Part shown: positions 1 through 64,000 of the stretch, piece by piece
How the letters are laid out: each line of letters begins with the position of its first letter
Position numbering within the stretch: position 1 is the first letter of the stretch
Source of the DNA: Myxococcota bacterium
GTDB taxonomy: Bacteria; Myxococcota_A; UBA9160; UBA4427
Assembly (NCBI GenBank): GCA_045106235.1
Contig: JBGCEJ010000010.1
Coordinates: 72,991 to 136,990 of the forward strand
Length of the DNA stretch: 64,000 bases
Direction: 5' to 3'
Translations under genes and position numbers: made by a program
The notes under the pieces: generated by a model
Seen by the model: only the letters and a program-made list of their open reading frames with translations
What the model was told of the DNA's origin: nothing
Databases searched by the model: none

Positions 1-40
1 GGTGCGCCCCGCTTCGCGATCGATCGCGAGAGGCTTCCGC

Positions 41-1777
41 ATGTCCGCGCTTCGCTTGCTCCCGAACGCTGAACTCGACCGACAGGTGGCGTTCGGCGAG
101 GCGGGGAACAAGACCGTGCGCGAGCTGCTTTCGGATGCGGGCCGCATTGCGGCGGCTCTTCCCGAGGCCACGCCCGGTTCACATGTGCTGCTTGTCATCG
201 ATCGGGATCGCTACGCGATGGCGGTTTCCTTTCTGGGGGCCATCGCGGCGGGCCACGCCGTGGCGCTTCCTCCGAATTCACGGAGGGATTCGGTGCTCGC
301 GGTGCATGACCGAGAAGAGACGGTCGCGACGATTCATGACTCCGATGCGGGGATGCATTTTCGGTTTGAAAAGTTGCTCGAAGCCGGGGCCGGAGCGCCT
401 CCGCTCCCCCCCGATTTTTCCGTTTCTGATTTGGACGCGCCGATTCTGGCAACGGTTTTCACTTCGGGCTCGACCGGGCCCATGGCCGCTTGGCCTAAAT
501 CGCCCGGGGCTTTGCTGGGCGAGGGGAGGGTGTTAGGCGATCTCTTCGACGTCTCCGCCGAGGAACGGATCGTCGGCACCGTGGCGCCGGGGCATATCTA
601 CGGGTTGCTCTTTACCGTCCTTCTGCCGCTGCTTCGGGGGGCCGCGTTTTGTCGTGATACGCCGCTTCACGCGGAGGCGGTGGCCCGCGCGGTTTCGACC
701 TTTGACGCGACGGTGCTGGTGACGGTTCCGGTTCAGCTGCGGGCGTTAAACGGACTTTCTTCGGAGGCGTTTCCGAATCTGAAGCGCGTGTTCTCCTCGA
801 CCGGCCCCTTGCCCGCCGATATTTCGGATGCTTTCCGCGCGCGGCATGGCCTCAGCGTGACCGAAATTTTCGGATCCACCGAAACCGGAGGGATTGCCTA
901 CCGCGAGCGCGCAGGCGAATCGCCCGGCGGTGACGAGTGGTGGACGCCGTTGACTTCGGTGCGGGTCTCGGGGGGGGCGGATGGCCGACTGCGCGTGGAC
1001 TCGCCCTTTGTCGACCGGTCTGGGTTCGAGACGGAGGATCTCGTTCGCATCGAGGAGGATGGTCGATTTACCCATCTTGGGCGCGCGGATGGCGTCGTGA
1101 AGATCGGGGGGCGACGGGTTCAGGTGGGCGAAGTCGAGGAGTGCATTCGACAGCATGAGAGCGTGATTGACGCGGCGGTCGTTGCCGTCCCCGCTTCGGG
1201 CGCGCGGGGGCATCAGCTCCTGGCGGCGATCGTTCCAGAGACGGCCTCGACGGATGAAATTCGCAAGGCGCTGCTGAAGCGGTTCGAACCTTCTTGCCTG
1301 CCAAGGCGGATGCTTCGCGTGTCTGCGCTGCCCCGGGAAGAAAACGGCAAGCTCTTGCGTGCGCGCCTACTTCGACTCTTCGGTCTTCGCGCGGATGGTC
1401 ATGCTGAGAATTGGAAGATGGATTGGCGGCCCGCTGTTCGGAGCCGGGATGGCGAAGCCGAACGCGTTGAAGTGGAAGTCGACCTCCCCGACGACTACGC
1501 GTGGTTCGAAGGCCATTTTGACGACTACGCGGTCCTGGCCGGGGCGGCGCAGCTCAAGGAGCTGATTTTGCCCGCGGTCGAAAGCGCGTTTCCGGATCTT
1601 GGCCGCTTGGAATCCATGAACCGGGTGAAGTTCCTCGAGCGGATCGTGCCGGGTGCTGCGCTGCGAATCACGCTGGTTCACGAAGATTCCTCCGCGCGGG
1701 TGCAGTTTCGAATCGATGAGCGCGACGGGGCCACCTGCTCTGCGGGGCATTTGATTTTCGCCGGGCCCGATGCATGA
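41..1777 (+). CDS. AMP-dependent acyl/aryl ligase fused to a C-terminal FabA/FabZ-like hotdog dehydratase domain
   Basis: ORF 2..1777 reaches the window edge. ATG at 41 follows GAGAGG. Adenylation core motifs are FTSGSTGPMAAWPK, EIFGSTETGG and GRADGVVKIGGRRV. The last ~125 aa carry FEGHFDDYAVLAGAAQL, a hotdog-dehydratase-like His motif. The stop overlaps the next start (ATGA). Confidence 0.85.
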   Translation: MSALRLLPNAELDRQVAFGEAGNKTVRELLSDAGRIAAALPEATPGSHVLLVIDRDRYAMAVSFLGAIAAGHAVALPPNSRRDSVLAVHDREETVATIHDSDAGMHFRFEKLLEAGAGAPPLPPDFSVSDLDAPILATVFTSGSTGPMAAWPKSPGALLGEGRVLGDLFDVSAEERIVGTVAPGHIYGLLFTVLLPLLRGAAFCRDTPLHAEAVARAVSTFDATVLVTVPVQLRALNGLSSEAFPNLKRVFSSTGPLPADISDAFRARHGLSVTEIFGSTETGGIAYRERAGESPGGDEWWTPLTSVRVSGGADGRLRVDSPFVDRSGFETEDLVRIEEDGRFTHLGRADGVVKIGGRRVQVGEVEECIRQHESVIDAAVVAVPASGARGHQLLAAIVPETASTDEIRKALLKRFEPSCLPRRMLRVSALPREENGKLLRARLLRLFGLRADGHAENWKMDWRPAVRSRDGEAERVEVEVDLPDDYAWFEGHFDDYAVLAGAAQLKELILPAVESAFPDLGRLESMNRVKFLERIVPGAALRITLVHEDSSARVQFRIDERDGATCSAGHLIFAGPDA

Positions 1778-2544
1778 CAGAGTTTCGTTGCTGTGCGGTT
1801 GTGCCGACCTTTGAAAACCCTGAAACGATCCGATCCGTTGTGGAGTCGATTCGGGGGCATCTCGCGGACGTGATCGTGATTGATGACGGCAGCTCCCAGG
1901 CTGGGCGGGAGGCCTGTGCGGCCCTTGCGCGGGAAGGTCTCGCGGAGGTGACGCATCTCGCTGAGAATCGCGGCAAGGGGGCGGCGATGCGCGTGGGCTT
2001 TGCGGAAGCGGCGCGCTTAGGATTTAGCCATGCGTTTCAGATTGACGCGGATGGTCAGCATGATGCCGATGCGATCCCCGCCTTTATCGCGGCGGCGCAA
2101 GGCCAGCCTGCAGCCGCCGTGTTTGCGCGGCCCGTCTATGACGAGACGATTCCGCAGGCGCGGCGGATCGCTCGAAAGATCACACATTTTTGGGTGGACC
2201 TCGAGGTGGGGCGCGGCGTGATCGACGATGCCCTGATCGGCTTTCGAATTTACCCGCTCGCCGCCACGCGGTCGTTGGGGCTTGTCTGTGACCGGATGGC
2301 TTTTGATGTCGAGGCCGCGGTGCTGCTGGCCTGGGCGGGCGTGCCGATCGTGAACCTGCCGGTTCGCGTGCGTTACCTGACAGCGGAGGAGGGCGGGCGT
2401 TCGCATTTTCACGTTGTTCGAGACAACGCTCGTTTGGCTTGGCTGCATTGTCGCCTCTGCACGACGGCTTCGATTCGCTTCTGCTTTGGTCGTCCCGCGC
2501 GGCGACAGCGCCCGACCTCGTCTTCATTTTCGGAGTCCTCATGA
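1774..2544 (+). CDS. family 2 glycosyltransferase
   Basis: VVPTFENPETI, VIVIDDGSSQ and FQIDADGQHD (DxD) are the GT-A/GT2 signature. Translationally coupled on both sides (ATGA overlaps). Confidence 0.85.
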   Translation: MTEFRCCAVVPTFENPETIRSVVESIRGHLADVIVIDDGSSQAGREACAALAREGLAEVTHLAENRGKGAAMRVGFAEAARLGFSHAFQIDADGQHDADAIPAFIAAAQGQPAAAVFARPVYDETIPQARRIARKITHFWVDLEVGRGVIDDALIGFRIYPLAATRSLGLVCDRMAFDVEAAVLLAWAGVPIVNLPVRVRYLTAEEGGRSHFHVVRDNARLAWLHCRLCTTASIRFCFGRPARRQRPTSSSFSESS

Positions 2545-3464
2545 GCGCGTCGGCGGAGCGAGGCGAGGCCGCATGGCTTAGCCAGCGCGAACGCGGGACC
2601 GTTGCGGCGCTCCGGCTTGCCACGATCTGGGCGACGCTTCTCGGGCGTCGATTGTCGCGGCCGATGGTCCATTTGATCGCGCTCTACTACGCCCTCTTTG
2701 ACAAAGAGGTGAAGCGCGTCTCTCGGGCTTGGTTCACTCGGTTGACGGGAGAGGCGCCCACATTCAGTCGCGTCTATCGCCATATTCTCACCTTTGTGCA
2801 GGTCACGCTCGATCGGCTCTATTTTACTTCGGGACGTGTGGCGCCCTTCGCGATCACGCGGACCGGCAACCAGCATTTGCTCGCGCAAGCGCGCTCGGGC
2901 CAAGGGGCGATTTTGCTCGGCGCCCACGTGGGGAGCTTCGAGGCCATGCGCGCTTCGGGCGGTGACGAGCGGATGCCGATCTCGATCGTGGGGACCTGGG
3001 AGAACGCAAAGATGATCAATGCTTTGTTGAGTTCTTTCGATCCCGAGATGCCGGCTCAGGTAGTGCATACCGGAGGTGATCCCGTGAGCCTTGCGCTCAC
3101 GTTGCGGGAACGGATTGCGGAGGGGCATCTGCTGGCGATGATGGCAGACCGAGTGGGGCCGAACGAAAAAACCGTCGAGGTTGATTTCTTCGGCGAGAAG
3201 GCGTCTTTTGCCGCGGGTCCCTTTCTGCTGGCCTCGGTTCTGAAATGCCCCGTCTTCATTGTTTTCGGGATTTATACCGAGCCGAATCGCTACGATTTGT
3301 ACTGTGAACCCTTCGCGGAGAAGATCGTTTTGCCGCGAGGGGACCGCGAAGCAGGGCTGGAAAAAGCCGTGACGGAGTACGCCGCGCGTTTAGAGAGCTA
3401 CGCTCGTAGGGCGCCCGAGAACTGGTTCAACTTTTTCGACTTCTGGGAGAAGCCGACTCGATGA
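2541..3464 (+). CDS. LpxL/HtrB-like lipid (lysophospholipid/lipid A type) acyltransferase
   Basis: In-frame ATG at 2541 overlaps the upstream stop. GAILLGAHVGSFEAM fits the HX4(D/E) acyltransferase motif. Size and position match the acyltransferase of aryl-polyene-type clusters. Confidence 0.7.
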   Translation: MSASAERGEAAWLSQRERGTVAALRLATIWATLLGRRLSRPMVHLIALYYALFDKEVKRVSRAWFTRLTGEAPTFSRVYRHILTFVQVTLDRLYFTSGRVAPFAITRTGNQHLLAQARSGQGAILLGAHVGSFEAMRASGGDERMPISIVGTWENAKMINALLSSFDPEMPAQVVHTGGDPVSLALTLRERIAEGHLLAMMADRVGPNEKTVEVDFFGEKASFAAGPFLLASVLKCPVFIVFGIYTEPNRYDLYCEPFAEKIVLPRGDREAGLEKAVTEYAARLESYARRAPENWFNFFDFWEKPTR

Positions 3465-5044
3465 GTTCCGCAGAAAAAGAACCCCTGGCGGTCTCAGGTT
3501 CAAACGCCGCGGGGAAGAGGCCCGACGCGATTCCCGGCGCCTCGGCCACAGATTGGGCTGTCGGCGAGGGCACGCTCGGCATCTCGGACTTGGTCCGCCT
3601 CGCAAAGGGCGAAGGCCGCGCCATTCTTTCCGAAGGTGCGCAGGCACGGATCAGCCGAAGTGCTGAGGTCTTTGCGAAACTCCACGCTCGGGGGGATGCG
3701 ATCTACGGCGTGACGACGAGCGTGGGAGGCTCGGTGGGAACGGCGGTTCCTAAGGCGCAGTCTGCAGACCTTTCCTTGAACGTCTTGCGCATGCATGGCT
3801 GTGGTTTTGGACGCATCCTGGATGAGGTTGAAGCCTCGGCCGTCATCTTGGTGCGCCTTTCTTCGTTGTCGCACGGGATGAGCGGAATCCGCTTGGTCGT
3901 CGCCGAGCGTCTCGTTGAATTGCTGGATCGCGGCATCCTCCCTCAAATTCCTTCGGAAGGCTCGGTGGGCGCGAGCGGGGATCTCACACCCCTGTCCTAC
4001 GTGGCCGCTTTGTTGGTGGGCGAACGTGAGGTCTTCTACCGCGGTGAGTCGCGTATCGCGAGCGAAGTGCTCGAGGAAGTTGGGCTGCCCGCCCTCCGGC
4101 TCGACCCCAAAGAGGCGCTGGCCTTGATGAACGGGACGAGTGTTGCGACGGCGATCGCTTGTCTTGCTTGGGACCGCGCGCGGAGACTCGCGCGGGTGGC
4201 GTCTTCGGTGGCCGCTGCAACCACCTTGGCCATTGATGGAAACGCGACGCATTTCGATGCGCGGATTCATGCGGCGAAGCCCCACGCGGGGCAGAAGCAG
4301 GCGGCCGACTGGATTCGGGCTGATCTCGAGGGCATGCCTTCGCCGGGCGCTTCGACGCGTCTTCAGGATCGCTATTCCGTGCGCTGTGCGCCGCATGTGA
4401 TCGGCGTTTTGGTGGACTCGCTTTCCTGGGCCGAGACGCTCTTGGAAACGGAACTGAATGGGGTGAGCGATAACCCCATCGTCGACGTGGAGGCGGAGGA
4501 AGTCCTTCACGGCGGGAATTTCTATGGCGGCCATGTGGCGCAGGCCTGCGATAGCTTGAAGACCGCCGTGGCGAGCGTGGCCTGCTTGCTGGATCGCCAG
4601 GTGATGCTGTTATGTCATCCTGAAGAGAACGGCGGACTGCCGACGGATCTGGTCGGAGTGGAGGGGCCGGAAGCCTGCGCGCATAATGGATTTAAGGCGG
4701 CGACGATTGCGGCTTCGAGCATGGCCGCCGAAGCCATGAAGCTGACGATGCCCGCGAGCGCCTTTAGTCGGAGCACCGAGCTGCATAACCAGGACAAAGT
4801 TCCGATGGCGACGACGGCGGCGCGGGATTTACTGCGGATGGTGGAGCTCGCGGAGCAAGTTCTGTCGATCGCGCTTCTGGCGACCTGCCAGGCGATGGAT
4901 TTGCGCGGTCTAGGGGGCGAAGGGGCCCTTGCGGAGATGCGGGAGACGATTCGGGCTGAAGTGCCGCGGGTTGTCGAAGATCGGCGAATGGATCTCGACT
5001 GGGCCTCGGTTCTTGCGATGCTTCGGGGCGGTCGACTCGGATGA
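3461..5044 (+). CDS. MIO-dependent aromatic amino acid/histidine ammonia-lyase (HAL/PAL/TAL family)
   Basis: GSVGASGDLTPLS contains the Ala-Ser-Gly triad that forms the MIO cofactor. The 527-aa length and overall collinearity match HAL/TAL. ATGA overlaps on both ends. Confidence 0.9.
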   Translation: MSSAEKEPLAVSGSNAAGKRPDAIPGASATDWAVGEGTLGISDLVRLAKGEGRAILSEGAQARISRSAEVFAKLHARGDAIYGVTTSVGGSVGTAVPKAQSADLSLNVLRMHGCGFGRILDEVEASAVILVRLSSLSHGMSGIRLVVAERLVELLDRGILPQIPSEGSVGASGDLTPLSYVAALLVGEREVFYRGESRIASEVLEEVGLPALRLDPKEALALMNGTSVATAIACLAWDRARRLARVASSVAAATTLAIDGNATHFDARIHAAKPHAGQKQAADWIRADLEGMPSPGASTRLQDRYSVRCAPHVIGVLVDSLSWAETLLETELNGVSDNPIVDVEAEEVLHGGNFYGGHVAQACDSLKTAVASVACLLDRQVMLLCHPEENGGLPTDLVGVEGPEACAHNGFKAATIAASSMAAEAMKLTMPASAFSRSTELHNQDKVPMATTAARDLLRMVELAEQVLSIALLATCQAMDLRGLGGEGALAEMRETIRAEVPRVVEDRRMDLDWASVLAMLRGGRLG

Positions 5045-5445
5045 GTTCGATTCGGGCCCGCGTGGAGTTCGAAGTTCCGTTTCATGACTGCGACCCGCTG
5101 CAGATCGTTTGGCATGGGCGCTATTTCGAATATTTCGAACTGGCTCGCACGCAACTGTTCCGCGAGCGTCAACTCGATATTCCGGCTGTTCGCGATCTGG
5201 GGCTGCGGATGTACGTCGCCGACGTGCGCTGTCGTTTTACCTCGCCTCTGACGTACGGCGACCGGGTAGAGGTGGTGGCGATCGCGAAGGAAGCGAGTCC
5301 TTTGATCCGGATTGCGTATGCTGTCCGCAATCTGACAAAGGACCGACGCAGCGCGCGAGGACATTGCGTTCTCGCGACGACGGACGCCCAGGGCGAGCTT
5401 CTCACGGAGACGCCGGAAATTATCCGCGAGCGCCTTCTCGGTTAG
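5041..5445 (+). CDS. 4-hydroxybenzoyl-CoA thioesterase/YbgC-like hotdog thioesterase
   Basis: 134 aa. FHDCDPLQIVWHGRYFEYFELAR is the typical 4HBT/YbgC N-terminal catalytic Asp region. Confidence 0.8.
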   Translation: MSSIRARVEFEVPFHDCDPLQIVWHGRYFEYFELARTQLFRERQLDIPAVRDLGLRMYVADVRCRFTSPLTYGDRVEVVAIAKEASPLIRIAYAVRNLTKDRRSARGHCVLATTDAQGELLTETPEIIRERLLG

Positions 5446-5492
5446 GCGCGGGGATTGATCTCCAGCGGACGGCGAGGCGAAGGGGGAATGGG

Positions 5493-6281
5493 GTGAAGGC
5501 CGGCTTGCGTACACATCTTCGAAGGGGTCGGCCTTTCGTGAGGTTGATCGCGCTCGGGGCGGTTTTTTGTTTTTCGCTGTTGGCTTCGTTTGGAGCGGCC
5601 CTTTCGGCGAAGGCCGACGAGCCGAAGTCGGTCAAGGAACTCCTCGCCGCTTTTCGTGAGATGCCCGGTTTCGAGGCGCGCTTCGTCGAGGATAAGCATC
5701 TGGCGCTGCTCGCGATTCCTTTGCGCAGTGAGGGGCGGCTTTATTTCGCGCCTCCGGCGCTGCTTCTGCGGGATGTTCTTTCGCCGTCGCCGCAGCGGGT
5801 GCTCCTGCAGGGGAACCAGGTGCGTCTGTCCTCGGGGCCGGGAGCCAATGGTGCGAGCGATCCCAGTGGCGTTGTCCGCGAGCAGGTCATCGACCTTTCG
5901 GCGCGACCTGAAATCAGGCCGTTGGTTGAATCTGTGCTTTGGTTGTTAAGCGGCGATGAGGCCGCTCTGGAAGGTGCCTTCGAAATCGAATTCGTGCCGT
6001 CTAAGTTGGAAGCGGATACGTTGGAAGCGGAATCCGGGGGAGACGAGTGGATACTGCGTTTGATTCCCCGAGACGACGCTCTCGCTCAACTGCTCGCACG
6101 CCTTGTTGTTCGCGGTCGTGGAATGGAAACGACTGAAATCGCCGTCGAGGAAAGTTCGGGCGATCGCTCTGTGATGCGTATCCTGGAGCCGAATCCCGCG
6201 CGTGTGTTCTCCGAGGCGGAGCGCGAGTCGATCTTTGGGACCCGGGAGAAGGCTGAACGCGCCGCGGTCCGGAATGAGTAA
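5493..6281 (+). CDS. LolA-like outer-membrane lipoprotein carrier family protein
   Basis: GTG at 5493 lies 6 nt after AGGGGG. Signal peptide is LIALGAVFCFSLLASFGAALSAKA. It sits between the thioesterase and the MMPL exporter, as in aryl-polyene-type clusters. The longer ORF-track version (5109) overlaps the thioesterase and was not used. Confidence 0.6.
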   Translation: MKAGLRTHLRRGRPFVRLIALGAVFCFSLLASFGAALSAKADEPKSVKELLAAFREMPGFEARFVEDKHLALLAIPLRSEGRLYFAPPALLLRDVLSPSPQRVLLQGNQVRLSSGPGANGASDPSGVVREQVIDLSARPEIRPLVESVLWLLSGDEAALEGAFEIEFVPSKLEADTLEAESGGDEWILRLIPRDDALAQLLARLVVRGRGMETTEIAVEESSGDRSVMRILEPNPARVFSEAERESIFGTREKAERAAVRNE

Positions 6282-8697
6282 GGGGCGCGTGGTTGGGGCC
6301 GGGGCGCGGCTGCTCTTGGGCGGACTTCTGCTGTTGGCCTTGGCCGCTTTCGTCGTTCGGAACTTCGCCGTCTCGACCGAGATTACGCATTTCTTGCCCG
6401 ATCCTGAAGATCGAGCGCTGTCAAAGCTCTCTCGCCAAATCACAGAAAGCGAACTCAGCCGGACGCTGATCCTCGCGATCGATACGCCGGATCTCGAAAC
6501 GAGCCTCGTTGCGAGCCGTGCGCTTGAAGCGGCGATTCGGAGCGATCCCCTTCTGGCCGAAGCACTTTCCTTCCTGGAGGGCGGTCCAGCGGAGGGTGTC
6601 GATCGCACGCTTTTTGAGATCTACGAGCCCCGCCGGCTTGGCCTGTTTGCGAAATCGCCCGAAGCGGCGCAGCTGCGACTCTCTGACGACGGACTAAGAC
6701 AGGCCGCACGTGCGCTCCGCGCGGAGCTCGCAGGGCCCCTGGGCGCGTTGGCCGCGCGAGTGGCTCCCGAAGATCCATTTCTCACGCTGCCCACTCTGTT
6801 TCGGAATCTTGAGGCGGGGCGCGTTGGCGGGCTGACCGTATCCGAAGGGCGCTTTGTGACGGAAGGGGGGCGGACGGCGATTCTCTTCGCTGGGACGAAG
6901 GCTTCGGCTCTCGATGCTTCGGCGCAGGCCCCGTTTCTGGCGACGCTCCGCGCGCTCTTCGAACGGGTTGAAGGCGAGGTGGGCGCGCCAATTCGACTCG
7001 ATCTCAGCGGGGTGCATCCCATGGCAACGCGCACGGCTGAAACGATCGAGGCGGATATCAAGCGCGTTTCCCTGATTTCGAGTCTGACGCTCGTGCTGCT
7101 GCTGCTGGTTCTTTTTCGGAGCCTGCGCTTTATCCTGGTTGCGGCGGTGCCGGTTGTGTTTGGGATGGTCACGGGGATGGCCGCGGTCCTGCTGTTATTC
7201 GGTGAGCTGCATGGCATCACCTTGGCCTTTGGCGCCGCGCTGATCGGGGTCTCGGTGGACTACGTGGTCCATCTCTACTGTCATCACGGCGTAGTTGCGC
7301 CGAGAGGCGGCGCGCCGGCGTCGCTGCGTAGGATTATCTGGCCTCTGGGCACCGGCGCCATCACAACCGCCGCGGGTTTTTTAGCGCTCGCGGCGTCGAG
7401 CCTGGCGGGGCTCAGAGAAGTGGCCTGCTTTGCGGTCAGCGGTTTGCTCAGCGCTTTTGTGGCGACGGTGCTTTGTGTGCCGGCGCTCATCGGGGGGGAG
7501 GCACCTCCGGTCGCAGCGCGCGCGCGCTGGGTCGAGTTCCTACAGGACCGCTTCGAGCGCATGCAGGACCGCCCTGCATTGTTAGGTCTTCTGCCGGCCC
7601 TGGCGATCGGCGTGATCATCTGGGGGGCACCGCATCTCGCCTGGAATGCAGACGTTTCAAGCTTCAGCCGGTTGGACCCCGAAGTTCAGGCGGAGGATGA
7701 ACGCGTGCGAGCGAAGGTCATGCCTTTCGAGCAGTCTCGTTTCGTGGTGGCGCTCGGGAATACGGATGAACAGGCGCTGGCGGCGAATGATCAGGTCGCG
7801 GCGGCGCTTGACGAAGCCATCCAGGCCGGCGAGCTGGGGGCGATGCGGAGCGTGGCGATGCTTCTGCCTTCTCCTACAACGCAAAGAGCCGTCTCTGTGG
7901 CGGTGCGCGAGGCGGAGGACTTGCCGGCGCGTTTCGCTCGGATCTTCGCCGAGGAGGGCTTTGCCGCAGGAGCCTTTGAGCCCTTTCTCTCGAGTCTGAA
8001 GGCGCCTGCTCCCGAGCCGGTGGACTACCCGCTTCTGCTGGCTTCCTCTGCTGCTGCGCTGGTTCGACCTTTTCGCGTCACGCTCGGCGACCGGGTGGGG
8101 ATTCTGACGTTCCTGAATGGTGTGGAAGACGCGGCAGCAATCGAGGCGCGGCTCTCGCCGAATGAAGACATTTTGTTTCTTCGTCAAGCCGACCTCTGGG
8201 AGGAGGCGCAGCGCGCCTACCAAGCCAGCACCGCGCGTCTTCTTCTCCTCGGATTGGCGGCGGTCCTGGCGCTCCTCGCGCTCCGGTACCGCGATCTGCG
8301 ACGTACTCTGGTTGCCTTTGCGCCCTCGGTTCTCGCTGCGGGCGTGACAATCTGTGTGCTCGCGTTGATGGGGCGAGGGGTGGATCTGATTTCGCTGACG
8401 GCGCTGCTCTTTGTGGTGAGCATGGGCGTTGATTATTGTGTGTTCTTGGTTGATGCGGCCGACGAGCCGGACGAGCGGAGTGTGGCGGCGGCGCTGACCG
8501 GGGCGCTTCTGGCAGGCGTCTCGACGGTGGCGGCCTTTGGTCTCCTGGGGACATCTATGCATCCCGTCCTTTCGAGTCTCGGGATCACGGCGGCAGTGGG
8601 GATTGCGACGAGTCTCTTGCTCGCGCCTGTCACGCTTTTGCTGTTAGGCCCTTCAAGTCGAGACGTTTCGGTCGGGCACGACGAGGGGGCTGGATGA
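6274..8697 (+). CDS. MMPL/RND-superfamily membrane exporter
   Basis: ~807 aa. Two blocks of ~5-6 hydrophobic helices, each preceded by a large soluble loop. The start ATG at 6274 overlaps the upstream stop region. Confidence 0.8.
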   Translation: MSKGRVVGAGARLLLGGLLLLALAAFVVRNFAVSTEITHFLPDPEDRALSKLSRQITESELSRTLILAIDTPDLETSLVASRALEAAIRSDPLLAEALSFLEGGPAEGVDRTLFEIYEPRRLGLFAKSPEAAQLRLSDDGLRQAARALRAELAGPLGALAARVAPEDPFLTLPTLFRNLEAGRVGGLTVSEGRFVTEGGRTAILFAGTKASALDASAQAPFLATLRALFERVEGEVGAPIRLDLSGVHPMATRTAETIEADIKRVSLISSLTLVLLLLVLFRSLRFILVAAVPVVFGMVTGMAAVLLLFGELHGITLAFGAALIGVSVDYVVHLYCHHGVVAPRGGAPASLRRIIWPLGTGAITTAAGFLALAASSLAGLREVACFAVSGLLSAFVATVLCVPALIGGEAPPVAARARWVEFLQDRFERMQDRPALLGLLPALAIGVIIWGAPHLAWNADVSSFSRLDPEVQAEDERVRAKVMPFEQSRFVVALGNTDEQALAANDQVAAALDEAIQAGELGAMRSVAMLLPSPTTQRAVSVAVREAEDLPARFARIFAEEGFAAGAFEPFLSSLKAPAPEPVDYPLLLASSAAALVRPFRVTLGDRVGILTFLNGVEDAAAIEARLSPNEDILFLRQADLWEEAQRAYQASTARLLLLGLAAVLALLALRYRDLRRTLVAFAPSVLAAGVTICVLALMGRGVDLISLTALLFVVSMGVDYCVFLVDAADEPDERSVAAALTGALLAGVSTVAAFGLLGTSMHPVLSSLGITAAVGIATSLLLAPVTLLLLGPSSRDVSVGHDEGAG

Positions 8698-8724
8698 GGC
8701 AGCTGAATGATTGAGGGAAGCTGG

Positions 8725-9447
8725 ATGCGATCTAAGGCGCTGATGCTGTTCCTGCTCGCTCTAAGCCTGGTCTTCGCGGGCTGTGAGAGTGCGAAGCGGG
8801 GCCCGGAGAGTCGGGAGGAATTCGCCGCTGAGTCGAGAACCGAGGTTCAGCAGGGCGCGGCCGATCTCCTTCCGGCGACCGCGCTCGCACGGCATTTTGT
8901 GTTGCGGCAGCGAGTGGCGATCCGTTGGCAGGACGAATCGGGGAAGCGCGACGAGGCTTCCTTTGATGCGGCGATTCAGCGGCAGGGCGATTCGCTCTTG
9001 CTGCTCGGGTTAGGACCGATGGGACAGGTGGGATTCCTATTGCGGCTCGAAAACGGTGTGGTCCATTTCGAAAATCGGACGGGGCTCGCCTTGCCCTTCG
9101 AGCCCGCGCGGATGTTGGCTGACGTGCAGCGCGTCTACTATCCATGGTTCGAGCCGGTCACAGCCTGTGATACCTGTGTGCGACGCGCGCAGCGATCGCG
9201 GATCACGGTTGAAGAAACGCGTGCGGAGGGCGAGGTCCGCACACGGCGATTCTTCCAGGCGGCGAAGGCGGGCAGCGTGGGGGACGGAGAGGGTCCAGAG
9301 AGCAGAGAAGACGGAGAGGACGATGTGATCGTGCGCTATTCCGGGGCGCCTTGGCTGGATGGTTTGGGGCAGGACGCTCTGCTGCAGAGCGTCGGATTTG
9401 GATACGAGGTCGAGCTCAAGACGCAAAGTGTGGATTGGATCGATTGA
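8725..9447 (+). CDS. lipoprotein of unknown function (DUF3261-like position in cluster)
   Basis: ATG at 8725 follows GAGGGAAG. Lipobox is LALSLVFAGC. It is the last gene of the co-directional cluster. Confidence 0.55.
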   Translation: MRSKALMLFLLALSLVFAGCESAKRGPESREEFAAESRTEVQQGAADLLPATALARHFVLRQRVAIRWQDESGKRDEASFDAAIQRQGDSLLLLGLGPMGQVGFLLRLENGVVHFENRTGLALPFEPARMLADVQRVYYPWFEPVTACDTCVRRAQRSRITVEETRAEGEVRTRRFFQAAKAGSVGDGEGPESREDGEDDVIVRYSGAPWLDGLGQDALLQSVGFGYEVELKTQSVDWID

Positions 9448-9469
9448 TCGTTGGTGATAGCGTTTCGGT

Positions 9470-10723
9470 ATGACTGATTCCGATCCGCGTCCGAAACCGC
9501 TTTCTGGCCTCAAGGTTGTTGACTGTACCCGCGTCCTCTCTGGACCGATCTGTAGTCGAATGCTGTCTGATATGGGCGCCGAGGTCGTTAAGATTGAGGC
9601 GCCTGAATCAGATATTCTGCGCGCGACGCCGCCGCTCGTGGGCGGATTCGGTTCGATGTTCGCGCAGTACAACGTGGGCAAGCGAAACGTCTCGATCGAT
9701 TTGAAAAGCGAGGGTGGGTCTGCTCTGCTCGGACGTCTGGCGAAGGAAGCCGACGTGGTCGTGGAGAATTTTCGGCCGGGTGTGCTTGATCGGTTGGGGC
9801 TCGCACCGGACAAACTGCGCCGTGAGAACACGCGCCTGATTCTCTGCTCGATCACGGGATGGGGGCAGGAGGGGCCTTGGTCGAGTCGCCCGGCGTACGC
9901 GCCGATGGTTCAGGCGGAGGCCGGGACCTTGGCGATGGGGGCTGCGCTTCGCGGGAGTCGTCCACGCGGCGAGACGATGCAGCACGCGGATCTCTATGCC
10001 GGGATGATGGCTTGCCAGGCGATCGTGGCCGCGCTCTATCATCGTGAACGCACGGGCGAGGGCCAGCATCTCGACATCGCGATGGGCGAGGCGCTGCTTT
10101 ACGTGAATGAACATGCGACTGCGGAACGAGCGGGCTATCCGGGATCGAGCGGATTCCCGACCTGGAATTTCGAGTCCTTTGAGTTAGGGGACGGGAACTC
10201 AGTTCACGTGATGGGGCTGCCGGAGCAGATTTTTCCTCTGCTGGCGATGATGCTGCCGATTCCGGGGGCGCTTGAGGATCCGCGTTTCGCGACGGCAGAG
10301 GCGCGCGTGGCGAATCGCGATGCGATGGTGGATCGACTGGATGAAGCGATGTCGCAGGTGGCGGATCAGCCGGCACTCGAGGCGCTGCTTGCGGGGACAC
10401 CGCTCATTGTCGTGCCGGTTCGATCGACCCGGGATCTGGTGGCGTCGGAGTGGGCGAAGCATCGCGGGGTGATGACCGAGATCGAGCCGGGCTTCGAGGT
10501 ACCGACTGCGGCGTGGCGTGCGAAAGACCTTGCGATCGGGGCGCCCAACACGCGGATCGCACGCCGAGGCGAAGACAACCGCGCCGTGCTCTCAGAATGG
10601 CTGGACCTCGATGCCCAGGCGTGCGCAGAGCTCGAAGCTTTGGGCGTTCTCGAGTACGCCGACGAAGAGCCCCCGACCCTCGACGAGGCGCCCCGTTCAG
10701 CATTCCGAGACGAGGGCAGTTAG
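9470..10723 (+). CDS. family III CoA-transferase (CaiB/BaiF type)
   Basis: LSGLKVVDCTRVLSGPICSRMLSDMGAEVVKIE is the N-terminal Rossmann signature. The catalytic Asp context is HADLYAGM...TGEGQHLDIAM. Confidence 0.9.
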   Translation: MTDSDPRPKPLSGLKVVDCTRVLSGPICSRMLSDMGAEVVKIEAPESDILRATPPLVGGFGSMFAQYNVGKRNVSIDLKSEGGSALLGRLAKEADVVVENFRPGVLDRLGLAPDKLRRENTRLILCSITGWGQEGPWSSRPAYAPMVQAEAGTLAMGAALRGSRPRGETMQHADLYAGMMACQAIVAALYHRERTGEGQHLDIAMGEALLYVNEHATAERAGYPGSSGFPTWNFESFELGDGNSVHVMGLPEQIFPLLAMMLPIPGALEDPRFATAEARVANRDAMVDRLDEAMSQVADQPALEALLAGTPLIVVPVRSTRDLVASEWAKHRGVMTEIEPGFEVPTAAWRAKDLAIGAPNTRIARRGEDNRAVLSEWLDLDAQACAELEALGVLEYADEEPPTLDEAPRSAFRDEGS

Positions 10724-10735
10724 GCGATCAACCTA

Positions 10736-10785
10736 AACAGCCTTGAGCCAAAAACAGCCTTGAGCCAAGAACAGCCTCGAGCCCA
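10736..10785. repeat. 17-bp tandem repeat x3 (AACAGCCTTGAGCCAA)
   Basis: Units at 10736-10751, 10753-10768 and 10770-10785 (the third has 2 mismatches). It lies between the CoA-transferase stop and the csp terminator. Confidence 0.9.
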
Positions 10786-10818
10786 AAAAAAAGGCCCCGT
10801 CACCGAAGTGACGGGGCC
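10785..10818 (-). terminator. Rho-independent terminator of cspA (read on minus strand)
   Basis: Perfect 11-bp stem GGCCCCGTCAC/GTGACGGGGCC (10793-10803 / 10808-10818), 4-nt loop, followed on the minus strand by a T8 run (A-run 10785-10792). Confidence 0.85.
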
Positions 10819-10842
10819 TTTCATCAAGTCAGTCTGAAGGGA

Positions 10843-11049
10843 TCAGACGACCTGGAGATTCTCAGCAGCAGGGCCCTTCTGGCCGTCTACTACGTCAAAT
10901 TCGACACGTGCACCCTCAGCCAAGGTCTTGAAACCTTCGCCCTGGATCGCGCTGTGGTGACAGAACACGTCCTTCTCACCATCATCACGCGTAATGAATC
11001 CGAAACCCTTTTCGTCGTTGAACCACTTCACTGAACCTGCAACTCGCAT
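10843..11049 (-). CDS. cspA: cold-shock protein (CspA family)
   Basis: 68 aa. RNP1/RNP2 motifs KGFGFI and VFCHHSAI, with [19 protein letters not shown] is GAAGG. Confidence 0.95.
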
Positions 11050-11501
11050 TTAACTACCTTCTTTTTCTTGTTGGAGAGCGCGCTTACGCGGCCTCCCTTG
11101 TTTGGACCGACCGTTTGCCTCCACTCGTGGGGCCCGATCGATTCCATTTTCTTGGAAGTCGTCCGCCTTGTTTAAGGCCGCCGAACTCGACTCCTCTGCG
11201 AAGCCGTTCCGGCGGGGAGAGTACACCCAAGCGAAGGCTCTGGACAGGGATGATCCGATAATTCACTGGAATGGGAAGATCGGGCTGAATCCGCAGTCAG
11301 GGGGAGCGCTTGATCGGATCGGCTTTGAGTGTAGGGATTTGGCCGTATTGAGATAAAGATTTCCTCCTGAAAGAGGCTGAGGTGTCTCTCTCGTCGATTT
11401 CACAGGGAACCAGGCCTGTAGTTCGCCTTAACTGGAAGCTTCGCCGCGCCGATTAGGAGAGGCTCGCGGGTGCATTTATTTCGGTTAAGAGAACCAATTG
11501 G

Positions 11502-13502
11502 GTGCGCTCCTTCCCTGCGCGGCAGCCTTCGCCGCATTCTGGAGAATCGCTCGTGTCCGCCGATCCCGCCGACCCCACCCGAATTCTTGATGACGAAATT
11601 GCCGGGCTAGACGAGCCGAGGATTGAAGATACCCCGACGAAGATTCTGCCAGAGGACTCCTCGCAGAGGATCGAAGACACGCCTACGAAGGTCATGCCCG
11701 ACGCCGCGGCGCGCATCGAGGAAACGCCCACCAAGATCCTGTCCGACGCGCCGCTCGTCGAAGACGATTCCGAGGCCGCGACGGTTCTTGTCCAGGCTGC
11801 GGCCCAGGTAGAGGTTCCGATCGAAGCGGATGAAGCTGCCACCGCGCTGATGGATAGGGAGGAGGAAGATCTCACGGTTGTTTCGGAGCCGCCTGCCGCG
11901 CCGACTCGGGTTTCTGCGGAACCGGCGCCTGCAGCGGCTGCCTCGGCGCGCCCCGACGGTCCGGTCAAGACGCGGGTCATTGATGAACTGGCGGAGCAGG
12001 GCCCGATGGACGCCCCAACCGACCTCGCGATTGGTTTGGCTGCTGCGGAAGCGGCCCCGCGGACGGCACCGGCAGCGGTGACGGATGCGATGACGCAGCG
12101 TGCTGCGGCGCCGGTGGCAAAGACCCGGGGCAATCTCACGGGGACGCGTTTGCTGAACCGCTACCGCATAGGCGATCAGCTGGGCGTGGGCGGTTTCGGG
12201 ACAGTCTATAAAGCAATCGACGAATTGAAGATGGCGGGCGGCGAGAGCGCAGAGATCGCGATCAAGGTGATGGATGCCGAAGTGGTTCAGGGACGGCTTG
12301 ATGTGCTCGTTCAGGAAGTCGCACGGAGCCACCATGTCTCCCACCCGAATATCCTCCGCGTCTACGATATTCATCGCGACGCGGACCTTGCCTTTATCAC
12401 GATGGAGATGCTCGACGGTGTAGAACTCGCGGACATGATCCAGGAGCGAAGTGCCGCTACAGGTGCTCAGGCAGCAGGGAAGAGCAAGGGGCAGGGCAAA
12501 GCGCCGGCGACGCTCCTTCCGCTCGGTGATGTCGACCGGGTTGCGCAGGATGTTTGTCGGGCGCTCGCGCATTGCCATCAGCACAAGATGGTTCACGCAG
12601 ATATTAAGCCCGCCAATATTTTCGTTTGCAAAGACGGAACTGTGAAAGTTCTTGACCTCGGCATCGCTCAGATTATGGGAAGTCGGGGCAGCGTGTCGGG
12701 GTACTCGGCACTCTATGCGAGCCCTCAGCAAATCGAGGGTGAGGCATCTGATCCCCGGGACGATGTGTTCTCGATCGCCTGCTCGCTCTATCTCTGTCTT
12801 GCCGGAGAACATCCCTTCGACGCGAAATCGTCGAAGGAGGCCAGGGCCGCCGGCGAGAAGATCGACCTTACGAAGCTTCCCCGCCGCTACCGCAAGGCCT
12901 TGGGGGCAGCGCTTGCTTGGAAGCGCGAGGACCGAACGGCTTCCGCCGCCTTGCTCTGGAAGCAAGTGAGTCCGGCGGTTCGCCGCCGGAATGCGGTTTT
13001 TGCGGGCCTTGCTGCGACGGCGGTGGCCGGGATCGCCGCAGCCAGCATGATCGGACAATCGATCGGCGAGGAGAGCATCGCCGTGAGTGGCGCGAACCAG
13101 GCAAAGGCAGAGGACGCCTATCGCCGGGCGATGAATGATCAGTCCTCCGGCGCGAACTCGGGGCGCGAGGGGCTGCTTGAGGCGATGCAGGCGAATCCCT
13201 ATCACGATGAGGCGGCGGCGGCCTACGTGAATTTGATTGAAAGCACGCCCTTCAATGACCCGGCCGAATACAGCTTGGTTTGGGCTGATTTTGGATTCGC
13301 ACTCGACGCAGCGCCGACTTCGGATGCACTTCAGGCGGCCGCCAAGGAACGGATTGACGGTCTCCTCTCCGCCGACCCCTCCGCGCTGCCCCGAAGCCGC
13401 GTGCTGAGCGAGTACCGAGCGCCTCTCTGTGTCCTTCCGCAGGCGGGCTACCGCGTGGAGGAAATCGAGGCGCTTCGTTTGGCGCTCGATATACGCTGTT
13501 AG
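11502..13502 (+). CDS. membrane-anchored Ser/Thr protein kinase with repeat-containing N-terminus
   Basis: Hanks kinase motifs GVGGFGTVYKA, AIKV, HADIKPANIF and DLGIA. One TM segment (AVFAGLAATAVAGIAAASMIG) precedes a ~150-aa C-terminal extracytoplasmic domain. The GTG start at 11502 is uncertain. Confidence 0.85.
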   Translation: MRSFPARQPSPHSGESLVSADPADPTRILDDEIAGLDEPRIEDTPTKILPEDSSQRIEDTPTKVMPDAAARIEETPTKILSDAPLVEDDSEAATVLVQAAAQVEVPIEADEAATALMDREEEDLTVVSEPPAAPTRVSAEPAPAAAASARPDGPVKTRVIDELAEQGPMDAPTDLAIGLAAAEAAPRTAPAAVTDAMTQRAAAPVAKTRGNLTGTRLLNRYRIGDQLGVGGFGTVYKAIDELKMAGGESAEIAIKVMDAEVVQGRLDVLVQEVARSHHVSHPNILRVYDIHRDADLAFITMEMLDGVELADMIQERSAATGAQAAGKSKGQGKAPATLLPLGDVDRVAQDVCRALAHCHQHKMVHADIKPANIFVCKDGTVKVLDLGIAQIMGSRGSVSGYSALYASPQQIEGEASDPRDDVFSIACSLYLCLAGEHPFDAKSSKEARAAGEKIDLTKLPRRYRKALGAALAWKREDRTASAALLWKQVSPAVRRRNAVFAGLAATAVAGIAAASMIGQSIGEESIAVSGANQAKAEDAYRRAMNDQSSGANSGREGLLEAMQANPYHDEAAAAYVNLIESTPFNDPAEYSLVWADFGFALDAAPTSDALQAAAKERIDGLLSADPSALPRSRVLSEYRAPLCVLPQAGYRVEEIEALRLALDIRC

Positions 13503-13592
13503 GCCTGTCTAGATAGGCTGTCGATTCGGGGCTCTGGGCGCGCTGGCCGCAGGGCACTCGCCTATTCGCGGCGCGCCGCTTAGCCGGACTCG

Positions 13593-15119
13593 CTAGAAGA
13601 GGTAGCGAACGCCGCCGTTCACGAGATCGTTCGTGATGTCATCGAGTGCGACGACTTTTCGGTATTCAAAGAAGGCCGAGAGGCGATCGCCGATGGCCCG
13701 GTTCAGCGTGCGCTGCCGGCCACCGCGGACAATCACCTGGGCGCCAACGACGAAGACGCCGTAGTCGGTATCGATTTCTTCGCCGCTGAGGACGAAGGCG
13801 TCGGCGCCCGCGCCGCGGCCGATTCCGGCGTATTGCGAAACCGTCTGGTTCGTCTCGTCTTCGAGTTCAAAGCGCCATTCGCCGCGGACGTAGGGAAAGA
13901 GGACGCCGAGAGGCGTGCTGACCGCGACGGAAGCGCGTAGACCCAGCGTGGCCTCGACGCTCTGGACTTCTTGTTCTGAAATTTTCAGGGCGAAGTACTC
14001 GTCCGGCGTGATGTTATCCTCGTCGTAGGCCGCGATCGTGATATCCGTGAACTCGATTCGGAACGAGGGTTCAAGGACGAAGGGCTTGCTCTTGCTTTCG
14101 CTGAGTCCCAGCTCGCGCAGGCCGAAGCGAAAGAGGTAGCCGGCATTCAGCGCACCCGTAATTGCGTTGCTATCGGTCTCGCCCTTGGTGCGCGTGTTGG
14201 TTCCGTCGACGTCGGGATTGAGCGAGGGATACGTGATGAAGCGGTTGATATCGAATTCCATGCGCTGGTAGCTCAGGAAGCCGGAGACGTAGAAGGCACG
14301 CCAAGAGTAGGTGGCAAAGGCGCCGACGCTGAATCCTTGGGAATCGATTCCGCCGTCGACGATGGATTTGCTGCCGTCAAAGTCGAGCTCGTTGGCGGAG
14401 TACGCCACGACGATGCCCGCTGCGAGGTCCGGCCTGAAGCGGTAGTCGAGACCGGCGGTGAGGTCGTAGCCTTCGAAGTCGAAGGCGTTCTCGAAATTGG
14501 TTGGATCATGGCTGCCCCAGCCATAGGAGGCGTTCATGAAGCCGCCGAGATTCGCGAGGGTGTCCGATTTGGGCTTTGCGCTCACCGGTGGAAGCAGAGA
14601 TATTGGGCGGCCGAAATCATCAAAGGTCTGTCGCGGGAGGTTCTCGATGCCAGCGATGGAGAAGCCCCGGGCGCCGAGGCGGAGGGCGGTGATTCGGTTG
14701 CGGACGCTGGCGTTCTGACCGTCGGCGAAATCTGTGGCAGCACTGGATTGTGCGGCCACTTCTTCTGCCGCTGTCCAGCGGAGGGCGTTGCCGAGTCCTT
14801 CATCGTCTACGCTCAAGCTGAACGCGGTGGGGCCTCCGTTGGCGAGAATTTCGTTGGCGGTCTCCACGAGCTCTCGAACTTCAGCGAAGACGCCAAATTG
14901 CTCGACGGTGCAGTTGCTGCCGATACCGCCGTTACAATCGGGCTCGAGGGCTTCGAAAACGCGCTGATTGGCACGGGCGGCGGATCGCTCGAGGTCGTCG
15001 TAGGCGCTGCGACGGTCCACGGTCGTGAGCTGAATCAAGTCCGCGAGCGCGGGGACCGGAACGGCCGCGATGCTGACGAGTATGATGGCCTGTAGGGTCC
15101 TGGACACGATGCTTCGCAT
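13593..15119 (-). CDS. autotransporter-type outer-membrane beta-barrel protein with short passenger
   Basis: Signal peptide is MRSIVSRTLQAIILVSIAAVPVPALA. The C-terminal ~280 aa show an alternating beta-strand pattern ending in GGVRYLF (terminal aromatic). Confidence 0.7.
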   Translation of the reverse strand: MRSIVSRTLQAIILVSIAAVPVPALADLIQLTTVDRRSAYDDLERSAARANQRVFEALEPDCNGGIGSNCTVEQFGVFAEVRELVETANEILANGGPTAFSLSVDDEGLGNALRWTAAEEVAAQSSAATDFADGQNASVRNRITALRLGARGFSIAGIENLPRQTFDDFGRPISLLPPVSAKPKSDTLANLGGFMNASYGWGSHDPTNFENAFDFEGYDLTAGLDYRFRPDLAAGIVVAYSANELDFDGSKSIVDGGIDSQGFSVGAFATYSWRAFYVSGFLSYQRMEFDINRFITYPSLNPDVDGTNTRTKGETDSNAITGALNAGYLFRFGLRELGLSESKSKPFVLEPSFRIEFTDITIAAYDEDNITPDEYFALKISEQEVQSVEATLGLRASVAVSTPLGVLFPYVRGEWRFELEDETNQTVSQYAGIGRGAGADAFVLSGEEIDTDYGVFVVGAQVIVRGGRQRTLNRAIGDRLSAFFEYRKVVALDDITNDLVNGGVRYLF

Positions 15120-15366
15120 CAGGCGGCTCCGCTATTCGTGACGACGGCCAAATCGCTCCGAGGGAGCGGGATTGCCAGTCGCGACGATCTTAAAAAATTC
15201 GTTTTGAAGGCCCCGCACGCGCCCAACCGAGGGCGACGCAGAAGAGGGCTTCTCCGCTATTCGCGGATTCATCGGCCAGGCAACCGCTAAAGAAAAGACT
15301 TTCCTCAAGACTGCCTCTGCATTCACCGCAACAGATCCAGGGGTCTCTTTGACCCGTGGAGTCTTC

Positions 15367-18300
15367 ATGTCGGGTGCGCGTCGATTTTTCGGTTTTCTGC
15401 TGCTTTCGTTTCTGCTCGGCTGCAGTCCAAGCGATGTCGGAAATCAATCCGGATCAGGTCCGACCGCGATCGCTGCGGCGGTGGGCGTCGGTGCGGAGAC
15501 GGGAGGCGCCTACCAGGTTCGCGCCGGCTCGGAAGTCGTTGTTTCGGGCAAGGACAGCGAAGGCGGGGGTGCGCCGATCCTGGAATACGAATGGAGCCAA
15601 GTCTCCGGAACATCGGTCGATCTCTTCGAGCGCACCAATATTAGTCGCTCCTTTACCGCGCCTTCCGTTGAGGACACGCTCGTATTCGAGTTGACTGTGA
15701 CGGACTCCAAGGGAAAGACCTTCGTCGATACGGTGGAAGTCGACGTGGTGCCCGTGCTGGATGACGGGAAATTCCTTCGCGATCCAAGTGTCGAGGAGGA
15801 GATCTTCTTTTTCATCTCGCCGAACTCTCCGCCGGCGACGGTGGCCGCGACGATTCCCTATTCGCTGACCGTACAGCCGATTGTTTATTGGACGGACCGC
15901 AGCGGCGGCGCTCGGTCCCAGGTTTTGGCTTCGGTCCTCGAAGTTTCGGATCAAATCGAGGCGGGTTTTACCGTCCCCGGAGATCCGGTTGACTCGACGC
16001 AGGATCGATTCGTTCTGGCCCTCCCGTTACTTGATGCCGACGAAGTCAATGTCTTCTTTCAAGATGCGCTGCGCGCGGGGCGCCTGGAACTCGAAGAAGT
16101 TCCGAACGCCCGAGTTGAACTCGAAGTTGCGCTCGTGGGCAGCGGCGATTTTGAGGTCTACGTCGGCCGGTCGGATTCTGGAAGCTACGCGCTGATCGAG
16201 GGCGCGGATATCGTGGCAAGCGGGGAAACCCCGACCGCCGCGGGCGGGATCCTGGAGGGATCGGACGGCGAGGTTCGACTTGAACTCGAAGCGCTCCGTC
16301 AAGAACTGGGCGTCGAGTCGCGGCGCTCCGCTTCGAACTACTACGACTGCATCGATCCCGCAGCTGAGGCGGCCACGCTTTCCGGCTGGCTGACGGCGAC
16401 GGGATTCGATGGCGCAACCGATGTCACGAACGCGAAATACGTGAACAACTACGATCTCGGTTTCGGGCGCGATATGTACATGCGGGACGACGGCGCCGGG
16501 AATGTCTATAGCTACGTTGTGAACTATCCCAGCCTAGAACAGCTCCTTAAAGGGCAGGGCGAGTTCGCGACGGTGGCGATGGAGTTTAGTCCGAAGCCCG
16601 AGGGCAGCTGCGATGCGCCGACGTTCAGCGCCACGGAGAAGATTGTTAAGTTCTATGCCTTTGTGCCGGATACCACGACCGGGGAGATGGTTCGTGCCGA
16701 GAGCATGAATTTCGATGGTCGCGGGGAGCGTTTCATGCCGGGCGTCTGCACCGCCTGCCATGACGGGAGCATTACGAATATTGCGGCCTTAGGTCAGTCG
16801 GATCTCTCTCTGATCTCGGCCGAGAATGCCGACCTGGCCGCGACGTTTATGCCCTGGGATCTTGATTCGCTGCTCTTTGCCGAAGCGGAAGACGAGGCGT
16901 TGGTCGACCCCGATCTGAATCCGGATGAATTCACGACGGCAGAGCTTGCTGCGGTCTCCTATGAGAGTCAGCAGGCAGCCTTGCGCTCCCTGAATGAGGC
17001 CTCGCTTCTCACCTACCAGGGAGATCTTCGCCGCTACGAAGAGCCGCTGCGAATGATTCACGGTTGGTATGGAAATGAAGCCGCGCTGCCGGCGCCGATC
17101 GTGGACGACCCGATGACGGCGGAGGATGAGACGGACGATCTCTTGGTTCCGAGTCCTCTGGAAAGCGCTTCTGAAGCGACACTCACGACGCTTCCCGCGG
17201 TGGCTTTTGATGGCAGCTATGTCCAGCCGGGATGGGCCGGCGAGGAGGCGCTCTACGAGGAGGTCTACTCGCGCTATTGCCGCATGTGCCATACGCAGCA
17301 GGATAATCTCGACAAGAATTTTGAGTCCTACGATGAATTCGTCGAGGCTGCGGCGCTCTCGGATTTCGTTTTCGTACGCGGTGTGATGCCGGCGGCGCGA
17401 CTGACCCTCGACCGGTTCTGGGTCGATTTTGCGGGCTCGGATCCCTCCGCCGCGGAAATGTTGCGGGACCATTTGATCGGGGAGGGGGTTGACCTTGCCG
17501 CCGATGCTGTGCCGGGGCAGCCTGTGGCGCAGGCGACGGTGACCCCAACCAGTGTCGATGCGGTGGACGGCGCGGGGGATCTCGTTTCGACGACGATCAA
17601 CCTGGATGGCTCCGGGAGTCTCTTTGCCGAGTCTTACGCTTGGAGCGTGACTGACGATTCGGGCTGCGGCGGCAGTCCCCTGATTGCCGGGTCTTCAAGC
17701 GCCCAGGCGTCTTTCGCCGTTGATACTTCGCCCTGCGAATACACGGTCACGCTTGAAGTCGACTCCGGGATTGCGACCTCGGAGAGCGAGACGTTGGTGA
17801 CGACGAACCGAACGCCCGTCACGAATAATTTCACGGCTTCGCTTTCGGGGTACACGCCCGGGGACGCGACGGTCGATGTGGATGTCTTTGCACAGCTGCC
17901 GTCGAATGCTCTGGGCGATGGGGATCTGGTACTCGGGCTGAACGATCCGGATCCGCCCTTCAACCTCGTGGTGAACGCGAATGCGTCTGAGGTTTCAGAC
18001 GGCGTCATCCGCTTGGTTCTCGACTCGCGTCTCGGCGGTACGATGGATTCAGTCCAGTATCAGCTAGTGGATGCGAACGGGACCCTGGCTGAATCGATTG
18101 GCGTGGTCAGCGTTGACGTGGACGCGATCGCGCCTGTGCTTTCGACGACGGGCGGCTCTTTGACGGAATCGTCGGTGACGATTGAATGGAGCGTGCCGTC
18201 GGGATTCGTCGCGGATGATTACTCGGTCCTTCGTGATGGACCGTCTCCGGACGGCAATTTTGGCGTCATCGCAACGACTGCGTCGCTGAACTACGCCGAT

Positions 18301-19170
18301 TCATCCCTCTCGAGTGGCGAAAGCTACGAATACCGCGTTGCGGCGAACCTCGACGGAGAGTCGGCCAATTCGAACGATCTCGCGGTTTCGACGGCGGTCG
18401 GGGTGCCCTCAGGCCTGATGGGGGGAGTGACGACTTCCAGCGTTTCTCTGTCCTGGACCGCAGGCCCCGGCAGCGCGCCGGACGGCTATACGGTGTACCG
18501 GGACAATGCGTTTCTCGGGACAACGACCGGCTCGGGGATGACCGCCTACGTTGACTCCAGCGTTTCGCAAAATACATCCTATTCCTACGAGGTCTCGCAG
18601 ACGCGCAACGGCGTCGAGTCGGGGCGTTCGACGGCAGCGGCGATGACGACGAATACCGCGCCGGCGACGGGCTTTTCGGCGAGCCCTGATTTCGGGACGA
18701 GTGATGCGATTGATCTGGCTTGGTCCGCGCCGGCGGGCGGGACGGCCCCTTCGAACTACCGCATCTACCGCGGAGGAGCCCTGATTCGAACCCAGAGTGG
18801 TCTCACCTATACCGATACGGGACTGGACTCCCAGACAAGCTATTCCTACGAAGTCGCTGCGGTGGGCGCGAACGGGGAGTCGACGCGTGTTTCGGATTCA
18901 GCGACGACGAATCCGTCGCTGCCAGATCTCGTGGCGGTTGCCGGAAGTAGTTCTGCCACGCAGCAATCCGGCACTTATCCCAACGGCTGTTTGAATTCGG
19001 GCTGTCATCTGGGCGCGTCCAATTCGGAAATGGCGGGTCGCTTCGCGACTCCCTGCGCTTCCGACGATCTCGATATGGGCGACTGCACGTCGTCGATGAG
19101 CGGAGTGAGTATCAACTCCGCCTTCAGAGACCTCATCCTCTTCTGGATCGCCGCCGGCGAACCGGACTGA
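15367..19170 (+). CDS. large secreted lipoprotein with PKD-like and Fn3 domains and two CXXCH haem-c-like motifs
   Basis: Lipobox is LLSFLLGC. PKD-like segments include ILEYEWSQVSG...FELTVTDSKG and YAWSVTDDSG...VTLEVDSG. Three Fn3-like repeats include SVTIEWSVP...YEYRVAA, SVSLSWTAG...YSYEVSQ and IDLAWSAP...YSYEVAA. CTACH lies at 16747-16761 and CRMCH at 17278-17292, each followed ~35-45 aa later by Met-Pro. Confidence 0.8.
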   Translation: MSGARRFFGFLLLSFLLGCSPSDVGNQSGSGPTAIAAAVGVGAETGGAYQVRAGSEVVVSGKDSEGGGAPILEYEWSQVSGTSVDLFERTNISRSFTAPSVEDTLVFELTVTDSKGKTFVDTVEVDVVPVLDDGKFLRDPSVEEEIFFFISPNSPPATVAATIPYSLTVQPIVYWTDRSGGARSQVLASVLEVSDQIEAGFTVPGDPVDSTQDRFVLALPLLDADEVNVFFQDALRAGRLELEEVPNARVELEVALVGSGDFEVYVGRSDSGSYALIEGADIVASGETPTAAGGILEGSDGEVRLELEALRQELGVESRRSASNYYDCIDPAAEAATLSGWLTATGFDGATDVTNAKYVNNYDLGFGRDMYMRDDGAGNVYSYVVNYPSLEQLLKGQGEFATVAMEFSPKPEGSCDAPTFSATEKIVKFYAFVPDTTTGEMVRAESMNFDGRGERFMPGVCTACHDGSITNIAALGQSDLSLISAENADLAATFMPWDLDSLLFAEAEDEALVDPDLNPDEFTTAELAAVSYESQQAALRSLNEASLLTYQGDLRRYEEPLRMIHGWYGNEAALPAPIVDDPMTAEDETDDLLVPSPLESASEATLTTLPAVAFDGSYVQPGWAGEEALYEEVYSRYCRMCHTQQDNLDKNFESYDEFVEAAALSDFVFVRGVMPAARLTLDRFWVDFAGSDPSAAEMLRDHLIGEGVDLAADAVPGQPVAQATVTPTSVDAVDGAGDLVSTTINLDGSGSLFAESYAWSVTDDSGCGGSPLIAGSSSAQASFAVDTSPCEYTVTLEVDSGIATSESETLVTTNRTPVTNNFTASLSGYTPGDATVDVDVFAQLPSNALGDGDLVLGLNDPDPPFNLVVNANASEVSDGVIRLVLDSRLGGTMDSVQYQLVDANGTLAESIGVVSVDVDAIAPVLSTTGGSLTESSVTIEWSVPSGFVADDYSVLRDGPSPDGNFGVIATTASLNYADSSLSSGESYEYRVAANLDGESANSNDLAVSTAVGVPSGLMGGVTTSSVSLSWTAGPGSAPDGYTVYRDNAFLGTTTGSGMTAYVDSSVSQNTSYSYEVSQTRNGVESGRSTAAAMTTNTAPATGFSASPDFGTSDAIDLAWSAPAGGTAPSNYRIYRGGALIRTQSGLTYTDTGLDSQTSYSYEVAAVGANGESTRVSDSATTNPSLPDLVAVAGSSSATQQSGTYPNGCLNSGCHLGASNSEMAGRFATPCASDDLDMGDCTSSMSGVSINSAFRDLILFWIAAGEPD

Positions 19171-19192
19171 TCAGAAAGAACGGATCATAAAA

Positions 19193-20842
19193 ATGAAAAT
19201 CGCGAACGAACAAGGTCGATCGATGGGGAAGCGCACCGGAGTGGGGGGTATGGTCAGTATGCTCTGCGCGTTCACTTTCGGATGTGCCTCGCCTGTGACG
19301 GATCACCCGGAATTTGACCTGAGTCGGGAACTCTCGGAGCTCGATGTGGTGGACTGCGTGGTCGAAGGCGCTGTTCGCCAGGTCGGCCGCAGCTTCGCCT
19401 ATCAAGAGCAGCCGCGTATGGCTCGGGTGACCGAGTTCGAGTGTGCTTCGATGGGGGGCACATTTGTCGCCTACGATGCCACGCGGCCGGACGCCGTCAT
19501 GGAGAAATGGTTGTCGTTCGCCGAGGGGGGTGATCCCGACGCGCAGCATCGTCTTGGCCTTCTCTATGAAGGCGCGATGGGGGCCGCTCCGGACTACAAG
19601 AAGGCGGCCTACTGGTACGGCCAGGCGGCGGATTCGGGGCATCGCGGAGCGATGTCTTCCCTGAGCGTGCTCTACGAAAAGGGGCTCGGGGTCGAGAAGG
19701 ACGTGCTGAAGGCGCTGAACCTTTACCGCGAATCTTCAGGGCTCTCGGGCGATAGCCTCATGCTTTCTTCGACTGCCTATGCCGAAATTGAAGAGGCGAA
19801 GGGCGAGCTCACGGACGAAATCGGGATGCTCCGGACTCAGCGCGAAGCGCTGACGGCGCAGGTTTCGGCTTTGACCCGCTCCTCCGCTTCCCGAGATGCG
19901 GCGAGTGCCAAGAAGGTCAAAGCGCTCCAGTCTCTTGTTTCGGATCTCAACCAGAAAGTCTCGAAGAAGGAAGAAGTGCTCGTCGCGATGCCTTCTTACA
20001 GATTGCTGCAGCGCGATGCGAATCCGTCGCGGGTGACGGAGTTTGATTTCCCGAAGTTGCCGACCAAGAAGCTTGGGAAGCGAACGGTCGGCCAGTTCTA
20101 CGCTCTGGTGATCGGGAATACGAAATACGAAAAGATGCCGGATCTCCAGACCCCGCGGAATGATGCGGAAGTGATCGCATCGCTTCTGACGAATCGGTTT
20201 GGGTTTTCGACGCAGCTTCTCCTCGATGCCAATGAGGAAGAAATTAAGCGCGCGATTCATAAACTGAACGGCGTGGCCGGAGAGAAAGATAATATTCTGC
20301 TCTACTTCGCCGGTCATGGACATCGCAAGAAGGGGACGGATCGGGCTCGCTTAAATGGGTATTGGCTGCCGACGAACGCGGACCAAGACCAGGACGTGAA
20401 CTGGGTCGATAATTGGTGGGTGACGAATCACCTGGACACCTCCATCGCCAAGCGCGCGCTCGTGATCGCGGATTCCTGCTACGGCGGCGTCTTCTCGACG
20501 GATCTTCCGATTGGTCCGGTGACGCAGCTTCCGCCGCTCGGTGAAGCCGATTTTGAAAAGAAGCTCGAACGAAAGAGCCGCTTCGTCTTGGCCTCGGGTG
20601 GCGAGCAGCCCGTTCTGGATGCGACGGGTCCGGGCTCGGAACATTCCGTTTTTGCGGGGGCCTTGATTGAGGTGCTGCAGCAGAGCGAAGGCCCCATGTC
20701 CGTCGTTGAGCTGTACGGGCGGGTGTTTGACCGGATGTACGATGCGCTCAAGTCGACGGGGATTAAGCAAGAGCCGGAGCTGCGCGTGATCCGCGCGGCC
20801 GGCCATCAGAGCGAGGGCGACTTTTTCTTCGTCGCGAACTAG
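19193..20842 (+). CDS. lipoprotein with Sel1/TPR repeats, a coiled coil and a caspase-like (peptidase C14) domain
   Basis: Lipobox is LCAFTFGC. Sel1 repeats include AQHRLGLLYEGAMG...YKKAAYWYGQAADSGH and AMSSLSVLYEKGLGV. The caspase His/Cys dyad contexts are LLYFAGHGH and LVIADSCYGG. The gene starts 22 nt after the preceding gene. Confidence 0.85.
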   Translation: MKIANEQGRSMGKRTGVGGMVSMLCAFTFGCASPVTDHPEFDLSRELSELDVVDCVVEGAVRQVGRSFAYQEQPRMARVTEFECASMGGTFVAYDATRPDAVMEKWLSFAEGGDPDAQHRLGLLYEGAMGAAPDYKKAAYWYGQAADSGHRGAMSSLSVLYEKGLGVEKDVLKALNLYRESSGLSGDSLMLSSTAYAEIEEAKGELTDEIGMLRTQREALTAQVSALTRSSASRDAASAKKVKALQSLVSDLNQKVSKKEEVLVAMPSYRLLQRDANPSRVTEFDFPKLPTKKLGKRTVGQFYALVIGNTKYEKMPDLQTPRNDAEVIASLLTNRFGFSTQLLLDANEEEIKRAIHKLNGVAGEKDNILLYFAGHGHRKKGTDRARLNGYWLPTNADQDQDVNWVDNWWVTNHLDTSIAKRALVIADSCYGGVFSTDLPIGPVTQLPPLGEADFEKKLERKSRFVLASGGEQPVLDATGPGSEHSVFAGALIEVLQQSEGPMSVVELYGRVFDRMYDALKSTGIKQEPELRVIRAAGHQSEGDFFFVAN

Positions 20843-20912
20843 CGCGCGTCAGACTTTGCGTCGCGCTACGCTTTCGCCGGACCGCGTGAGTGGGTCTGGA
20901 GGGAGTGAAGCG

Positions 20913-21359
20913 ATGGAAACGAACGATGTGGTGGCAGATTTTCGTGCCCAAAATCAGGACGGCAAAGAGGTGAGCCTCTCCGGGCTGCTAGAGGGTGGCC
21001 CCCTTGTGCTCTTCTTCTATCCGAAGGCGATGACCCCGGGTTGAACGCGCGAAAGCTGTCATTTCCGCGATTTGGCCGCTGAGTTCGAGGAACTCGGTGC
21101 TCAGCGCGTGGGGATCAGCGCCGATCCGGTGGATCGGCAAAAAGCGTTCGACGACAAAAATGGTTTGGGCTTTCCGCTGCTTTCGGACCCAGGTCGCGAG
21201 GTCGCGAAGCTTTTCGGGGTGAAGCGGTTCGGTCCACTCCCGAGCAAGCGAGCGAGTTTTGTGATCGATACGGACCGGAAGGTCCTGGGTGTGATCCGAA
21301 GCGAGATGGACATGGACGGACACGCGGATCAGGCGCTTTCGATTTTGAAGTCGCGCTAG
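20913..21359 (+). CDS. bcp: Bcp/PrxQ-type peroxiredoxin with in-frame TGA (candidate selenocysteine) at the peroxidatic Cys position
   Basis: ORFs 20856..21044 and 21072..21359 are in the same frame, separated only by TGA at 21042-21044. The joined sequence reads FFYPKAMTPG-U-TRESCHFRD, matching the Bcp motif PGCTxExC with the resolving Cys kept 5 residues downstream. ATG at 20913 follows GGAGGGA. Confidence 0.75.
21048..21069 (+). promoter_or_regulatory. candidate SECIS-like hairpin downstream of the peroxiredoxin UGA
   Basis: CGCGAAAG / loop CUGUCA / UUUCCGCG gives 7 pairs plus one A-C mismatch. The apical loop contains GU about 17 nt from the UGA. Confidence 0.4.
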
Positions 21360-21412
21360 GCCGCGCGGTCTGATCGCCGGAAAGAGTCTGGATGCGCCGG
21401 AATGCGCCGGGC

Positions 21413-21697
21413 CTAGTCTTCTGACTGGACGACCACGACCACGTCGCGAATCTCGGGGGCTTGGTCCGCGAGCATATCCTTCATCATGCCGGCCAGCGCA
21501 TTGGGCTCCATGATGCATTCCACGCATTGTTCATTCACGCCCTTGGCGTAGGCGACGCTGAGCTGATCGCCCTCGATTCGAAGCAGGGACACGCTGCCGC
21601 CGTCGGGTTTTACGATTTCGTCGAAGGCTTCGATCACGGCCTGGACGGCGGGGTTGACGGGGGGGAGGGCTGATGTCTCGGTCGCGGACGCACTCAT
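21413..21697 (-). CDS. NifU-like (Nfu-type) CxxC domain protein
   Basis: 94 aa. It has a KPDGGSVSLL...segment followed by QCVECIM (CxxC), as in NifU C-terminal domains. The start overlaps the upstream stop (ATGA at 21694-21697). Confidence 0.7.
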   Translation of the reverse strand: MSASATETSALPPVNPAVQAVIEAFDEIVKPDGGSVSLLRIEGDQLSVAYAKGVNEQCVECIMEPNALAGMMKDMLADQAPEIRDVVVVVQSED

Positions 21698-22260
21698 CGA
21701 TCGGCTCCGGTTTTTCCGCAGAGGCGTTCGATCACCGTTGGCGCGACCGCTTCAGCGAGGTTTTGGATCTCGGAATCGCTCCACATCGCAGTGGGGATCC
21801 AAGGGTAGTCGACGACCACGAAATCGTAGTCGGGATGTCCTGAGAGTCGCGCCATGGACTGGGCTGATCCGCGGACGGCTTCATGAATGATCGGGACAGC
21901 GGCAATGCCGGCCCACTCGAGTTCGATTGCGTCGCGCAAACTGCGCGCACTGCAGGAGCCTCAACCCCCGAAGCCGGTAATCGCGACCGAGACCTCCGAA
22001 GTGAGGCGCGCCCAGTCTGTGGGTTCCGGGGGGACGGAGACGCCGGCTTTAAGGACGTGGACCGAGGCGCTCGGGTTGGCCCGTCGCTCGATTTCGTCGC
22101 CGAGGGCGAGCATGAAATCTTCGCTGCGCCCGAGGCCGTTGGTCACGAGGCCGATCACTTGGCCGTCAAGGCTTGCGGGCCGGGAAGCCAGTTCGCGGTC
22201 GCCTTTGCGTTGGAGTGGTCCGCTTGTCGGATCGAGTCCGATGAGACTTTTTTGCGTCAT
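21694..22260 (-). CDS. UGSC-motif protein with in-frame TGA (candidate selenoprotein)
   Basis: Minus-strand ORFs 21961..22260 and 21694..21939 share one frame. The only interruption is TGA at 21963-21961. Read-through gives ...AITGFGG-U-GSC-SARSLRDAIELEW (a U-x-x-C redox motif). There is no SD before the TTG that opens the second ORF. GAAGGAG precedes ATG 22260. Confidence 0.7.
21931..21950 (-). promoter_or_regulatory. candidate SECIS hairpin downstream of the UGSC-gene UGA
   Basis: On the minus strand, 10 nt after the UGA: GU(G)CGCGCA / loop GUU / UGCGCGAC. This is an 8-bp GC-rich stem with one bulged G and G/U in the apical loop. Confidence 0.5.
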
Positions 22261-22306
22261 TCGAGCGCTCCTTCTGAGGTCGGCAGAGTCGGTGGGCTAT
22301 TCGGTG

Positions 22307-23287
22307 TTAGGCCGGGTCGATGTGTTGTGTGATGGCCCAGGCGAGATGAGGGAAGAAGATCCAGGTTGAGGCCATGCCGCGGCCGCCGGCGGCCACCAAT
22401 AGGAAACCTTCGGGGCCGGCGACGGAGACGGGGCGTTGGCCGGGCCCGGGATTGCGGCTCTTTTCGAAGAGGCGCTCGCGGATTTGAGTCTTGCTCCAGC
22501 CGGCTTCGAGGAAGAAGCGCTGATGCTCGGGACCGATCACCATCAGGACCGTGCCGTGTTCGAGGAAACGGTCCGCATAGACGCCCTTGCGCATTAACTC
22601 GTCGAGCCAAACATCACAGATGGCTTCCGGACTTCGGCTCTCGAAGTCGGCGACCTCGGCGACGCTCATTGCGGAATGGACGGTGACCGCGCTTTGGTCC
22701 CGACGGAGTCCTCGGTCGACATGGAGCGGTGTCCAGTCGCTTGCCGCCTCGTTTTCGCCGAAGCAGAAGGAGTAGCGGAACGGGCTCGCGAAGCTCGCGC
22801 GATCGAGAAAGCCTGGAATCGCTCGGCACACGTTTCGGATGACGAGGCGAAGCGCGCGGCCGATCGTGGCATTCGCGCGAAAGCCGGGTCCGAAGCAGCC
22901 TTCGCCGCATTCGATGTCGATCTCGTCTCGAACCGGTCCATTGACGACGACGATTTGCGAAGCGCCCGAGAGGGTGCCCGTGGTGCTATGGCAATTGCCT
23001 TTCTCGTGAAGGTGAGCGCGAACGGCGGCGACGACGATGGGGAAATAGCTGGGACGGCATCCGGCCATTACGGCGTTGATCGCCGCTTGTTCCGCGGTCA
23101 CCACGACTTCGCGGGTGGCGACTTCGCCGAGGATGGCATCCGGAGCGAGTCCGGCGACTGCGAGGAAGGCCTCGACTGCCTCGGGTGTGGGGGGCACGAT
23201 CGGAAGCCCGTCGGTCCAGCCGCGGGCGTCGTAGTCTTCGGCCAGGGCCGCATAGTCTTCGTAGGCGTGGCGTTCAGCGTTCAGCAT
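22307..23287 (-). CDS. conserved hypothetical protein (no family recognised)
   Basis: Long open frame with normal composition. ATG at 23287 was chosen because the 23383 start would overlap the upstream gene. Cys-rich core is HEKGNCHSTTG...IECGEGCFGPGFRAN. It lies 46 nt upstream of the UGSC gene. Confidence 0.6.
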   Translation of the reverse strand: MLNAERHAYEDYAALAEDYDARGWTDGLPIVPPTPEAVEAFLAVAGLAPDAILGEVATREVVVTAEQAAINAVMAGCRPSYFPIVVAAVRAHLHEKGNCHSTTGTLSGASQIVVVNGPVRDEIDIECGEGCFGPGFRANATIGRALRLVIRNVCRAIPGFLDRASFASPFRYSFCFGENEAASDWTPLHVDRGLRRDQSAVTVHSAMSVAEVADFESRSPEAICDVWLDELMRKGVYADRFLEHGTVLMVIGPEHQRFFLEAGWSKTQIRERLFEKSRNPGPGQRPVSVAGPEGFLLVAAGGRGMASTWIFFPHLAWAITQHIDPA

Positions 23288-23342
23288 CACCCCAAACGGT
23301 ACACCTCGGATTCGCCGCCCGCATGGGCCTTCCTGAGGGCCT

Positions 23343-24260
23343 CTACAGCTCGAGTTTGAAATGCTTAAGGGGATCGCCGGCATCTCCAGCCGGTGCCGGC
23401 AAGATCTGGCGCAGATGATCGCCTAATTTCCAGCCCCGCCTTATCTCGCGTTCTTTCCATTGGTCGGGGTATCCGAGGGAAACCTCCTCGAAGCGCACGT
23501 CGTCGATATACCGGGTGCAGGGGATATGGAGATGCCCGGAAATAACGACTCGCGCGCCGAATCGCGTATGCCAATCCTCGGTTCGTCGCGTGCCGCACCA
23601 GACCATGAAGCGCGGAATCAGGGGCAGGACCGCAAGTTCCTGGCGAAGCGGGAAGTGGGCGATCAGTATGGTGGGCAGTGGATTCTCAGCGAGCGCCGCG
23701 TCGAGCCGGGCTTCGCTTTCCTGGCAGCGGGCTGCGCACCACGCTCCAAAGTCCGGATAGGGCTCGGGCTTGATCAAGAGCTCGTCCGAGCACATCAGAT
23801 CCTTCTCACGCGCCCAGGCAACTGCGTCTTCAATCGGAACATCGTCCGGCCTAAAGCTGTAATCGTAAAAGAGGAAGAGCGGGGCGAGCAAATGTCGGCC
23901 GCCTTCTCCTTCCCAAACGGGGAAAGGGTCCTCGGGCGAGAGGACGCCGTATTCGCGGCAGATCTCGACGAGCTGGGTGTAGCGAGCGACGCCGCGCTTT
24001 CCTTCTTTGCGCGGGACGGTCCAAAGTTCGTGATTGCCCGGGACCCAGATCAGTTGCGCGAACTTTGCGTTCAGGACCTGGAAAGCAGTCCGAAGCTGGT
24101 CGGGTGTATCCGCGATATCGCCGCAGAGGATCAACCAGTCCTCAGGATGATCGGGGATCTCGGTGAGCGCGACGAGATTGGGCTTGAAGCCGACATGGAG
24201 GTCGCTGATGGCATGAAGCTTCACTAAGGGGCCTTTCGAAGTCGCTGCGGAGCGCATCAT
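23343..24260 (-). CDS. calcineurin-like metallophosphoesterase
   Basis: AISDLHVG, LCGDIADT, VPGNHELW and ISGHLHIP are the MPE metal-binding motifs. The internal ATG at 24260 gives a standard N-terminus. Confidence 0.8.
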   Translation of the reverse strand: MMRSAATSKGPLVKLHAISDLHVGFKPNLVALTEIPDHPEDWLILCGDIADTPDQLRTAFQVLNAKFAQLIWVPGNHELWTVPRKEGKRGVARYTQLVEICREYGVLSPEDPFPVWEGEGGRHLLAPLFLFYDYSFRPDDVPIEDAVAWAREKDLMCSDELLIKPEPYPDFGAWCAARCQESEARLDAALAENPLPTILIAHFPLRQELAVLPLIPRFMVWCGTRRTEDWHTRFGARVVISGHLHIPCTRYIDDVRFEEVSLGYPDQWKEREIRRGWKLGDHLRQILPAPAGDAGDPLKHFKLEL

Positions 24261-24457
24261 GGTGAAAATAGGAGCCGCAGTAAAGCGCTGAGGTGGACGG
24301 CAGCGGGGCGGCAGCTTGCCCGCAACGAGATGAATCACGCCGGAAACTTCTTCGTCCTGATGGTAATACACCTCACCTATTCAGAGGAAACACCGATTCA
24401 CTCTCGAACGGAAATCACCAACGGACCCCGCCGTCCACAGTCCGACGAGAGGCACCC

Positions 24458-25165
24458 ATGCGACCCCATCTCCCCGATACCAGTTTTCCCAGCCACCTGC
24501 GCTTACTGCTTTTGGCAGCCTCCGCTTTCGCGTGGGTCGGATGTTCGAGCGTGCCTCAGCTGTCGATGAACCCGAAGGCCGGCGTAGGTCCAGACTCCGC
24601 GCCCCGCACGGAGGCTGACGTGCGCTCCGAGACGACGGCCGCCGTGCAGCGCATGGATCCGTCCGGACCCGGGACCGTCTTTGAGAGCATCGAAGCCGCT
24701 GCGTCAGATGCCCTTGTCTATTCCTATCTGGTGTCCCGTTCCAACCGCGTCACCACGGGCGAAATTCGCGGCGGCGCAATCTTTCCGACAGAAGGCGGCT
24801 TCTCCTATGATGAGCCCGCTCGTTCGAGCGATGGGGCGTCGGGCCGGCTGCGGTACCGGCTCCAGCCAACGGATCTCGCTCACTACCGCCAGTTTCCCGC
24901 AGATGCGCGGACCGGCGTGATTTCCGCCACGGGCAACCTTCACGTTGATGACCGTCGTGTTGTGGATCGACGCGATCCTCTCAAGCGACCGCTTTACTAC
25001 CTAACGCCGAAGCGCCGAATAAAGGTCTACCTCGGTACGCAGGAGGGTGACCGAAATCTGGGTCGAATCGCTTTCGGGGTCCTGCGCGGCGCTACAGAAG
25101 TGGAGCTGACACGCCTCGGCACTCCTACGCCCACGGAAACGCTGCCGCTGGCCAAACATAATTAA
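24458..25165 (+). CDS. hypothetical lipoprotein
   Basis: ATG at 24458 follows GAGAGG. Lipobox is LAASAFAWVGC. The segment EIRGGAIFPTEGGFSYDEP is vaguely DUF4329-like, which is not verifiable here. Confidence 0.55.
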   Translation: MRPHLPDTSFPSHLRLLLLAASAFAWVGCSSVPQLSMNPKAGVGPDSAPRTEADVRSETTAAVQRMDPSGPGTVFESIEAAASDALVYSYLVSRSNRVTTGEIRGGAIFPTEGGFSYDEPARSSDGASGRLRYRLQPTDLAHYRQFPADARTGVISATGNLHVDDRRVVDRRDPLKRPLYYLTPKRRIKVYLGTQEGDRNLGRIAFGVLRGATEVELTRLGTPTPTETLPLAKHN

Positions 25166-25257
25166 CCGTTCAGCTCACTCGACACACCTGCGCCGGACCG
25201 ACTACGCTCGCGAAAGCGACGCCTTCGCGTCGTGCCAAACGCGTGAGGAGTTGAGCC

Positions 25258-25623
25258 ATGGATGCAGATCGGATTGTTCGAGACTTTTGTGCGGCCTGGG
25301 GTCGGGCCGACCTCGACGGGATCATGTCCGCCTTCGCTGAGGACGCGGTCTATCACAATATTCCGATGGACCCCTGCAAGGGCAAAGACGCCATTCGCGG
25401 GTTCATAGAGGGCTTTCTCAAGACGAGCCCGGGTGGGATCGATTTCGAGATCCTGAATCAGTCCGTCGCAGGCTCCGTCGTCTTGAACGAGCGGGTCGAC
25501 ACGTTTTCGATGGACGGCGCCCCAAAAGGGATTCCGGTCTGTGGCGTTTTTGAGCTGAACGCGGACGGTGAGATCGCCGCCTGGCGCGACTATTTTGATA
25601 TGGGCGCTTTCCAGGGGAACTAA
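25258..25623 (+). CDS. limonene-1,2-epoxide hydrolase/SnoaL-like NTF2-fold protein
   Basis: 121 aa. IVRDFCAAWGRADLDGIMSAFAEDAVYHNIPMDP and LNERVDTF...WRDYFD are typical of the LEH family. GAGGAG RBS. Confidence 0.75.
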   Translation: MDADRIVRDFCAAWGRADLDGIMSAFAEDAVYHNIPMDPCKGKDAIRGFIEGFLKTSPGGIDFEILNQSVAGSVVLNERVDTFSMDGAPKGIPVCGVFELNADGEIAAWRDYFDMGAFQGN

Positions 25624-25688
25624 CGCTGTCCAATCAAAACGAGCTGGATCCGGAAGCGGGGAACAAGGGCGCACGTTATGCGCTTTTC

Positions 25689-26933
25689 ATGCTGGCCTTG
25701 GCCTATGCGCTGAACTTTATTGATCGGCAAATCTTGGTCATCGTGCAGGAGCCGCTCAAGGCGGAGATGGGGCTCTCGGATACCCAACTGGGCTGGCTGA
25801 GCGGCTTTGCCTTCGCCGTCGTGTATATCACCGCGGGAATTCCGATTGCTTATATGGCGGATCGGAAGAACCGCCGGAATATCATTGGCGCCGCGGTCAC
25901 GGTCTGGAGCGGCATGACCGCGATCTCCGGGCTAGCGCAAAACTTCACGCAGCTTCTACTCGCTCGGATTGGCGTGGGAATTGGCGAGGCGGGCGGAAGT
26001 CCCCCGGCGCACTCGATGATCAGCGACTACTACCCGCCCGAAGAGCGCTCGGGCGCTCTCGCGATTTATTCTTCGGGGCTGCATTTCGGGATTTTTCTTG
26101 GCTTTCTGCTTGGCGGGGTGATCACCGAGGCGCTGGGTTGGCGCGCGGCGTTTATGGCGGTGGGCCTCCCGGGCATTCTGTTTTCTCTGATCTTCGTGCT
26201 CACCGTGCGGGAGCCCCTTCGCGGCCGCTGGGAGACACAGGAGGCGGCGGCCTACACGCCGACGCTGGGAGAGACGCTGCGACTCCTGATGCGCTTCAAG
26301 ACGTTTTGGTACATCGCGATGGGCTGCGGTCTAACGGCCTTCGCGGGTTACGGCGGCGGCAATTTCGCACCTTCATTTTTGCAGCGCAGTCACGGAATGA
26401 CTCTCGGCGATGCGGGCGTTGTGATGGCGATCGTGGCGGGCGGGTCGGGATTGCTGGGAACGCTGCTCGGGGGGAAGCTCGGGGATCGGCTGGGGCCCCG
26501 GGACCCGCGCTGGTATGTCTGGATCCCGATGATCGCGGGCTTTATCGCGGTTCCGCTGAGCTTTCCTTACCTCTTGCTCGATGACACGCGGGTCGTGGTC
26601 GTGCTGCTTTTCTTTGTCAGCATGGCGATCAACACGTATCTCGGGCCATGCCTTTCGGTCGTGCATGGACTCGTTCCGCCATCGATGCGGGCGCTGGCTT
26701 CGGCGGTGATGTTCTTCGTGCTGAACCTGGTGGGGCTCGGGCTCGGGCCGCTCACGGCAGGCATCTTGAGCGACTATTTTACCGGGATCTACGGGGCGGA
26801 TGGGCTGCGTTATGCGATCTTGATCGTCGGCATGATTGCCGGGATCGGCGTGCTGTTTTTCTTTCTCGCCGCGCGCAGCCTGAAAGAAGATATGGCCGCG
26901 AGCGAAGCCTTTATTCGCGAATCCGCGGGGTAG
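25689..26933 (+). CDS. MFS transporter (spinster-like subgroup)
   Basis: 12 predicted TM helices, NFIDRQIL after TM1 and MADRKNRRN (motif A). The true start is probably upstream of ATG 25689 (see findings). Confidence 0.85.
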   Translation: MLALAYALNFIDRQILVIVQEPLKAEMGLSDTQLGWLSGFAFAVVYITAGIPIAYMADRKNRRNIIGAAVTVWSGMTAISGLAQNFTQLLLARIGVGIGEAGGSPPAHSMISDYYPPEERSGALAIYSSGLHFGIFLGFLLGGVITEALGWRAAFMAVGLPGILFSLIFVLTVREPLRGRWETQEAAAYTPTLGETLRLLMRFKTFWYIAMGCGLTAFAGYGGGNFAPSFLQRSHGMTLGDAGVVMAIVAGGSGLLGTLLGGKLGDRLGPRDPRWYVWIPMIAGFIAVPLSFPYLLLDDTRVVVVLLFFVSMAINTYLGPCLSVVHGLVPPSMRALASAVMFFVLNLVGLGLGPLTAGILSDYFTGIYGADGLRYAILIVGMIAGIGVLFFFLAARSLKEDMAASEAFIRESAG

Positions 26934-27035
26934 GCCGCGCCTCTCTTTACCTTGCTCTACGCGCTCCACGCCCGCGGCGGGCCGGTTCATTCATTCGCAG
27001 GATCTTGCGGTTCGTCGAGCTGCCGCGTTGCCGAG

Positions 27036-29411
27036 CTAGAGCCCTTTGGGCTTTGTGCCGATCACTTCGTCCTCGGCGAGCTTCGCGATTTCTGCTTCCG
27101 AGAGGCCCATCTCCGTTAGAAGTTCATGGTTATGCTCGCCCATCTTGGGGGCGGGAGTACGGTTCCATCGATCGATCGTCGCGAATTTGAAGGGCGGTCG
27201 GCAGTAGCCGTGGGTTCCGACGACGGGATGCTCGAGGTCCTCGTAGAATCCGCGTGCAGCAAATTGGGGATGCTTGCTTTGAATGCGCGCGTCCCAAACC
27301 CCGGCGGCGGGGATTCCGCGCGCGACAAGGGCCGAGACGGCATGGTCGAGTTCCTGGCCCGCGGCCCAGGAGGCCACTTTTTCGTCGATGACCTGATGCT
27401 TGCGGCGCCGCCCAGCCTGGGTGGCGAATTCCGCGTCTTCGGCCCAGGTTGGATTTCCCAGCTCGGCCTTGAGTGCGTCCCACTCCGCATCGTCCCGCAC
27501 GCATAACGCCAGCCAATTCTCCTCACCGGCGCACGCATATACATTCTGAGGTGCACCCTCCGGTCCTCGGTTGCCGTCGCGAGCGAGTTCGACGCCGTAG
27601 GCGGACCATTCTATGCCCATTTCGGCGGCGGCATTGAGCGCACCTTCGATCATGGTGCATTCGAGGAGATGACCCTTACCCGTCTTCTCGCGTTCGGCGA
27701 GGGCGACGAGTGTGGCGAACGCCGCATGCATGCCGGCGAGGGGGTCGCAGGGGCCGCGCTGGATCCGAGGCTGATCGTCGGCGTGGCCGGTCATCCAGGC
27801 GAGGCCGGACATCTGCTCCATGGTCTGGGCGAAGCCAACGTTGTCTCGCCAGGGACCGGAGAGGCCGAAGGCGGGCATGCGAACGACGATGGTCGAGGGG
27901 CTGATGGCCTGAATTCCTTCCCAGTCGAGGCCGAATCCTTCGACGACGCGGGGAGAGAAGTTCTCGATGAAGACATCGCAGGATTCGATGAGCTTTTTGC
28001 AGAGATCGAGGCCAACGGGATCGGCGAGGTTGAGGGTTAGGCCGCGCTTATTCGTATTGGCGGCGAGGGTGATTGCGGAACGTTCCCACCAATCGCCTTC
28101 CGCGAAGAAGAGGCCACCTGCCATCCGCATGCCGTCGGGGCGCTGGATGGCTTCAACCTTGATCACGTCGGCGCCGAGATAGGCGAGCATCTGGCAAGCG
28201 CTCGGACCGGCCCACCACGCCGTCGTGTCGAGCACGCGAATGCCTTCGAGCGGCAACTTGACCTTTCCGACTTTGGAGGGAGCGATGCCGGGGACTTGAC
28301 GGGTTCGTTTGGCTTCGGCCGCGATCTCCTTGTTATGTTCTCCTACGCTCGGGACGGCCTCGAAGGGGCGCGGCCCTTCGTTGTCCATGAGGTAGGGCGG
28401 GCGCGGCTGAAGGAAGCCGCCGGTGGGGTTCTTCTTGAAGACGCCTCGATCTTGAAGGTGGACCTCGTCGAAGACTGTTCGGCCGCTGTTTACGGGCGCG
28501 ACGGGGATTCGAAGGAGCGAGGCGCGTTCGACGATCTCCGCCGTCGTATGCTGTGTTGTCCAGGCGCGGACGATCTCGTTCCATTCATCCATTTTCGCCA
28601 TGCGCGTCATCATCTGCGCCCACTCGGGTTCTTCGAGTAGATCGACGCGCTCAAGGAGCAGCAGGAAATCGGTGAACTGCTGGTTCGAGTTGGTGTTGAA
28701 CCCGACCCAGCCATCCTTCGTGGGTTCGATTGACGGCACTTCGACGGAGCGCGGGCCGCCGAGGGGCTCGGGGCGGCCATTCATGCTGTCCATGAAATCG
28801 AGATAGGTCGTCGAGCCGATATTCATCACTTCGCAAAGTGAAAAGTCGACCTGTTCCCCTTGACCCGTCTTCTGGGCATGGCGCGCTGCGGCGAGGCCCG
28901 CGACCGCGGCGAAGGTGCCGCCGATCCATTCCGTAATTCGACCGCCACACATAATCGGCGGCTGGGTCTGGAGTCCGCGCACGGAAATGGCGCCGCTATG
29001 CGCCTGGACGGTTAAGTCCGAGGCGGGCGCATTCGAGATTGGTCCGCCGCGCCCGTAGGGGCTGATGCTAAGAACAACGAGTCCGGGGAAGCGTTCGGCG
29101 GGATCGAGGGCGTCCATGACGCCGGGCTCGAAGGTTTCCACGACGAGGTCCGCGCCTTCCATCAGTTCGAGAATATGCGGGTCGTCGGGGCGCCCGACCA
29201 CGGACTTTTTCGACGTATTCAAGAACTGGAAGAGGGCAGAGTCCTTGCCTTCGAGATCGGTGTCGCTGGCGGTCCAGCTGCGCAGGGGATCGCCCTCGGG
29301 CGGCTCAACCTTGATGACTTCGGCATAGGCATCGGCCATCAGCTTCGTCGCATAGGCGCCCGCGATTCGGTTGCTGAAGTCGATGACGCGCAAATTGCGT
29401 AGTCCCTGCAT
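27036..29411 (-). CDS. tandem-fused family III CoA-transferase (two CaiB/BaiF modules in one chain)
   Basis: Module 1 has LRVIDFSNRIAGAYATKLMADAYAEVIKVE. Module 2 has IRVLDTTAWWAGPSACQMLAYLGADVIKVE. Each is followed by a ...TG(Q/K)G...(D/E) segment. Confidence 0.85.
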   Translation of the reverse strand: MQGLRNLRVIDFSNRIAGAYATKLMADAYAEVIKVEPPEGDPLRSWTASDTDLEGKDSALFQFLNTSKKSVVGRPDDPHILELMEGADLVVETFEPGVMDALDPAERFPGLVVLSISPYGRGGPISNAPASDLTVQAHSGAISVRGLQTQPPIMCGGRITEWIGGTFAAVAGLAAARHAQKTGQGEQVDFSLCEVMNIGSTTYLDFMDSMNGRPEPLGGPRSVEVPSIEPTKDGWVGFNTNSNQQFTDFLLLLERVDLLEEPEWAQMMTRMAKMDEWNEIVRAWTTQHTTAEIVERASLLRIPVAPVNSGRTVFDEVHLQDRGVFKKNPTGGFLQPRPPYLMDNEGPRPFEAVPSVGEHNKEIAAEAKRTRQVPGIAPSKVGKVKLPLEGIRVLDTTAWWAGPSACQMLAYLGADVIKVEAIQRPDGMRMAGGLFFAEGDWWERSAITLAANTNKRGLTLNLADPVGLDLCKKLIESCDVFIENFSPRVVEGFGLDWEGIQAISPSTIVVRMPAFGLSGPWRDNVGFAQTMEQMSGLAWMTGHADDQPRIQRGPCDPLAGMHAAFATLVALAEREKTGKGHLLECTMIEGALNAAAEMGIEWSAYGVELARDGNRGPEGAPQNVYACAGEENWLALCVRDDAEWDALKAELGNPTWAEDAEFATQAGRRRKHQVIDEKVASWAAGQELDHAVSALVARGIPAAGVWDARIQSKHPQFAARGFYEDLEHPVVGTHGYCRPPFKFATIDRWNRTPAPKMGEHNHELLTEMGLSEAEIAKLAEDEVIGTKPKGL

Positions 29412-29647
29412 AGGTCACTCCCTGCCAGGGGCGGCTTTGGCACGCCCAGGGCATCTCGAAGCCGCGGAGGCGGCGCTCGCGGTCATTATAGGTCGCGAAA
29501 TCTGCTCAGGTCGAGGCCTCTTTCCCGCGATCGGTGGTGAAAAACATCCCGCCGCGCCCGGCTTCATTCGTTTATCATCAAGGGGCGCGGTCCCGGGCCA
29601 CCGGTCCCGCGCGAAACACATGTTCGAGACAGATCAAGGAGAGGCCC

Positions 29648-31858
29648 ATGCCCGAGGTGCACGATTCTTTTTGTCGGTTCTGCCACGCGTCCTGCGCGAT
29701 AAAGGTCACCGTCGAAGACGGGCGTCCCGTCTCGGTCATCGGCGCAAAGGATAATCCGGTCTACCACGGATACACCTGCGCCAAGGGACGCGCGCTCCCC
29801 GAACAGCATGCGAATCCCCACCGTCTGCTTCACACCTTGAAACGCGGCGAGGACGGGAAGCATCACCCCATTCCCGTCGAGCAAGCCATGGATGAAATCG
29901 CCGAACGCGTATCCGTGATTGTCGAAAAGCACGGTCCGCGCTCGGTCGCTCTCTATACAGGGACTTATTCCCTGCCGTATCCCGCTGCGGCACCTCTGGC
30001 GAATGCCTGGCTCACTTCCCTCGGCTCGCCCATGTCGTTCACGAGCGCGACGATCGATCAGCCGGGGAAGATGATTGGGGCTGCGCTTCATGGGACTTGG
30101 GGCGGGGGTGCCTATGATTTTGATCACGCCGATGTCTGGATGTTAGTCGGTGCGAATCCGACGATCTCAAAGTCGATCGGGATCCCCTGCATGAACCCCG
30201 CGAAGCATCTCCATGACGCGGTCAAGCGCGGCATTCAGCTGGTGGTGATCGACCCGCGGCGCAGCGAGGTGGCGAAGGTGGCCGATGTCCATTTGCAGCC
30301 GAAGCCGGGTGAGGATCCGACGATTCTGGCGGGCATGATTCGCGTGATCCTGGAAGAAGGACTCGGCGACAAAGAGTTCGTGGCCGCGTACGCCGAGGGC
30401 GTCGAGTCGCTTCGCGAAGCGGTGGCGCCTTTTACCCCTGAATATGTGGCGCAGCGCGCGGAAGTGCCGGCGGAGGACATTGTAAAGGCAGGCCGTATCT
30501 TTGCCGAGTCGCGCAATGGCGGGGCGAACGTGGGGACAGGGCCGAATATGGCGCCGCGAGGAAACCTCACGGAATACCTCGTGCTGGCGATGAACACGCT
30601 CTGCGGACATTGGCGTCGGGCGGGCGAAGCGATTCCGAGTCCGGGCGTGTTGATGGCGCCGCTTAAGTCGGTCGCCGAGCCGTCGGCGCCGACCCCGGGA
30701 TGGGGCTTTGGCGAATCGATTCGGGTGCGTGGTCTCACGAATACCGCGGCGGGACTGCCAACGGCCGCTCTGGCGGACGAGATCCTCTTGCCGGGCGAGG
30801 GCCAGGTGAAGGCGCTGTTTAGTCTGGGCGGAAATCCGATGGCGGCCTGGCCCGATCAGGACAAGACGATGGCGGCCATGGACGCGCTCGATCTGAACGT
30901 CACGGTGGATATCAAGATGTCCGCGACAGCGAAGGTCGCGGATTACGTGATCGCGCCGAAGCTCTCGCTTGAGGTGGAGAGCATGACCCTGCCGACGGAA
31001 TCGCTCACGCCCTATGCCATGGGCTATCCCGTTCCCTACGCACAGTATTCGAAAGCCGTCGTTGATCCGCCGGAGGGATCCGACGTGATCGAGGAATGGG
31101 AGTTCTTCTATGGCTTGGCGCAGCGGATGAATCTGCCGCTCACGCTTGCCGCAGCGTACGCCTGGGGGCCGCATTCGGCGGAGCCCGAGCTAACCGAGCT
31201 CGATTTGGAGAACAAACCGTCAAACGATGAACTCTTCGAGGCGCTGACGAAGGGGTCCAAGGTGCCGCTTTCGGAGGTGAAAAAATATCCGGAGGGTCAG
31301 ATCTTTGAGGATCCATCGGCCCGCGTCGAAGCGGGGGACCCACAGAAGGAAGACCGCCTTCAGCTGGCGGATCCGACTCTCCTCGCGGAGCTGCGCGACG
31401 TGGCAGCGGAGTCGCTTGAGCGCGACGCAGCGTTTGCGTTTCAACTCGTGAGCCGAAGGCTACCGGATGTGCATAACTCCGCGGGCCGAGATATTCCGAA
31501 GCTCGTCCGCAAGTACACCTACAACCCCGCCTTTATGAATCCCGCCGATGTCGAGAAGTTGGGTCTTCAGGATGGCGACCTGATTGAGATCACCTCGCGT
31601 CATTCATCGATTCTCGGAGTCGTCGAGAGCGAAGCCGCGATTCGAACAGGGGTGGTCTCTATGCCGCATTGTTTTGGTGATGTGCCGGGGGATGGGGCAG
31701 ACCAGAAAGTACGCGAGGTGGGGAGCAATACCGGGCGCCTCTCAAGCGTGGAGCGCGAGATCGATCCCTATAGCGGGATCCCGCGCATGAGCGCGATTCC
31801 GGTGAACGTCGAACGATATATTGAACCCGCTTCGATCGCGGGCGGAGGGGGCGCATGA
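29648..31858 (+). CDS. molybdopterin (bis-MGD) oxidoreductase, cytoplasmic, stand-alone catalytic subunit
   Basis: N-terminal 4Fe-4S motif is CRFCHASCAIKV...YTCAKG (C-x2-C-x3-C...C). Length ~736 aa. No Tat/Sec signal. AGGAGAGG RBS before ATG 29648. Confidence 0.85.
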   Translation: MPEVHDSFCRFCHASCAIKVTVEDGRPVSVIGAKDNPVYHGYTCAKGRALPEQHANPHRLLHTLKRGEDGKHHPIPVEQAMDEIAERVSVIVEKHGPRSVALYTGTYSLPYPAAAPLANAWLTSLGSPMSFTSATIDQPGKMIGAALHGTWGGGAYDFDHADVWMLVGANPTISKSIGIPCMNPAKHLHDAVKRGIQLVVIDPRRSEVAKVADVHLQPKPGEDPTILAGMIRVILEEGLGDKEFVAAYAEGVESLREAVAPFTPEYVAQRAEVPAEDIVKAGRIFAESRNGGANVGTGPNMAPRGNLTEYLVLAMNTLCGHWRRAGEAIPSPGVLMAPLKSVAEPSAPTPGWGFGESIRVRGLTNTAAGLPTAALADEILLPGEGQVKALFSLGGNPMAAWPDQDKTMAAMDALDLNVTVDIKMSATAKVADYVIAPKLSLEVESMTLPTESLTPYAMGYPVPYAQYSKAVVDPPEGSDVIEEWEFFYGLAQRMNLPLTLAAAYAWGPHSAEPELTELDLENKPSNDELFEALTKGSKVPLSEVKKYPEGQIFEDPSARVEAGDPQKEDRLQLADPTLLAELRDVAAESLERDAAFAFQLVSRRLPDVHNSAGRDIPKLVRKYTYNPAFMNPADVEKLGLQDGDLIEITSRHSSILGVVESEAAIRTGVVSMPHCFGDVPGDGADQKVREVGSNTGRLSSVEREIDPYSGIPRMSAIPVNVERYIEPASIAGGGGA

Positions 31859-32628
31859 GTGTTTTAGATCTTTCAGGCCGTGGTGCGTTAGTCGTGGGCG
31901 GTGGGCAGGGGATCGGTCGCGCGACGGCCCTGATGTTGGCGGCGGCGGGCGCGAATCCGGTCGTCCTTGATGCCGAGCAGGGCCGCGCCGAGTCGGTGGC
32001 GGCCGAAATCGAAGCCCTCGGTCGGAAGACCGCTGCGCTTTCGGCGGACGTGACGGATGAGTCGCAGGTGCAGGGCGCGATTGACGCCGCGGGGCAGGCG
32101 GTGGGTGGTTTGGACTGCGTGGTCAATATCGTCGGCTCGGCTTCCTGGGCGCCGCTGCTTAGCGTGGACGACGCGACTTGGGAGCGCGACTTCGACGTGA
32201 ACCTCAAACATCACCTCTACGTCGGGCGTTCTGCGGCGCGGCATTGGATCGACGCGGATCGGCCCGGCGCCCTTTGTGTCGTCGCCTCGATCTCGGGGCG
32301 CTTTTCGTCCGCAGCCCACGGCGCCTACGGGGCAGCAAAGGCGGGCGTGATGAATTTTGTTCAGAGCGCTGCACAAGAATGGTGGCCTCACGGTATCCGT
32401 GTGAATGCGGTCGCGCCGGGAGCGGTGCGGACGCCGCGGATCGAGGCTTCCTGGGCGGATGGCTCAGTCCCCATGCCGACGGCGGATCTCATGGGGCGCC
32501 TCGCGCTACCTGAGGATATCGCGGGGGCAATCACATTCTTGGTCTCGGATCTTTCTGCGAAGATCACGGGCCAGACCGTGGTGGTCGACGGGGGATGGAC
32601 CACGCGGTTCCCCTACGAGCTCAGCTAG
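31855..32628 (+). CDS. short-chain dehydrogenase/reductase (SDR)
   Basis: VVGGGQGIG cofactor loop and YGAAK (YxxxK). ATGA overlap with the Mo enzyme. Confidence 0.85.
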   Translation: MSVLDLSGRGALVVGGGQGIGRATALMLAAAGANPVVLDAEQGRAESVAAEIEALGRKTAALSADVTDESQVQGAIDAAGQAVGGLDCVVNIVGSASWAPLLSVDDATWERDFDVNLKHHLYVGRSAARHWIDADRPGALCVVASISGRFSSAAHGAYGAAKAGVMNFVQSAAQEWWPHGIRVNAVAPGAVRTPRIEASWADGSVPMPTADLMGRLALPEDIAGAITFLVSDLSAKITGQTVVVDGGWTTRFPYELS

Positions 32629-32676
32629 AGCGACCCGCCGCGGTACGCGCGCGGCGAGGCTGCCGAGGAGAAGCGC

Positions 32677-33816
32677 ATGAAACTCGATCTGCTCTACGAA
32701 ATCGATGCCCCTAAGCCATGGGCGGGCGAACATCCCGATGGTCAGCGTGAGCGGGAGCAGCGCGCCTATTACGAGGCCATCGATCAGATCAAGCTCGCCG
32801 ATAGTCTCGGCTTCAACACCATCTGGGCCGTCGAACATCATTTCCGCGAGGGCCGCTCGCATTGTCCGGCCCCGGAAGTCTTGTTAGGTGCCTTGTCGCA
32901 AGTGACGGAGCAGATCGGTCTTGGTTTCGGCGTCACGCTGACGCCTTTCGGCTTTACCCATCCTGCTCGAGTCGCCGAAAAAGTCGCGACGGTGGATATT
33001 TTGTCCCGTGGCCGGGTGCAGTGGGGGACGGGGCGCTCGACGCCGATGGAGCAGACCGCGTTTCATGTGGACCGCGAGCGCTCCCGAGATCAGTGGCGCG
33101 AGGCGATCGAAATTATATGCGGGATGTGGCGCGAGGAGCGCTTCTCGTACAAATCCGAGACGTTCGAGTTTCCCGAGCGCGTGGTCACCCCGAAGCCGTA
33201 CCAGCGCCCGCATCCGCCCTGTTGGATGGCGGCCACTTCAGACGGCTCCGCTGAAGTCGCCGGCGAGAACGGGCTTGGCCTGCTTTCATTTTCGATCATG
33301 CAGCCCCTCGAGAAGATGGCGAGCCAGATTCGGGCCTACCGCGCCGCGCAGAAGCGCGTCAAGCCTCTCACGGATGTCACGACAAATCGAGTGGCGGCGT
33401 ACACCTTGGTCCATTGTGCCGATTCGATGGAGCAAGCGGAGCAGAATGGGATCTGGGACTCCGTGGGATGGTGGTATCAGAACCTCGCGCAGTTCACCCT
33501 TGACTGGGAGCTGGCCCATTTGGGCCCCGAGGAGCGGGACGAGATTTTTCCCTTGATGAAGCCCTTGATCGAGGGCGATATCCCCGTCGAGCATTTTCAT
33601 GATGCCGACATGATCGTGGTGGGCGACCCGGAGCGATGCTTCGAGAAAATGTGTCATTACGCGGATCTCGGGGTGGACGAGCTGATCTGTTATGTCCAGT
33701 TCGGGCATCACTCTCATGAGTCCGTCATGAAGACGATTGAGCTGATCGGGAAAGAAGTGCTTCCCGAGATCGAGAAGTACACGCCGAAGCCTCTCACGGA
33801 TGCGCAAGAGGCGTAG
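32677..33816 (+). CDS. LLM-class (luciferase-like) flavin-dependent oxidoreductase
   Basis: ADSLGFNTIWAVEHHF is the typical LLM N-terminal signature. 379 aa. GAGGAG RBS. Confidence 0.8.
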   Translation: MKLDLLYEIDAPKPWAGEHPDGQREREQRAYYEAIDQIKLADSLGFNTIWAVEHHFREGRSHCPAPEVLLGALSQVTEQIGLGFGVTLTPFGFTHPARVAEKVATVDILSRGRVQWGTGRSTPMEQTAFHVDRERSRDQWREAIEIICGMWREERFSYKSETFEFPERVVTPKPYQRPHPPCWMAATSDGSAEVAGENGLGLLSFSIMQPLEKMASQIRAYRAAQKRVKPLTDVTTNRVAAYTLVHCADSMEQAEQNGIWDSVGWWYQNLAQFTLDWELAHLGPEERDEIFPLMKPLIEGDIPVEHFHDADMIVVGDPERCFEKMCHYADLGVDELICYVQFGHHSHESVMKTIELIGKEVLPEIEKYTPKPLTDAQEA

Positions 33817-33860
33817 CGCGACCGCGGGCTGATTCTATGAATGGAGAAAGAGAGGCGTCG

Positions 33861-34667
33861 ATGAGTGAACTGAGTGAGGTATTTGGTCTGAAAGGGCGTG
33901 TGGCGGTCGTGACGGGAGCGGCCTCCGGGATCGGGCGCGCCGTTGCGGAGGTCTTTGCTCAGGCCGGGGCCCAGGTTGTGGTCGGCGATATGAATGCCGA
34001 AGGCGCCGCGTTCGTCGCGAAGGGAATTCAGAAGGCGGGTGGTTCTGCCGTCGCGCAGGGCGTCGACGTTTCGGTTCGCGGGGAAGTGACTTCCGTTGTC
34101 GATCGTGCGACAACTGAGTTCGGTGGCCTCGATGTGCTCTGCAATGTGGCGGGGATTCCCGCGGACGGGCTGCTTGAGTCGATTAGCGACGAAGACTTCG
34201 AGCGCATTCTCGGCGTGAACTTGAAGGGCACGCTCTACGGTTGCCAGGCGGCGATTCCGGCGATGACGAAGCGCGGCGGCGGAAGCATCATCAACGTCTC
34301 CTCGGGCGCGATCGATCTGCCTAAGGCGATGTACGGCGCCTACGCGATCACAAAGGCGGGCGTTGCTCAGCTCACACAGACGCTGTCCACGGAAGTCGGC
34401 GACCGCGGTATTCGCGTGAACGCGATTGCGCCGGGCGCGACGATCACGGGCTTTACGCAGAGGCATATCAAGACGAACGCGGATGGATCGCTCGATAGCG
34501 AGGCCTATGACGGCTTCGTGAATGCGATGGAAGAGATCTCGCCGCTTGGGATGGTCGGCGAGGCGGTGGATCAGGCTTGGCTGGTTTTGTACCTGGCGTC
34601 GCAGGCTTCGCGGTTTTGTACGGGGCAGATCTGGCGCGCGAATGGCGGGGCGACGTTTTCGCACTAG
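33861..34667 (+). CDS. short-chain dehydrogenase/reductase (SDR)
   Basis: VTGAASGIG, NVAG and YAITK (YxxxK). ATG at 33861 has a GAGAGG RBS. An alternative ATG lies at 33837. Confidence 0.85.
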   Translation: MSELSEVFGLKGRVAVVTGAASGIGRAVAEVFAQAGAQVVVGDMNAEGAAFVAKGIQKAGGSAVAQGVDVSVRGEVTSVVDRATTEFGGLDVLCNVAGIPADGLLESISDEDFERILGVNLKGTLYGCQAAIPAMTKRGGGSIINVSSGAIDLPKAMYGAYAITKAGVAQLTQTLSTEVGDRGIRVNAIAPGATITGFTQRHIKTNADGSLDSEAYDGFVNAMEEISPLGMVGEAVDQAWLVLYLASQASRFCTGQIWRANGGATFSH

Positions 34668-34688
34668 GGGGCCGGTTCGCGCCTGGCG

Positions 34689-35393
34689 CTAGTCAGTTCC
34701 GAGCCGACTTCCCCAGTCTTCGACGCGATTGGAGTCAAGGCGTTTCTGAGCCAGCGCTCGCCAGCTTGAAGCCAGTACCTCAAGTTCGGCCATGGCTCGG
34801 AGATCCGACGCGTCCTTACTCTTGTCATAGATGATCGAGATGAGCCGAGTCAGCGGCCAGTCGGCGTGGGGCCGTTCCTGCAAGCGAAGCGTGTCCCCCG
34901 CTGCGATCTCGCCCTCGCGTAGCACTCGGTAGTACCAGCCCGTGCGGCGCGTGGTTTGAACCGCCATCGCCATCGCTTTGTGTTCGAAGCGCGCGTTCAG
35001 CTTCCAACAGGGTTGCCGCGCTTGAGAGACTTCGAAGAGGGCATCGCCGACGGAGTAGATGTCGCCCACACAGACATCTGCCTCAGTTAGGCCACGCGTC
35101 GAGATATTCTCGCCGAACGCGCCGGGGTGCTTCAGGATCTCCGGGGCATGCGGTAGCTCCGCGAGCCAGTCGGCGTAGTGGTCGCGCGGGTAATGATGGA
35201 CGGCTTTGTCTCGGCCGCCGTGGTTTTTGAGGTCGGCTTGCTGGTCGTCTTCGATGCCCGTGGCGTGGGCGCGGCGGGGGCCATCGACGGGGAATTTGGC
35301 GATTCCGCTCGGTTTGGCTTTGGGGCCGAGGGGGGCGACTTGGCCTACGAGGAGGGCTTCGATTTGGATGTCGCGGGCGGGTTCGGCGGGCAA
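34689..35393 (-). CDS. MOSC domain protein (YiiM-like)
   Basis: DLKNHGGRDKAVHHYP, FGENIST.GL and QPCWKLN are characteristic of YiiM/MOSC. Confidence 0.8.
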   Translation of the reverse strand: MPAEPARDIQIEALLVGQVAPLGPKAKPSGIAKFPVDGPRRAHATGIEDDQQADLKNHGGRDKAVHHYPRDHYADWLAELPHAPEILKHPGAFGENISTRGLTEADVCVGDIYSVGDALFEVSQARQPCWKLNARFEHKAMAMAVQTTRRTGWYYRVLREGEIAAGDTLRLQERPHADWPLTRLISIIYDKSKDASDLRAMAELEVLASSWRALAQKRLDSNRVEDWGSRLGTD

Positions 35394-35480
35394 GCGGGAT
35401 CCTTTGGGGCGGGTGTTTTGGAAGGCTAGCGCTGAGCGTGAGGTCTGCGTCCCAAAAGATGGGGTGACGTTTCTAAGGAG

Positions 35481-36008
35481 TCACCGCCGCATCTTCGCAA
35501 ACAGCTTTGAGGCCCGCTTGGCGACCGATTTCCTCGAATCTCCCTGCAGCCTTTCGAGCTGCGGTCCTAGCCATTGACCTAGCCCCACATCCTCCCCGGA
35601 CCAATCGAACAAGACCTGCATAGTCGTATTCAGGACGATCCAGTCTTGATGCTCTTCGAGGTTGGTTTTCATGATCTGGATCGCCCGGTCGCGTTGAGAA
35701 GCGCTCAAGAGTTCCTTGGTTAGATCGAAGAGCGACGCGAGCGTCCACTGCGTTGAGGCCTGATCGATTGCGGCGATTTCGCTTTGGAGGCCGTCCATGA
35801 AGGGCATGGTCCATGCGGGCTGCGCCGCGGTGACGCGTTTCATGGCGCTCGATACGCGCAGGCGAACGATCTCGTCTTCCGAGAAATAGCACGCGTACAA
35901 ATCGGCCAGCCTGGCTTGATCGGCCAAGACGAGATCGACGACTTCGACGGTCCGCCCGAGTCAGTTCGGATGCCCGCCGGTCAGCATGGATTCGAATTCC
36001 TGACTCAT
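35481..36008 (-). pseudogene. DNA alkylation-repair-like (HEAT-repeat) protein interrupted by in-frame TGA at codon 16
   Basis: ATG at 36008 has an upstream GGAGGA. The reading is MSQEFESMLTGGHPN-TGA(35963-35961)-LGRTVEVVDLVLADQARLADLY..., continuous with ORF 35481..35927. Confidence 0.55.
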
Positions 36009-36384
36009 CTCGACTTACGTCCTCCGATATACGCCTTCAATCGTATCGGGCCGCGGCATCCAACGCCGGGATGTTGCGTCTCTATATACGTCATGTGTTG
36101 ACGGAGGCCGCTTGGGGGATGGTGCGGGTGTTAGCCGCCATGTCTGCAGTGCGGAACTGACGAGTCGGGCGCACCGGACCGTGCTGGACGACTTCTCAAG
36201 AATTGATCAATTCAACGACCAGAATCAGGAAGCGATCCCGAGCGGCCTTAGCCTGCACGACGCAGTTCGTGCAAGCCGTTTTTGTAACGCCGCATCGTGA
36301 GATTCGATGTGGGGCGACGGGTGCGCACGTGAAGGAGTTCGAGAGAAACGTGTATCTTGACTATAAGTATGAAATATCGTACCA

Positions 36385-36729
36385 ATGGCCATGAGAGCCG
36401 TGAGGGAATTTCAGCTTGAGGACGGTACCGCCCCATTCGCGGACTGGTTCGAAAGCCTCCCGGCTGCTGCCGCCAATCGTGTCATGGTGGTCTTGAGAAG
36501 AATGAGGCAAGGCAATCTCGGCGATTGGAAGTCGGTGGGGGAGGGCGTCGCTGAATGCCGAATACATTTCGACAAGGGGTACCGCGTATACTTTGGCCGC
36601 GACGGTGATTCTGTGATTATTCTGCTTGGCGGCGGAACGAAGAAACGCCAAGGAAGCGATATCAAAGCTGCCCAGCGTCTTTGGAAGAAGTACAAAGAGA
36701 CCAAGCGGAGTACACCGGGATGGCATTGA
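36385..36729 (+). CDS. type II toxin, RelE/ParE-superfamily 'addiction module killer' (HigB-like)
   Basis: 114 aa. PFADWFESL, WKSVGEGVAECRIHFDKGYRVYF and GGGTKKRQ..DI..A are typical of this killer family. Confidence 0.85.
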   Translation: MAMRAVREFQLEDGTAPFADWFESLPAAAANRVMVVLRRMRQGNLGDWKSVGEGVAECRIHFDKGYRVYFGRDGDSVIILLGGGTKKRQGSDIKAAQRLWKKYKETKRSTPGWH

Positions 36730-37058
36730 CAAGAGATTTTAGAGAGACGGTCATGGCCCGCGCACAGAGGGATGGAGCATTCCGGCGCGAAATGCTCAAG
36801 AGCGGTGTGGAGATGATTCTCAGCGATGACGAGGAAGATGCCGCGATCGGACGCGAGCAGCTTCGTGACTACATCAACGCGACGATCGGGTTTCAAGAGC
36901 TAGCGCGCCTGATTAATAAGGGCCCCAAGAGCCTCATGCATATGTTCAGTGATCGCGGGAATCCGAGGACTTCGAATCTCGCAGCCGTCTTAAGCCAGCT
37001 TCAGGCACATGAAGGCGTTGAAATTGCGGTTACTCTGCGTCGATTGAAGGGAGGCTGA
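36720..37058 (+). CDS. type II antitoxin, addiction-module antidote (HigA/XRE-like)
   Basis: ATG at 36720 overlaps the toxin 3' end by 10 nt. LRDYINATIGF..LA...GKSPKSLMHMFS..GNP is typical of the cognate antidote family. Confidence 0.8.
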   Translation: MALTRDFRETVMARAQRDGAFRREMLKSGVEMILSDDEEDAAIGREQLRDYINATIGFQELARLINKGPKSLMHMFSDRGNPRTSNLAAVLSQLQAHEGVEIAVTLRRLKGG

Positions 37059-37117
37059 CGACGAGGCCATTCGCAGAGTCGCACGAGAAAGTAGACTCGG
37101 ATCGAGGATCTAGGGCG

Positions 37118-38560
37118 TTAGCCCCGCGCCCGCGAAGCCGCCGCCCGCCCAATCCGCCGCCCAAAAAACAGCCCATCACCGAGCGAAAGCCCGCTGCTAT
37201 ATCCGCCAACGGCTAGCCCCGAAGTCGAGCGTCCTGCCGCATATAGCCCCGGAATCACGCGATTCTCGGGATCAAGCACAGCCCCGTCCACATCCGTCGC
37301 GAGCCCGCCCAGCGTGAACACCGCATACCGCGCGTTCTCCGTCGTGCAATCAATCGCCGCAAAGGGCGGCGTCACGATCGGTCGCAAATAAGGCTCGCGC
37401 TTTCCGAAGAACGGATCCGTCCCGTCCTGCGCATAACGGTTAAAGAGATCAAGCGTCGACTCAAGCGCACCCGCCGGAAGCCCAATCTCCGCGCCTAACT
37501 CCGCCGCGGTCTCGCCGACCCCCGCAAGCTCGAAGCCGTACTCGGGCTTCACGTAAATATCGTCATCGACAATGAGCCAAGCGCGTCCATCATTGCGAAG
37601 CAAAGCCGCGTCGCCGAGGCGCCCGTAATAGCTGTCCTCGTTAATGAAGCGCTGGCCATGCTGATTGATCAGGATGCCGCTCTTTAGATCCCAGGGTTGC
37701 GTCACGGGCAGCGAGACGGACACCTTGTCGAGATGCCGTGTCCCCGCGCCCGCAGCCATGCCGAGCCGAATGCCCGAACCATCGTCGCCATCCGCAGCAA
37801 CGCGCATGGAACACTTCCGAGCTTCCGGGCGATAGGCGTCGAGCATTTCATCGTTGAGGACGAAGCCGCCGGTGGTGATGACGACGCCGCCCCGGGCGCG
37901 CACAGTTCGTGATTCGCCGAAGGTTTCGAGGCGGGCGCCTGTGATCGTGCCGTCGCGCTCCTGGTAGAGGGCGCTGCAGACGGTGTTGTAGGCGACTTCG
38001 GCGTCGGAGGCTTCGACCTTGGCGCAAAGTACGCTCATGACTTTCACGCCGGCGGCGCCGGGGATGGCGGCGACATGGCCGCGGGGGGCGGGCCGGGCGA
38101 TATCTCGGAAGGGCGCGACGTTTTCGGCGCCGGACCAGACGAGGCCGGCTTCGGTCGGGGGCTCGCCGGACTGGCCGTAGTAGAACTCTTCCTTGTACGG
38201 GACGCCCTGGGCGAGGAGCCAATCGAAGAGCTCGACCGTGCCGTCGCAGTAGAGCTCGAGCTTCGCGTCGTCCCGGCCGGGGCCGATCGAGGCCTGGAGG
38301 TATTTCAGCATTTCTTCGGCGCTGTCTTCAAAACCGCAGGCTTTTTGGAGCGCCGTGCCGCCGCCTAGGTAGATCACGCCTCCGGACATGGCCGAGGTTC
38401 CGCCGCCGCCCCCCGCGCGTTCGACCACGAGGGTTTCGGCGCCGGCTTCCACGCTCGAAAGCGCCGTCGCCGCTCCCGCGACGCCAAGGCCGACGACTAA
38501 CGTATCGACTTCTTGGTCGAATTTTGGGATTGATCCGGCGTCGAGGACTTCGGTCTTCAT
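37118..38560 (-). CDS. FAD-dependent oxidoreductase (3-ketosteroid dehydrogenase/fumarate-reductase-flavoprotein-like)
   Basis: DTLVVGLGVAGAATAL dinucleotide fold, then GGGGTSAMSGGVIY. 480 aa. C-terminal GLYAAG motif. Confidence 0.8.
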   Translation of the reverse strand: MKTEVLDAGSIPKFDQEVDTLVVGLGVAGAATALSSVEAGAETLVVERAGGGGGTSAMSGGVIYLGGGTALQKACGFEDSAEEMLKYLQASIGPGRDDAKLELYCDGTVELFDWLLAQGVPYKEEFYYGQSGEPPTEAGLVWSGAENVAPFRDIARPAPRGHVAAIPGAAGVKVMSVLCAKVEASDAEVAYNTVCSALYQERDGTITGARLETFGESRTVRARGGVVITTGGFVLNDEMLDAYRPEARKCSMRVAADGDDGSGIRLGMAAGAGTRHLDKVSVSLPVTQPWDLKSGILINQHGQRFINEDSYYGRLGDAALLRNDGRAWLIVDDDIYVKPEYGFELAGVGETAAELGAEIGLPAGALESTLDLFNRYAQDGTDPFFGKREPYLRPIVTPPFAAIDCTTENARYAVFTLGGLATDVDGAVLDPENRVIPGLYAAGRSTSGLAVGGYSSGLSLGDGLFFGRRIGRAAASRARG

Positions 38561-38625
38561 GGCGTTTCCTTTTCGTTCACTGCTCTCGTTGCGGTCGATA
38601 TCTGTGCCGGGGGCGGTGCCGAGGA

Positions 38626-39408
38626 CTACAGCCGGTAGCCGCCGTCGACGCTGATCACTTGGCCGGTCATGGGGGCGCCCGCTTGGGAGGCGAGGAAGAC
38701 GACCATGGGGCCGAGCTCATCGGGTTCGAGGATGCGGCGCTGGGCGCTTTCGCTTTCGGCGCTCTCGCGGGCTTCTTCGACGGAGATGTCTTGCATGCGA
38801 GCGAGCGCGTCAAAGGAGACGAGGTCGGTATTCGTCCAGCCCGGACAAACGCAGTTGACGGTAATCGCGTGCCGCGCGAGATCGACGGCGAGCTGTTTCG
38901 TGAGGCCGACGAGGCCATGCTTCGCGGCGGTATAGGCGGGGCTCGCAGCGGCGCGCTTCGAGGCGCCGGAGCCGATATTGATGACGCGGCCGTAGCCGCG
39001 ATCGCGCATGGAGTGGACGGCGGCGCGGGTGCTCCAGTAGGCGGAGGTGAGGTTGAGGGTGAGGTTCGCTTCGAAAGCGTCATCGTCGCCGGCGAAGATA
39101 TCGGATTTGCCCGGGGCACTTCCGCCGACGTTGTTCACGAGGATATCGATGCCCCCAAATCGCGAGATGGCTTCTTTGACGGGCGCATCCGCCTCGTCGC
39201 GGTTGAGCGCGTCGGCGACGACGGGGACGGCGCCGATTTCGTTGGCGGTCTTCTTGAGCGTTTCTGCGTCGCGTCCTGAGATGACGACGTCGGCGCCAGC
39301 TGAGGCGAGTGCGCGGGCGAGTGCGGCGCCTATGCCCCGGGAGCCGCCGGTCACGACGGCGACGCGGTCCTTGAGCGAAGCGATGGAGGGCGAGGCAGCG
39401 GAGGTCAT
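38626..39408 (-). CDS. short-chain dehydrogenase/reductase (SDR)
   Basis: VTGGSRGIG, NNVG and YTAAK. Confidence 0.85.
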   Translation of the reverse strand: MTSAASPSIASLKDRVAVVTGGSRGIGAALARALASAGADVVISGRDAETLKKTANEIGAVPVVADALNRDEADAPVKEAISRFGGIDILVNNVGGSAPGKSDIFAGDDDAFEANLTLNLTSAYWSTRAAVHSMRDRGYGRVINIGSGASKRAAASPAYTAAKHGLVGLTKQLAVDLARHAITVNCVCPGWTNTDLVSFDALARMQDISVEEARESAESESAQRRILEPDELGPMVVFLASQAGAPMTGQVISVDGGYRL

Positions 39409-39527
39409 CTCGTAGTCCTTATATTGTCGGTTCTTTAGCGTTCGGACAGCGGACGATCGTGCTGCGTCACGCGCGTCCGAGTCCCTCCAATCTTAGATCA
39501 GGGAACCGGACTCTGCGCGGCGCTCAT

Positions 39528-39947
39528 TTACGCGGGCGGCTCATGCTTGAGTGGCGATTGGTAGTAGCGGGCGACATCCGCTTCGATCACGTAGACGACC
39601 CGAGTTGACCATTTTCGCCGCGGAAACGGCTTCCCTAGATAAGTCTGCGAGAGGGCGTCGAGGACGACGAGATCGTTATCGTCGCGAGTCTCGACGACTC
39701 GGCCGCGCACGAGAACCTGCTCGTATGGGTTTTCGTAGTCTGTGATCGAGAGTGCCACCCGGCCGTCTTGGAGGAGGTTCTGGCCCTTGATGCCGCGCTG
39801 GTCTGTGGCGATCAGGAGCGTGTCTCCCTCGCGGCCAATCCAAACCGGCTCGACCTTCGGCGAACCGTCGGGCATGAGCGTCGCGAGCGATGCGAAATTA
39901 GGGGCATCGACCAGGCGGCGAATATCCTCGTTGAGCGCTGCGGCCAT
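39528..39947 (-). CDS. pyridoxamine 5'-phosphate oxidase-fold (PPOX-class) flavin/deazaflavin protein
   Basis: 139 aa. NFASLATLMPDGSPKVEPVW and RVALSI are typical of split-barrel PPOX-class proteins. Confidence 0.7.
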   Translation of the reverse strand: MAAALNEDIRRLVDAPNFASLATLMPDGSPKVEPVWIGREGDTLLIATDQRGIKGQNLLQDGRVALSITDYENPYEQVLVRGRVVETRDDNDLVVLDALSQTYLGKPFPRRKWSTRVVYVIEADVARYYQSPLKHEPPA

Positions 39948-40022
39948 CTGTCTGTCCTTTCTCTGTAAGGGGGCTGCCGGGCGTGGCGTTCCGCACTTTG
40001 TCTTACGCCGGCTTCGACGCTT

Positions 40023-40856
40023 CTACGCGTGTCGGCAGCTCACCGAAAGCGATTCGCCGGTCATGTACGAAGCGTAATCCGAGGCGAGGAAGATGACGGC
40101 ATTCCCGATCTCCCAGGTCTCTGCGGCTCGGCCGAGGATTTCGTTCTCGCGGACCATCTTCTCTAAGAACTCGGCGCTCGAAACCTTCTCGAGATAAGGA
40201 TGGATCGCGAGGCTCGGGACGAGGGCGTTGATCCGAATGCCATGGGGCGCCGCTTCGAGCGCGGCACAGCGCGTGAGCGCGAGCACTCCGGCCTTCGATG
40301 CCGCGTACGCCGTCTGCCCCGCTTCAGCGCGCCAGGCGCAAATGCTCGAAAGGTTGATGATCGATCCAGCGCCGCGTTTCGTCATGCCCGGGAGGACGGC
40401 ACGCAGCGTTCGAAACGTGCCGCTTAAGTTGATGTCAAGGAGTCGGCTCCACTCGTCGTCTTCGGTCTCGACGAGGGGTTTCGTCATGCCCATGCCGGCA
40501 TTGTTCACGAAGACGTCGATCCGCCCGAATTCGGCTTCGGCCTTGGCGACGAGTGCTTCGACGTCTTCGTTCGAACGCACGTCGCATAACACCCGCGGTA
40601 CAGCCCGCCCGATCTCCTCCGCCAGTTCGTCGGCGAAGCGCGCAAGCCGGCCCTCGTGGATATCGGAGAGCATGACCTCAGCGCCTTCTTCGGCACATCG
40701 CTTGGCCGCGGCGAAGCCGATCCCTGTGCCGGCGGAGGCGGTGATGACGACAGTCTTGCCTGCGAGGATCTGGCGGCCTTCGGGATAGGGGGGCGCGGGC
40801 GTTCGCAGGGCTGCTTCGGTCGCCTCGCTTGCTTGCGTCGCCTCCGATTCGCTCAC
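40023..40856 (-). CDS. short-chain dehydrogenase/reductase (SDR)
   Basis: ITASAGTGIG, NNAG and YAASK. The GTG start overlaps the upstream stop (GTGA). Confidence 0.85.
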   Translation of the reverse strand: MSESEATQASEATEAALRTPAPPYPEGRQILAGKTVVITASAGTGIGFAAAKRCAEEGAEVMLSDIHEGRLARFADELAEEIGRAVPRVLCDVRSNEDVEALVAKAEAEFGRIDVFVNNAGMGMTKPLVETEDDEWSRLLDINLSGTFRTLRAVLPGMTKRGAGSIINLSSICAWRAEAGQTAYAASKAGVLALTRCAALEAAPHGIRINALVPSLAIHPYLEKVSSAEFLEKMVRENEILGRAAETWEIGNAVIFLASDYASYMTGESLSVSCRHA

Positions 40857-41680
40857 GCGAGGAAGCCGCCGTCGACGATCATGGTCTGGCCCGTCATAAA
40901 CGATGCCGCGGGGCTGGCCAGGAAGCGGACAGCGCGGGCGATCTCAACGGGGTCGGCGAGGCGGCCAAGCAGGTTCTGGCCCGCCATGTCCTTTTCGAAG
41001 GCAGCGCGTTGCTCGGGATCCTTCGGAAGGATCATTTCGGTCGCGACGGAACCCGGGGTGAGCGCGTTCACGCGGATGCCGTCCCGGGCCCATTCCTGAG
41101 CGAGGGTCGACGTGAAGTTGATCATCGCGGCCTTCGAGGCGCAATAGGCGCCGAGGCCGCGCATGGGGCGATGAGCACAGGCGGCTGTGATGTTAATGAC
41201 GGCGGCGGTTTGTGCGGGCGTTGAATTGCTCGAATCGGAGTGCGCGGCGGAGTCGGCGGGGCGCAAGAGCCGATGGGCCTCCTGGCAAAGGAAGAGGGCG
41301 GCCTTCGTGTTGACCGTAAAGATCTCGTCGAATTCGTCTTCGCTGAGTTTGCCAACGGAATGAGGGCGAAGGATGGCGGCGTTGTTCACGAGGATGTCCA
41401 GTTGCGTGCCTTGGCGTTCGAGTTCGGCGACGAGGGCGCGGCCGGCGCCGGGCTGGAGGGCGTCGTAGGCGTGGGCGGAGGCGTGGGCAGAGGCGCTTCC
41501 GCTGTCCGCCCGGATGGATGCGGCGACGGCTTCGGCGTCGCTTTCGCTGCGGCCGGTGACGATGACTCGGGCACCGGCGGCGGCGAAGTCTTCGGCGATG
41601 GCGCGGCCGATGCCCCGGGTGCTGCCCGTGATGAGCGCCGTGCGCCCAGCGAGCGAGAACGCTTCATCCACGCGCGTCAT
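40853..41680 (-). CDS. short-chain dehydrogenase/reductase (SDR)
   Basis: ITGSTRGIG, NNAA and YCASK. ATG at 41680 overlaps the upstream stop (ATGA). It contains a Ser/Ala-rich insert. Confidence 0.8.
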   Translation of the reverse strand: MTRVDEAFSLAGRTALITGSTRGIGRAIAEDFAAAGARVIVTGRSESDAEAVAASIRADSGSASAHASAHAYDALQPGAGRALVAELERQGTQLDILVNNAAILRPHSVGKLSEDEFDEIFTVNTKAALFLCQEAHRLLRPADSAAHSDSSNSTPAQTAAVINITAACAHRPMRGLGAYCASKAAMINFTSTLAQEWARDGIRVNALTPGSVATEMILPKDPEQRAAFEKDMAGQNLLGRLADPVEIARAVRFLASPAASFMTGQTMIVDGGFLA

Positions 41681-42453
41681 TCGATGCCCGGCTGCGGGAC
41701 GGTGGGCGGCCATTCACCGCCGCCGTAGGTTTCAAGAGCGGCGCCGGAGACGTAGCTCGAGTCTTTCGCGGCGAGGAAGAGGACGGAATGCGCGACTTCT
41801 TCGGCGCGGGCGAAGCGTTTTGCGGGGATCGAGTCCGTGATGCGCTTCTTGGACGCGGCGTCCCCGTAATGCTCGCCCGTGAGTTCGGTTTCGACGAGTC
41901 CGGAGACGACGCAGTTCACGCGGAGCTTGGGGCCCCATTCGACGGCGAGAGACGTTGTCGCGTTCATGAGTCCTGCCTTGGCTGCGCCGTACGCGATGGA
42001 GAGCGGGGTTGGGCGAAGGGAACTAATGCTCACGATATTCACGATCACGCCGCCGCCTTCGCGGTCGATCATGTGGGGATGGACCTGCTGGGACAGGATC
42101 AGCGGCGCGTTCAGGTTAAGCTCGAGGATCTTGTTCGTCAGCTTGGCGGAGGCTTCTTCGCTGGGGATGGAAGGCGCGCCACCGGCATTGTTCACGAGGA
42201 CGTCGATTCCGCCGTCGCGTTCGGCACAGCGGGCGAGCCAGGCGGCGGTGGCTTCGGCGTCGCGCACGTCGACGCTTTCGCTCTGGATCGTGTCGTGCGC
42301 GAAGGGCGTTTCGACGGGGCGCCGGCTGCAAGTGAAGACGTGGGCGCCGGCGGCGGCGAAGTCTTCGCAGATCTGGCGGCCGATTCCGCGGGAGCCGCCG
42401 GTCACAACGACGGTCTGATTGGAGAAATCGAATTGGGTCTTGCCTGAACTCAC
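41677..42453 (-). CDS. short-chain dehydrogenase/reductase (SDR)
   Basis: VTGGSRGIG, NNAG and YGAAK. GTG at 42453 lies 7 nt after AGGGAG. The longer ORF-track form would overlap the upstream gene. Confidence 0.8.
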   Translation of the reverse strand: MSSGKTQFDFSNQTVVVTGGSRGIGRQICEDFAAAGAHVFTCSRRPVETPFAHDTIQSESVDVRDAEATAAWLARCAERDGGIDVLVNNAGGAPSIPSEEASAKLTNKILELNLNAPLILSQQVHPHMIDREGGGVIVNIVSISSLRPTPLSIAYGAAKAGLMNATTSLAVEWGPKLRVNCVVSGLVETELTGEHYGDAASKKRITDSIPAKRFARAEEVAHSVLFLAAKDSSYVSGAALETYGGGEWPPTVPQPGIE

Positions 42454-42530
42454 GGGTGCTCCCTGATGTCTGTCTGTTTTCGGTTTGATCGATCGGCTGG
42501 GCGCTCGGCATCGGCCGCCGGCGCGAGTCT

Positions 42531-43334
42531 CTAGGCTCGGGGTTTTCCGGCGGACACGCCACCGTCCACGACGAAATCGCCGCCGGTACAAAAGGAGGAC
42601 TCGTCGCTGGCCAAGAAAACCACCATATCGGCCACTTCCTGGGCGTCGGCCATGCGGCCAAGGGGATAGTTCCCGTAGGCCTCATTGTACTGGTCGTCGG
42701 TCCAGCCTTTTCGCTCGGTCATTTTGGTTCGGGTTGGGCCGGGCATGACCGCGTTCACGCGGATGCCTTTCGGACCGAGCTCGATCGCGGCGCTCTTGGT
42801 GAGGCCGCGGATCCCGAATTTCGAAGAGGCGTAGGCAGTCAGGCCTTCGCGGCCTTCGAGGCCCTGAACGGAAGAAAAGTTGATGATGGAGCCAGCGCCT
42901 TGCTCGGTCATGCAGTCCATCACAGCCTTGACGCCGAGAAAGGTCCCGACGAGGTTCGTGTTCACGACTTTCTGAAAGAGCGCCAAATCCGTTTTCTCAA
43001 GGGGCGCTACCCGGATCAGGCCCGCGTTGTTCACGAGGACGTCCAGGCGCCCGAAGGCGGAAAGCGTCTCGGCGACACCCCGGCCCCAGGCCGCTTCGTC
43101 GGCGATATCGAGTTCCACGAAGAGGGCCGCGTCCGCACGGACCGCGTTCAGCTCGGCCACGAGGGATTCGCCTTCCTCCGCCCGGCGATCCGCGATCGCG
43201 ACCCGCGCGCCTTCTTCGACGAAGCGCCGCGCGGAGGCCGCGCCGATGCCCCGAGCGCCACCGGTAATCAGGGCGGTCTTGCCTGCGAGTCGCGTTCCGG
43301 CGCTCGCCGTTGTTCCTGCCGCGATGCCGCTCAT
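42531..43334 (-). CDS. short-chain dehydrogenase/reductase (SDR)
   Basis: ITGGARGIG, NNAG and YASSK. ATGA overlap with the upstream hydratase. Confidence 0.85.
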   Translation of the reverse strand: MSGIAAGTTASAGTRLAGKTALITGGARGIGAASARRFVEEGARVAIADRRAEEGESLVAELNAVRADAALFVELDIADEAAWGRGVAETLSAFGRLDVLVNNAGLIRVAPLEKTDLALFQKVVNTNLVGTFLGVKAVMDCMTEQGAGSIINFSSVQGLEGREGLTAYASSKFGIRGLTKSAAIELGPKGIRVNAVMPGPTRTKMTERKGWTDDQYNEAYGNYPLGRMADAQEVADMVVFLASDESSFCTGGDFVVDGGVSAGKPRA

Positions 43335-44086
43335 CGCGTGATCACCCGGTCGCCGCGCACAAAGGCGTCCCGGGCCTTGTCACCGTCGCCCTGAATATTA
43401 AGTTGATAGGTGTATCCCTGCTCCATTCGGTAATTCGTGTGCATCTCGAAGACGTCGAGATGGTTCAGGGCCGCTTTGGCGAATTCGAGGGCCGCCTTCG
43501 GCTTCGCCAGCATTTGCTCGGCCATCTCGCGCGCTTTTGCCATGAGATCTTCGGGCTCGGTCACGTAAGCGACGGTGCCCCAAGCGAGGAGTTCCTCGGC
43601 GGTGGCGGGCTTACACGTGAGGGACATCTCACGCAATTTCATGGGCGCAACGAGTTTGGCAAGATGAGAAGCACAACCGAGCGCACCGTTATCGACTTCG
43701 GGCAAACCGAAGCGCGCCGTTTTGGCGGCGACGATCATGTCGCAGCTCGCGACGAGACCGATCCCGAGGCCCATGCAGAAATCATTGACTGCGGCGATCA
43801 CGGGCTGCCGGGTTTGGTAGATCTGATTGAAGGTGGCGTAGCAGGCTTCGCCGGAGCCGAGCAGATGGTCGAAGCCTTCGACGCTCTGCATCTCCTTGAT
43901 GTCGATGCCGGCGTTGAAGCCCTTGCCTTCGGCGGTGAGGATGATGACCCGGACGTCCTGGTCTTCGGAGAGTTCCTTGAAGGTGTCGTGGATGGCCCAG
44001 GTATCAGCGACCGTGATCGAGTTGACCGGCGGATGATGCATGACCACTTCGGCGATGTGGTTCTCGATGTTGCAGCTGATTGTCAT
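43331..44086 (-). CDS. enoyl-CoA hydratase/isomerase (crotonase family)
   Basis: HHPPVNS..., GKGFNAGIDIKE and AAVNDFCMGLGIGLVASCD are crotonase oxyanion-hole motifs. The internal ATG at 44086 was used. Confidence 0.85.
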   Translation of the reverse strand: MTISCNIENHIAEVVMHHPPVNSITVADTWAIHDTFKELSEDQDVRVIILTAEGKGFNAGIDIKEMQSVEGFDHLLGSGEACYATFNQIYQTRQPVIAAVNDFCMGLGIGLVASCDMIVAAKTARFGLPEVDNGALGCASHLAKLVAPMKLREMSLTCKPATAEELLAWGTVAYVTEPEDLMAKAREMAEQMLAKPKAALEFAKAALNHLDVFEMHTNYRMEQGYTYQLNIQGDGDKARDAFVRGDRVITR

Positions 44087-44385
44087 GAGAGTTGCCTTCC
44101 TATGGGGCGCGCTATGGGACCCGCTAAGGGGCTCGTTTGCCGAGCAGGTCAGGGACCGAATCATGGAACAGAAAAAGCGTTTGGTGTCTCGGATGGCTTG
44201 GATTTCTCGTTCCAGGCCGGCCCGCTTCCGGGTGCATCATTTTGCCGCGTTTTAGAGCCGTTTTTCACCGTCTTTTCGGCGCCATTTGAGGTTGAAGCCG
44301 ACCAAAACGCACTATCTTGGTACCGGTCTTCGCAGACCCCGCCTGGAATGGAATTGAAGCCTTCGATTCCGTGGATCTCGTCTAT

Positions 44386-44409
44386 TTCGTCTTCGTCTTC
44401 GTCTTCGTC
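44386..44409. repeat. hexanucleotide tandem repeat (TTCGTC)x4
   Basis: Read directly from the sequence. It lies in the 450-bp divergent intergenic region 44087-44537. Confidence 0.9.
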
Positions 44410-44537
44410 ATCTGCCGAGATCCCCACCCATTCATCTCTTGAGTTGCGACGGAAGTTTGCAGCTTAGTCAATCTGGGCGCACCGCCCGAACAAATCCCTT
44501 GAACTCCATCCCATCAGCAAGGGCCCGAAAGGAAACC

Positions 44538-45743
44538 ATGAGCGCGCAAGCATCGCCGAAGAGTACGATCCCCAAGATTATCAGCGTCGACGATCATGTC
44601 GTCGAGCCGCCGCACCTTTGGGAATCGCGCCTGCCCGCAAAGTACAAGGATATCGGGCCGCGCGTGAAGGTTCTGCCCCGTGGCGAGCCCACCCTGGTCG
44701 ACGGCGTTTGGGTCGAATCGCCCGGTGATGGCGATGAGATGGCCGCCTGGTGGCATTACGAGGATCATATCTATCAGCTCCGCCAGATGATCGCCTGCCC
44801 GGGGATCCCGCCGGCGGAAGTGAAGCCGATTGGTGTCACTTTCGATGATATTCGCCCCGGTTGTTTCGAACCGAAGGCGCGGATCGCGGACATGGAAGCG
44901 AACCACGTAGAGTCCTCGCTTTGCTTCCCGAACTATCCCCGGTTCTGCGGTCAGCTCTTTTCTGAACGCAAAGACATGGTGCTTTCAAAGCTCTGCGTCG
45001 AGGCCTACAACGATTGGATGGTTGAGGAATGGTGCGGCGACAGTGAAGGCCGACTGATTCCCCTTTGCATCGTCCCGCTCTGGGATCCGGAACTCGCCGC
45101 GGCCGAAATTCGCCGCAACGCCGCGCGCGGCGTGCGCGCCGTCGCCTTCTCGGAGCTGCCGGCGTGGCTCGGACGACCCTCGATTCATACGGATCACTGG
45201 GATCCCTTCATCCGCGCCTGCGAAGAAACCGAAACCGTGATCTGCATGCATATCGGTTCGGGGACGAAGACGGTCAGCACCTCCGACGATGCGCCGACGA
45301 TCATGTCCGCGAATCTGATCGCGTGCAACAGCGTGGCCTCCATGATCGACTGGATCTTCTCCGCGAAGCTCCTGAAGTTCCCTAAGTTGAAGCTGCTCTA
45401 TGCGGAGTGCCAGATCGGTTGGATTCCGTACTTCGTGGAACGGGCCGACGATATTTGGGAGACCCATCAATGGGCCCAGGGCGAGACGCGCCTTCCGGAG
45501 CCGCCGTCTGAGTACTACAAGCGGAACATCTACAGCTGCTTCTTCAAGGATGCCGTTGGGATGGAGCTCATTGAACGCGTCGGCCTCGACCAGGTGATGT
45601 TTGAGACGGACTATCCGCATCAGGACGGGACCTTCCCGAATACGCTCTCGATTGCAGAAGAATTGTTTGGACATCTGCCCCAGGATCAGGTGAACAAGAT
45701 CGCGCGCGAAAATGCGATCAAGCTCTTTGACTTGAAGCTCTAG
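44538..45743 (+). CDS. amidohydrolase-2 family metal-dependent hydrolase/decarboxylase
   Basis: IISVDDHVVEPPHLW and ...FETDYPHQDG at the C-terminus are typical of the ACMSD/LigW-type amidohydrolase_2 family. ATG at 44538 follows AAAGGAAA. Confidence 0.8.
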   Translation: MSAQASPKSTIPKIISVDDHVVEPPHLWESRLPAKYKDIGPRVKVLPRGEPTLVDGVWVESPGDGDEMAAWWHYEDHIYQLRQMIACPGIPPAEVKPIGVTFDDIRPGCFEPKARIADMEANHVESSLCFPNYPRFCGQLFSERKDMVLSKLCVEAYNDWMVEEWCGDSEGRLIPLCIVPLWDPELAAAEIRRNAARGVRAVAFSELPAWLGRPSIHTDHWDPFIRACEETETVICMHIGSGTKTVSTSDDAPTIMSANLIACNSVASMIDWIFSAKLLKFPKLKLLYAECQIGWIPYFVERADDIWETHQWAQGETRLPEPPSEYYKRNIYSCFFKDAVGMELIERVGLDQVMFETDYPHQDGTFPNTLSIAEELFGHLPQDQVNKIARENAIKLFDLKL

Positions 45744-45762
45744 TCGGCATTTGGAGGTGGGT

Positions 45763-46743
45763 ATGGCTGAGGCGGTTTCTTCGTCTTCTTCCGGTGGCAC
45801 GTCCACGGGGGGCGGGGTGCGTGAAGCCCTGCCCATTCCGAACGGATGGTATGCCGTTGCCGTTTCGGACGAACTCGCGGCAGGCTCGCTGCAGAACGTT
45901 CGCTATTTCGACCAGGAGCTCGTGGTCTTCCGGACCGAGTCCGGCGAGGCCGCGGTCTTTGAAGCGTACTGCCCGCATTTGGGCGCCCATTTTGGGCATG
46001 GTGGGTCAGTTGAAGGGGAGAACCTTCGCTGCCCCTTCCATGGCTGGAAGTTTGGGACGTCCGGCGCCTGTGCTGAGATCCCCTACGCGAAGCGGATTCC
46101 GCCGAACGCCCAGGCGGGCAAGCTCCCCACGAAAGAATGCAACGGGTTCATTTTCGCATGGTGGGATGCCGAGGGCCGCGCGCCCTGGTACGAAATTCCG
46201 GATGTCGCCGAGGCGTTGGATGCAAACTGGTCCACGCCGGATCGCTACGAATGGCGGGTGAACGCGCACAACCAGGAACTGGCTGAGAACGGCGTGGATT
46301 CGGCGCATTTTCATTTCGTTCATGGGACCCAGAGTGTGCCGATCACGGAGACCGAGGAAGACGGCGCCTATCGCCGTGCGTTCTCCGCGATTGAGATGAA
46401 GACGCCGCGGGGCGAAGTGAAGGGCGGGATTGAGTCGAAGCAGGCCGGCTTCGGTTTCGCCACGAGTCGCTTTACGGGAATTTGCGAGACGCTTGAACTC
46501 GCGACCTCGACGCCCATCGATGCGCATAACGTTCACGTCCGCTACGCGTTCATCCAGCCGAAAGTTGACGGCGAAGATCCGAAGGGCGGCGTCGCTGCGG
46601 CGATCATCCGGGATATCGTGAAGCAGATGAACGAAGACGTTCCGATCTGGGAAAACAAGGTCTATCACACGCGTCCTGTGCTGTGTGATGGCGACGGGCC
46701 GATCGCTGAATTCCGACGCTGGTCGGAAATGTTCTACGCCTAG
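45763..46743 (+). CDS. Rieske [2Fe-2S] non-haem iron oxygenase, KshA-like
   Basis: Rieske motif is CPHLGAHF...CPFHGWKF. Mononuclear Fe motif is ENGVDSAHFHFVHG. ATG follows GGAGGTGGG. Confidence 0.85.
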   Translation: MAEAVSSSSSGGTSTGGGVREALPIPNGWYAVAVSDELAAGSLQNVRYFDQELVVFRTESGEAAVFEAYCPHLGAHFGHGGSVEGENLRCPFHGWKFGTSGACAEIPYAKRIPPNAQAGKLPTKECNGFIFAWWDAEGRAPWYEIPDVAEALDANWSTPDRYEWRVNAHNQELAENGVDSAHFHFVHGTQSVPITETEEDGAYRRAFSAIEMKTPRGEVKGGIESKQAGFGFATSRFTGICETLELATSTPIDAHNVHVRYAFIQPKVDGEDPKGGVAAAIIRDIVKQMNEDVPIWENKVYHTRPVLCDGDGPIAEFRRWSEMFYA

Positions 46744-46780
46744 TTCGGCCTAGTTCGGCCTAGTTCGGTTTAGATCGGCC
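46741..46780. repeat. 10-bp tandem repeat x4 (TAGTTCGGCC), each unit starting with TAG
   Basis: Units are TAGTTCGGCC, TAGTTCGGCC, TAGTTCGGTT and TAGATCGGCC. The first TAG is the Rieske gene stop codon. Confidence 0.95.
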
Positions 46781-46804
46781 GACGAGACTCAAAAGGAAAC
46801 AGCC

Positions 46805-49252
46805 GTGTCCCTCGCTCTACCCGACTATAACCTGACCGAAGAGCAAGCTGAGTTTCGGGACTCGCTCCGTCGATTCTTCGAGGAGCATGCGTCGACGGAA
46901 ATGACCCGGAAGGTGATGGAGTCGGGAGCCGCGTTTGCCCCCGACGTTTGGAAAACCGCTTCCGCCGAACTCGGGCTTGCGGGCATCGCAATCCCGGAAG
47001 AATACGGCGGTCAGGGGTTCGGCCTCAAGGAACTCGCCCTCGCCCTGGGCGAGGCGGCTCGCGGCCTCTCGCCGATCCCGCTCTTTTCCTCGGCGGCGCT
47101 CGCCGGACGCGTCGTGACCTGTGTCCTCGCGGAGGCGGGTGCGAGTGATGAAACCGCGAGGCGCGAACTCGAGCCGATCGCGTCGGGCCGCGTAGCGACG
47201 GTGGCCTGGCTAGAAGGCCCGGGTGCCTGGGGGCTGGACCCCATCGCAATGCGCGCTGAGGCCACTGAGGCGGGCTATCGGCTCAGTGGCGAGAAGCACT
47301 TTGTGCTCGACGCAGGCTGTGCTGAACGGATCTACATCGTGGCTCGCCTGGGTGAGGGAGAGGCGCTCGGCCTATTTGCAGCAGACGTTTCGGCGCCCGG
47401 CCTTACGATTCGGAAGCAAGAGGCCCTGGATCTATCCCGCACGCTCGGCGAGCTGCGTTTGGACGGTGTGGCCGTGGAGCTGATCGGTGCCGAGCCGGGG
47501 GCCGCGTTCCGCGGGCAGGATTCGGCGTCGGCGATCCGCCAAGGGCTGCTGGAAGCGACGGCGCTCTTCTGCGCTGAGATCGCGGGCGGCATGCAGAAGG
47601 TGCTCGAGACTTCGGTCGACTATGCGAGCGAACGCCATCAGTTCGGTCGTCCCGTTGGCTCCTTTCAAGCGATCAAGCACAAATGTGCCGATATGCTGAT
47701 CGATTTCGAATGCGCACGGACCGCGGCGGACGCGGCGCTGATGGCGCTGGATGCCGGGGATGAGGACGGCGCGCTGCTGACTGCCGTGGCGAAGGCCCAA
47801 GCCGGTCCCGCCTTCGTTCGCATGGCGACGGAGAATATTCAGGTCCACGGCGGCGTGGGATATACCTGGGAATACGATGCCCATCTTTTCTTCCGCCGCG
47901 CACGGGCAAGCGACGCTTTTCTGGGCGACGCGGTTCTCCATCAAGAGCGCATCGCCGCCGAATGGACAGATCGCCTTGAGACCCAAGGACTCGATGCCGC
48001 CCGAGAAAGCGGGAGCAGCGGCCGCCGCGCCGACACGCCGGAAGAAGCGGCCTTCCGCGCAGAGGCGAGGGCATGGCTCTCGGCGCACGCGGAGCTTCGC
48101 CAAGGTGAAGGCGATTGGTCGAACGGCGCCGCCGATCATTCTCTGGAAGCGGAGCAGTATTACTGGGACAAGATGAAGGCTTGGCAGAAGACGCGCTTCG
48201 AAGGCGGCTGGTCTGCGATTACCTGGGCGCCCGAGCATGGCGGTCGCGGCGGCTCGCCGATTCAGTCCATCATCTTCAACGAAGAGCAATCCGCGTTCAA
48301 TGTCGCGAGCGGCTACATCGACGCGGCGGTCGGCCTGATCGGTCCGTCGCTCATTCGCTTCGGTACGGATGAACAGCGCGAGCGCTTTTTGAAACCGATG
48401 CTTCGCGGCGACGAAATCTGGTGTCAGCTCTTTAGCGAACCCGAAGCCGGCTCGGATCTCGCCGCGGTTCGGACACGCGGCGTTGTTGACGGCGACGAAC
48501 TTGTACTGAACGGCCAAAAAGTCTGGACCACGAGCGCTCAATACGCCGATTGGGGCTTCATCGTCTGCCGCACCAACGTGGACGTGCCCAAACACAAAGG
48601 CATCAGCTTCGCCCTCGTCGATATGCGGCAGCCCGGCGTCGAAGTCCGTCCCCTTGTCACCATGAAGGGCGACCGCCATTTCAACGAAGTCTTCTTCAAT
48701 GATGTCCGTACACCGCTGAAATACGTCGTGAACGGCATCGACGCAGGATGGCCCGTCACCACCTTCGTGCTCATGAACGAAGGCGCAAATATCGGGACCG
48801 GCCATTTCAGCCGGACGGGAACCATCGAGCTCTTTGCCGCTGCGGAGCAGCGCGGCCGCCTTGGCGACCCCGTCGTTCGGCAAAGGCTCGCCGAGACCTT
48901 CGTGGCCGAGCGCGTGCTGGAACTCCTGCAGGCGCGACTCAAGGGCGCGATCCTCGATGGCCGTCGGCCTGATGTCGACGGCTCTGTGCTCAAGATCCTC
49001 TGGTCTGAAGGTGGGCATCGAAAAGCCGAGGCGGCGAACTGGCTCCAGGGCGCCGACGCGCTGCTCGCGGGGGAAGACGCGCCGACGGGTGGCCTTTGGC
49101 AGGACCAGCTCCTCGCGCGCGGCGCCGGCACGATCGGGGGCGGAACCAGTGAGGTCCATCGCAATGGTCTCGGGGAACGCGCGCTTGGCTTACCCCGCGA
49201 GCCGCGCCTCGACCGCGATCAGCCCTTCAAAGATCTGAAAATCAGCGGCTGA
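46805..49252 (+). CDS. fused double acyl-CoA dehydrogenase (two ACAD modules, 815 aa)
   Basis: The N-module ends ...HGGVGYTWEYDAHLFFRRARASDAFLGD. The C-module has FNEEQSAFNV..., WTTSAQYADW and IGGGTSEVHRN. GTG start follows AAGGAA. Confidence 0.85.
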   Translation: MSLALPDYNLTEEQAEFRDSLRRFFEEHASTEMTRKVMESGAAFAPDVWKTASAELGLAGIAIPEEYGGQGFGLKELALALGEAARGLSPIPLFSSAALAGRVVTCVLAEAGASDETARRELEPIASGRVATVAWLEGPGAWGLDPIAMRAEATEAGYRLSGEKHFVLDAGCAERIYIVARLGEGEALGLFAADVSAPGLTIRKQEALDLSRTLGELRLDGVAVELIGAEPGAAFRGQDSASAIRQGLLEATALFCAEIAGGMQKVLETSVDYASERHQFGRPVGSFQAIKHKCADMLIDFECARTAADAALMALDAGDEDGALLTAVAKAQAGPAFVRMATENIQVHGGVGYTWEYDAHLFFRRARASDAFLGDAVLHQERIAAEWTDRLETQGLDAARESGSSGRRADTPEEAAFRAEARAWLSAHAELRQGEGDWSNGAADHSLEAEQYYWDKMKAWQKTRFEGGWSAITWAPEHGGRGGSPIQSIIFNEEQSAFNVASGYIDAAVGLIGPSLIRFGTDEQRERFLKPMLRGDEIWCQLFSEPEAGSDLAAVRTRGVVDGDELVLNGQKVWTTSAQYADWGFIVCRTNVDVPKHKGISFALVDMRQPGVEVRPLVTMKGDRHFNEVFFNDVRTPLKYVVNGIDAGWPVTTFVLMNEGANIGTGHFSRTGTIELFAAAEQRGRLGDPVVRQRLAETFVAERVLELLQARLKGAILDGRRPDVDGSVLKILWSEGGHRKAEAANWLQGADALLAGEDAPTGGLWQDQLLARGAGTIGGGTSEVHRNGLGERALGLPREPRLDRDQPFKDLKISG

Positions 49253-49372
49253 CGCGGCCGGACAGATTCGCAGGTGCCGCCAAGGCGCGGACTGTTCTAG
49301 CGTGAGGGCTCGGGACCGCTCGGCGCAGAGGCCGCGCGCTGGTCCCAACTCGTCAACCATTCGGAGATCCTC

Positions 49373-50341
49373 ATGCCCAAAGCTCATTCCCTCGCAGACG
49401 TCACGCCTGCGCTTTCGCTCCAGCCCATCAACTTCGCTGCTGAAGATCCGGGCGTGGGCGGATGGCGATCGCTCCTCGCCCAGGGCCGGGGTGCGGACAA
49501 GGCGGGTATAGACCGCCTCGTCGTTTCCGATCATGTCGTGATGGGCGAGAACCTCGAAGCTTACGGAGATCCCAAGGCCGGCGGCATGACGGGCGGGGTT
49601 CAGCCGACGGGGCCCGATGGTCATTGGCTTGATCCGCTGACGGTGATTTCGATGTGGGCGGCCCAGACGACGCATACGCGCTTCATGACGGGGATCTTGA
49701 TCGCCGGACTGCGGCGGCCGGCGACGCTGGCGAAGCAGCTTTCGACGATCGATGTGCTTTCGGAAGGCCGCCTGGATATTGGTGTGGGCGTCGGCTGGCA
49801 GAAGGAAGAGTACGAAGCGAACGGTGTGCAGTACAAGGGCCGCGGTCAGCATCTCGACGAGACGCTTGAGATCATCCGAACGCTCTGGAATACCGAAGCC
49901 GCGGAGTATCACTCAGGCAGCGTGAACTTCGAGAAGGTGCATCTCAACCCGAAGCCGCTTCAGGCGGGGGGCGTGCCGATTTGGGTGAGCGGGACGCTGA
50001 ACAAGAACGTGCTTCGGCGAATCGTGAAGTTTGGCGACGGCTGGATTCCGTGGGGTGAAGACGCGATGGACCCGATCGGCGGTCTCGCGAAGATTGGCGA
50101 AGCCCTTGAAAAGGGCGGGCGCGATCCCAAGGGCTTCCAGGCCTCGAGCTATTTGCAGGTTGTCGAAGACGGCAAGGGGGGCATCGATGCGGATCAGACG
50201 ATGGCGCCGGTCGGACCGATGGCGGAAGCGGGCGTGACGGATATGCGCGTGACTTTGAATCTGCCCGCGGAGGAGTCGGCGGTGCAGGACATGCTTTCGC
50301 CGCTGGTCGAAGCCTTCCGCAAGAATGCAGGCCGCAGCTAG
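49373..50341 (+). CDS. LLM-class flavin/F420-type oxidoreductase
   Basis: AGIDRLVVSDHV, TGILIAGLRRPATLAKQLSTIDVLSEGRLDIGVGVGW. 322 aa. Confidence 0.8.
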   Translation: MPKAHSLADVTPALSLQPINFAAEDPGVGGWRSLLAQGRGADKAGIDRLVVSDHVVMGENLEAYGDPKAGGMTGGVQPTGPDGHWLDPLTVISMWAAQTTHTRFMTGILIAGLRRPATLAKQLSTIDVLSEGRLDIGVGVGWQKEEYEANGVQYKGRGQHLDETLEIIRTLWNTEAAEYHSGSVNFEKVHLNPKPLQAGGVPIWVSGTLNKNVLRRIVKFGDGWIPWGEDAMDPIGGLAKIGEALEKGGRDPKGFQASSYLQVVEDGKGGIDADQTMAPVGPMAEAGVTDMRVTLNLPAEESAVQDMLSPLVEAFRKNAGRS

Positions 50342-50391
50342 GCGCGCCGCGGCACGGCGCACGCGCCGAATAGTTCGCCGCAGGAAACGAA

Positions 50392-50433
50392 AACGGCCGT
50401 CCGAGCGAGTTGCTTGGACGGCCGTTCTTTTTT
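50392..50433 (+). terminator. Rho-independent terminator
   Basis: 11-bp stem AACGGCCGTCC/GGACGGCCGTT (50392-50402 / 50416-50426) followed by CTTTTTT. Confidence 0.85.
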
Positions 50434-50446
50434 CTGGACGCGTTCC

Positions 50447-50502
50447 CGCTTTGTCGCTTTGTCGCTTTGTCGCGTTGACGCGTTGTCGCGTTGTCGCCGT
50501 TG
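50447..50502. repeat. 8-bp tandem repeat x7 (CGCTTTGT / CGCGTTGT)
   Basis: CGCTTTGT x3, then CGCGTTGA, CGCGTTGT x2 and CGCCGTTG. It lies between the terminator and the 3' end of the convergent aldolase gene. Confidence 0.9.
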
Positions 50503-50517
50503 CAGCCGGGCGCGCTT

Positions 50518-51318
50518 CTATTCGAGAAAGTCCGGGGACTCTTCCATCAGCACGTCGAAGAGGGGCTTGAAGCTGATATGTCCGGCGAGCTGGCTGCCGA
50601 CGACTCCCGCCGTGAGCTTCGCGTTCGCGTCATCGATCGGAATCGGGGTGCCTGCCGCGGCTTCGGCCATCAGCTGGGCCTGGCAGCTGCGTTCCATGGT
50701 CACGAACCACCATGCGGCGGCATCCACCGTGTGTCCCACGGTCAGCAGTCCGTGGTTGCGCAGAATCACGGCCTTGTTCTGTCCGAGGGCTTCTCCGATT
50801 CGGTCGCCTTCCGCGGGGTCGAGTACGACGCCGGTGAAATCGTTAAAGAGACCATGGTCCTGGTAGAACGCGCAGGCATCCTGGGTCAGCGGGTCGAGAT
50901 GCCGGCCCAGGGACGACCAGGACTTGCCGTAGACGGAATGGGCGTGGGCCGCGGCGATGACGTCGGGGCGCGCTGCGTGAAGGCGCGAATGAATGGCGAA
51001 GGCGGCCTGGTTGAGCAAGCCGCCGCCCTCAATGACTTCGCCTTCAGCGTTGACCTTAATCAGATCCGAGACCTTCATGAGCTTGAAGGATCGACCGATC
51101 GGGTTCACCCAAAAATGATGTTCATTGAAGGGGTCGCGGGCGGTGATATGTCCCGCCACGCCTTCGTCGAAGCCGAATTTTCCGAAGATGCGGAGCGCCG
51201 CGGCGAGCTTCGTCTTGCGTTCGACAAGCTCTTCTTCGAGAGAGCGGTCGGCGGTATCCGGGAGGGCCGAAAGGCTCGCCATCGCGTTGTCAGCGTGTTG
51301 TTCGGGGCTCGTCGCCAT
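50518..51318 (-). CDS. class II aldolase/adducin-family protein
   Basis: GHITARDP, AAAHAHSVYG and ILRNHGLLTVG are class II aldolase His/metal motifs. Confidence 0.8.
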   Translation of the reverse strand: MATSPEQHADNAMASLSALPDTADRSLEEELVERKTKLAAALRIFGKFGFDEGVAGHITARDPFNEHHFWVNPIGRSFKLMKVSDLIKVNAEGEVIEGGGLLNQAAFAIHSRLHAARPDVIAAAHAHSVYGKSWSSLGRHLDPLTQDACAFYQDHGLFNDFTGVVLDPAEGDRIGEALGQNKAVILRNHGLLTVGHTVDAAAWWFVTMERSCQAQLMAEAAAGTPIPIDDANAKLTAGVVGSQLAGHISFKPLFDVLMEESPDFLE

Positions 51319-51386
51319 GAGATTACTCTCCGTTTGCAGGCCGCGGCATTCGGGATGCGGCTTTCGGTTGAAGGGCGGATGATAGC

Positions 51387-51902
51387 CTACTGGACGTCGA
51401 TCACTTCAAAGTTGCGCTCGGCCCGAGGCGTTTTGAGGCGGCCCTCGTCGCCGATATGGAGGCCTATGAGCGCGCGCCCCAGAGGTGAAACGGGGGTGAC
51501 GGTCCGAATGGTGTGTCCCTGCTGACGGAGGTCGAGGGCACCGGCGCCGGGGACGAGCCAGATCAATTGACTCTCGCCTTCGGGATCAGCTTCGTCCTGG
51601 AGGGTGACCAAGGCGCAGACGGCGATGGCTTCGTCTTCGGCGAATTCTCGGAGCTTGAGGGCGAGGAGGGCATCCCGGGTTCGGGTGAGCTCTTCAACGC
51701 GCTGTGCGAGGCCGCGGGCGAGGTAGCTTTGTTCAGTCGCCCGGGTGTCTTTGGCATGCTCCGAGCGGCTTTCCTCATGGGTGGCGCCCTCCTGAACGTC
51801 CTGTTGCCGGCGCATCTGGTCAGCGAGGTCGGATTCGATGCGAGCGCGCAGGTTGTCAAGCAGCTCGGACTTGTCGATTTGGGGCAGCGACGGAGACGTC
51901 AT
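51387..51902 (-). CDS. GreA/GreB-family protein (C-terminal Gre domain with coiled-coil N-terminus)
   Basis: The C-terminus VTPVSPLGRALIGLHIGDEG...FEVIDV matches the Gre C-terminal domain. The start overlaps the upstream stop (ATGA). Confidence 0.7.
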   Translation of the reverse strand: MTSPSLPQIDKSELLDNLRARIESDLADQMRRQQDVQEGATHEESRSEHAKDTRATEQSYLARGLAQRVEELTRTRDALLALKLREFAEDEAIAVCALVTLQDEADPEGESQLIWLVPGAGALDLRQQGHTIRTVTPVSPLGRALIGLHIGDEGRLKTPRAERNFEVIDVQ

Positions 51903-53860
51903 GAGGTCCCGCCCGGCTCGGGGGCCGGTGTCGGGCCCGAGGTAGCGCTCGGGGTAGGGCCCGGCGTGGTCGACCAGGCCGGGAGGCCGCGGAGGTAGCG
52001 GTTCAGCCGAGCGCGGAAGCTCGGGAGGAGCGCGCGCACGTTAGGCGCCTCCTCTTGCTCGAGTCGCTCGAGCGCGCGTCTTTGCGCCTGGATCGCAGCT
52101 TTGGGTTGGCCGGCGCCGGCGTAGGCCGCCGCGAGCGTACCGAGCACGAAAGGGTTTTCCGGCTGCGCGACGATGGCGCGTTCAGCCAGAACGACCGCCG
52201 CCGCGGGGTCTCGCAGGTCGACGTTTTCGCTGGCGGCGCGGATCCAGGCGAGATTGTTGAGGACCTGCCAATCTTCGCTGCCGAGTTCGAGCGCGCGCGA
52301 AAACGCCTGCGCGGCCTCGCGTTCGCGACCGCTCTGTTCGGCCAGGATGCCCCGCGCTGCCCAAGCGAGTTCCGGCGGCGCACCCTGTTGTGTGGCGAGG
52401 TCGAGCTCGACGGCCGCTTCTTGGAGACGACCGGTTTGCAGCAGCGCGGTTGCTAGGACGAGTCGCGCATCGCCCCACTGCGGCCTGATCGAGAGGGCCT
52501 CGCGAAGATGGGCCTCGCCGCTTTTCTGATCGCCCCGGGTCCACTGCGCGACGCCGAGGAAGCGGTGAGCATGGGCATTGCGCTCGGTGACGGCGACGGC
52601 ATGAGAGAAGAGCGTCTCGGAATCGCGCCAAGTGCCGACTTGTCTTTGTGCCAAGAACGCGAGAGCGAGGATCGCGATTGCGGCGATCGCACGCCCCGCG
52701 AAGAGCAGCGGCTTGGGCGGCGCGCTTGGGAGCGGCTCTGCGGCGCTGCGGCGCTTGATCAGGTCGGAAACACCGAAGGCGAGAATGCAGACCAGGCCCG
52801 TCTGCGCGATATAGGTGTAGCGATCCGCATGGGCCTGCCCGCCAACCCGCACGAGGCCGATCATCGGGATCAGCGTCACGATGAACCAGAGCCAGCCCAT
52901 TGTGACGAGCGGCGCGCGGCGAATCAGAACGAGGGCCATCAATGTCATCGCAACGAGGAGCGCAAGGGTGATCCAGGTGGCGGGACTCGTGAGCAGGGCA
53001 TCGCTTGGGTAGGGGTAATAGTAGGCGAGCCCGCTTGGCCAAAACGTATCGACGAGGTAGACGCGGTAGGCGCGCGCGGCATTCAATCCGCGGAGGAGGA
53101 GCGGCGTATAGGCTGAAGTATTCGCGCCGGATTCGGTTTGCGAGAGTAAGGTGACGGCACTGACGGCGGCGGCGGCGGCGGCGATCGGGGCTTTTTCGAG
53201 GGCGCAGCGAAAAAAGTCGCGTGGGGTTTTGATCCGGTGGAGCGGCCAGAGATCAAGTAGGAGCAGCGTCACCGGGATCGCGACGGCGGTCGCCTTGGCA
53301 AAGAGCGCGAGCGTCGACCACAAAAGGATGAGTGCGGCCGCGCTCGCCTTTCGGGTGCGAACCCAGGAAGGGTACACGAAGAGCGTCGCCATCCAGAACA
53401 CGCCCGCGAGTACTTCCTTGCGTTCTGAGATCCAGGCGACGGATTCCACGTGAAGCGGATGTACAGCAAAGACCGCAGCGACGAATGCGCTGATCTCGAC
53501 TCGGCCCGTCATGCGGACGAAGGCCAGAAAGAGCAGCACGCTTGCAAGTAGATGGAGAAGAACGTTCTCCCAAGCATAGGCCCCGGGCACGGGGCCATAG
53601 AGCGCGTCGCTGACCGCGAGAGAAATGGACATTAGGGGCGCCCAATTACTCTTGTACGGTTCGCTGAAGGCGCGACGAATATCCTCGAGGGAGAGGTGGC
53701 CGTCGAGGTAGGGGTTGTCGACGATGTATTCGTAGTCATCGAAGTCAACGAATTGATGGGCGCCAACATCGTGGTAAACGAAGAGCGTGAGGGCGCAGAG
53801 CGCGAGCGCGAAGAGTCCGATCCTGCGGCGGTCGGGAATGGCGTGCGCGGCGTCTTGCAT
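51899..53860 (-). CDS. polytopic membrane glycosyltransferase-like (PMT/TMTC type) protein with C-terminal TPR repeats
   Basis: The N-terminal ~430 aa have ~11 hydrophobic helices and FVDFDDYEYIVDNPYL. The C-terminal ~200 aa carry TPR repeats. ATG at 53860 was preferred over the Arg/Pro-rich 54091 extension. Confidence 0.7.
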   Translation of the reverse strand: MQDAAHAIPDRRRIGLFALALCALTLFVYHDVGAHQFVDFDDYEYIVDNPYLDGHLSLEDIRRAFSEPYKSNWAPLMSISLAVSDALYGPVPGAYAWENVLLHLLASVLLFLAFVRMTGRVEISAFVAAVFAVHPLHVESVAWISERKEVLAGVFWMATLFVYPSWVRTRKASAAALILLWSTLALFAKATAVAIPVTLLLLDLWPLHRIKTPRDFFRCALEKAPIAAAAAAVSAVTLLSQTESGANTSAYTPLLLRGLNAARAYRVYLVDTFWPSGLAYYYPYPSDALLTSPATWITLALLVAMTLMALVLIRRAPLVTMGWLWFIVTLIPMIGLVRVGGQAHADRYTYIAQTGLVCILAFGVSDLIKRRSAAEPLPSAPPKPLLFAGRAIAAIAILALAFLAQRQVGTWRDSETLFSHAVAVTERNAHAHRFLGVAQWTRGDQKSGEAHLREALSIRPQWGDARLVLATALLQTGRLQEAAVELDLATQQGAPPELAWAARGILAEQSGREREAAQAFSRALELGSEDWQVLNNLAWIRAASENVDLRDPAAAVVLAERAIVAQPENPFVLGTLAAAYAGAGQPKAAIQAQRRALERLEQEEAPNVRALLPSFRARLNRYLRGLPAWSTTPGPTPSATSGPTPAPEPGGTS

Positions 53861-54001
53861 GCGCGCGAGGATACGGGAGCGGGGGCGGCTGCACATCTCA
53901 GGCGGCAAACCGGTTGGGTGCGGCGGCGAATTTCTGGTCGGGCGTTGGGGGCTTGGGTACCGTGTCTGCCCCCAGCGGGCTGGGGCAATCGAGGAGCGCC
54001 T

Positions 54002-54622
54002 ATGAAACTGCATCATGTGTCGGGCTCGCGGTCGCTGCGCGTGCGTTGGCTCCTTGAGGAGCTTTCGCTGCCATACGAACTGGAGCGACATGCGCTTGGC
54101 GGGGCGTCTCTGCGCAGTCCTGAATATCGTGCGCTGAATCCGCAGGGCCGGGTTCCCACGCTCGAAGATGAGGGCACGGTCCTCTTCGAGTCGGGCGCGA
54201 TCATGCAGTATCTACTTGAACGTTACGGCGAGGGACGGCTTGAACCCGCGCCGGGAGATCCTATGCGCGCCGCCTATCTGCAGTGGTTTCATTGGGGCGA
54301 GGCCGCGCTGATGCCGGCGCTGCACGTGATCATGGGAAACCGGTTTGTCCTGAAAGAGGAGGACCGGAGCGAGAAGGCGCTGGGCGTCGCCCGGAAGCAG
54401 TTCGCTCAGTCTTTGCGCGTGCTCGGGGATGCTTTGGGCAAGGCGGATTACTTGGTTGGGGATGCCTTTTCAGCTGCGGACATTATGGTCGTATACGGGA
54501 TCACCCTCGTGAAGCAGGTCGGCGAGATGCCCGAGGAGCCCTTGGTCGTGCATCGCTGGCAAGACCGCTTGGTCGCCCGTCCGGCGTTTCAGGCTGCCTT
54601 CGAGGGAGGAGTTGCGGGCTAG
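54002..54622 (+). CDS. glutathione S-transferase
   Basis: MKLHHVSGSRSLRVRWLLEEL, NPQGRVPTLED and LFESGAIMQYL are GST N-domain motifs. The internal ATG at 54002 was used. Confidence 0.85.
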   Translation: MKLHHVSGSRSLRVRWLLEELSLPYELERHALGGASLRSPEYRALNPQGRVPTLEDEGTVLFESGAIMQYLLERYGEGRLEPAPGDPMRAAYLQWFHWGEAALMPALHVIMGNRFVLKEEDRSEKALGVARKQFAQSLRVLGDALGKADYLVGDAFSAADIMVVYGITLVKQVGEMPEEPLVVHRWQDRLVARPAFQAAFEGGVAG

Positions 54623-54672
54623 CTGAGGGGGCGTGTTTTTGAGAAACGGTGTTTGTTCGATCCGGCCGTTTC

Positions 54673-54708
54673 TTATCGGTGGTACAGGTTATTATCGGTG
54701 GTATAGGT
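54673..54708. repeat. 17-bp direct repeat x2 (TTATCGGTGGTAYAGGT), possible operator
   Basis: Copies at 54673-54689 and 54692-54708 with 1 mismatch. It lies in the 254-bp region upstream of the ACAD pair. Confidence 0.6.
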
Positions 54709-54876
54709 CACCGCGGGAATCTGCTTGAGCGTCAGGTTGAACACGAATCGCGTCGGGCTCGAAGTTGCTTTCAAGATGCATCCTCTCGCTGCTTGACGGT
54801 AGAACGTGTTTCACAGAAGATCCGGTGCCTCAGCACGGCAGCGCACAGAACGCATTCAGTCATTACGGGAGTTGAG

Positions 54877-55956
54877 ATGGATTTTGGTTTAAGTGAAGAG
54901 CAGGACATGCTTCAGGAGACGATTCGAGGCTTCGCGCAGAACGAATGCCCGACGACGCGTCTTCGCGAGCTCTTCGATGCAGGAGATGGACACGACCCGA
55001 AGCTCTGGGAAGGGCTCTGCGAGATGGGCGTGGCTGGGCTGACGGTGCCGGAGGAATTCGGTGGCGCCGGAATGGAGATGCTCGATCTGGCGTTAGTCGC
55101 CGAGGTACTCGGTGAGTTCGCTGTGCCGGGTCCGTTCCTCGGGCATGCGATGGCGACGCTGGGCGTTCAGCTTTGTGGCGATGCAGCGCAGCAGAAGGCG
55201 ATTCTGCCCGGTCTCGCTGGCGGCGAGAAGCTCGCGACGATCGCGATTCAAGAAGATGAAACGCATTTCGCACCGGGCGATTGGACGCTGAAGGCGGACG
55301 GAGGCCGGATCTCCGGGAAGAAAACGATCGTTAGTCATGCGAACCTCGCGGACGCTTTTCTCGTGGGCCTCGCGGGTGGCAAGCTCGCCTGGGTGGATGC
55401 GAAAGCCGAGGGCATCAAGATCGAGGATGCGAACGGAATCGACCGGACGCGGCCGATCTTCAGCGTGACCTTCGACGGGACCCCTGCCGAAATCCTTTCG
55501 GATCCGGAAGGCCAGGTGGAGCGGCTCAATCAAGCGGGCTCGATTCTGCTGGCCGCGGACACGTTCGGCGCGGCGACGAAGCTGATCGACCTCGATGTCG
55601 CGTACTCGCTTTCCCGCGAGCAGTTCGGCCAGCCGATCGCGCAGTTTCAGGCGATCAAGCACACGATTGCGCGACTGGCGACGGATATTGAACCGAGCCG
55701 CGCGCTGTATTGGTACGCGGCGCATGCCTTCGACCATATTCGCGACGATTCCGCCCGTTCCGCTTCGGTGACGAAGGCGCATATCACGGATCGTGCCATG
55801 CATGCGGCGCGAGAATCCGTGGAGCTGCATGGCGGCTATGGCTTCACTTGGGAATGCGAAGTGCAGATGTGGTTCAAGCGCATCATGTTCAACCGCTCTT
55901 TCCTTGGAACGCCCGAACAGCATCGCGAAAGCGCTGCACAGCTCGGAGGCTGGTAG
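54877..55956 (+). CDS. acyl-CoA dehydrogenase, beta-type subunit (no Glu at canonical or IVD-type base position seen)
   Basis: MDFGLSEEQDMLQETIRGF, then HGGYGFTWECEVQMWFKRIMFNRSFLGT, where the canonical YEGT is replaced by FLGT. ATG 54877. Confidence 0.8.
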   Translation: MDFGLSEEQDMLQETIRGFAQNECPTTRLRELFDAGDGHDPKLWEGLCEMGVAGLTVPEEFGGAGMEMLDLALVAEVLGEFAVPGPFLGHAMATLGVQLCGDAAQQKAILPGLAGGEKLATIAIQEDETHFAPGDWTLKADGGRISGKKTIVSHANLADAFLVGLAGGKLAWVDAKAEGIKIEDANGIDRTRPIFSVTFDGTPAEILSDPEGQVERLNQAGSILLAADTFGAATKLIDLDVAYSLSREQFGQPIAQFQAIKHTIARLATDIEPSRALYWYAAHAFDHIRDDSARSASVTKAHITDRAMHAARESVELHGGYGFTWECEVQMWFKRIMFNRSFLGTPEQHRESAAQLGGW

Positions 55957-55960
55957 AAAA

Positions 55961-57169
55961 ATGGATCTTGAATACAGCGAAGAACACGTTCAGTTTCGCG
56001 AGACGGTAAAGGCATTCCTCAAGGGCTGGCCTCTGACAGGCGACGAAGCCAAGCTGCCCGAGGAAGAGCAGGAGCAGATCTTTCGGAAGCGCGGCATCGA
56101 GGCGGGCTACGTATACCGTGCCGTTCCTAAAATCTACGGCGGCTCCGAGCAGCCCGAAGATGCGGTGAAGGATCAGATCATCCGCGAAGAGTTCTATCTC
56201 GCGGGTGCGCCTCGGGATCTTTCGAGTCAGGGTGCTGGACTCCTGGTCCCGACGCTGCTCGAATTCGGAACAGAAGAGCAGAAGGCGCGCTATGTCCCGC
56301 CGGCGCTCGAAGGCAAGGAAATGTGGTGCCAGGGGTACAGCGAGCCCGGATCGGGTTCGGACTTGGCGTCGCTGCAATGCCAGGCGCGTCTCGAAGGTGA
56401 CGAATGGGTCATCAACGGCCAGAAGATCTGGACGAGTTCGGCGCAGCGAGCGCATATGATGTTCGGCTTGTTTCGGACGGAGCCCGACGCCAAGAAGCAC
56501 GCGGGGATCTCCTATCTTTTGATTCCGATGGACACGCCCGGACTCGAAGTGCGCCCGCTGCGGGAGATGAGCGGCGGCTACGAGTTCAACGAAGTGTTCT
56601 TCACGGATGCGCGAATTCCCGCCGGCAATATCGTGGCTGAGCGCGGGCAGGGTTGGCAGGTGTCTCGGGCAACACTCGTGCACGAACGCAACTTGATCGG
56701 CAACCCCTTCATGATGCGGGAAGCCTTTTCGGACCTGCTGGAGCTCGCGCGGGCGAAGCGCCGCAACGGCCGTCCGGCGATCGAAGATCCGAACGTGCGA
56801 CAGCAGCTCGCGGAAATCGAAGGCTATGTCCGAACGAGCGAGCTTTCGAATATGCGTCAGTTCACCGCAGCCAATCGCGGCGAGATGATCAAGGCCATGC
56901 GGCCCATGATGATGAACAAGGTCTTCTCGACGGACACGATGCAGCGGATCATGAAATGCGCCTACGACCTGGTTGGCGGCGACGGGGTCTACGGTCCCGA
57001 TGAAGCCGATCTCGATACCTGGGGTCGCTCAACGACGTCTCGAGGCTGGATCCTGCAGTACATGTTCTCCATGGGCCCGGCGATTGCCGGCGGAGCGAGC
57101 AATATTCAGCTGAATATCATCGGTGAGCGCGGCTACGGCTTGCCGCGGGATCTGCGCAAGACGAGCTAG
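55961..57169 (+). CDS. acyl-CoA dehydrogenase, alpha-type subunit
   Basis: MDLEYSEEHVQFRETVKAF, YSEPGSGSDLAS, WTSSAQRAHM and TLVHERNLIG (IVD-type Glu position), with IAGGASNIQ replacing YEGT. It starts 4 nt after the upstream stop. Confidence 0.85.
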   Translation: MDLEYSEEHVQFRETVKAFLKGWPLTGDEAKLPEEEQEQIFRKRGIEAGYVYRAVPKIYGGSEQPEDAVKDQIIREEFYLAGAPRDLSSQGAGLLVPTLLEFGTEEQKARYVPPALEGKEMWCQGYSEPGSGSDLASLQCQARLEGDEWVINGQKIWTSSAQRAHMMFGLFRTEPDAKKHAGISYLLIPMDTPGLEVRPLREMSGGYEFNEVFFTDARIPAGNIVAERGQGWQVSRATLVHERNLIGNPFMMREAFSDLLELARAKRRNGRPAIEDPNVRQQLAEIEGYVRTSELSNMRQFTAANRGEMIKAMRPMMMNKVFSTDTMQRIMKCAYDLVGGDGVYGPDEADLDTWGRSTTSRGWILQYMFSMGPAIAGGASNIQLNIIGERGYGLPRDLRKTS

Positions 57170-57203
57170 CGCGGGGCGGGGCGGGGAGAGGCTTCTCTCA
57201 GGC

Positions 57204-57221
57204 TCTGTCTGTCTGTCTGTC
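57204..57221. repeat. tetranucleotide repeat (TCTG)x4.5, preceded by (CGGGG)x3
   Basis: Read directly from the sequence. It lies immediately downstream of the ACAD stop. Confidence 0.85.
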
Positions 57222-57279
57222 GAAGGCCGCCGGGGACCCGCTACTCAAGCGGCGCCCGGCGGCGTCCGATCAGAGGCCT

Positions 57280-57666
57280 ATGGAAGCCGAAATGAAAAAG
57301 GCCTGCATTGTGGCAGGCGTGAAGCTGGCACTGGGCCTAATCGTCTTGCTCTGCGTGATGGGGGCCCGGATCTCCATGGTCGGCGGCTCTGCTGAGCAAG
57401 GTGATGTCGAGGCCAATGCGCAGCACGCGTCTGCGGCGACGGCGACGAGCCCTGAACGAAACGCGCCTCAGCCCGCAGAATCGGCCGAGGCCGCTGCGAG
57501 TGTTTTCGAGCGGGCAAGGGCCGCGGTGGCGAAGCGCGTGGAAGGCAGCCCCGGGGCAGCGGCCGCTGATCCGAATCGCATGGTTTCCTGTGCTACCGCT
57601 CAGGGAAGTCAGTTCATGAGCGGGGCAGACTGCGCGATGCGCGGTGGACGAGCGGCCGAGATCTAG
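57280..57666 (+). CDS. hypothetical small membrane-anchored protein
   Basis: Single N-terminal TM (ACIVAGVKLALGLIVLLCVMG) and an Ala-rich tail. No family recognised. Its stop shares a CTAG palindrome with the convergent MFS gene stop. Confidence 0.4.
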   Translation: MEAEMKKACIVAGVKLALGLIVLLCVMGARISMVGGSAEQGDVEANAQHASAATATSPERNAPQPAESAEAAASVFERARAAVAKRVEGSPGAAAADPNRMVSCATAQGSQFMSGADCAMRGGRAAEI

Positions 57667-59183
57667 AGGGCTCGGGCGGGTTCTCTCGCCGTGCTCTCGG
57701 AATCGTCGCCGCTTCCTGCTCTGTCGATCGTGTTGATCGTGTCGACTGTGTCGGTTGACTCAGCCGCATCGTGGTCAACGATCCCGAGCCCGAACGCCGC
57801 GAAGATCCCCAGCGCCGCGACGCCGGCCCCAAGCAGGTAGCCATCTCGAAAAGCCGGGCCGGTCGCTGCTTCAGCGCAGAGTGCCGTCAGGATCGAAACG
57901 CCCGCGACGGCGCCGATCCCAGTCGTGGTGGACATGGTGGAAACGGCGATGCCGTGATTTTCTTCTGCGACGGCGGAGGCGACGAGTGTCGTCAGCGAAG
58001 GCTGCGCGAATCCCATGCCCAGACCTGCAGAGATCAGTCCGGCGACGATCAAGGGGAGAGAGGTGGTGGCCGCGCCCGCGGCGAAGGCGAGCATCGCGAC
58101 GAAGACGAGGCTGCTACCGATCACGATCATGGCTTTTTCGCCAAAACGGCCGCCGAGATGGCCACCGACGGGCGAGGCCGCCGAGAAGGAGATCGGGCGT
58201 GCGATGGTCCACATCGAAGTCGCGGCCTGTCCCAGGCCGAAGACCCCCATCATGATCAGCGGACTGATGATGAACCCGCCCATATAAGCGAATTGCATCG
58301 CGAACCCAATCACGAGCGGCAGTGTGAAATTGCGGCGCGTGAGGAACTCGAGGGGAAGCAGGGGGTGTTCGGTCGTCCGTTCGATGCGCACGAAGAGGGC
58401 CAGGAGCGCGGGCGTCAGCGCGATCGAGCACCAGACGGCGGGACTCCCCAGTCCCCAGGTGGGGATCCGATTGATCGAGAAGGTGAGGGCGAAGGCGGCC
58501 AGGGCGAGGACGCCGGCGCCTGCGATATCGAGTCGAACCCGGGTTTGGCGCGGCGTCTCGGTCAAGACGAAAACGGCGATGGCACAGGCCAGCGCGGAGA
58601 GTCCGCCCTGGATGAAGAAAATCGGCCGCCAACCGATCGCTTCGACGAGAACGCCGCCAATGGCGAGGCCGAGGACCGGCGCGCCGGCGATGACAACGCT
58701 CATCCAGCCCATGGCTTTGACACGCTCTGGGCCGCGGTAGGCGCGAAAGAGCATGGCCATCGAAGCGGGCATCGTCGCCGTGCCTGCGAGCTGTCCGAGG
58801 GTGCGCAGGCCGATCAGGCTGACGGCGTCCCAGGCGAGGGCGGTCGCGACCGCGACGACGGTCGCGAAGACGAAGCCCACTAAGTAGACGCGGCGATGGC
58901 CGTGGAGATCGCCGAGCTTGCCGAGCAGAGGCGCCGAGACGGCTTGGGCCAGCATGGGCGCCGTCATCACCCAGGCAATCGTGGTGACATCGCTGCCGAG
59001 ATCGTCCGCGATCGTTTTGAGCGAAACGCCCAGAATCGTGATGGTAAAGGTCGTCGCGAAGGTTCCCGCGAGACAAGTCCAAAGGATCCAGCGGCGATGC
59101 TGGGGACGGGCGGCAAGGCGCGCGCGCAGATTCTCAAGCCAGCTTTCTGCGGCCGGTGCTTGGGGCGATTCAGGGATGGACAT
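57663..59183 (-). CDS. MFS transporter, DHA2 (14-TMS, EmrB/QacA-like) family
   Basis: 506 aa with ~14 hydrophobic helices. LGKLGDLHGHRRV is motif A. Confidence 0.85.
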   Translation of the reverse strand: MSIPESPQAPAAESWLENLRARLAARPQHRRWILWTCLAGTFATTFTITILGVSLKTIADDLGSDVTTIAWVMTAPMLAQAVSAPLLGKLGDLHGHRRVYLVGFVFATVVAVATALAWDAVSLIGLRTLGQLAGTATMPASMAMLFRAYRGPERVKAMGWMSVVIAGAPVLGLAIGGVLVEAIGWRPIFFIQGGLSALACAIAVFVLTETPRQTRVRLDIAGAGVLALAAFALTFSINRIPTWGLGSPAVWCSIALTPALLALFVRIERTTEHPLLPLEFLTRRNFTLPLVIGFAMQFAYMGGFIISPLIMMGVFGLGQAATSMWTIARPISFSAASPVGGHLGGRFGEKAMIVIGSSLVFVAMLAFAAGAATTSLPLIVAGLISAGLGMGFAQPSLTTLVASAVAEENHGIAVSTMSTTTGIGAVAGVSILTALCAEAATGPAFRDGYLLGAGVAALGIFAAFGLGIVDHDAAESTDTVDTINTIDRAGSGDDSESTAREPARAL

Positions 59184-59391
59184 CGGGGTTCACTCGGGTT
59201 TGCGGGCGCGGCGCACCATAGCGCGTTAGGGCCGGGCCGGGGCGGCGCTTCTTGCCGAGGGTGCAATGCAGCCTGAAACGCCGGCGTGCAATGCGCAACG
59301 TGCCGGAAGGCCCCGCTTGGCGACCGCCGGCACGCCTTCGCGTCAAACGGAACAGACGGCCACGAGGCGATGAAAAAGAGGCGCGCGCCGA

Positions 59392-59407
59392 TGGCACTCC
59401 CTTTGCA
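59392..59407 (+). promoter_or_regulatory. sigma-54 (RpoN) -24/-12 promoter upstream of flagellin
   Basis: TGGCAC-TCCCT-TTGCA is an exact match to the TGGCAC-N5-TTGCW consensus. It lies 64 nt upstream of the flagellin ATG. Confidence 0.75.
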
Positions 59408-59470
59408 GTTGACCGGCAACAAATCATCGCCGCGCATTGAGAAGGGCGCGAATTAGGGAAGAGGGACACT

Positions 59471-60301
59471 ATGGGACTCCGAGTAAATTCGAATATCAGC
59501 TCGATTAATGCACAGCGAAATTTGGTGAACAGTACGAACGGCTTGCAGAAGTCGCTCCAGCGATTGTCTTCAGGACTTCGCATTACCCGGGCCGCGGACG
59601 ACGCCGCTGGGCTCGCGATCTCCGAGAACTTTCGATCGGAAGTTCGCAGCCTGCAGCAGGCGCAGCGAAACGCGAGCGACGGCATCTCGATGCTGCAGAT
59701 TGGTGAAGGCGCGCTCAATGAAACGAGCTCGATTCTGATCCGGATGCGTGAACTGGCGATCCAGGCAGCGAATGGCACGCTGGGCGACGAAGAGCGCGTG
59801 ACGGTCGACCTGGAATTTCAGGGACTGCTCGAAGAAATCGATCGCATCGCGGAGGTGACCGAGTTCAATGGCAACCCGCTGATCAAGTCCAGTGGTGTGA
59901 CGGTCTTTCAGATTGGCGCGAACGATACGGAGAACGACCGGTTCTCCGTGGCTGCGGTGGATGCGGGCACGAGCGCCTTGGGGCTCGGTGGCGGCTCGAG
60001 CGTCGCTGTGACCACTCAGTCCGGGGCCCGCGCGGTACTCGCGCTCCTGGACAGCGCTGTAGGCACTGTGGCGTCGCTGCGTGCGACCTTTGGTACGGCT
60101 CAGAACCGGCTTGAATCAGCGATTCGGTCGATTGCCATCGCAGTGGAAAATACGAAGGCTGCGGATTCTCGGATTCGAGACGTTGACTTTGCTGCTGAGA
60201 CAGCAGAGCTGACGCGCAATCAGGTTCTCCAGCAGGCGGGTGTCTCGGTTCTGGCTCAGGCCAACGTTTCGACGCAGGCTGCGCTGTCGCTGCTCCAGTA
60301 A
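59471..60301 (+). CDS. fliC: flagellin
   Basis: N-terminus RVNSNISSINAQRNL...LSSGLRITRAADDAAGLAISE and C-terminus LTRNQVLQQAGVSVLAQANVSTQAALSLLQ. Short (276 aa) variable region. Confidence 0.95.
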   Translation: MGLRVNSNISSINAQRNLVNSTNGLQKSLQRLSSGLRITRAADDAAGLAISENFRSEVRSLQQAQRNASDGISMLQIGEGALNETSSILIRMRELAIQAANGTLGDEERVTVDLEFQGLLEEIDRIAEVTEFNGNPLIKSSGVTVFQIGANDTENDRFSVAAVDAGTSALGLGGGSSVAVTTQSGARAVLALLDSAVGTVASLRATFGTAQNRLESAIRSIAIAVENTKAADSRIRDVDFAAETAELTRNQVLQQAGVSVLAQANVSTQAALSLLQ

Positions 60302-60517
60302 GTCGAGAATGAGACGCTGATCACACTCTTGGAAACGCAGATCTATTCTTTGATGCAATTGCGTTTCAAGCAGAGGCATCGAAAGCGCAGGCGATCCCCA
60401 GAGGTCGATCCGCGACGAAAAAATCGAGTTTTCGTTGAGCTTCGCGCCACGTGGGCTTGGAAAGCGTCACTTACTTAGGGACGAGAGGTTCCTCTTGTCA
60501 GACTCTGGGAAAGTCTT

Positions 60518-60544
60518 GGGAAACGGCTGCGCGCTCAGTTCGTC
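60518..60544 (+). promoter_or_regulatory. candidate ECF-type promoter (GGGAAAC-N16-CGTC)
   Basis: GAAAC at 60520-60524, a 16-nt spacer, then CGTC at 60541-60544. It lies upstream of the ECF sigma gene. This rests on a motif match only. Confidence 0.3.
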
Positions 60545-60761
60545 CAATCGTTCAATTGGCTCAATCGGTCCAATTGAAAGACGGGGTGGATGAGAGTGCG
60601 AGGAGTAGACCGTTTTGCCTCGAACGACTGCTGTGGCGGCGTCCGTTTTTGCGGACGTCCATGTTGAAAATGCTGAAGTTGCCAAACCTGCTGTTCCTTC
60701 TGCCGAGACGCATAGGACGGTAGGAGAAGCGATCGCTGCCCCCGACGTTCCGCTTGCGGAG

Positions 60762-61343
60762 ATGACGGACCAACAGCTTTTAGATGGGCTGCGCGCGCAG
60801 AGCGAGCCCCATTTCGCAGAGCTCTATCAGCGCTATTTCCAACGCATCTACAATTTCGTCAACGCGCGGATGAGAAATCACGCGGAGACGGAAGAGGTGG
60901 TGCAAGAGACTTTTCTCGCGGTCTTCCGATCGTTTGAGAACTATCGCGGCCAGTCTTCACTGCTCTCGTGGATTTATGGCATCGCCAAGAACACCACGAA
61001 TAACAGCTTGCGCAAAGCGAAGAGTCAGAGTGAGCGAATTGACCTTGCAGACGAGGGCGATCTCGCACCCCGGCCTTCGATTGGCGTCGGCGCGCCGGAC
61101 GAGCAGCTCGACCTTTACCGGTTCGGAGATCAACTGACGCAACGACTCGATCAGCTCGCCGATTGGCAGGCGGAGATTTTCGAGATGCGGCATTTCGAAA
61201 ACCTCTCGATTCCGGAAATCTCAAAACGCACGAAGCGCTCAAGCGATGCGGTGCGGTCCAGCCTTTACCGCGTGAAGCGCATGTTCCTCGACGCTGCGGT
61301 GGCCAGTGGTAGTTCCGCGACCGGCATCGGAGAGCGAGGATGA
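60762..61343 (+). CDS. ECF-subfamily RNA polymerase sigma-70 factor
   Basis: Region 2 is FAELYQRYFQRIYNFV...AEEVVQETFLAVF...SWIYGIAKN. Region 4 is IFEMRHFENLSIPEISKRTKRSSDAVRSSLYRVKR. The N-terminus could extend to TTG at 60615. Confidence 0.85.
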   Translation: MTDQQLLDGLRAQSEPHFAELYQRYFQRIYNFVNARMRNHAETEEVVQETFLAVFRSFENYRGQSSLLSWIYGIAKNTTNNSLRKAKSQSERIDLADEGDLAPRPSIGVGAPDEQLDLYRFGDQLTQRLDQLADWQAEIFEMRHFENLSIPEISKRTKRSSDAVRSSLYRVKRMFLDAAVASGSSATGIGERG

Positions 61344-61741
61344 AACGAATCAGTCAGGACGTCGCTGGGCGTCCGAGACTTAGCCCCTCGAGGCGGGACG
61401 TGGCGGGCATGCGAAGTCCGTCCAACTGGACGGGATTCGCCTCGTACAGGGACGCCTTCCGGCCGTCCCTTGACGATCCGACGGACGCCTTCGCCGAAGA
61501 GAAGATCTTGCTCGACGACTTCGCCGATTTTATGGCGGACGCAGAAGGACCTGACTCTGACTCTGATTCTGACTTTGGCAACCTGGGCGACCTCGGCGAC
61601 CGTGGCGCCTTTGTCTCCGTCGGTGCCCTCGGTGATGGATCTCGACTCGAGGCCGATCCCGAGTTCCGCGAACGTTTGCGTGGTCGCCTCTGGCGAACCT
61701 TCGTGCAGACGCATCTTCGGGATCCCGTCGGCCGGCATTAG
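61340..61741 (+). CDS. putative anti-sigma factor (by position only)
   Basis: ATGA overlap with the ECF sigma gene. 133 aa, acidic DSDSDSDF stretch. No zf-HC2 or TM segment seen. Confidence 0.4.
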   Translation: MKRISQDVAGRPRLSPSRRDVAGMRSPSNWTGFASYRDAFRPSLDDPTDAFAEEKILLDDFADFMADAEGPDSDSDSDFGNLGDLGDRGAFVSVGALGDGSRLEADPEFRERLRGRLWRTFVQTHLRDPVGRH

Positions 61742-61887
61742 TTGCTCCGCCCCCGGGGTTAGGCTCTGCTCGGGCTAGTGACTTCGGTGTGGGGTTCTTC
61801 TGATTGGCGTTTGCCTCTGTCTGAGGCACTCTTATCGGGTGGCGATGCGAGACTTCCTTCTCGCCCGACCGCTTGATTGGAGGCCCC

Positions 61888-62463
61888 ATGTCGATCGACC
61901 TCGATGCCGAGCTGGACCCGAAGGCGCATGTTCTTCAGGACGATGCCTATTTCGACGACGTGAGTCGTTCCTCTCAGAGGACATTCGATGTGAGCTTGCT
62001 GGGCGAGCCTCTCACGCTCTTGCCGAGCCGTCCGCCGCTGACGCTGGCCCCCGATGATTCCGTCAAGGACGCGATGCAGGCGATGCAGCGACGCCATCGT
62101 GGATGCATCTTGATCACCGAAGACGGTGGTCTTCGTTCGCCGCTGGTTGGTATTTTCACCGAGCGGGATGTGCTCTTGAAGGTGATCGATAGCGGACGCA
62201 ATCCAGCGGATGTGGCGATGCGCGAAGTGATGGTTTCAGATCCCGAGACGCTGCCGATTGATGCGAAGCTTGCATGGGCGCTGAACATGATGTCGGTGGG
62301 CGGCTTTCGTCATCTGCCGGTAACGGATGAGCGCGGTTGGCCCGCCTTTATCTTGTCCGTGCGGGATATTGTTGAGTTCCTGGTGGAGGCTTTTCCCGCA
62401 GAGATTCTCAATCTTCCCCCTGATTTCGGGGCCAAGAAAATGCGGGCTCGCGACGGCGCCTAG
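61888..62463 (+). CDS. CBS-pair domain protein
   Basis: Two CBS motifs: ...SVKDAMQAMQRRHRGCILITEDGG...VGIFTERDVL and VREVMVSDPETL...GGFRHLPVTDE...ILSVRDIV. ATG at 61888 follows TTGGAGG. Confidence 0.8.
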   Translation: MSIDLDAELDPKAHVLQDDAYFDDVSRSSQRTFDVSLLGEPLTLLPSRPPLTLAPDDSVKDAMQAMQRRHRGCILITEDGGLRSPLVGIFTERDVLLKVIDSGRNPADVAMREVMVSDPETLPIDAKLAWALNMMSVGGFRHLPVTDERGWPAFILSVRDIVEFLVEAFPAEILNLPPDFGAKKMRARDGA

Positions 62464-62578
62464 CTCCCGGTCGCTTCTTCACGGAAATGTTGAGTTTGGG
62501 CGGAATTCGGTCGATGAAATCGGAGTAGGCCACCGAGGATATGCGACTCATATCCCTAGGGTTGGCCTTGAGGGTTTG

Positions 62579-63817
62579 ATGACCGATCACGATGGCTTTT
62601 TCTTGAGCCGCCAGCCTGTCGTTGCCAGTGAACGCACGGTGATGGGGTGGCAGCTTGAAATGCAGTCCGCCGCCGGAGACCGCTTTCAGAGCGAGCAGCC
62701 GGTCGGGGATGGATATCTATCGGCGCTCGAAGCTTTTGCCTCATCGGCCGATTGGGATTCGATGCTCTGCGGCGGTCGCGCTTTCTTATATGCTGATCGC
62801 CGCATCGTCTACAGCGACATCATGGAGCTCATTCCTCGCAACCGATTGGTCCTCCAGCTCACCGCCCAGACGGAGGTCAATGCCAGTCTTTCTAATCGAC
62901 TGCATGCGCTGAGTGCACAGCGGGGCGTGCGTCTCGCATTCCTTGACTACGGGCGCCGAGATCCACGAGAGATGCTGATAGATCTTGCGGATGCGGTGCA
63001 TGTGGATGCCTTTGGTCAGAGCGCGGAGGCGCGTGGCCTGTTAATTCGGCGTGCGAAGCGGCGTGGTCTTCAGGTCATGGCCAATTCGATTCGGAGCGAT
63101 TCGGATTTCATGCAGATTCGCGCGGCCGGCTTCGACTTGATCCATGGCGTGAGTTACCAGGACGCATCTGCGGATGAGCTGACCCGTGCGAATCCAGACG
63201 GAAAGCTCATCATGCAATTGCTTGTGGAGGCGGGGGCCGACATCGAGATCCCCGCGGTGACAGAGGTCATTGAAGGCAATGAAACGCTGACCGAAGGGCT
63301 CCTCCGCCTGGTGAACAGCCTTGAGCTCGCGCGCGCTCAGAAGATTGAAAGCGTGGGGCAGTCGCTGATGATGATCGGGGCAAAAGGGCTTTCGCGCTGG
63401 CTCATGCTTTTGCTTTTTCAGATCGGTCATCAGGGCGGAGCGAAGGGCCCACTTTTCCGTGTCGCGGCAAGTCGAGCGAAACAGATGGAGTTGCTGACGT
63501 TGGACTCCGCTGGGACGAGTCCTTCGGGAAAGGAGCGCGGTCATGAGGCGTTTCTGATCGGCATCCTTTCACTCGTCCACGTGCTTTTCGGCATGGATCG
63601 CCAAGCCGTTCTTGCGGACCTGGCGCTGACTCCGGAGATGGATCGCGCGCTTGGCGAATACGGCGGCGAACTGGGGCGGATGCTCCGTCTCGTAGAGTGC
63701 CTGGATCGCGGCGATTTTGCAGAGACCGCAGAGTTGGCCGAAGAGCTCGACATCTCTTCTGCCGATCTCTGGCGACATCAGAAAGAGGCCTACGCCTGGG
63801 TCATGCAGATGGAGTAG
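62579..63817 (+). CDS. degenerate EAL-like domain plus HDOD domain signalling protein
   Basis: FLSRQPVVASERTVMGWQLEM, LAFLDYGRRD, QVMANSIRS and FDLIHGVSYQ are collinear with EAL-HDOD proteins but with catalytic positions substituted. The C-terminal ~200 aa are HDOD-like. ATG at 62579 follows GAGGG. Confidence 0.7.
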   Translation: MTDHDGFFLSRQPVVASERTVMGWQLEMQSAAGDRFQSEQPVGDGYLSALEAFASSADWDSMLCGGRAFLYADRRIVYSDIMELIPRNRLVLQLTAQTEVNASLSNRLHALSAQRGVRLAFLDYGRRDPREMLIDLADAVHVDAFGQSAEARGLLIRRAKRRGLQVMANSIRSDSDFMQIRAAGFDLIHGVSYQDASADELTRANPDGKLIMQLLVEAGADIEIPAVTEVIEGNETLTEGLLRLVNSLELARAQKIESVGQSLMMIGAKGLSRWLMLLLFQIGHQGGAKGPLFRVAASRAKQMELLTLDSAGTSPSGKERGHEAFLIGILSLVHVLFGMDRQAVLADLALTPEMDRALGEYGGELGRMLRLVECLDRGDFAETAELAEELDISSADLWRHQKEAYAWVMQME

Positions 63818-63848
63818 GTCCGGGCTGAGGTCGGCTCTCGGGTCGGGT

Positions 63849-64000
63849 TTAAGTGGGGTCTAAGGCGCGGGCCATCACGATCTTCCCCGAGCGGACAAGC
63901 TCGAGAATGCTCTCCTCGTCGAAGAGTTCGATCATTGCGTCGAGCTTGTCGCTTCCGCCATAGACTCGGAGGATCACGCTCTCCGAGGCGTAGTCGACCA
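63849..64000 (-). CDS. ilvH: acetolactate synthase small (regulatory) subunit, C-terminal fragment (5' end outside window)
   Basis: My own reverse translation gives VDYASESVILRVYGGSDKLDAMIELFDEESILELVRSGKIVMARALDPT*. This matches the IlvH/IlvN C-terminal ...KIDAFIELL...ELVRTGK... region. TAA stop at 63851-63849. Confidence 0.7.
   Translation of the reverse strand, partial: VDYASESVILRVYGGSDKLDAMIELFDEESILELVRSGKIVMARALDPT

Follow-up and report, generated by a model that had tools for sequence, protein, structure and literature searches.

The window (the whole stretch of 64,000 nucleotides analysed) contains a gene block at 11502-20842 which, judged from its sequence, represents a single copy of a recurring envelope gene module (Table 1). 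The preliminary description had singled out three open reading frames here, encoding an autotransporter-type barrel, a large PKD/Fn3/CxxCH lipoprotein (BIG) and a caspase lipoprotein. All three were recovered at the same coordinates and their Pfam domains agree, so this part of the block is real. Their treatment as a linked unit stands, but its membership had to be redrawn, given that a receptor Ser/Thr kinase gene belongs to it too and that a usual member, an alpha/beta-hydrolase lipoprotein, has been lost at this locus. The barrel gene and BIG diverge from an intergenic region that presumably houses the promoters of both. A scan of positions 11000-21500 for sigma-70 promoter and intrinsic-terminator consensus sequences returned sites no commoner than in shuffled sequence, and transcription units are therefore not delimited by such sites. 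The caspase gene starts 22 nt downstream of the BIG stop codon, which suggests that the two are co-transcribed in the window.

Table 1. Position in the window of the module genes and of the features recognized in their products.
Feature	Position	Strand	Length	Details
Receptor Hanks-type Ser/Thr kinase	11502-13502	+	666 aa	Pfam Pkinase, E 1e-37
Kinase RIE(D/E)TPTK repeats	11619-11741			N-terminus, disordered
Kinase transmembrane helix	12996-13052			single
Autotransporter-type outer-membrane barrel	13593-15119	-	508 aa	Pfam PF03797, E 1.7e-40
Barrel helical linker	14664-14693			
Barrel passenger LRWTAAEE	14760-14783			conserved
Barrel passenger Cys pair	14910-14945			conserved
Divergent intergenic region, barrel gene/BIG	15120-15366	none		
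BIG, large PKD/Fn3/CxxCH lipoprotein	15367-19170	+	1267 aa	
BIG lipobox LLGC	15412-15423			
BIG K319L-like PKD domain	~15514-15747			E 6e-12
BIG conserved core	~15751-17553			fold unmatched
BIG core motif NNYDLGFGRDMY	16444-16479			
BIG core CTACH	16747-16761			
BIG core CRMCH	17278-17292			
BIG core G-V-M-P	17380-17403			
BIG C-terminal C-x4-CH (C-LNSG-CH)	18988-19008			
Sel1/helical-stalk/caspase lipoprotein	19193-20842	+	549 aa	
Caspase lipobox-like TFGC	19274-19285			
Caspase small beta domain	N-terminal			invariant Cys pair C55, C84
Caspase Sel1 helices	~19487-19738			
Caspase two long helices (modelled)	~19766-19987			residues 192-230 and 236-265
C14 caspase domain	~20066-20833			
Predicted catalytic His375, in FAGHG	20306-20320			
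Predicted catalytic Cys429, in DSCYGG	20471-20488			

The kinase domain of the window kinase occupies approximately residues 221-450, and the transmembrane helix is followed by a periplasmic tail of about 150 aa. The same arrangement, one transmembrane helix and a short periplasmic tail (105-150 aa), was observed in 50 out of 50 module kinases. Pfam matches were confined to kinase-type families (Pkinase, PK_Tyr_Ser-Thr, ABC1), none of them in the tail, and no FHA or PP2C gene adjoins the window copy. The barrel protein displays the marks of a classical (type Va) autotransporter, namely a Sec-type signal at the N-terminus, a helical linker (ITALRLGARG) and a C-terminal 12-strand PF03797 barrel, the match to which spans residues 194-464; TIGR01414 is also matched (E 1.6e-12). 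Its passenger, of about 160 aa, has no Pfam domain, and its motifs are kept across 22 aligned barrels, all from BIG-containing loci.

The start of BIG was placed at the ATG at 15367, which has GGAG ahead of it and gives a protein of 1267 aa. Besides the PKD domain and the core, which harbors a further FMPWD motif, it contains an Ig-like module and three Fn3 modules (three matched stretches, E 1.3e-11). The core is conserved across Gammaproteobacteria, and in all 11 diverse cores compared the two CxxCH motifs are invariant, as is the M-P pair of G-x-M-P. An AlphaFold2 model of this region reached a pLDDT of 81.9 and a pTM of 0.83, and neither a sequence-profile search nor a Foldseek fold search gave a significant match in the PDB.

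The caspase lipoprotein matches Sel1 repeats (E 3.4e-12) and Peptidase_C14 (PF00656, E 1.8e-24) in Pfam, and metacaspase-4, MALT1 and Yca1 in PDB profile searches; with its AlphaFold2 model, which is of moderate quality (pLDDT 70, pTM 0.47), Foldseek retrieved MALT1 (1.2e-9), metacaspases and GSU0716. In an alignment of 98 homologues the catalytic His is present in 97, while the catalytic Cys, Asp427 two positions before it and the Cys pair of the N-domain are present in all 98; stalk and linker together measure 107-170 aa in 96 of them. The two long helices of the model could form a hairpin instead of an extended stalk. From its conserved catalytic residues and its fold the protease domain looks active. 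In the relative at locus L036 an Arg replaces the catalytic His, implying that catalysis is not needed everywhere. A D-x-C motif is typical of Arg/Lys-specific metacaspases, and its presence here points to a basic P1 preference, which is predicted from this motif alone.

A simple pattern detected lipobox-like N-termini in 44 of 95 caspase, 18 of 22 BIG and 43 of 55 hydrolase open reading frames. Among the 98 aligned caspases 58 have a Cys at the lipobox position, and at least 2 of the 13 caspases in a further alignment (A1) show a signal-peptide-like N-terminus without the lipobox Cys. Export of the module proteins is indicated by the lipoboxes, by the invariant Cys pairs of the caspase N-domain and by the CxxCH motifs, since these need periplasmic haem attachment. 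A predicted export signal is found in the barrel, in BIG and in the caspase, in agreement with the extracytoplasmic location previously proposed for the three products.

Linkage was counted around the caspase gene in 43 genome loci that each had 8 kb or more of flank on either side, scoring partners within 10 kb; open reading frames in this GC-rich DNA were called by GC3-aware pruning together with six-frame HMM searches. In this set, where most loci were picked via the caspase and related genomes are non-independent samples, we found the barrel in 35 loci, the hydrolase in 32, the kinase in 27, BIG in 10 and an FHA protein in 9. At least one of kinase, hydrolase and barrel lies near the caspase in all 43 loci, and at least two of them in 37. 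The clustering of these families with caspase homologues in dozens of genomes far exceeds chance. The linkage is thus conserved, the families recurring in related genomes, and the outcome that would have refuted the preliminary description, a caspase lipoprotein with no lasting tie to either neighbor, is clearly not what was seen.

Gene order and strand are reshuffled between loci, and the flanks are unrelated from one locus to the next. The order is kinase(+), barrel(-), BIG(+), caspase(+) in the window and in L033, kinase(+), caspase(+), BIG(-), barrel(+) in L034, and kinase, hydrolase(-), caspase, BIG, barrel in L035 and L022; kinase and caspase are linked in L022 and in L033-L038. The Zhongshania locus reads FHA, caspase, barrel, hydrolase, kinase. 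In Dasania marina the genes run PP2C, FHA-FHA, kinase, caspase, barrel, BIG on a single strand, with a 303-aa gene next in line; this last gene, which has no Pfam match, was taken as the hydrolase and left unscored. The usual parts of the module are hence a receptor Ser/Thr kinase, an exported and in most cases lipid-anchored Sel1-caspase with a disulphide-bonded beta domain, an autotransporter-type barrel and an alpha/beta-hydrolase lipoprotein, and the optional ones are BIG, beside the barrel in many lineages, and FHA-domain and PP2C proteins in some genomes. It is widespread in environmental Gammaproteobacteria and occurs in addition in a lineage with a same-genus relative deposited as Myxococcota.

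Two of the usual parts are not universal. The hydrolase is carried by most relatives; no remnant of it was found in the window, and the sole copy in the window genome sits in a paralogous module on contig C29, a pattern that we read as loss from the window locus. This paralogous module has no kinase, and Steroidobacteraceae-type loci combine hydrolase, barrel and caspase without a kinase within 10 kb, which implies that the kinase is either dispensable or acts from elsewhere in the genome.

The neighborhood data show that BIG is a partner of the barrel and not of the caspase. The two genes are less than 400 nt apart in 17 of 18 loci, and in gammaproteobacterial loci the barrel lies upstream of BIG on the same strand, with overlapping start and stop in L122 and L123. 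In six loci picked via BIG the barrel is immediately upstream in every case, and the caspase is present in only three. Furthermore, in Kineobactrum, Halioglobus and a 3-Mb contig none of caspase, kinase and hydrolase lies near the barrel-BIG pair, so that BIG needs no caspase and the pair is a separable two-gene cassette. This cassette is uncharacterized, and its core of about 600 aa is confidently modelled without a match among solved structures.

These results bear directly on a reading of the module as a device for display or maturation of surface proteins, essentially the idea of the preliminary description, which had the caspase as a possible processor or anchor of the giant protein. The barrel would export or anchor BIG, caspase and esterase would process or release it, and the kinase would only regulate expression. 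Its models are the autotransporter protease NalP, which frees neisserial surface lipoproteins, and OzpA, which matures the Geobacter cytochrome OmcZ. The proximity of BIG and barrel, the constant upstream position of the barrel in the BIG-picked loci and the overlapping genes fit this scheme, as do the short BIG-caspase gap in the window and the situation in Steroidobacter, where BIG is missing and the passenger of the barrel itself carries two K319L-like PKD domains, the type found at the BIG N-terminus. However, BIG is absent from 33 of the 43 caspase loci and cannot be the conserved substrate, it occurs with the barrel alone in the three genomic contexts mentioned above, and its tether region shows no evident conserved Arg or Lys. 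Action of the caspase on BIG thus cannot explain the conserved core and is possible only as a lineage-specific extra; as an account of the whole module we consider display or maturation rather unlikely.

The haem motifs suggest another function, in which the barrel would join a BIG carrying two or three c-type haems in a small outer-membrane cytochrome complex for extracellular electron transfer, with kinase and caspase as a surface-redox sensory circuit. The two invariant CxxCH motifs and the invariant G-x-M-P, a possible source of a Met ligand, are in line with this, three BIG homologues give weak Cytochrome_CBB3 matches, and two loci, L036 and Dasania L121, have multihaem cytochrome genes beside the module. 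In the tight coupling of a barrel gene to a haem-motif lipoprotein gene, and in the multihaem genes nearby in these two loci, the module resembles porin-cytochrome systems of the MtrCAB type. Nevertheless, the Cytochrome_CBB3 score on BIG (19.4 bits) falls below the curated cut-off of 27, the core fold is unmatched among solved cytochromes and in the PDB as a whole, and most modules have no BIG. A 12-strand autotransporter barrel is also too narrow to sheathe a cytochrome as MtrB does: the module barrel has 12 strands versus 26 in the MtrCAB type, and BIG two or three haem motifs versus ten. Electron transfer as the function of the module therefore seems improbable.

Far less probable still is a role in cell suicide or anti-phage defence, with the kinase triggering a caspase-like protease as in cytoplasmic defence proteases. 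In its favor, a PADLOC 'caspase' model weakly matches the caspase domain (E 2e-8), the generic kinase domain is similar to that of defence kinases, and within the genus full-length orthologues are patchily distributed, only 3 of 31 genomes having one. Against it, the protease is predicted to be exported (lipobox or signal peptide, invariant Cys pair) and is partnered by outer-membrane and lipoprotein components, PADLOC returns nothing for barrel, BIG and hydrolase, the kinase matches reflect the shared Hanks fold only, and no mobile-element or defence-island context was seen within the window. That unrelated envelope genes merely lie side by side by chance is barely credible and is ruled out by the neighborhood data, as the families recur reshuffled and with differing flanks in Gammaproteobacteria and in the window lineage, and the only two barrels of the module family in the 5.8-Mb window genome each adjoin one of its two full-length Sel1-caspase genes.

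By analogy, we favor trans-envelope signalling as the function of the module, working like the non-homologous TagQRST-PpkA system, and give this reading about an even chance of being correct. In Pseudomonas aeruginosa, an outer-membrane lipoprotein and a periplasmic partner (TagQ/TagR) switch on the receptor Ser/Thr kinase PpkA after membrane damage (PMC13713981). In the module, the end of the device at the outer membrane or surface would be made up by the barrel, with BIG where present, and the Sel1-caspase would be tethered to the outer membrane with its stalk pointing the protease domain at the inner membrane. Changes at the outer end of the device would then alter contact with the kinase tail or the barrel passenger, or lead to cleavage of one of them, and the kinase, once switched on, would pass a phospho-threonine signal to FHA-type readers; the TPTK repeats of the window kinase itself are candidate docking sites. 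The barrel-BIG cassette would probably supply a redox or ligand input.

The comparison with TagQ/TagR(/TagS/TagT)-PpkA-PppA-Fha1 of the H1 type VI system extends to the scheme in which a single-pass receptor Hanks kinase is acted on by a lipoprotein of the outer membrane together with a periplasmic partner, to the FHA and PP2C partners in some module loci (Dasania, Zhongshania), and to the Oleiphilus module (L124), next to which lie genes for a VipB/TssC sheath protein, an FHA protein and a Clp-type AAA+ (ClpV-like) protein. In contrast, the periplasmic parts are non-homologous and the module kinase lacks a vWA domain; an FGE-sulfatase-like TagR, TagQ or a TagST ABC pair was not found among the called genes of 15 annotated loci or of the window. 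In their place the module has a caspase-type protease, an autotransporter barrel and an esterase-like lipoprotein, frequently joined by a haem-motif lipoprotein. Type VI secretion as the general output was considered and rejected, with VipB adjoining the module in only one of the 15 annotated loci (L124) and TssC/VipB not found in the window genome (93% complete), where the output is hence not type VI secretion.

A more specific version of the trans-envelope signalling reading, possible but on balance doubtful, is that the module represents a new class of device, in which regulated proteolysis by an outer-membrane-tethered, barrel-docked metacaspase on a stalk switches on a receptor Ser/Thr kinase, with a haem-bearing surface BIG of unseen fold as redox or ligand input. 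If this is true, an exported caspase homologue of bacteria would for the first time have a defined physiological role, and the TagQR-PpkA pathway would have a protease-gated counterpart, giving diderms a second, non-homologous link from events at the outer membrane to Hanks-kinase signalling. Caspase homologues abound in bacteria and are almost without assigned function, and an exported one with fixed partners (barrel, receptor kinase, esterase) turns the vague label of "cell-death protease" into a testable pathway. Once found, the function of the module would annotate many genes together.

The preliminary description did not recognize an extracytoplasmic orthocaspase coupled to a very large adhesin-like protein as a described system. 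In line with this, we found no account of the module in the literature, where searches brought up only the TagQR paper and a 2012 listing of Sel1-metacaspase architectures, and neither BIG nor the hydrolase nor the module is assigned to a named system by NCBIfam, PADLOC or Pfam. New here are the occurrence of the module in a lineage with a Myxococcota-deposited same-genus relative, the loss of the hydrolase and the presence of the module in a genome in which TssC was not found. The combination of Sel1 and caspase domains accounted for 6% of bacterial metacaspases in a 2012 survey (Asplund-Samuelsson et al., PMC3501461). With prokaryotic metacaspases and orthocaspases (MEROPS C14) the module protease shares the C14 fold, the His/Cys dyad and the D-x-C motif, but these are discussed in that literature chiefly as cytoplasmic proteases of cell death or stress, with no account of the lipoprotein-stalk architecture or of the conserved barrel/kinase/hydrolase neighborhood.

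The remaining resemblances are partial. The barrel shares with type Va autotransporters the features described above and is coupled to a lipoprotein, genetically here and functionally in the case of NalP; it differs in its short passenger, which contains no recognizable enzyme or adhesin domain, in that the cargo-like protein is a separate lipoprotein gene, and in that the protease is a separate C14 lipoprotein and not a subtilisin passenger. In the Rcs system, the lipoprotein RcsF threads through outer-membrane barrels and signals to the inner membrane. The idea that a lipoprotein of the outer membrane, paired with a barrel, reports the state of that membrane to a signalling protein in the inner membrane is similar, but the components are non-homologous, the output of the module would be a Hanks kinase rather than a phosphorelay, and the module includes a protease and an esterase.

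All three genes proposed in the preliminary description were recovered in the window: an autotransporter-type outer-membrane barrel, a large PKD/Fn3/CxxCH lipoprotein (here BIG) and a caspase lipoprotein, whose gene indeed begins 22 nt past the BIG stop codon. The barrel protein has a short passenger of only ~160 aa. BIG displays an LLGC lipobox, a K319L-like PKD domain (E 6e-12), Fn3 matches over three stretches (E 1.3e-11) and the haem-type motifs CTACH, CRMCH and C-LNSG-CH. The caspase protein runs from a lipobox-like TFGC through Sel1 repeats and long helices to a Peptidase_C14 domain (E 1.8e-24) containing FAGHG and DSCYGG. The linkage claimed for these genes was borne out in other genomes, and the unit proved larger than three genes, since it includes an upstream receptor kinase whose single transmembrane helix precedes a ~150-aa C-terminal tail. 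The RIE(D/E)TPTK repeats at the cytoplasmic N-terminus of this kinase, a region unconserved in other module kinases, are candidate autophosphorylation or FHA-docking sites.

Location of the genes and loci discussed (window positions unless a contig or locus is named)
Feature	Location	Strand	Description
Kinase gene	11502-13502	+	666 aa; Hanks-type Ser/Thr; Pkinase E 1e-37; directly upstream of, and convergent with, the barrel gene
RIE(D/E)TPTK repeats	11619-11741		within the kinase gene
Barrel gene	13593-15119	-	508 aa; Sec-type N-terminus; Pfam Autotransporter beta-domain, residues 194-464, E 1.7e-40
BIG gene	15367-19170	+	1267 aa; most likely start ATG 15367, GGAG just 5' of it
Caspase gene	19193-20842	+	Sel1/helical-stalk/C14 lipoprotein
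Genes 3' of caspase	20913-24260		shared with G002 (L021)
Second module, same genome	C29:19853-24231 (L023 5851-10232)	-	caspase, barrel, hydrolase
Sel1-repeat and kinase genes, same genome	C1:7397-11220		adjoining pair
Variant caspase	L036:10001-11650		43% identical to the window caspase
Cytochrome genes	L036:19511-21650		flank the module
Cytochrome genes	L121:1-2155		flank the module in Dasania
Long barrel	L056:7432-9870		Steroidobacteraceae
Tandem BIG locus	L063:1955-9903		Steroidobacteraceae MAG
Type VI-associated locus	L124:4722-14680		Oleiphilus MAG

The kinase, barrel, BIG and caspase genes are found together in close relatives of the caspase gene, in varying order. The window order (kinase, barrel, BIG, caspase) is kept, strands included, at the locus with a 69%-identical caspase (L033), where a small gene for an alpha/beta-hydrolase lipoprotein, a usual member of the module, lies between BIG and caspase. 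At 64% identity (L034) the order is kinase(+), hydrolase(-), caspase(+), BIG(-), barrel(+); at 61% (L035), as in a same-genus genome at ~60% (L022), it is kinase, hydrolase(-), caspase, BIG, barrel; and at 43% (L036) it is kinase, hydrolase(-), caspase, barrel(-), BIG. Flanking genes are unlike in all of these loci, the window included. A linkage that has outlasted repeated rearrangement speaks strongly for the four genes working together. The window locus has lost the hydrolase, as has the corresponding locus of the same-genus genome G002 in its sequenced part, and L033 retains it. The genes 3' of the window caspase are common only to G002 and, being absent from more distant module loci, lie outside the module. 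A full-length caspase orthologue was recovered from only 3 of the 31 genus members searched, which makes the module accessory.

To gauge the breadth of the module, a protein search retrieved at least 668 Sel1-caspase homologues of ~545 aa, and a scan of one genome per species gave 80 caspase loci, most of them gammaproteobacterial (Steroidobacteraceae, Zhongshania, Cellvibrionaceae, Wenzhouxiangellaceae, Nitrococcus, Simiduia, Povalibacter). Using family HMMs built from the first loci and searched against six-frame ORFs, we scored partners within 10 kb of the caspase in the 43 caspase-centred loci that had 8 kb or more of sequence to either side. The barrel was present in 35, the hydrolase in 32, the kinase in 27, BIG in 10 and an FHA protein in 9. 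All 43 loci had one or more of kinase, hydrolase and barrel, and 37 had at least two. The hydrolase family conserves YIEGDG, GYSGGG and DHxCCW, with weak Abhydrolase matches, and all 50 module kinases examined share one layout: kinase domain, single transmembrane helix, 105-150-aa tail. The fullest versions are those of Zhongshania (FHA, caspase, barrel, hydrolase, kinase) and Dasania marina, where PP2C, FHA-FHA, kinase, caspase, barrel, BIG and a 303-aa gene without Pfam match share one strand; this last gene is probably the hydrolase. The 5.8-Mb genome of the window encodes only two barrels by family HMM, each adjoining one of its two full-length Sel1-caspase genes. The second of these modules is devoid of a kinase, and its caspase falls in a clade of its own, one that is common across the genus and family.

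BIG and barrel lie less than 400 nt apart in 17 of 18 loci, with the barrel 5' of BIG on the same strand in gammaproteobacterial loci and the two divergent, or BIG first, in the window's clade. To avoid a caspase-centred bias, six loci were picked through BIG homologues; the barrel was directly 5' of BIG in all six, with overlapping stop and start codons in two, and a caspase was present in three (Cellvibrio, Dasania, Oleiphilus). Barrel and BIG stand alone in the remaining three, from Kineobactrum, Halioglobus and a 3-Mb contig. Given this constancy of the barrel, the caspase in only 3/6 loci and the absence of BIG from 33/43 caspase loci, barrel and BIG form a separable cassette whose barrel is shared with the caspase set. 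Loci with BIG are dispersed among many clades of the caspase tree, and the full set is present in the clade that includes the window (seven sequences, support 100). In Steroidobacteraceae loci without BIG the barrel protein reaches ~810 aa, its passenger consisting of two PKD domains of the K319L-like type also found at the BIG N-terminus. In one Steroidobacteraceae MAG (L063), a single barrel gene is followed by a tandem pair of BIG paralogues, of 1224 and 1248 aa.

Profile and fold searches group the caspase C-terminal domain with MALT1, plant and yeast metacaspases and Geobacter GSU0716. The catalytic Cys, the Asp two residues before it and the N-terminal cysteines C55 and C84 are conserved in 98/98 family members, and the catalytic His in 97/98; the invariant C55/C84 pair is compatible with disulphide bonding in an exported protein. 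The exception, from L036, reads YFAGRGS, with Arg for His and the Cys kept, and may be a pseudo-protease in an otherwise complete module. Modelled with AlphaFold2 (pLDDT 70), the protein consists of a small beta domain, the Sel1 helices, a pair of long helices (192-230 and 236-265) and the caspase domain; stalk plus linker span 107-170 aa in 96/98 sequences.

Exported and outer-membrane proteins are thus encoded as a conserved set with a receptor kinase. We infer that the module would relay information about the outer membrane to the kinase: the caspase, mounted on its stalk, would bind or cleave either the tail of the kinase or the passenger of the barrel, and the output would then rely on phospho-threonine and FHA. 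Among systems already worked out, TagQ/TagR-PpkA-Fha1 (PMC13713981) comes closest. However, the module kinase has no vWA domain, TagR, TagQ and TagST were not found with the module, and the type VI sheath gene TssC was not found in the window's genome; on these counts the module falls outside the TagQRST-PpkA system. In the Oleiphilus MAG, caspase, barrel and BIG are directly followed by VipB/TssC and FHA genes, with a Clp-type AAA+ (ClpV-like) gene at the locus end; type VI secretion may accordingly be one module output among several.

The preliminary description had suggested that the caspase could process or anchor BIG. A display and maturation system of that kind is rather unlikely overall, considering that 33 of the 43 caspase loci lack BIG and that barrel and BIG also occur alone in three loci, but is conceivable for the BIG-containing subset. 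A redox device, conceivable for the same subset, is more doubtful still. Multihaem cytochrome genes (Cytochrome_C7, c3 and C554 matches) flank the module at L036 and in Dasania, two unrelated loci, which hints at a redox theme for BIG. Haem binding by BIG is plausible, with no confirmation from Pfam (Cytochrome_CBB3 score below the cut-off). A defence or suicide system is very improbable and a chance neighbourhood even more so, both being poorly supported.

The BIG core (residues ~135-735) is conserved from the window's lineage to Gammaproteobacteria, with NN-DLGF-RDM, two CxxCH, F-x-x-W-D, and M-P then R-L-x-x-D-R-x-W invariant in 11/11 sequences. Its model is confident (pLDDT 81.9, pTM 0.83), and PDB searches by sequence and by fold gave the core no significant match. 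No description of the module was found in the literature searched; Sel1 figures among the common accessory domains in a survey of prokaryotic metacaspases from 2012 (PMC3501461), which does not describe the gene neighbourhood. New here are the module in a lineage whose same-genus relative (G002) was deposited under Myxococcota as a MAG, the evidence from the BIG side that barrel and BIG make up a cassette in their own right, a BIG core with no known fold match, the finding that 2/2 barrels pair with 2/2 full-length Sel1-caspases across the genome, and the module in a genome without TssC. Elsewhere in this genome a Sel1-repeat protein gene adjoins another Ser/Thr kinase gene, a possible simpler relative of the module pairing.

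Follow-up and report, generated by a model that had tools for sequence, protein, structure and literature searches.

A peroxiredoxin gene on the forward strand of a Myxococcota genome (20913..21359 of the window, which is the whole 64,000-nucleotide stretch of DNA analysed here) is predicted to incorporate selenocysteine (Sec) at an in-frame UGA that would be recoded through a displaced, 84-nt two-hairpin RNA element. In this model, the distal hairpin H3 would provide the SelB site and the proximal hairpin H2 would bridge the distance between the UGA and H3. The probability of this whole explanation was put at roughly 0.75.

The reading frame extends from an ATG at 20913, with a Shine-Dalgarno sequence recognized by inspection 10 nt 5′ of it (GGAGG, 20898..20902, + strand), to a TAG at 21357-21359, and its 148 codons are interrupted solely by the TGA at 21042-21044. 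With this TGA read as Sec (U), the complete coding sequence specifies a 148-aa selenocysteine peroxiredoxin of the BCP/PrxQ type, as assigned by family match and dN/dS, with the active-site stretch FFYPKAMTPG-U-TRESCHFRD. The sequence-only reading had proposed that the frame was continuous across the TGA and carried this motif, and both the sequence and its translation bore this out. Translation with table 11 resolved the gene into two short ORFs. The full-length homologues found in a large protein database were Cys forms only, because table 11 splits the Sec gene at the TGA; gene callers divide the Sec-containing peroxiredoxin in the same way, and annotation pipelines thus miss the gene.

The translated protein matched the Pfam family AhpC-TSA (PF00578) over residues 5-124 of 148 (122.6 bits, cut-off 26, E 1.2e-35), and it also matched Redoxin. 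The best NCBIfam models were the Bcp thiol peroxidase and PrxQ, both under their equivalog cut-offs: the E. coli-type Bcp equivalog NF006960 scored 94.9 bits (cut-off 140) and the Deinococcus PrxQ equivalog NF053650 scored 86 bits (cut-off 260). As judged from these sequence matches, the protein is a member of the BCP/PrxQ subfamily and is not an equivalog of either the E. coli-type Bcp or the Deinococcus PrxQ.

Alignment with 13 full-length homologues placed U44, encoded by the UGA at 21042..21044 (+ strand), in the invariant peroxidatic Cys column, which confirmed the earlier proposal that the TGA occupies the peroxidatic Cys codon of a Bcp/PrxQ peroxiredoxin. The PxxxTxxU motif reads P37-K-A-M-T41-P-G-U44, and residues P37, T41, G43, C49 and R113 were invariant among the 14 aligned sequences (this peroxiredoxin and the 13 homologues). 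R113, located within KRxxFVID and also aligned in the solved structure 5epf_A, is presumably the catalytic active-site arginine, an assignment made from family knowledge. A resolving cysteine five residues downstream of the Sec had also been described. It is present in this protein, by translation and alignment, as Cys49 (TGT, 21057..21059, + strand; U-x4-C), in a CP-x4-CR type arrangement, but three Sec orthologues have Gly at this position, so the clade does not keep the resolving Cys throughout. By analogy with the family, the U44 selenolate would attack the peroxide, the resulting selenenic acid would be resolved by Cys49 to form an intramolecular selenenylsulfide, and a thioredoxin-like reductant would regenerate the enzyme, which would make it a thioredoxin-dependent peroxidase.

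The genome of the host is equipped to decode Sec, as the sequence-only reading had supposed. The assembly (5.8 Mb, 63 contigs, 93% complete) encodes selA (539 bits), selB (271 bits) and selD (253 bits), all above curated cut-offs, and a tRNA-Sec (68 bits, above cut-off) that was confirmed by ARAGORN and has the anticodon TCA (UCA in RNA). TGA terminates 902 of the 2351 long open frames in the host genome, indicating that it is a normal stop codon and that the code is not reassigned. Within the 64-kb window, a tRNA scan found no tRNA, and Rfam models, run across the full 64 kb with gathering thresholds, gave no match; Rfam covers bacterial SECIS poorly. Six other selenoprotein genes of the genome, which has one SelB, were examined, among them a Sec-containing peroxiredoxin paralogue (contig C12) and the UGSC gene next to the peroxiredoxin described here. 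The sequence-only reading had taken the peroxiredoxin together with its UGSC neighbour as support for Sec decoding in this organism. The adjacency is not conserved beyond the closest relative: the peroxiredoxin and UGSC genes were adjacent at 3 of 95 loci, all of them in that relative or in the present genome, and a linkage of such limited extent indicates no functional coupling.

A six-frame search of relatives recovered an orthologue of the peroxiredoxin in 15 of the 31 genomes of the genus, and the Sec codon was a single in-frame TGA in 14 of these and TGT in the remaining one. The Sec form was also widespread in Acidimicrobiales/Actinomycetota MAGs. Motif-bearing loci numbered 86 (59 with TGA, 27 with TGC or TGT), and removal of duplicates left 49 distinct Sec sequences, from Myxococcota and Acidimicrobiales MAGs, and 25 distinct Cys sequences. 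Among the Sec sequences, dN/dS was 0.20 upstream of the UGA and 0.18-0.21 downstream, and the equal values on either side indicate purifying selection downstream and translation of the entire frame. If the gene were a pseudogene, or its TGA a sequencing or assembly error for TGC or TGT, as the one same-genus genome with TGT might be taken to hint, the same codon would not be expected to read TGA in 49 distinct sequences drawn from at least two phyla and from many assemblies made independently. The undiminished downstream constraint, the complete Sec machinery of the genome and the presence of a Sec-specific RNA structure, described below, also argue against that reading; its probability is negligible, and on the sequence data pseudogene and base-calling error are effectively refuted and excluded for practical purposes. 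The earlier argument that a chance nonsense mutation at this codon was improbable is correspondingly upheld by the 14 of 15 same-genus orthologues and the 49 distinct sequences. The gene is almost certainly a genuine selenoprotein gene, for which selenium incorporation is predicted.

Almost all Sec sequences, folded singly, adopted the same arrangement of UGA, 10-nt spacer, 65-nt H2 and 8-bp H3. The spacer (21045..21054, + strand), which separates the UGA from the base of H2, is purine-rich and is predicted to be unpaired; with the UGA in the A site it would lie inside the ribosome. H2 (21055..21119, + strand), the proposed bridging hairpin, was delineated by consensus folding, pair counts and shuffles. 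It has four segments: P1 (GCUG/CAGC), built from two AGC Ser codons; P2 (AUUUCCGC/GYGGGRAU); P3; and the apical P4 (GAGUUC/GAACUC). H3 (21120..21138, + strand; GCCGAUCC-GGU-GGAUCGGC) adjoins H2 without a gap, so that H2+H3 form an 84-nt two-hairpin fold at 21055-21138. H3 has an 8-bp stem and a GGU loop at 21128-21130, with a UGA-to-loop distance of 83 nt, and is proposed to be the SelB-binding SECIS hairpin on the basis of covariation, shuffles and the bacterial SECIS (bSECIS) rules.

Comparison of the Sec with the Cys forms tied this structure to the UGA. Synonymous-site identity was raised from codon -1 to about +38 in the Sec forms and not in the Cys forms. The contrast was sharpest at Ser+4 and Ser+25, where the Sec forms use AGC and the Cys forms TCN, with AGC frequencies of 0.96 versus 0.23 at Ser+4 and 0.96 versus 0.47 at Ser+25. 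The RNAalifold consensus energy was -19.2 kcal/mol for the Sec forms and -1.8 kcal/mol for the Cys forms. Pairing in H3 was 96.9% in Sec forms versus 37.5% in Cys forms, and within the Sec forms 4 of the 8 pairs showed compensatory, both-sided changes (18 cells). The stem occurred as GAUCC/GGAUC, GACUC/GAGUC, GAUCA/UGAUC, GAUCG/CGAUC and GACCC/GGGUC, changes that alter the peptide from DPVDR to DSVSR, DQVDR or DRVDR, and the GGU loop was kept in 48 of 49 Sec sequences. The basal helix of H2 was paired at 94.9% in Sec forms versus 68% in Cys forms, with one-sided (G-U) variation only and no double compensations; as judged from the alignment, the basal helices of H2 are Sec-specific. Pairing in the apical helix of H2 was 83% versus 69%, with both-sided changes in five pairs. 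For four of the five whole-structure measures in this pairing analysis, the observed value was not attained in any of 500 shuffles.

Codon shuffles that preserved the protein were used to compare the Sec (n=49) and Cys (n=25) sequences. For H2+H3 the Sec forms gave a shuffle z of -3.30, with 92% below -2, and the Cys forms one of -0.08; the corresponding values were -3.26 and -0.17 for H3 alone and -2.70 and -0.12 for H2 alone, the independence of these statistics being overstated because the MAG sequences are phylogenetically related. A control region further downstream gave no signal (-0.44 Sec, -0.29 Cys). When the first 13 nt were cut away to mimic the footprint of a ribosome whose A site holds the UGA, P1 and H3 had ensemble pair probabilities of 0.90 and 0.93 in Sec forms, whereas each was 0.00 in Cys forms, and P1 and H3 formed together in 44 of the 49 Sec sequences versus 0 of the 25 Cys sequences. 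A single-sequence fold of 81 nt reached a z of only -1.43, and the signal of the recoding element is thus visible only comparatively. These folding comparisons argue that H2+H3 is probably the recoding signal for the UGA at 21042-21044.

The MFE fold of the sequence from this genome also contained a closing helix between UGAAC(G) and (C)GUUCG about 100 nt downstream. This helix was rejected, as only 3-4 of its pairs are possible in the family and these are fixed by the UGA-A and the Phe codons.

The history of the gene was examined on a maximum-likelihood tree of 74 proteins, which needed only three changes between Sec and Cys. The Sec forms made up one large group in which two Cys lineages were nested, one being the same-genus sequence L025 and the other the clade L110/115/119/121. 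H3 no longer pairs in either lineage, although relic AGC/AGU Ser codons have been kept. Decay of H3 in such Cys revertants is expected if H3 is maintained only while a UGA needs decoding. A Myxococcota clade (support 97/85) was placed among the Acidimicrobiia Sec forms, which suggests, from the sequence tree, that the peroxiredoxin gene was transferred across phyla together with its RNA element, in either direction.

The Sec sequence L089, from a Sec-competent genome, has no H3 and instead carries a remodelled hairpin, CGCCG[AGUU]CGGCG, 37 nt from the UGA (dG -7.4). This single sequence was read as SECIS turnover rather than as a refutation.

A UGA can evidently persist without H3 in L089, an observation that counts against the assignment of H3. 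In its sisters L093 and L102, inspection of the alignment by eye indicated that a similar hairpin is possible while H3 is still present.

The bSECIS rules call for a loop of 3-9 nt with a G among its first two positions, an (upper) stem of 4-16 bp, a UGA-to-loop spacing of 16-37 nt and an MFE of <= -7.5 kcal/mol (PMC13188914). A scanner built on these rules was run on the 49 Sec sequences and on the six other selenoprotein genes of the genome. H3 passed the loop and stem rules (3-nt loop, 8-bp stem), the loop-G rule (C-GGU-G) and the energy rule (-12.9 kcal/mol here, family mean -13.0), and failed the spacing rule, its loop lying at 83 nt rather than 16-37 nt. Across the family, H3 agreed with every non-spacing rule in 42-44 of the 49 Sec sequences, at 82-83 nt. 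Fewer than 3 of the 49 contained a rule-compliant hairpin at 16-37 nt according to the scanner, and all six other selenoprotein genes had a compliant hairpin at 16-21 nt.

H1 (21048..21069, + strand), the hairpin noted in the sequence-only reading, does fold in this sequence, but it is not the recoding signal. Its pairing was similar in the two forms, at 87.8% in Sec and 76% in Cys sequences (89.6% with a one-column slide), and so was not Sec-specific. No covariation was found for H1 in the Sec/Cys family alignment, the synonymous-shuffle z was -0.29 in Sec and -0.54 in Cys forms, and RNAalifold gave no consensus structure for nt 0-45 or for nt -9 to 60. Folding analyses indicate that H1 arises as a side effect of codon conservation in ESCHF(R) and is mutually exclusive with the base of H2. 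Were H1, with its GU-containing loop, the functional SECIS and H2/H3 incidental, a loop beginning 10-11 nt past the UGA would have to act from outside the 16-37 nt model and from inside the expected ribosome footprint, and with an energy that, when the family was scanned, did not reach the required <= -7.5 kcal/mol. The folding of H1 here, the GU in its loop and the strengthened H1 of L089 (GAAAGC[UGUC]GCUUUC), which lacks H3, speak for that reading, which is nevertheless highly improbable. H1 was rejected as a SECIS on the z of -0.29, the lack of covariation, the proximity of its loop to the UGA and the failed energy rule.

The apex of H2 (GAGUUC-NNN-GAACUC, loop at about 42 nt) was weighed as the SelB hairpin, with H3 reduced to an auxiliary role as a stabiliser or ribosome pause site. 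In this genome the apex forms a 10-bp stem with a GAG loop (dG -12.0, spacing 42 nt), which agrees with the stem, loop and energy rules and lies just outside the canonical range. In most of the family one of the first two loop positions is a G (alignment read by eye), and the replacement hairpin of L089 arose in the same region. Its loop, however, is a freely varying codon (the x in EFxEL) without a conserved base, and its stem follows from the EF.EL peptide and is also found in many Cys homologues (the 83% versus 69% given above). All non-spacing rules were satisfied by the apex in only 9 of 49 Sec sequences. Assigning SelB to the apex would also leave the invariant GGU loop, the compensatory changes of H3 and its decay in Cys revertants unexplained, and this assignment is unlikely.

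Another possibility is that H2+H3 is tied to the UGA without recruiting SelB, acting instead through ribosome slowing, an RF2 block, mRNA protection or selenium regulation, with SelB recruited otherwise. The Sec-specificity of H2+H3 establishes a link to the UGA and no mechanism, and E. coli SelB binds a SECIS-like element for regulation, at least as that work is cited in PMC13449736. Against such a role, H3 fits the consensus reported for SelB hairpins, N1-G-[G/U]-N-N2, and its loop is closed by a C-G pair (PMC13188914), it resembles the other SECIS hairpins of the same genome, and the rule-based scan found no alternative canonical SECIS in the peroxiredoxin gene. A purely non-SECIS function is unlikely.

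In the favoured model, the UGA at 21042-21044 would be recoded by the SelB/tRNA-Sec system of the host, with H3 as the likely SelB-binding site, a hairpin akin to those that form the SECIS in the other selenoprotein genes of the genome. H2, situated between the 10-nt spacer and H3, would compact the intervening RNA. With H2 looped out, the UGA-to-loop spacing is 83 minus 65, or 18 nt, from which we infer that folded H2 sets H3 at a canonical effective distance. When the UGA enters the A site, H3 would then stand roughly at the canonical distance, at 18 nt versus 83 nt of linear sequence. This proposed looping-out geometry has about an even chance of being correct.

The position of a SelB-type hairpin 75 nt past the UGA conflicts with the rule that the SECIS lies immediately downstream and with the 16-37 nt model (PMC13188914).

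Some bacterial selenoprotein genes are known to fail the 16-37 nt model, and distinct classes of SECIS have been considered probable, although none has been defined (PMC13188914, PMC12013277); bSECISearch fails to detect 13% of the known ones (PMC12013277). In the literature, of which coverage was incomplete, no published interrupted or distant bacterial SECIS was found. The displaced H2+H3 appears to be a new variant of the bacterial SECIS, well supported comparatively by the folding analyses. Whether the peroxiredoxin clade carries an 'interrupted' SECIS class, with a SelB-type hairpin 75 nt past the UGA bridged by a 65-nt hairpin, is an evenly balanced question. Such a class would have a concrete definition in the covariation, the negative control offered by the Cys forms, the decay in revertants and the canonical elements at 16-21 nt read by the same SelB. 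It may be speculated that the displacement followed from the conserved U-x4-C/ESCHFRD peptide, which allows few codon choices where a canonical hairpin would lie; the C12 paralogue, which has no Cys at U+5, encodes its SECIS exactly there. If the model is correct, a bacterial SECIS need not directly follow its UGA and the textbook rule would be relaxed. SECIS-prediction tools would gain a new model, which could account for part of the roughly 13% of genes missed by bSECISearch, and the arrangement would serve as a principle for engineering Sec into recombinant proteins at sites where the surrounding sequence has no room for a hairpin.

At the protein level, the gene product does not depart from known systems. 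Sec-containing peroxiredoxins of the TxxU type (COG1225/PF00578) have been known since 2005 from the Sargasso Sea (PMC1088965) and have been reviewed (PMC13188914), so that, as the sequence-only reading had stated, no new family is involved; the 148-aa protein is a routine member of this one. It shares with the family the AhpC/TSA fold, the PxxxTxxU motif, the peroxidatic Sec, the existence of Cys homologues and an occurrence in marine or aquatic uncultured bacteria. The difference lies in the RNA, since published accounts of the family assume a bSECIS directly after the UGA and here the element is the displaced H2+H3. The best solved relative, PDB 5epf_A (E 5.6e-48, alignable over residues 1-146), has the same active-site stretch, FFYPxAMTPGCTxExCHFRD, with a peroxidatic Cys where this peroxiredoxin has Sec. 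PrxU of Eubacterium acidaminophilum (NF040737) is also a Sec-containing peroxiredoxin and provides the precedent of an experimentally shown selenoprotein (Sohling et al. 2001, as cited in PMC13188914). It belongs to a different peroxiredoxin subfamily: the match to NF040737 was 33.4 bits against a cut-off of 270, and the protein described here is a 148-aa enzyme of the CP-x4-CR BCP/PrxQ type.

The closest comparison for the RNA element is the consensus bacterial SECIS (the bSECISearch model; E. coli fdhF-type). H3 is like it in its 3-nt loop, 8-bp stem, GG at the first loop positions, closing C-G pair and dG of about -13 kcal/mol, and differs from it in its spacing, the UGA-to-loop distance being 83 nt where the model has 16-37 nt, and in the conserved 65-nt hairpin that intervenes. 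The Sec-containing paralogue in the same genome (C12:264269-264697, WWYPKASTPGUTVQGHGFRD) has the same fold, is served by the same SelB and has Sec at the same position, with about 39% identity and no Cys at U+5. Its SECIS is canonical, a hairpin GGUCACGG-GUU-CCGUGAUC located 17 nt from its own UGA.

The H3 element, the 8-bp GGU-loop hairpin proposed to bind SelB, was absent from a single Sec-form orthologue of the Prx gene, L089, located on an Acidimicrobiales chromosome (OZ244202.1, about 3130-3243). Both tRNA-Sec and selA were found in the genome of L089, and a new hairpin, CGCCG[AGUU]CGGCG, was present 37 nt from its UGA. Inspection by eye of the alignment indicated that a similar hairpin could form in each of its sister loci L093 and L102, with H3 retained. 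L089 may represent SECIS turnover caught midway, a reading drawn from one locus.

Cys-containing forms were nested within the Sec clade at two places: L025/L043, from the same-genus genome G014, and L110/L115/L119/L121. In these sequences AGC/AGU serine codons persisted as relics and the pairing of H3 was lost. The nested forms are apparent reversions from Sec to Cys, after which the RNA element decayed. The resolving cysteine, five residues past Sec (U+5), also varied. Glycine occupied this position in three same-genus Sec orthologues (L026, L031 and L032; TxESGHFRD), and the motif of L028 was ECCHFRD. The predicted L026, L031 and L032 enzymes would have to rely on a different resolving thiol or function by a 1-Cys-type (1-Sec) peroxiredoxin mechanism.

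Several MAG records bearing the Prx gene (L048, L053, L088, L101, L104 and L108) carried implausible taxonomic labels, among them Spirochaetaceae on sequences identical to those of the source organism's own Myxococcota genus, 'Bifidobacterium breve' on sequences of aquatic actinobacterial type, Gammaproteobacteria and Gemmatimonadetes. These records are probably mis-binned or mislabelled.

The UGSC selenoprotein gene (window 21413-22260, minus strand) is convergent with the Prx gene (20913-21359, plus strand). This adjacency was present in 3 of 95 loci, all of them in the source genome or its nearest relative. Pairing of the two selenoprotein genes is not conserved.

Of the selenocysteine machinery in the source genome, selB was located at C8:202942-204048. 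A selD match (253 bits; C39:19575-20486) lay within an open frame of 788 aa, more than twice the usual length of SelD, which points to an N-terminally extended or fused protein.

Thioredoxin-fold selenoproteins are abundant in this genome. One in-frame TGA was present in six of its seven Prx/Trx-like matches to the Prx protein, namely the Prx gene itself and those at C12:264269-264697, C21:7145-7489, C24:55860-56138, C14:65355-65705 and C8:201599-201901, the last a WUPYC thioredoxin-fold selenoprotein gene encoded on the strand opposite to selB, at a distance of approximately 1 kb. A canonical SECIS hairpin was located 16-21 nt downstream in each of the five other TGA-bearing matches and in the UGSC gene (window 21694-22260, minus strand). 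Dozens of comparable TGA-bearing matches were found in relatives of the same order.

Follow-up and report, generated by a model that had tools for sequence, protein, structure and literature searches.

UGSC proteins form a named family of selenoproteins (Zhang & Gladyshev 2007/2008; PMC1976440, PMC2398784). They rank among the most abundant of the GOS selenoproteins (PMC1976440, PMC2398784), where forms with selenocysteine (Sec) stand to forms with cysteine as 255:21 (PMC2398784). The 2008 paper suggested a "likely Trx-like" fold, and its supplementary figure mentions a "UGSC/Unknown_1 fusion" (PMC2398784). Reviews as late as 2026 still give its function as unknown (PMC13188914).

Two groups of described enzymes offer a comparison for the locus reported here, which lies in a 64,000-nucleotide window of a Myxococcota contig (JBGCEJ010000010.1; positions below are those of the window). 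Its core is a UGSC gene, a gene for a partner here called P327, and a gene for a NifU-like protein with a CxxC motif. The first group is Grd, the glycine/sarcosine/betaine reductase (GrdA/B/E), and D-proline reductase (PrdA/B). Like these, the P327 system combines a UxxC selenoprotein with a presumed substrate-binding subunit; small carboxylates are the substrates (inferred for P327); thioredoxin reductase, with or without thioredoxin, is encoded in the operon, here in a few cultured relatives (Arthrobacter, Roseovarius, and Variovorax); and Sec forms outnumber Cys forms. There are also differences: the UGSC-P327 system gives no sign of a pyruvoyl-forming proprotein, lacks protein-C-like genes, and resides mostly in aerobic heterotrophs rather than in Stickland fermenters. 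Hmmscan of 22 UGSC and 34 P327 proteins at E<=10, where HMMER filters hide very weak matches, returned no similarity to GRDB (PF07355) or Gly_reductase.

The second group comprises two-cysteine reductases that depend on thioredoxin and use disulfide relays: MsrA/B, LMW-PTP-type ArsC, and PAPS reductase. The proposed mechanism would share with them a catalytic and a resolving cysteine (C77 and C175 in P327) and a CxxC/UxxC relay from TrxB/NADPH. Neither in sequence nor in fold, however, does P327 detectably resemble these enzymes, which use thioredoxin directly, whereas the proposed system has a dedicated flavodoxin-like Sec carrier.

The present analysis adds to the UGSC family an obligate partner protein, P327; a recurrent CxxC component; operons that include the thioredoxin system; and a flavodoxin-like predicted fold. 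The UGSC family itself was already known; the P327-UGSC-NifU-like partnership is essentially undescribed.

The locus and its candidate selenocysteine codons

The relevant features are as follows.

23343-24260, minus strand: calcineurin-like metallophosphoesterase (MPE) gene (PF00149, E 1e-14, 55.8 bits against a gathering score of 21.5)
22307-23287, minus strand: P327 gene, 326 aa, without a Pfam or NCBIfam match
21694-22260, minus strand: UGSC gene, 188 codons plus stop (PF24696, 133.5 bits)
21961-21963, minus strand: in-frame TGA of the UGSC gene, read as Sec; a Cys codon occupies the same column in 15 loci
21929-21950, minus strand: candidate SECIS hairpin, with pairing across homologues
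21413-21697, minus strand: gene for the NifU-like protein, 94 aa (PF01106, 27.7 bits; C58-x-x-C61)
20913-21359, plus strand: bcp, a PrxQ/BCP-type peroxiredoxin (AhpC-TSA, PF00578, E 1e-35; NF006960, E 4.5e-27)
21042-21044, plus strand: in-frame TGA of bcp, in the motif T-P-G-U-T-R-E-S-C

The MPE gene lies upstream, 55 nt from the P327 gene; a further 46 nt, including a GAAGGAG ribosome-binding site, separate P327 from UGSC; and the UGSC stop overlaps the start of the NifU-like gene as ATGA. This spacing, taken by itself, suggests that the four genes form an operon. A scan of the locus for promoters and terminators gave nothing useful. The gene set converges on bcp, ending 53 nt from the bcp stop, and the two TGA codons are ~920 nt apart. 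The window contains no selB-like sequence and, because it contains no tRNA gene, no selC. On all of these points (four minus-strand reading frames and their positions, coupling through ATGA, a convergent second TGA gene 53 bp away, two candidate Sec codons within ~1 kb, and no selB or selC in the window) the sequence-only reading was accurate.

That reading treated the UGSC protein as unknown, but it belongs to the named family (PF24696 / NF041046). Its match to PF24696 scores well above the cut-off of 25 bits, with residues 9-181 spanning profile positions 3-171 of 172. Searched with U changed to C at residue 100, it misses the NF041046 equivalog cut-off of 125 bits (76 bits, E 3e-21), as do fusion members from other lineages (108-116 bits). 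The protein is therefore a family member at the domain level, short of the NCBI equivalog level. Domain, U-G-S-C motif, and Sec/Cys interchange are all those of the family, with no difference seen.

Sec is residue 100 and the resolving Cys is residue 103, in the motif GFGG-U-GSCS. This aligns with GFGG-C-GSCS, placing the motif directly after the end of the GFGG strand. In a fusion homologue modeled with AF2 (P0205; pLDDT 90.4), the UGSC portion consists of five parallel beta-alpha units, for which Foldseek returned flavodoxin-like matches only (prob ~1, TMt 0.4-0.57, E ~4e-3). The domain thus models as flavodoxin-like, and the model and the Foldseek matches speak against an earlier guess of a thioredoxin fold.

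The case for Sec insertion draws on comparison among homologues. In 65 of 80 genome loci the codon is TGA and in the other 15 it encodes Cys, always in the identical column, and sequence on both sides of the TGA is conserved in loci from several phyla. Many database entries end at GFGG; in homologues of full length, the column of the TGA holds Cys. Beginning 10 nt after the UGA is a hairpin, GUGCGCGCA-GUU-UGCGCG-A-CGC, with nine base pairs, one bulged A, and a 3-nt loop (GUU) whose first residue is G; a stem-loop shortly after UGA, with G in the apical loop, is the arrangement looked for in a SECIS element. Over 47 distinct sequences, 99.5% of hairpin cells are paired, compared with 18-68% in slid controls. 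One pair switches between CG (29) and GC (18) through synonymous codon changes, a compensatory pattern. All nine pairs are intact in 64 of 69 Sec loci, versus 1 of 20 Cys loci. The hairpin matches no Rfam family, and the folding energy computed for this one sequence does not stand out (z -0.13, usual at such GC content).

These features make UGSC a genuine candidate selenoprotein, in agreement with the sequence-only reading. Alternatively, the TGA could be a true stop, leaving a disrupted gene or two short reading frames and no selenoprotein. Public gene callers do split the gene, the window has neither selB nor selC, and the folding energy is ordinary. Yet a stop would hardly fall exactly at the Cys column in several phyla with both halves conserved, nor be followed by a Sec-specific hairpin with a compensatory change; the family, moreover, is accepted as selenoproteins, and Paracoccus ferrooxidans carries selB at a distance of 3.3 kb from its Sec-form P327-UGSC pair. 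The probability of a true stop is accordingly negligible. The dominance of Sec, a pattern common to PrdB and SelW, suggests by analogy that this residue may be directly catalytic.

A recurrent partnership

P327 has no match in Pfam, NCBIfam, PADLOC, or PDB sequences. Its family is nonetheless large, with 4658 representatives of 50%-identity clusters at E<=1e-3. The AF2 model has a pLDDT of 87.5 and a pTM of 0.90, and Foldseek finds no match for it among PDB folds (best TM 0.28). Conserved residues are D26, C77, N139, R144, C175, E178, E180, and W185; among 150 diverse representatives, the frequencies are 95% for C77, 92% for C175, 100% for R144, and 99% each for N139 and E178. The label "Cys-rich," applied from the sequence alone, overstates the case: the protein has seven cysteines in 326 residues, and only C77 and C175 are conserved family-wide. 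We infer that P327 is the substrate-binding catalytic subunit.

A P327 homologue accompanies UGSC in all 80 UGSC-seeded loci, drawn from Myxococcota, Acidimicrobiia, Chloroflexota, and Pseudomonadota. In 79 of these the two genes sit side by side on one strand; in the exception (L065) they are 2.3 kb apart on opposite strands. Conversely, UGSC is adjacent or fused in 14 of 15 P327-seeded plasmid or chromid loci, including those of haloarchaea. Homologues of the NifU-like CxxC protein adjoin or are fused to the pair in 28 of 88 loci, representing 18 of 33 non-redundant lineages; large Sec-type clades of Acidimicrobiia and Dehalococcoidia lack this module.

Fusions join the three in most of the possible orders. 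Among 438 collected proteins, with U, P, and N denoting the UGSC, P327, and NifU-like domains, the arrangements are U-P (91), P-U (5), P-N (9), U-P-N (6), N-U-P (1), and N-P (1). Another 20 of the 438 carry an N-terminal extension of ~100 residues before P, Trx-like in the members scanned, and a U-N fusion is present in Arthrobacter. P327 can also be joined to a Trx-like CxxC domain (TIGR01068, E 1e-6) and be followed by a Sec-UGSC gene. The "Unknown_1" domain of the 2008 supplementary figure is probably P327.

The synteny check proposed with the sequence-only reading is therefore strongly positive for UGSC with P327 and the NifU-like protein, supporting a functional tie among the three as judged from gene neighborhoods. 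The conserved unit is this trio, rather than four genes plus bcp. The MPE and the convergent Sec-peroxiredoxin, which had been counted as parts of the system, recur only in the closest relative (L001): MPE is not among the recurrent flanking families, and its homologue adjoins the pair there alone.

The NifU-like protein passes PF01106 marginally: the gathering score is 27, and the protein reaches 27.7 bits, the Arthrobacter U-N fusion 27.2. It shares with Nfu and NifU C-terminal domain proteins both domain similarity and a CxxC at the equivalent position (C58-V-E-C61, conserved among homologues). Unlike Nfu proteins, it sits within a thiol/selenol system, is fused to UGSC or P327 in relatives, and has no Fe-S assembly genes in its neighborhood. 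This context argues for a dithiol role, and the protein is proposed to be a dithiol relay partner.

Operons in cultured relatives indicate a possible source of reductant. The gene orders are trxB-trxA-P327-[UGSC+NifU] in Arthrobacter; P327-UGSC-trxB in Roseovarius; trxB ... P327-UGSC in Variovorax SRS16; and, in V. boronicumulans, a 305-aa Pyr_redox_2 protein followed by a TTT binding protein and the fusion. Overall, of 15 cultured relatives, 3-4 have trxB, with or without trxA, in the operon. Because no TrxB homologue is present within ~8-10 kb in 88 metagenome-derived loci, or in the window, the evidence for a thioredoxin link comes from 4 of the 15 cultured loci. The redox role proposed from sequence gains from these thioredoxin reductase and thioredoxin genes, and from the Trx-like domains in related operons and fusions.

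Other neighbors bear on the class of substrate. Carboxylate uptake systems (MFS, TRAP, TTT), family III CoA-transferases, and CoA ester lyase recur near the pair, and the haloarchaeal operon runs CoA transferase, CoA ester lyase, P327, UGSC, P327'. Further neighbors in relatives include aconitase X with DUF126, enolase, and PrpD. Cultured hosts with Cys forms are Arthrobacter, Roseovarius, Variovorax, Paraburkholderia, and haloarchaea; Paracoccus has a Sec form, and Vibrio europaeus and Sporomusa have divergent fusions.

Models for catalysis

The account that we favor, by a modest margin over doubt, is that P327, UGSC, and the NifU-like protein make up a three-part, thioredoxin-fed reductase of a small carboxylate or CoA ester. 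P327 would bind the substrate, a small anion that is probably a carboxylic acid or the CoA ester of one, and contribute the conserved cysteine pair C77/C175. The Sec-Gly-Ser-Cys motif of UGSC, at a strand-to-helix turn of the predicted flavodoxin-like domain, would be either a dedicated selenol/thiol reductant or the attacking nucleophile itself. Turnover would leave UGSC as a selenenylsulfide, to be re-reduced by the NifU-like CxxC (or, in other lineages, by thioredoxin or a Trx-like domain), with thioredoxin reductase and NADPH as the ultimate electron source. The putative chain is thus NADPH -> TrxB -> Trx/NifU-like CxxC -> UGSC Sec-Cys -> P327; both the direction of electron flow and the substrate class are presumptive.

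Catalysis need not be redox at all. P327-UGSC might instead work without a cofactor, as an isomerase, hydratase, or lyase acting on carboxylates (unsaturated or hydroxy) or on their CoA esters, in which case Sec and Cys would act as Michael-addition nucleophiles or acid-base catalysts (compare maleate isomerase and the two-Cys racemases) while Trx, the NifU-like protein, and TrxB would only keep the active site reduced. Neighbors such as aconitase X, enolase, CoA ester lyase, and PrpD suit a hydratase or isomerase equally well. In itaconate-type pathways a hydratase fills the slot beside CoA transferase and CoA ester lyase, and the haloarchaeal operons with those two genes have no annotated hydratase. 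The two conserved P327 cysteines lie on separate structural elements, and some members dispense with the UGSC CxxC: P0256 and P0259 lack the UGSC cysteines and retain P327 C175, so UGSC may also have a structural or non-redox role. P327 also has weak Foldseek matches to class I fumarate hydratase and PrpD-like folds, but these are near noise (TM <=0.28). Moreover, dedicated trxB and trxA genes and Trx-like fusions would be a costly means of simple upkeep, and UxxC is a classic redox-cycling motif. Operons of grd-type stoichiometric reductases resemble such trxB/trxA-bearing layouts. Non-redox catalysis is accordingly considered unlikely.

Less likely again is an iron-sulfur function, in which the NifU-like protein holds a cluster, P327 is an Fe-S enzyme or the trio acts in cluster assembly or repair, and UGSC donates reductant or a ligand. 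The NifU domain, at its gathering threshold, does have a cluster-binding CxxC; the best (weak) fold match of P327 is an Fe-S hydro-lyase; and Paracoccus has cysteine desulfurase, TusA, and DsrE nearby. Against this, some lineages have thioredoxin or a Trx-like CxxC domain in the corresponding position, favoring a dithiol relay; a [4Fe-4S] site would need more than the two cysteines that P327 conserves family-wide; about half of the lineages lack the NifU-like module; and isc, suf, and nif are absent from the 25 most frequent flanking families listed. The "Fe-S-related" alternative raised from sequence thus finds little support. A defense cluster against peroxide or oxidative stress, with the trio working alongside the Sec-peroxiredoxin, is very improbable. 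The bcp product is a BCP/PrxQ protein (AhpC-TSA domain, peroxidatic U in T-P-G-U, resolving Cys at +5) and fits the Sec-containing peroxiredoxins, known from GOS as "Prx TxxU" (PMC2398784). Both Sec genes lie within ~1 kb and encode thiol/selenol redox motifs, and L001 has the same arrangement, including the same TGA in bcp. But L001, a relative with 85-89% identity, is the only one of 80 loci in which bcp adjoins the pair; no peroxiredoxin or AhpC is among the 25 most frequent flanking families; and contexts elsewhere are catabolic or transport-related. The peroxiredoxin is therefore a neighbor in one lineage, outside the conserved module.

The thioredoxin-fed reductase can be extended, tentatively and with clearly less confidence, to an unrecognized class of thioredoxin-dependent selenoenzymes: P327 and UGSC, with or without the NifU-like or Trx component, in which a catalytic domain of new fold would carry out Grd/Prd-like reduction of carboxylates or CoA esters. 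A selenoether would form and then undergo thiol-driven cleavage (for example, C-N or C-S cleavage, or ene-reduction). If so, many aerobic heterotrophs of marine, freshwater, and soil habitats, and haloarchaeal ones, would possess a Grd/Prd-like step, which would account for the abundance of UGSC in aquatic metagenomes.

UGSC has been on lists of the most abundant aquatic selenoproteins since 2005-2008, its function unknown for ~20 years. With its partners, this orphan selenoprotein becomes part of a defined enzyme system that can be tested in tractable cultured hosts. Should the reductase model be true, it would represent a new selenium-dependent step in the aerobic catabolism of dissolved organic acids or osmolytes, and a new catalytic fold for thiol/selenol redox enzymology.

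The UGSC locus and its selenocysteine codon

The four co-directional, minus-strand genes recognised earlier from sequence alone are all present. They face the convergent peroxiredoxin gene bcp, whose stop codon lies 53 nt from the end of the operon.

23343-24260, minus strand: metallophosphoesterase, calcineurin-like (PF00149, E 1e-14)
22307-23287, minus strand: P327, 326 aa, without Pfam or NCBIfam match
21694-22260, minus strand: UGSC (Pfam 'UGSC family', 133.5 bits), one TGA read through
21961-21963, minus strand: in-frame TGA of the UGSC gene, reading GFGG-U-GSCS
21413-21697, minus strand: NifU-like protein (27.7 bits against a gathering threshold of 27), with C58-x-x-C61
20913-21359, plus strand: bcp, an AhpC-TSA-type peroxiredoxin (PrxQ/BCP), convergent with the operon

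The UGSC stop and the NifU-like start overlap in an ATGA; the remaining gaps within the operon are 55 and 46 nt. An in-frame TGA also occupies the peroxidatic position of bcp (21042-21044; T-P-G-U, with Cys at +5). Searches of the window for tRNA genes, selB-like sequences, and Rfam families found none; a promoter and terminator scan was uninformative, and a scan for other genes interrupted by TGA gave too much noise for use.

Database homologues of UGSC are of two kinds: some are full length and read GFGG-C-GSCS, and the others are fragments of about 105 residues that stop exactly at GFGG. Among 80 genome loci drawn from GTDB species representatives, the Sec column holds TGA in 65 and a Cys codon in 15. 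A hairpin can form in the RNA ten nucleotides past the UGA (window 21950-21929): its stem has 9 bp and one bulged A, and its loop reads GUU. Across 47 distinct sequences, 99.5% of hairpin positions pair, compared with only 18-68% in controls in which the 3' partners were slid. One pair alternates between CG (29 sequences) and GC (18) through synonymous changes in one Ala and one Arg codon. All nine pairs are kept in 64 of 69 Sec-form loci, but in only 1 of 20 Cys-form loci; the Cys-form peptide over this region is nearly identical to the Sec-form, yet the hairpin is rarely intact. Single-sequence folding energies, for the SECIS region and for the intergenic region, resembled those of shuffles in this GC-rich DNA. 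On these comparisons, we regard the UGSC gene of the window as a genuine selenoprotein gene.

Immediately 5' of the hairpin, a Ser codon (window 21957-21955, minus strand; alignment A4 columns 10-12) switches between the TCC and AGC codon families by lineage, a possible sign of a second, lower SECIS helix. On Paracoccus ferrooxidans plasmid pFER4 (L090, 5360-12107), a UGSC of the Sec form (GLAN-U-GSCTS), which the annotation splits into two hypothetical proteins, accompanies P327; selB lies 3.3 kb downstream of the pair, and genes for DsrE, TusA, and a cysteine desulfurase lie upstream.

Immediately upstream of bcp lies a gene for a 549-aa protein that joins Sel1 repeats to a caspase domain (Peptidase_C14; 19193-20842, plus strand). 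Three further genes, for a Ser/Thr protein kinase (11502-13502), an autotransporter beta-domain protein (13593-15119, minus strand), and a 1273-aa PKD/fn3 surface protein (15349-19170), are in keeping with a genome of Myxococcota type. At 29534-31858 (plus strand), a gene in which no in-frame TGA was seen encodes a molybdopterin oxidoreductase that begins with an Fe4S4 domain; its stop codon and the start of an SDR gene (31855-32628, plus strand) overlap.

Partners of UGSC

A tblastn search with the window proteins found a P327 homologue with UGSC in 80 of 80 loci (L001-L080). The two are same-strand neighbours in 79; in the exception, L065, P327 lies 2.3 kb away on the opposite strand. Gene order in these loci differs with the Sec/Cys state: Sec forms read P327→UGSC, whereas 14 of the 15 Cys forms read UGSC→P327, most of the latter with a NifU-like gene downstream. 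According to an HMM of NifU-like proteins, such a module adjoins or is fused to the pair in 28 of 88 loci, representing 18 of 33 lineages (loci collapsed at 78% identity): Myxococcota, one gammaproteobacterial MAG, Burkholderiales, Nocardioides, and Cys-type actinobacterial lineages. In the same search, the Sec-type clades of Acidimicrobiia (sponge-symbiont 'Poriferisocius') and of Dehalococcoidia lacked it.

Neighbours were surveyed in 33 non-redundant loci with GC3-guided gene calls, which replaced a crude ORF clustering swamped by antisense ORFs and about 35 near-identical sponge-symbiont loci. Two genes to each side, no conserved flanking family other than NifU (8 loci) emerged. The next counts were family III CoA-transferase, luciferase-like monooxygenase, and MFS (5 each), followed by SDR, amidohydrolase 2, IclR, and MarR (4 each).

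Fusions were scored with our own HMMs among 438 proteins gathered in the searches.

Domain architectures among the 438 proteins
UGSC-P327: 91
P327-UGSC: 5
P327-NifU-like: 9
UGSC-P327-NifU-like: 6
NifU-like-UGSC-P327: 1
NifU-like-P327: 1
P327-P327: 8
N-terminal extension of about 100 aa, then P327: 20 (Trx-like in the members scanned)

The Trx-like domain contains a CxxC motif and matches TIGR01068 (E 1e-6); one Trx-P327 gene is followed downstream by a Sec-form UGSC gene. A 'UGSC' protein from Arthrobacter is a UGSC-NifU fusion. These fusions indicate that UGSC, P327, and the NifU-like protein form one functional unit; together with the P327 linkage and the NifU-like lineages, they bear out the core idea of the sequence-only reading. 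That reading had also counted the metallophosphoesterase and the peroxiredoxin as parts of the module, but both recur beside the pair only in the closest relative, L001 (a Myxococcota MAG, 85-89% identical), which makes Myxococcota the likely phylum of the window too. Supplementary Figure S1A of a 2008 GOS paper (PMC2398784) names a 'UGSC/Unknown_1 fusion'; 'Unknown_1' is probably the P327 domain.

P327 and the UGSC fold

P327 has no match in Pfam, NCBIfam, or PADLOC, even at loose thresholds, and none among PDB sequences in single-sequence and profile searches. The family is huge: at least 7,792 clusters at 90% identity (E≤1e-3), while clustering at 50% identity leaves 4,658 representatives, of which 1,005 score E≤1e-30. 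No member carries a Pfam domain, and the RefSeq label is 'hypothetical protein'. Its range includes haloarchaea, Vibrio, Paracoccus, Variovorax, and Sporomusa.

Conservation over 150 diverse representatives is highest at D26-G27-x-P29, within the motif G-W-T-D-G-L-P-V-V-P-P-T; N139, G143, and R144 (99-100%); C77 (95%) and C175 (92%); and E178, E180, and W185. The window protein had been called Cys-rich, which overstates its seven Cys in 326 residues; those other than C77 and C175 are subfamily-specific. The AlphaFold2 model is confident (pLDDT 87.5, pTM 0.90), and Foldseek found no real match to it in the PDB (best E 2.6e-3, best TM 0.28). Class I fumarate hydratase and the Toblerone-fold cyanuric acid hydrolase were set aside as homologues, their scores lying near noise (E≥2.6e-3, TM≤0.28).

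For UGSC, a natural triple fusion (P0205, 64 sequences) gave a model confident throughout (pLDDT 90.4, pTM 0.85). Its UGSC domain comprises five parallel β-α units. Foldseek returned only flavodoxin-like matches, all for this domain: the flavodoxin domain of flavodiiron proteins, WrbA, and flavodoxin (probability about 1, target TM 0.4-0.57, E about 4e-3). The predicted fold is therefore not the thioredoxin-like one suggested in 2008 (PMC2398784). In the model the G-G/D-U/C-G-S-C motif follows a β-strand and leads into the N-terminus of a helix; going by this secondary structure, the site would occupy a nucleophile-elbow-like position.

A proposed thioredoxin-fed relay

In four loci from annotated records of cultured organisms, the pair occurs with a gene for a TrxR-type flavoprotein.

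Gene order at the four loci
Arthrobacter sp. ERGS1:01: trxB-trxA-P327-[UGSC+NifU], tightly packed
Roseovarius sp. THAF8: P327-UGSC-trxB
Variovorax sp. SRS16: trxB, TTT binding protein, SDR, P327, 169-aa UGSC with CGSC
V. boronicumulans: 305-aa pyridine-nucleotide-disulfide oxidoreductase, TTT binding protein, UGSC-P327 fusion

Among 15 P327-seeded loci, 14 contain UGSC and 4 a TrxR-type flavoprotein. In the 88 MAG-derived loci and the window, searches for TrxB (over 8-10 kb at the loci) and for TrxA were negative.

The best-supported reading is a thiol/selenol relay. Electrons would pass from NADPH through TrxB to a CxxC carrier (thioredoxin, or the Trx-like or NifU-like domain), from the carrier to UGSC (U100/C103), and from UGSC to P327 (C77/C175), which would reduce a small anionic substrate. 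The logic parallels that of the glycine/betaine and D-proline reductases, in which trxB-trxA likewise form part of the operons. Sequence similarity of UGSC or P327 to those families was not detected by hmmscan, which gave no GRDB match, and no such structure appeared among the Foldseek results, so homology of UGSC to GrdB/PrdB is not claimed. In the GOS data, Sec forms outnumber Cys forms by 255 to 21, a rare pattern common to PrdB (PMC2398784); this excess suggests that Sec acts directly in chemistry, not merely as an electron shuttle.

Carboxylate uptake systems (MFS, TRAP/TAXI, TTT) recur near the pairs, as do family III CoA-transferases and PrpD; a CoA ester lyase occurs in haloarchaea, aconitase X with DUF126 in Vibrio and Sporomusa, and TcuA/TcuB-like proteins in Paraburkholderia. 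Such catabolic contexts are equally compatible with a less likely alternative, a non-redox isomerase or hydratase that uses Sec/Cys nucleophiles. An Fe-S-linked function, put forward in the sequence-only reading, is weakened and finds little support: in some lineages Trx-like domains substitute for the NifU-like protein, and P327 has only two conserved Cys. A peroxide-defence unit that includes bcp is contradicted by the synteny.

The window itself contains an MFS transporter (25689-26933, plus strand) adjoining a 791-aa protein with two tandem family III CoA-transferase (CaiB/BaiF) domains (27036-29411, minus strand), both 1.4-3 kb upstream. Since both families recur near UGSC-P327 pairs elsewhere, they may be tied to the trio. 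A SnoaL/limonene-epoxide-hydrolase-like protein (25258-25623, plus strand) lies in the same neighbourhood.

Two haloarchaeal plasmids, of Halorientalis litorea (L102, 3319-5981) and Halalkalicoccus jeotgali (plasmid 2; L097, 4953-7652), carry a single UGSC gene with a P327 paralogue on each side, an arrangement suggestive of a heteromeric enzyme. The L102 operon also encodes an LLM oxidoreductase, CoA transferase, CoA ester lyase, DUF6282, and TAXI-TRAP binding protein; in L097, the CoA transferase is divergent, and a TRAP permease lies close by. Two unrelated bacteria have divergent UGSC-P327 fusions, with UGSC scoring about the gathering threshold, next to aconitase X and DUF126: Vibrio europaeus (pVEu; L089, 3001-7008), followed by an enolase paralogue, and Sporomusa termitida (pSPTER; L091, 1851-7005), followed by an FAD-dependent oxidoreductase and an MFS transporter.

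The UGSC family has a name, and its function is given as unknown in papers from 2007, 2008, 2022, and 2026 (PMC1976440, PMC2398784, and PMC13188914 among them). Full-text literature searches turned up no paper that describes UGSC as the obligate partner of a huge unannotated family, the architecture of three modules, operons with the thioredoxin system, or the flavodoxin-like fold. We rate UGSC-P327 as a probable Trx-fed selenoenzyme system, of which the window offers a typical example of the Sec type from Myxococcota.

Follow-up and report, generated by a model that had tools for sequence, protein, structure and literature searches.

A Predicted UGSC-Family Selenoprotein Gene with a Covarying SECIS Hairpin and a Constant Partner Gene in a Myxococcota Bacterium

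Introduction

The selenoprotein B subunits of glycine reductase and D-proline reductase, GrdB and PrdB, work together with partner subunits. PrdB is entered as a UxxC protein in the table of the GOS survey (Zhang and Gladyshev 2008, PMC2398784), and the same motif is given there for UGSC, a family known since that survey and ranking fifth in it among prokaryotic selenoprotein families by sequence count. Selenocysteine (Sec) forms of UGSC stand at 255 sequences in these data and cysteine forms at 21; the fold was judged "likely" Trx-like, and the domain was found sometimes fused to a second one designated Unknown_1 (PMC2398784). A 2026 review places the NCBIfam entry NF041046 among the selenoproteins whose functions "remain largely uncharacterized" (PMC13188914). 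The recoding signal used for comparison is that of E. coli, in which the SelB-binding stem-loop comprises nt 15–31, lies 11 nt from the UGA and carries a bulged U17 as well as G23 and U24 in its apical loop, with G23 being a SelB contact (PMC8659212).

Here we describe a locus within a stretch of 64 kb, hereafter the window, in which two open reading frames (ORFs) flank a single in-frame TGA. We estimate the probability that 21694–22260 is a single gene, encoding a UGSC-family selenoprotein and containing its SECIS element, at about 0.93. As judged from sequence comparison, the gene adds another member to an already catalogued and abundant selenoprotein family, and the find itself will not surprise a selenoprotein specialist. 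New here are the pairing of UGSC with a partner gene, the UGSC fusions, the prediction of a flavodoxin-like fold and an adjoining second candidate selenoprotein gene.

Results and Discussion

Reading Frame and Family

The minus-strand ORFs 22260–21961 (99 aa, ATG start) and 21939–21694 (81 aa, TTG start) share one frame and have the TGA at 21963–21961 as the sole stop between them, an arrangement pointed out in the initial annotation and read directly from the sequence. Translation of 22260–21694 through this TGA gives ...VAITGFGG-U-GSCSARSLRDAIELEW..., in agreement with the product ...VAITGFGG-U-GSC that had been proposed. The features of this frame and of the gene that follows it are listed here.

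21694–22260, minus strand: predicted UGSC-family selenoprotein gene, 188 codons including Sec100 (PF24696 and NF041046 matches; third-position differences)
22260–22258, minus strand: ATG start of the UGSC gene
21696–21694, minus strand: TGA, true stop of the UGSC gene
21961–21963, minus strand: in-frame UGA, predicted Sec codon, the U of U-G-S-C (TGA/Cys column)
22268–22274, minus strand: Shine-Dalgarno sequence GAAGGAG, 7 nt 5′ of the UGSC ATG (read from the sequence)
21413–21697, minus strand: gene for a NifU-like protein of 94 aa (Pfam PF01106, 27.7 bits)

We read the two ORFs as one gene because the Pfam match spans both halves, because differences from relatives favour third codon positions before as well as after the TGA, because the downstream frame is free of stops in seven relatives, and because the second ORF has no Shine-Dalgarno motif while the read-through frame ends in an ATGA overlap (21697–21694) that couples the UGSC stop to the ATG of the NifU-like gene. 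The nucleotide differences from the seven relatives fall mostly on third codon positions on either side of the TGA; for the closest relative, L083, they number 4, 3 and 32 at first, second and third positions upstream and 4, 5 and 24 downstream. The nominal start of the 81-aa ORF, TTG at 21939–21937, which had rightly been described as devoid of a Shine-Dalgarno motif, is a Leu codon occupying SECIS positions 25–27, within the hairpin loop and the 3′ stem arm. The UGSC terminator is also a TGA (21696–21694); since UGA thus acts as a stop 88 codons past its own read-through, recoding must depend on local context.

The geometry of two ORFs about a TGA is common by itself. A scan of the GC-rich 64-kb window returned 176 TGAs flanked by 45 or more open codons in either direction, and among these candidates the UGSC gene and a nearby peroxiredoxin gene alone stood out by motif, the rest being judged without homologue comparison. 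As ORF geometry is this common, and the folding energy of the hairpin (see below) ordinary, the case rests on comparative evidence.

When the TGA is written as Cys, the joined 188-aa product scores 133.5 bits with Pfam PF24696, "UGSC family" (E = 1.1e-38; gathering score 25), over residues 9–181 and profile positions 3–171 of 172. A second end-to-end match (positions 2–146 of 147; 76 bits, E = 3e-21) is to NCBIfam NF041046, "UGSC family (seleno)protein", its score not reaching the equivalog cut-off of 125. The sub-cut-off score suggests a divergent, Myxococcota-type branch and not non-membership. At the motif the window protein reads GFGG-U-GSCS, and full-length homologues have C at the column of U. 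PF24696, NF041046 and the 2008 survey of Zhang and Gladyshev (PMC2398784) all concur with the attribution to the UGSC family made earlier. The likeness of the window protein to this family thus comprises a whole-profile match, the identical G-F-G-G-U-G-S-C motif and alternation between Sec and Cys.

A locus set was then assembled from one genome per GTDB species (80 loci), to which two metagenome loci and the window were added, making 83 sequences. The expectation that homologues would have Cys or TGA at the Sec column was borne out in all of them: the codon is TGA in 66 (the window and 65 loci) and TGC or TGT in 17 loci, with other codons, and hence residues other than Sec or Cys, in none. 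As in the GOS data (255 to 21), Sec forms outnumber Cys forms. The TGA loci are from Myxococcota, "Deltaproteobacteria" metagenome-assembled genomes (MAGs), Acidimicrobiia, Candidatus Poriferisocius, Dehalococcoidia and other Actinomycetota, the closest being Myxococcota and "Deltaproteobacteria" MAGs at 62–70% identity; the TGC/TGT loci comprise one gammaproteobacterium and 16 Actinomycetota.

SECIS Element

Hairpin positions are numbered with the U of the UGA as 1, which gives the following assignment.

21929–21950, minus strand: predicted bacterial SECIS hairpin with a 9-bp stem, nt 14–22 paired with nt 26–35 (minimum-free-energy fold and covariation)
21932, minus strand: SECIS bulge A32, on the 3′ side
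21941–21939, minus strand: SECIS apical loop G23 U24 U25

The initial annotation had drawn a hairpin at 21950–21931 with an 8-bp stem, one bulge and a GUU loop. Such a stem, with G16 bulged, can indeed be drawn, but the 9-bp stem with bulged A32 at 21950–21929 is the minimum-free-energy fold and fits better, with 99.4% of the cells paired over 40 distinct Sec-type sequences versus 96.6% for the 8-bp alternative. In the same 40 sequences pair 18–30 (21946/21934) is formed in every case, 25 times as C-G and 15 times as G-C. Positions 18 and 30 are both synonymous third positions (Ala GCG/GCC and Arg CGC/CGG), and since Dehalococcoidia and Actinomycetota each contain both states of the pair, the exchange arose on more than one occasion. 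This is the one stem pair that shows a double change, and the conserved peptide SARSLRD could partly explain the invariance of the remaining stem. G23 and U24 are invariant throughout the 40 sequences and the loop is three nucleotides long, with U or A at position 25. The codons that form the loop are equally constrained in the Sec forms, Ser being always AGT and Leu or Met always TTG or ATG; the corresponding residues of the 17 Cys forms are coded by AGC, TCG, AGT or GCC, the stem of these forms is 75% paired, and pairs 18–30 and 21–27 are broken in 7/17 and 8/17 sequences, respectively.

Folding energy was dropped as evidence for the hairpin, with z = +0.43 over 71 nt and z = −0.40 over 39 nt, where 58 of 200 shuffled sequences fold as well. 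Searching Rfam with the whole window at the gathering threshold, and with 20700–22400 at E ≤ 10, returned no SECIS or other relevant family. In its geometry the hairpin resembles the E. coli fdhF SECIS, as it lies within the coding sequence directly 3′ of the UGA, its stem starts about 10–11 nt past the UGA, and its apical-loop nucleotides G23 (21941) and U24 (21940) are spaced identically from the UGA. It differs from fdhF in its 3-nt loop, GUU or GUA, and in its bulge, which is A32 (or G16 in the alternative stem) and not U17. The fdhF loop has four nucleotides, GGUC. These comparisons show 21929–21950 to be a conserved and covarying predicted SECIS element with SelB-type geometry, and what lifts it above chance is the Pfam homology, the TGA/Cys column and the stem covariation, not its geometry or its energy.

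Of the readings that compete with Sec insertion, the one that survives best has the UGA read mostly as another residue, for instance Cys or Trp, either by near-cognate decoding or by SelB-mediated misincorporation, as under selenium limitation. Sec machinery can insert Cys at UGA when selenium is scarce, a known behaviour that speaks for this reading, as does the lack of Sec machinery in the window: about 39 main ORFs of the 64 kb contain no SelA, SelB or SelD domain, and the window has no tRNA and hence no tRNA-Sec. Absence within 64 kb is uninformative as to the genome. Against it stand the conserved SECIS with G23/U24 at SelB-type spacing and the excess of TGA over Cys codons, 66 to 17 here and 255 to 21 in GOS; moreover, a general read-through of UGA is unlikely given that the UGSC terminator is the same codon. 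We therefore consider non-Sec decoding very improbable. The TGA excess, taken together with a SECIS of SelB-type spacing, points to selection for Sec itself.

The Improbable Reading of the TGA as a Stop Codon

Were the TGA to terminate translation, the product would be a protein of 99 aa, possibly alongside an independent one of 81 aa initiated from the TTG at 21939. Apart from the unexceptional energy of the hairpin, this reading has database annotation on its side, as the databases sampled hold 98–111-aa and ~77-aa "UGSC" fragments. A protein search with the joined sequence found 51 relatives. The 35 best-scoring ones (151–263 aa) cover 80–97% of the query, and those aligned read GFGG-C-GSC at the junction; fifteen others, of 103–111 aa and 51–68% identical to the N-terminal half, all end exactly at ...GFGG; and the last one, a weak relative of 126 aa, extends over 39% of the query. 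The earlier expectation that homologues truly ending at about 99 aa would speak against a selenoprotein led us to the DNA of these short relatives, in which the frame runs on past the TGA with GSCSARS[LM]RD...; in one of them the same TGA is followed in frame by GGC AGC TGC AGT GCG CGC... By this comparison of their DNA, the ~100-aa homologues owe their length to gene callers that stopped at the shared in-frame TGA. True termination is further contradicted by seventeen homologues that read through with Cys at the codon of the TGA, by a downstream frame that is conserved, biased to third-position change and free of stops, by a TTG that has no Shine-Dalgarno motif and sits inside the hairpin, and by Pfam matches that run end to end only with the joined protein. 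Synonymous sites around the TGA are frozen as well: the surrounding 63 nt show zero substitutions versus L083, to which the whole alignment is 86% identical. All in all, we hold a genuine stop to be very improbable.

Finally, a pseudogene, or a sequencing or assembly error in a Cys codon, would need but one substitution (TGC/TGT to TGA) in a family in which Cys forms exist, but is hardly credible with the same TGA in 65 independent loci of several phyla, closed chromosomes included, and always accompanied by AGT-GCS-CGC-AGT-WTG-CGS, a sequence that the Cys forms do not have.

With the single selenoprotein gene as the preferred reading, the locus should be annotated as one Sec-containing gene call. 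All database records sampled split UGSC into two "hypothetical" fragments and treat the neighbouring peroxiredoxin likewise.

Partner Gene and Fusions

Upstream of the UGSC gene lies a second gene that proved to be its constant companion.

22307–23290, minus strand: constant partner gene, ~327 aa (adjoins UGSC in 82/82 loci; start placed by comparison with homologues)

By tblastn the partner adjoins UGSC in 82/82 loci of the first locus set. It precedes UGSC in the Sec forms and follows it in the actinobacterial Cys forms, and the pairing has thus survived a change of gene order. When the search was started from the partner instead, a split UGSC was found beside 4/4 of the partner homologues sampled. 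Partner homologues are numerous (more than 7,980, from a search that scored 8,000 candidates), and the 120 listed all go by the source name "hypothetical protein"; Pfam domains are absent from these homologues. The partner has no Pfam match even at E ≤ 10 and no NCBIfam match, and PDB sequence searches with single sequences and with profiles returned nothing for UGSC or for the partner. In close partner homologues N99-C100-H101-S102-T103, C132, C155 and C176 are invariant; across the four distant fusion proteins examined, Cys78 (AVMAGC) is the only partner cysteine kept in all.

These fusion proteins came from searching 1.84 billion cluster representatives with a UGSC profile, which yielded 1,236 clusters of the family. 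The best 150 of the 1,236 include four UGSC-partner fusions (P0188, P0204, P0277 and P0281), the partner portion of P0188 being 42% identical to the window partner (E = 6e-71). Fusions of UGSC with a NifU domain (P0211 and P0219) and with a Pyr_redox_2 domain (P0267, thioredoxin-reductase-like with a CGTC motif) occur among the same best 150. P0246, in which UGSC is followed by a TetR N-terminal domain, was set aside as a probable frameshift artefact on account of its garbled-looking linker. At the level of gene order and gene fusion these data show UGSC and its partner to form a constant genetic partnership, which the fusions confirm. The partner probably corresponds to the domain designated Unknown_1 in the 2008 GOS survey, and in being linked to this domain, reported in that survey as a fusion, the window gene again resembles the UGSC family.

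The NifU-like gene is a less regular neighbour. Its ORF is present in 28/88 loci, namely the Myxococcota-type Sec clade and many of the actinobacterial Cys loci, and in the alignment Cys58 and Cys61 of its C-x-x-C are invariant. Clustering of the neighbourhoods across loci revealed no gene besides the partner that is conserved in all lineages. Other recurring neighbours, identified by eye as crotonase, SDR, luciferase-like monooxygenase, amidohydrolase_2 and CoA-transferase III, were discarded as uninformative since these are large paralogous catabolic families.

Predicted Structures and Proposed Function

The UGSC fold was taken from the AlphaFold model of P0001, the closest Cys homologue, which is 62% identical to the window protein. 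The model (pLDDT 91.7) consists of five beta-alpha units and places Cys98, the Sec equivalent, between strand 90–94 and helix 99–114. Against the PDB, Foldseek ranked flavodoxin-like proteins highest, among them a diflavin flavoprotein domain, WrbA and flavodoxin (probability up to 1.0, TM 0.4–0.5); these are generic matches, and none of the top 50 carries a thioredoxin-fold description. The UGSC domain is thus predicted to be a flavodoxin-like (beta-alpha)5 domain and not thioredoxin-like, at variance with the "likely Trx-like" fold of the literature. It shares with the thioredoxin-fold CxxC/UxxC oxidoreductases the position of UxxC at the N-terminal end of a helix and differs from them in its topology, predicted from the homologue model as five parallel beta-alpha units. 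In one member of the UGSC family the domain is joined to a thioredoxin-reductase-like flavoprotein, much as in the Trx-TrxR fusions.

For the partner the AlphaFold model (pLDDT 88.5, pTM 0.90) has no convincing analogue in the PDB by Foldseek, the best match having E = 1.7e-3 at a TM of about 0.2. Residues 103–105, at the end of the N99–T103 motif, fall in a low-confidence stretch of the model. Weak partial matches to Toblerone-fold cyclic amide hydrolases, YjgF-like domains and class I fumarate hydratase (TM about 0.2–0.3, E ≥ 1.7e-3) were not taken as homology.

In the mechanism that we propose, the UGA at 21963–21961 would be recoded to Sec100 by the bacterial SelB pathway, with SelB delivering Sec-tRNA and the hairpin at 21950–21929 presenting G23/U24 in its apical loop. 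Sec100 would sit in the short strand 3-helix 3 loop, three residues before the invariant Cys103 (UxxC), and the two would cycle between the selenol/thiol and the selenenylsulfide state. UGSC would then act as the redox-active subunit of, or carrier for, the ~327-aa partner enzyme, with the NifU-like CxxC protein as an accessory in some lineages and with reducing power supplied by a thioredoxin-reductase-type flavoenzyme. Sec insertion in vivo, the selenenylsulfide chemistry and the direction of electron flow we infer. That UGSC and the partner, with the NifU-like CxxC protein in some lineages, constitute an uncharacterised selenium-dependent redox enzyme, in which the partner would be catalytic and of new fold and UGSC a flavodoxin-fold carrier reduced by a thioredoxin-reductase-type enzyme, has in our estimate slightly less than an even chance. 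The specific redox-relay model, with UGSC as the UxxC redox subunit of a two-protein system, we put forward tentatively, as somewhat less probable again.

By analogy only, the arrangement calls to mind GrdB and PrdB with their partner subunits, as here too a small UxxC selenoprotein is encoded beside a larger subunit. An actual relationship to GrdB/PrdB was considered and dropped, there being no PF07355 match even at E ≤ 10, and searches of the PDB by sequence and by fold linked neither UGSC nor the partner to the glycine and D-proline reductases. If the proposal is true, a selenium-dependent UGSC-partner system is widespread in marine and freshwater Acidimicrobiia, Myxococcota and Dehalococcoidia. 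The strict pairing with the partner, the NifU-like and thioredoxin-reductase-like fusions and the flavodoxin-like predicted fold offer starting points for the function of UGSC.

Neighbouring Peroxiredoxin Gene

About 350 nt beyond the UGSC cassette, convergent with it on the plus strand, lies a peroxiredoxin gene of the BCP/PrxQ type (20913–21359) that is split by a TGA at 21042–21044. Its motif reads ...FYPKAMTPG-U-TRESCHFRD, with the UGA at what we take to be the expected peroxidatic Cys site of a BCP-type peroxiredoxin. The joined product matches AhpC-TSA with 122.6 bits over profile positions 3–121 of 124, and a hairpin at 21046–21069 follows the TGA. L083 has the same split peroxiredoxin, the sole change in the hairpin being G10-C24 to G10-U24. 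The presence of this second Sec-type gene nearby supports Sec decoding in the organism, whose Sec competence we infer. With its TPG-U the peroxiredoxin fits the "Prx, TxxU" family of the GOS survey (PMC2398784).

RNA-level constraint and probable translational coupling at the UGSC gene

Comparison of the window with its closest relative, the syntenic locus in GCA_041690055.1, revealed a stretch of 63 nucleotides around the Sec codon of the UGSC selenoprotein gene (window 21901–21963) with no substitutions, against 86% identity over the entire alignment. Judged from this comparison, the invariant island clearly records constraint acting at the RNA level within coding sequence. The UGSC stop codon is itself overlapped (ATGA) by the start codon of a further gene:

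21413–21697 (−), NifU-like protein gene, 94 aa, with an invariant CxxC

Given this overlap, translation of the NifU-like protein would probably be coupled to ribosomes that have moved past the Sec codon by read-through. A NifU-like gene is encoded at 28 of the 88 related loci. Among the UGSC-domain matches listed, the two domains occur fused in P0211 and P0219.

The partner protein and natural UGSC fusions

The neighbour of UGSC on its other side belongs to a large family (>7,980 homologues), for which no Pfam or NCBIfam model matched and for which neither a sequence match nor a fold match was found in the PDB:

22307–23290 (−), partner gene, ~327 aa

Its AlphaFold model is confident (pLDDT 88.5, pTM 0.90), and in the first set of loci it adjoins UGSC in all cases (82/82), in either gene order. 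Four proteins among the matches listed (P0188, P0204, P0277 and P0281) are UGSC–partner fusions. The C-terminal tail of P0188 contains a CAEC motif and shows only weak resemblance to the NifU-like protein (E = 0.21). In P0267, also among the matches listed, the UGSC domain is fused with a Pyr_redox_2 domain that is thioredoxin-reductase-like and contains a CGTC motif. The partner probably corresponds to the domain named Unknown_1 in the 2008 GOS ocean survey (PMC2398784).

A second predicted selenoprotein gene

Besides UGSC, the window contains a second gene that, from its sequence, is a predicted selenoprotein gene:

20913–21359 (+), peroxiredoxin gene, BCP/PrxQ type
21042–21044 (+), in-frame TGA splitting its reading frame
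21046–21069 (+), stem-loop 3′ of this TGA

The joined product matches AhpC-TSA with 122.6 bits, covering almost all of the profile, and reads MTPG-U-TRESCHFRD across the TGA, which presumably occupies the site of the peroxidatic Cys expected in BCP-type peroxiredoxins. The syntenic locus holds the same gene, likewise split, and the sole change in its hairpin (G-C to G-U) keeps the pairing.

Other gene content

A same-strand run (2–10723, +) has the look of a biosynthetic cluster whose product would be an aryl-containing lipid or pigment. Its genes encode an AMP-binding enzyme, a family-2 glycosyltransferase, a lipid-A-type acyltransferase, an aromatic amino acid ammonia-lyase (490 bits), a LolA-like protein, an MMPL-type transporter, DUF3261 and a CoA-transferase III. 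Densely packed catabolic genes at 27036–57169 suggest steroid or lipid degradation, and comprise a double CoA-transferase III, a KshA-like Rieske oxygenase, an amidohydrolase_2, at least six SDRs, two luciferase-like monooxygenases, three acyl-CoA dehydrogenases (one double-length, 815 aa) and a molybdopterin oxidoreductase, in whose gene no in-frame TGA was seen. Finally, 19193–20842 (+) encodes a 549-aa protein with Sel1 repeats and a caspase-like Peptidase_C14 domain, its counterpart occupying the same place in the syntenic locus.
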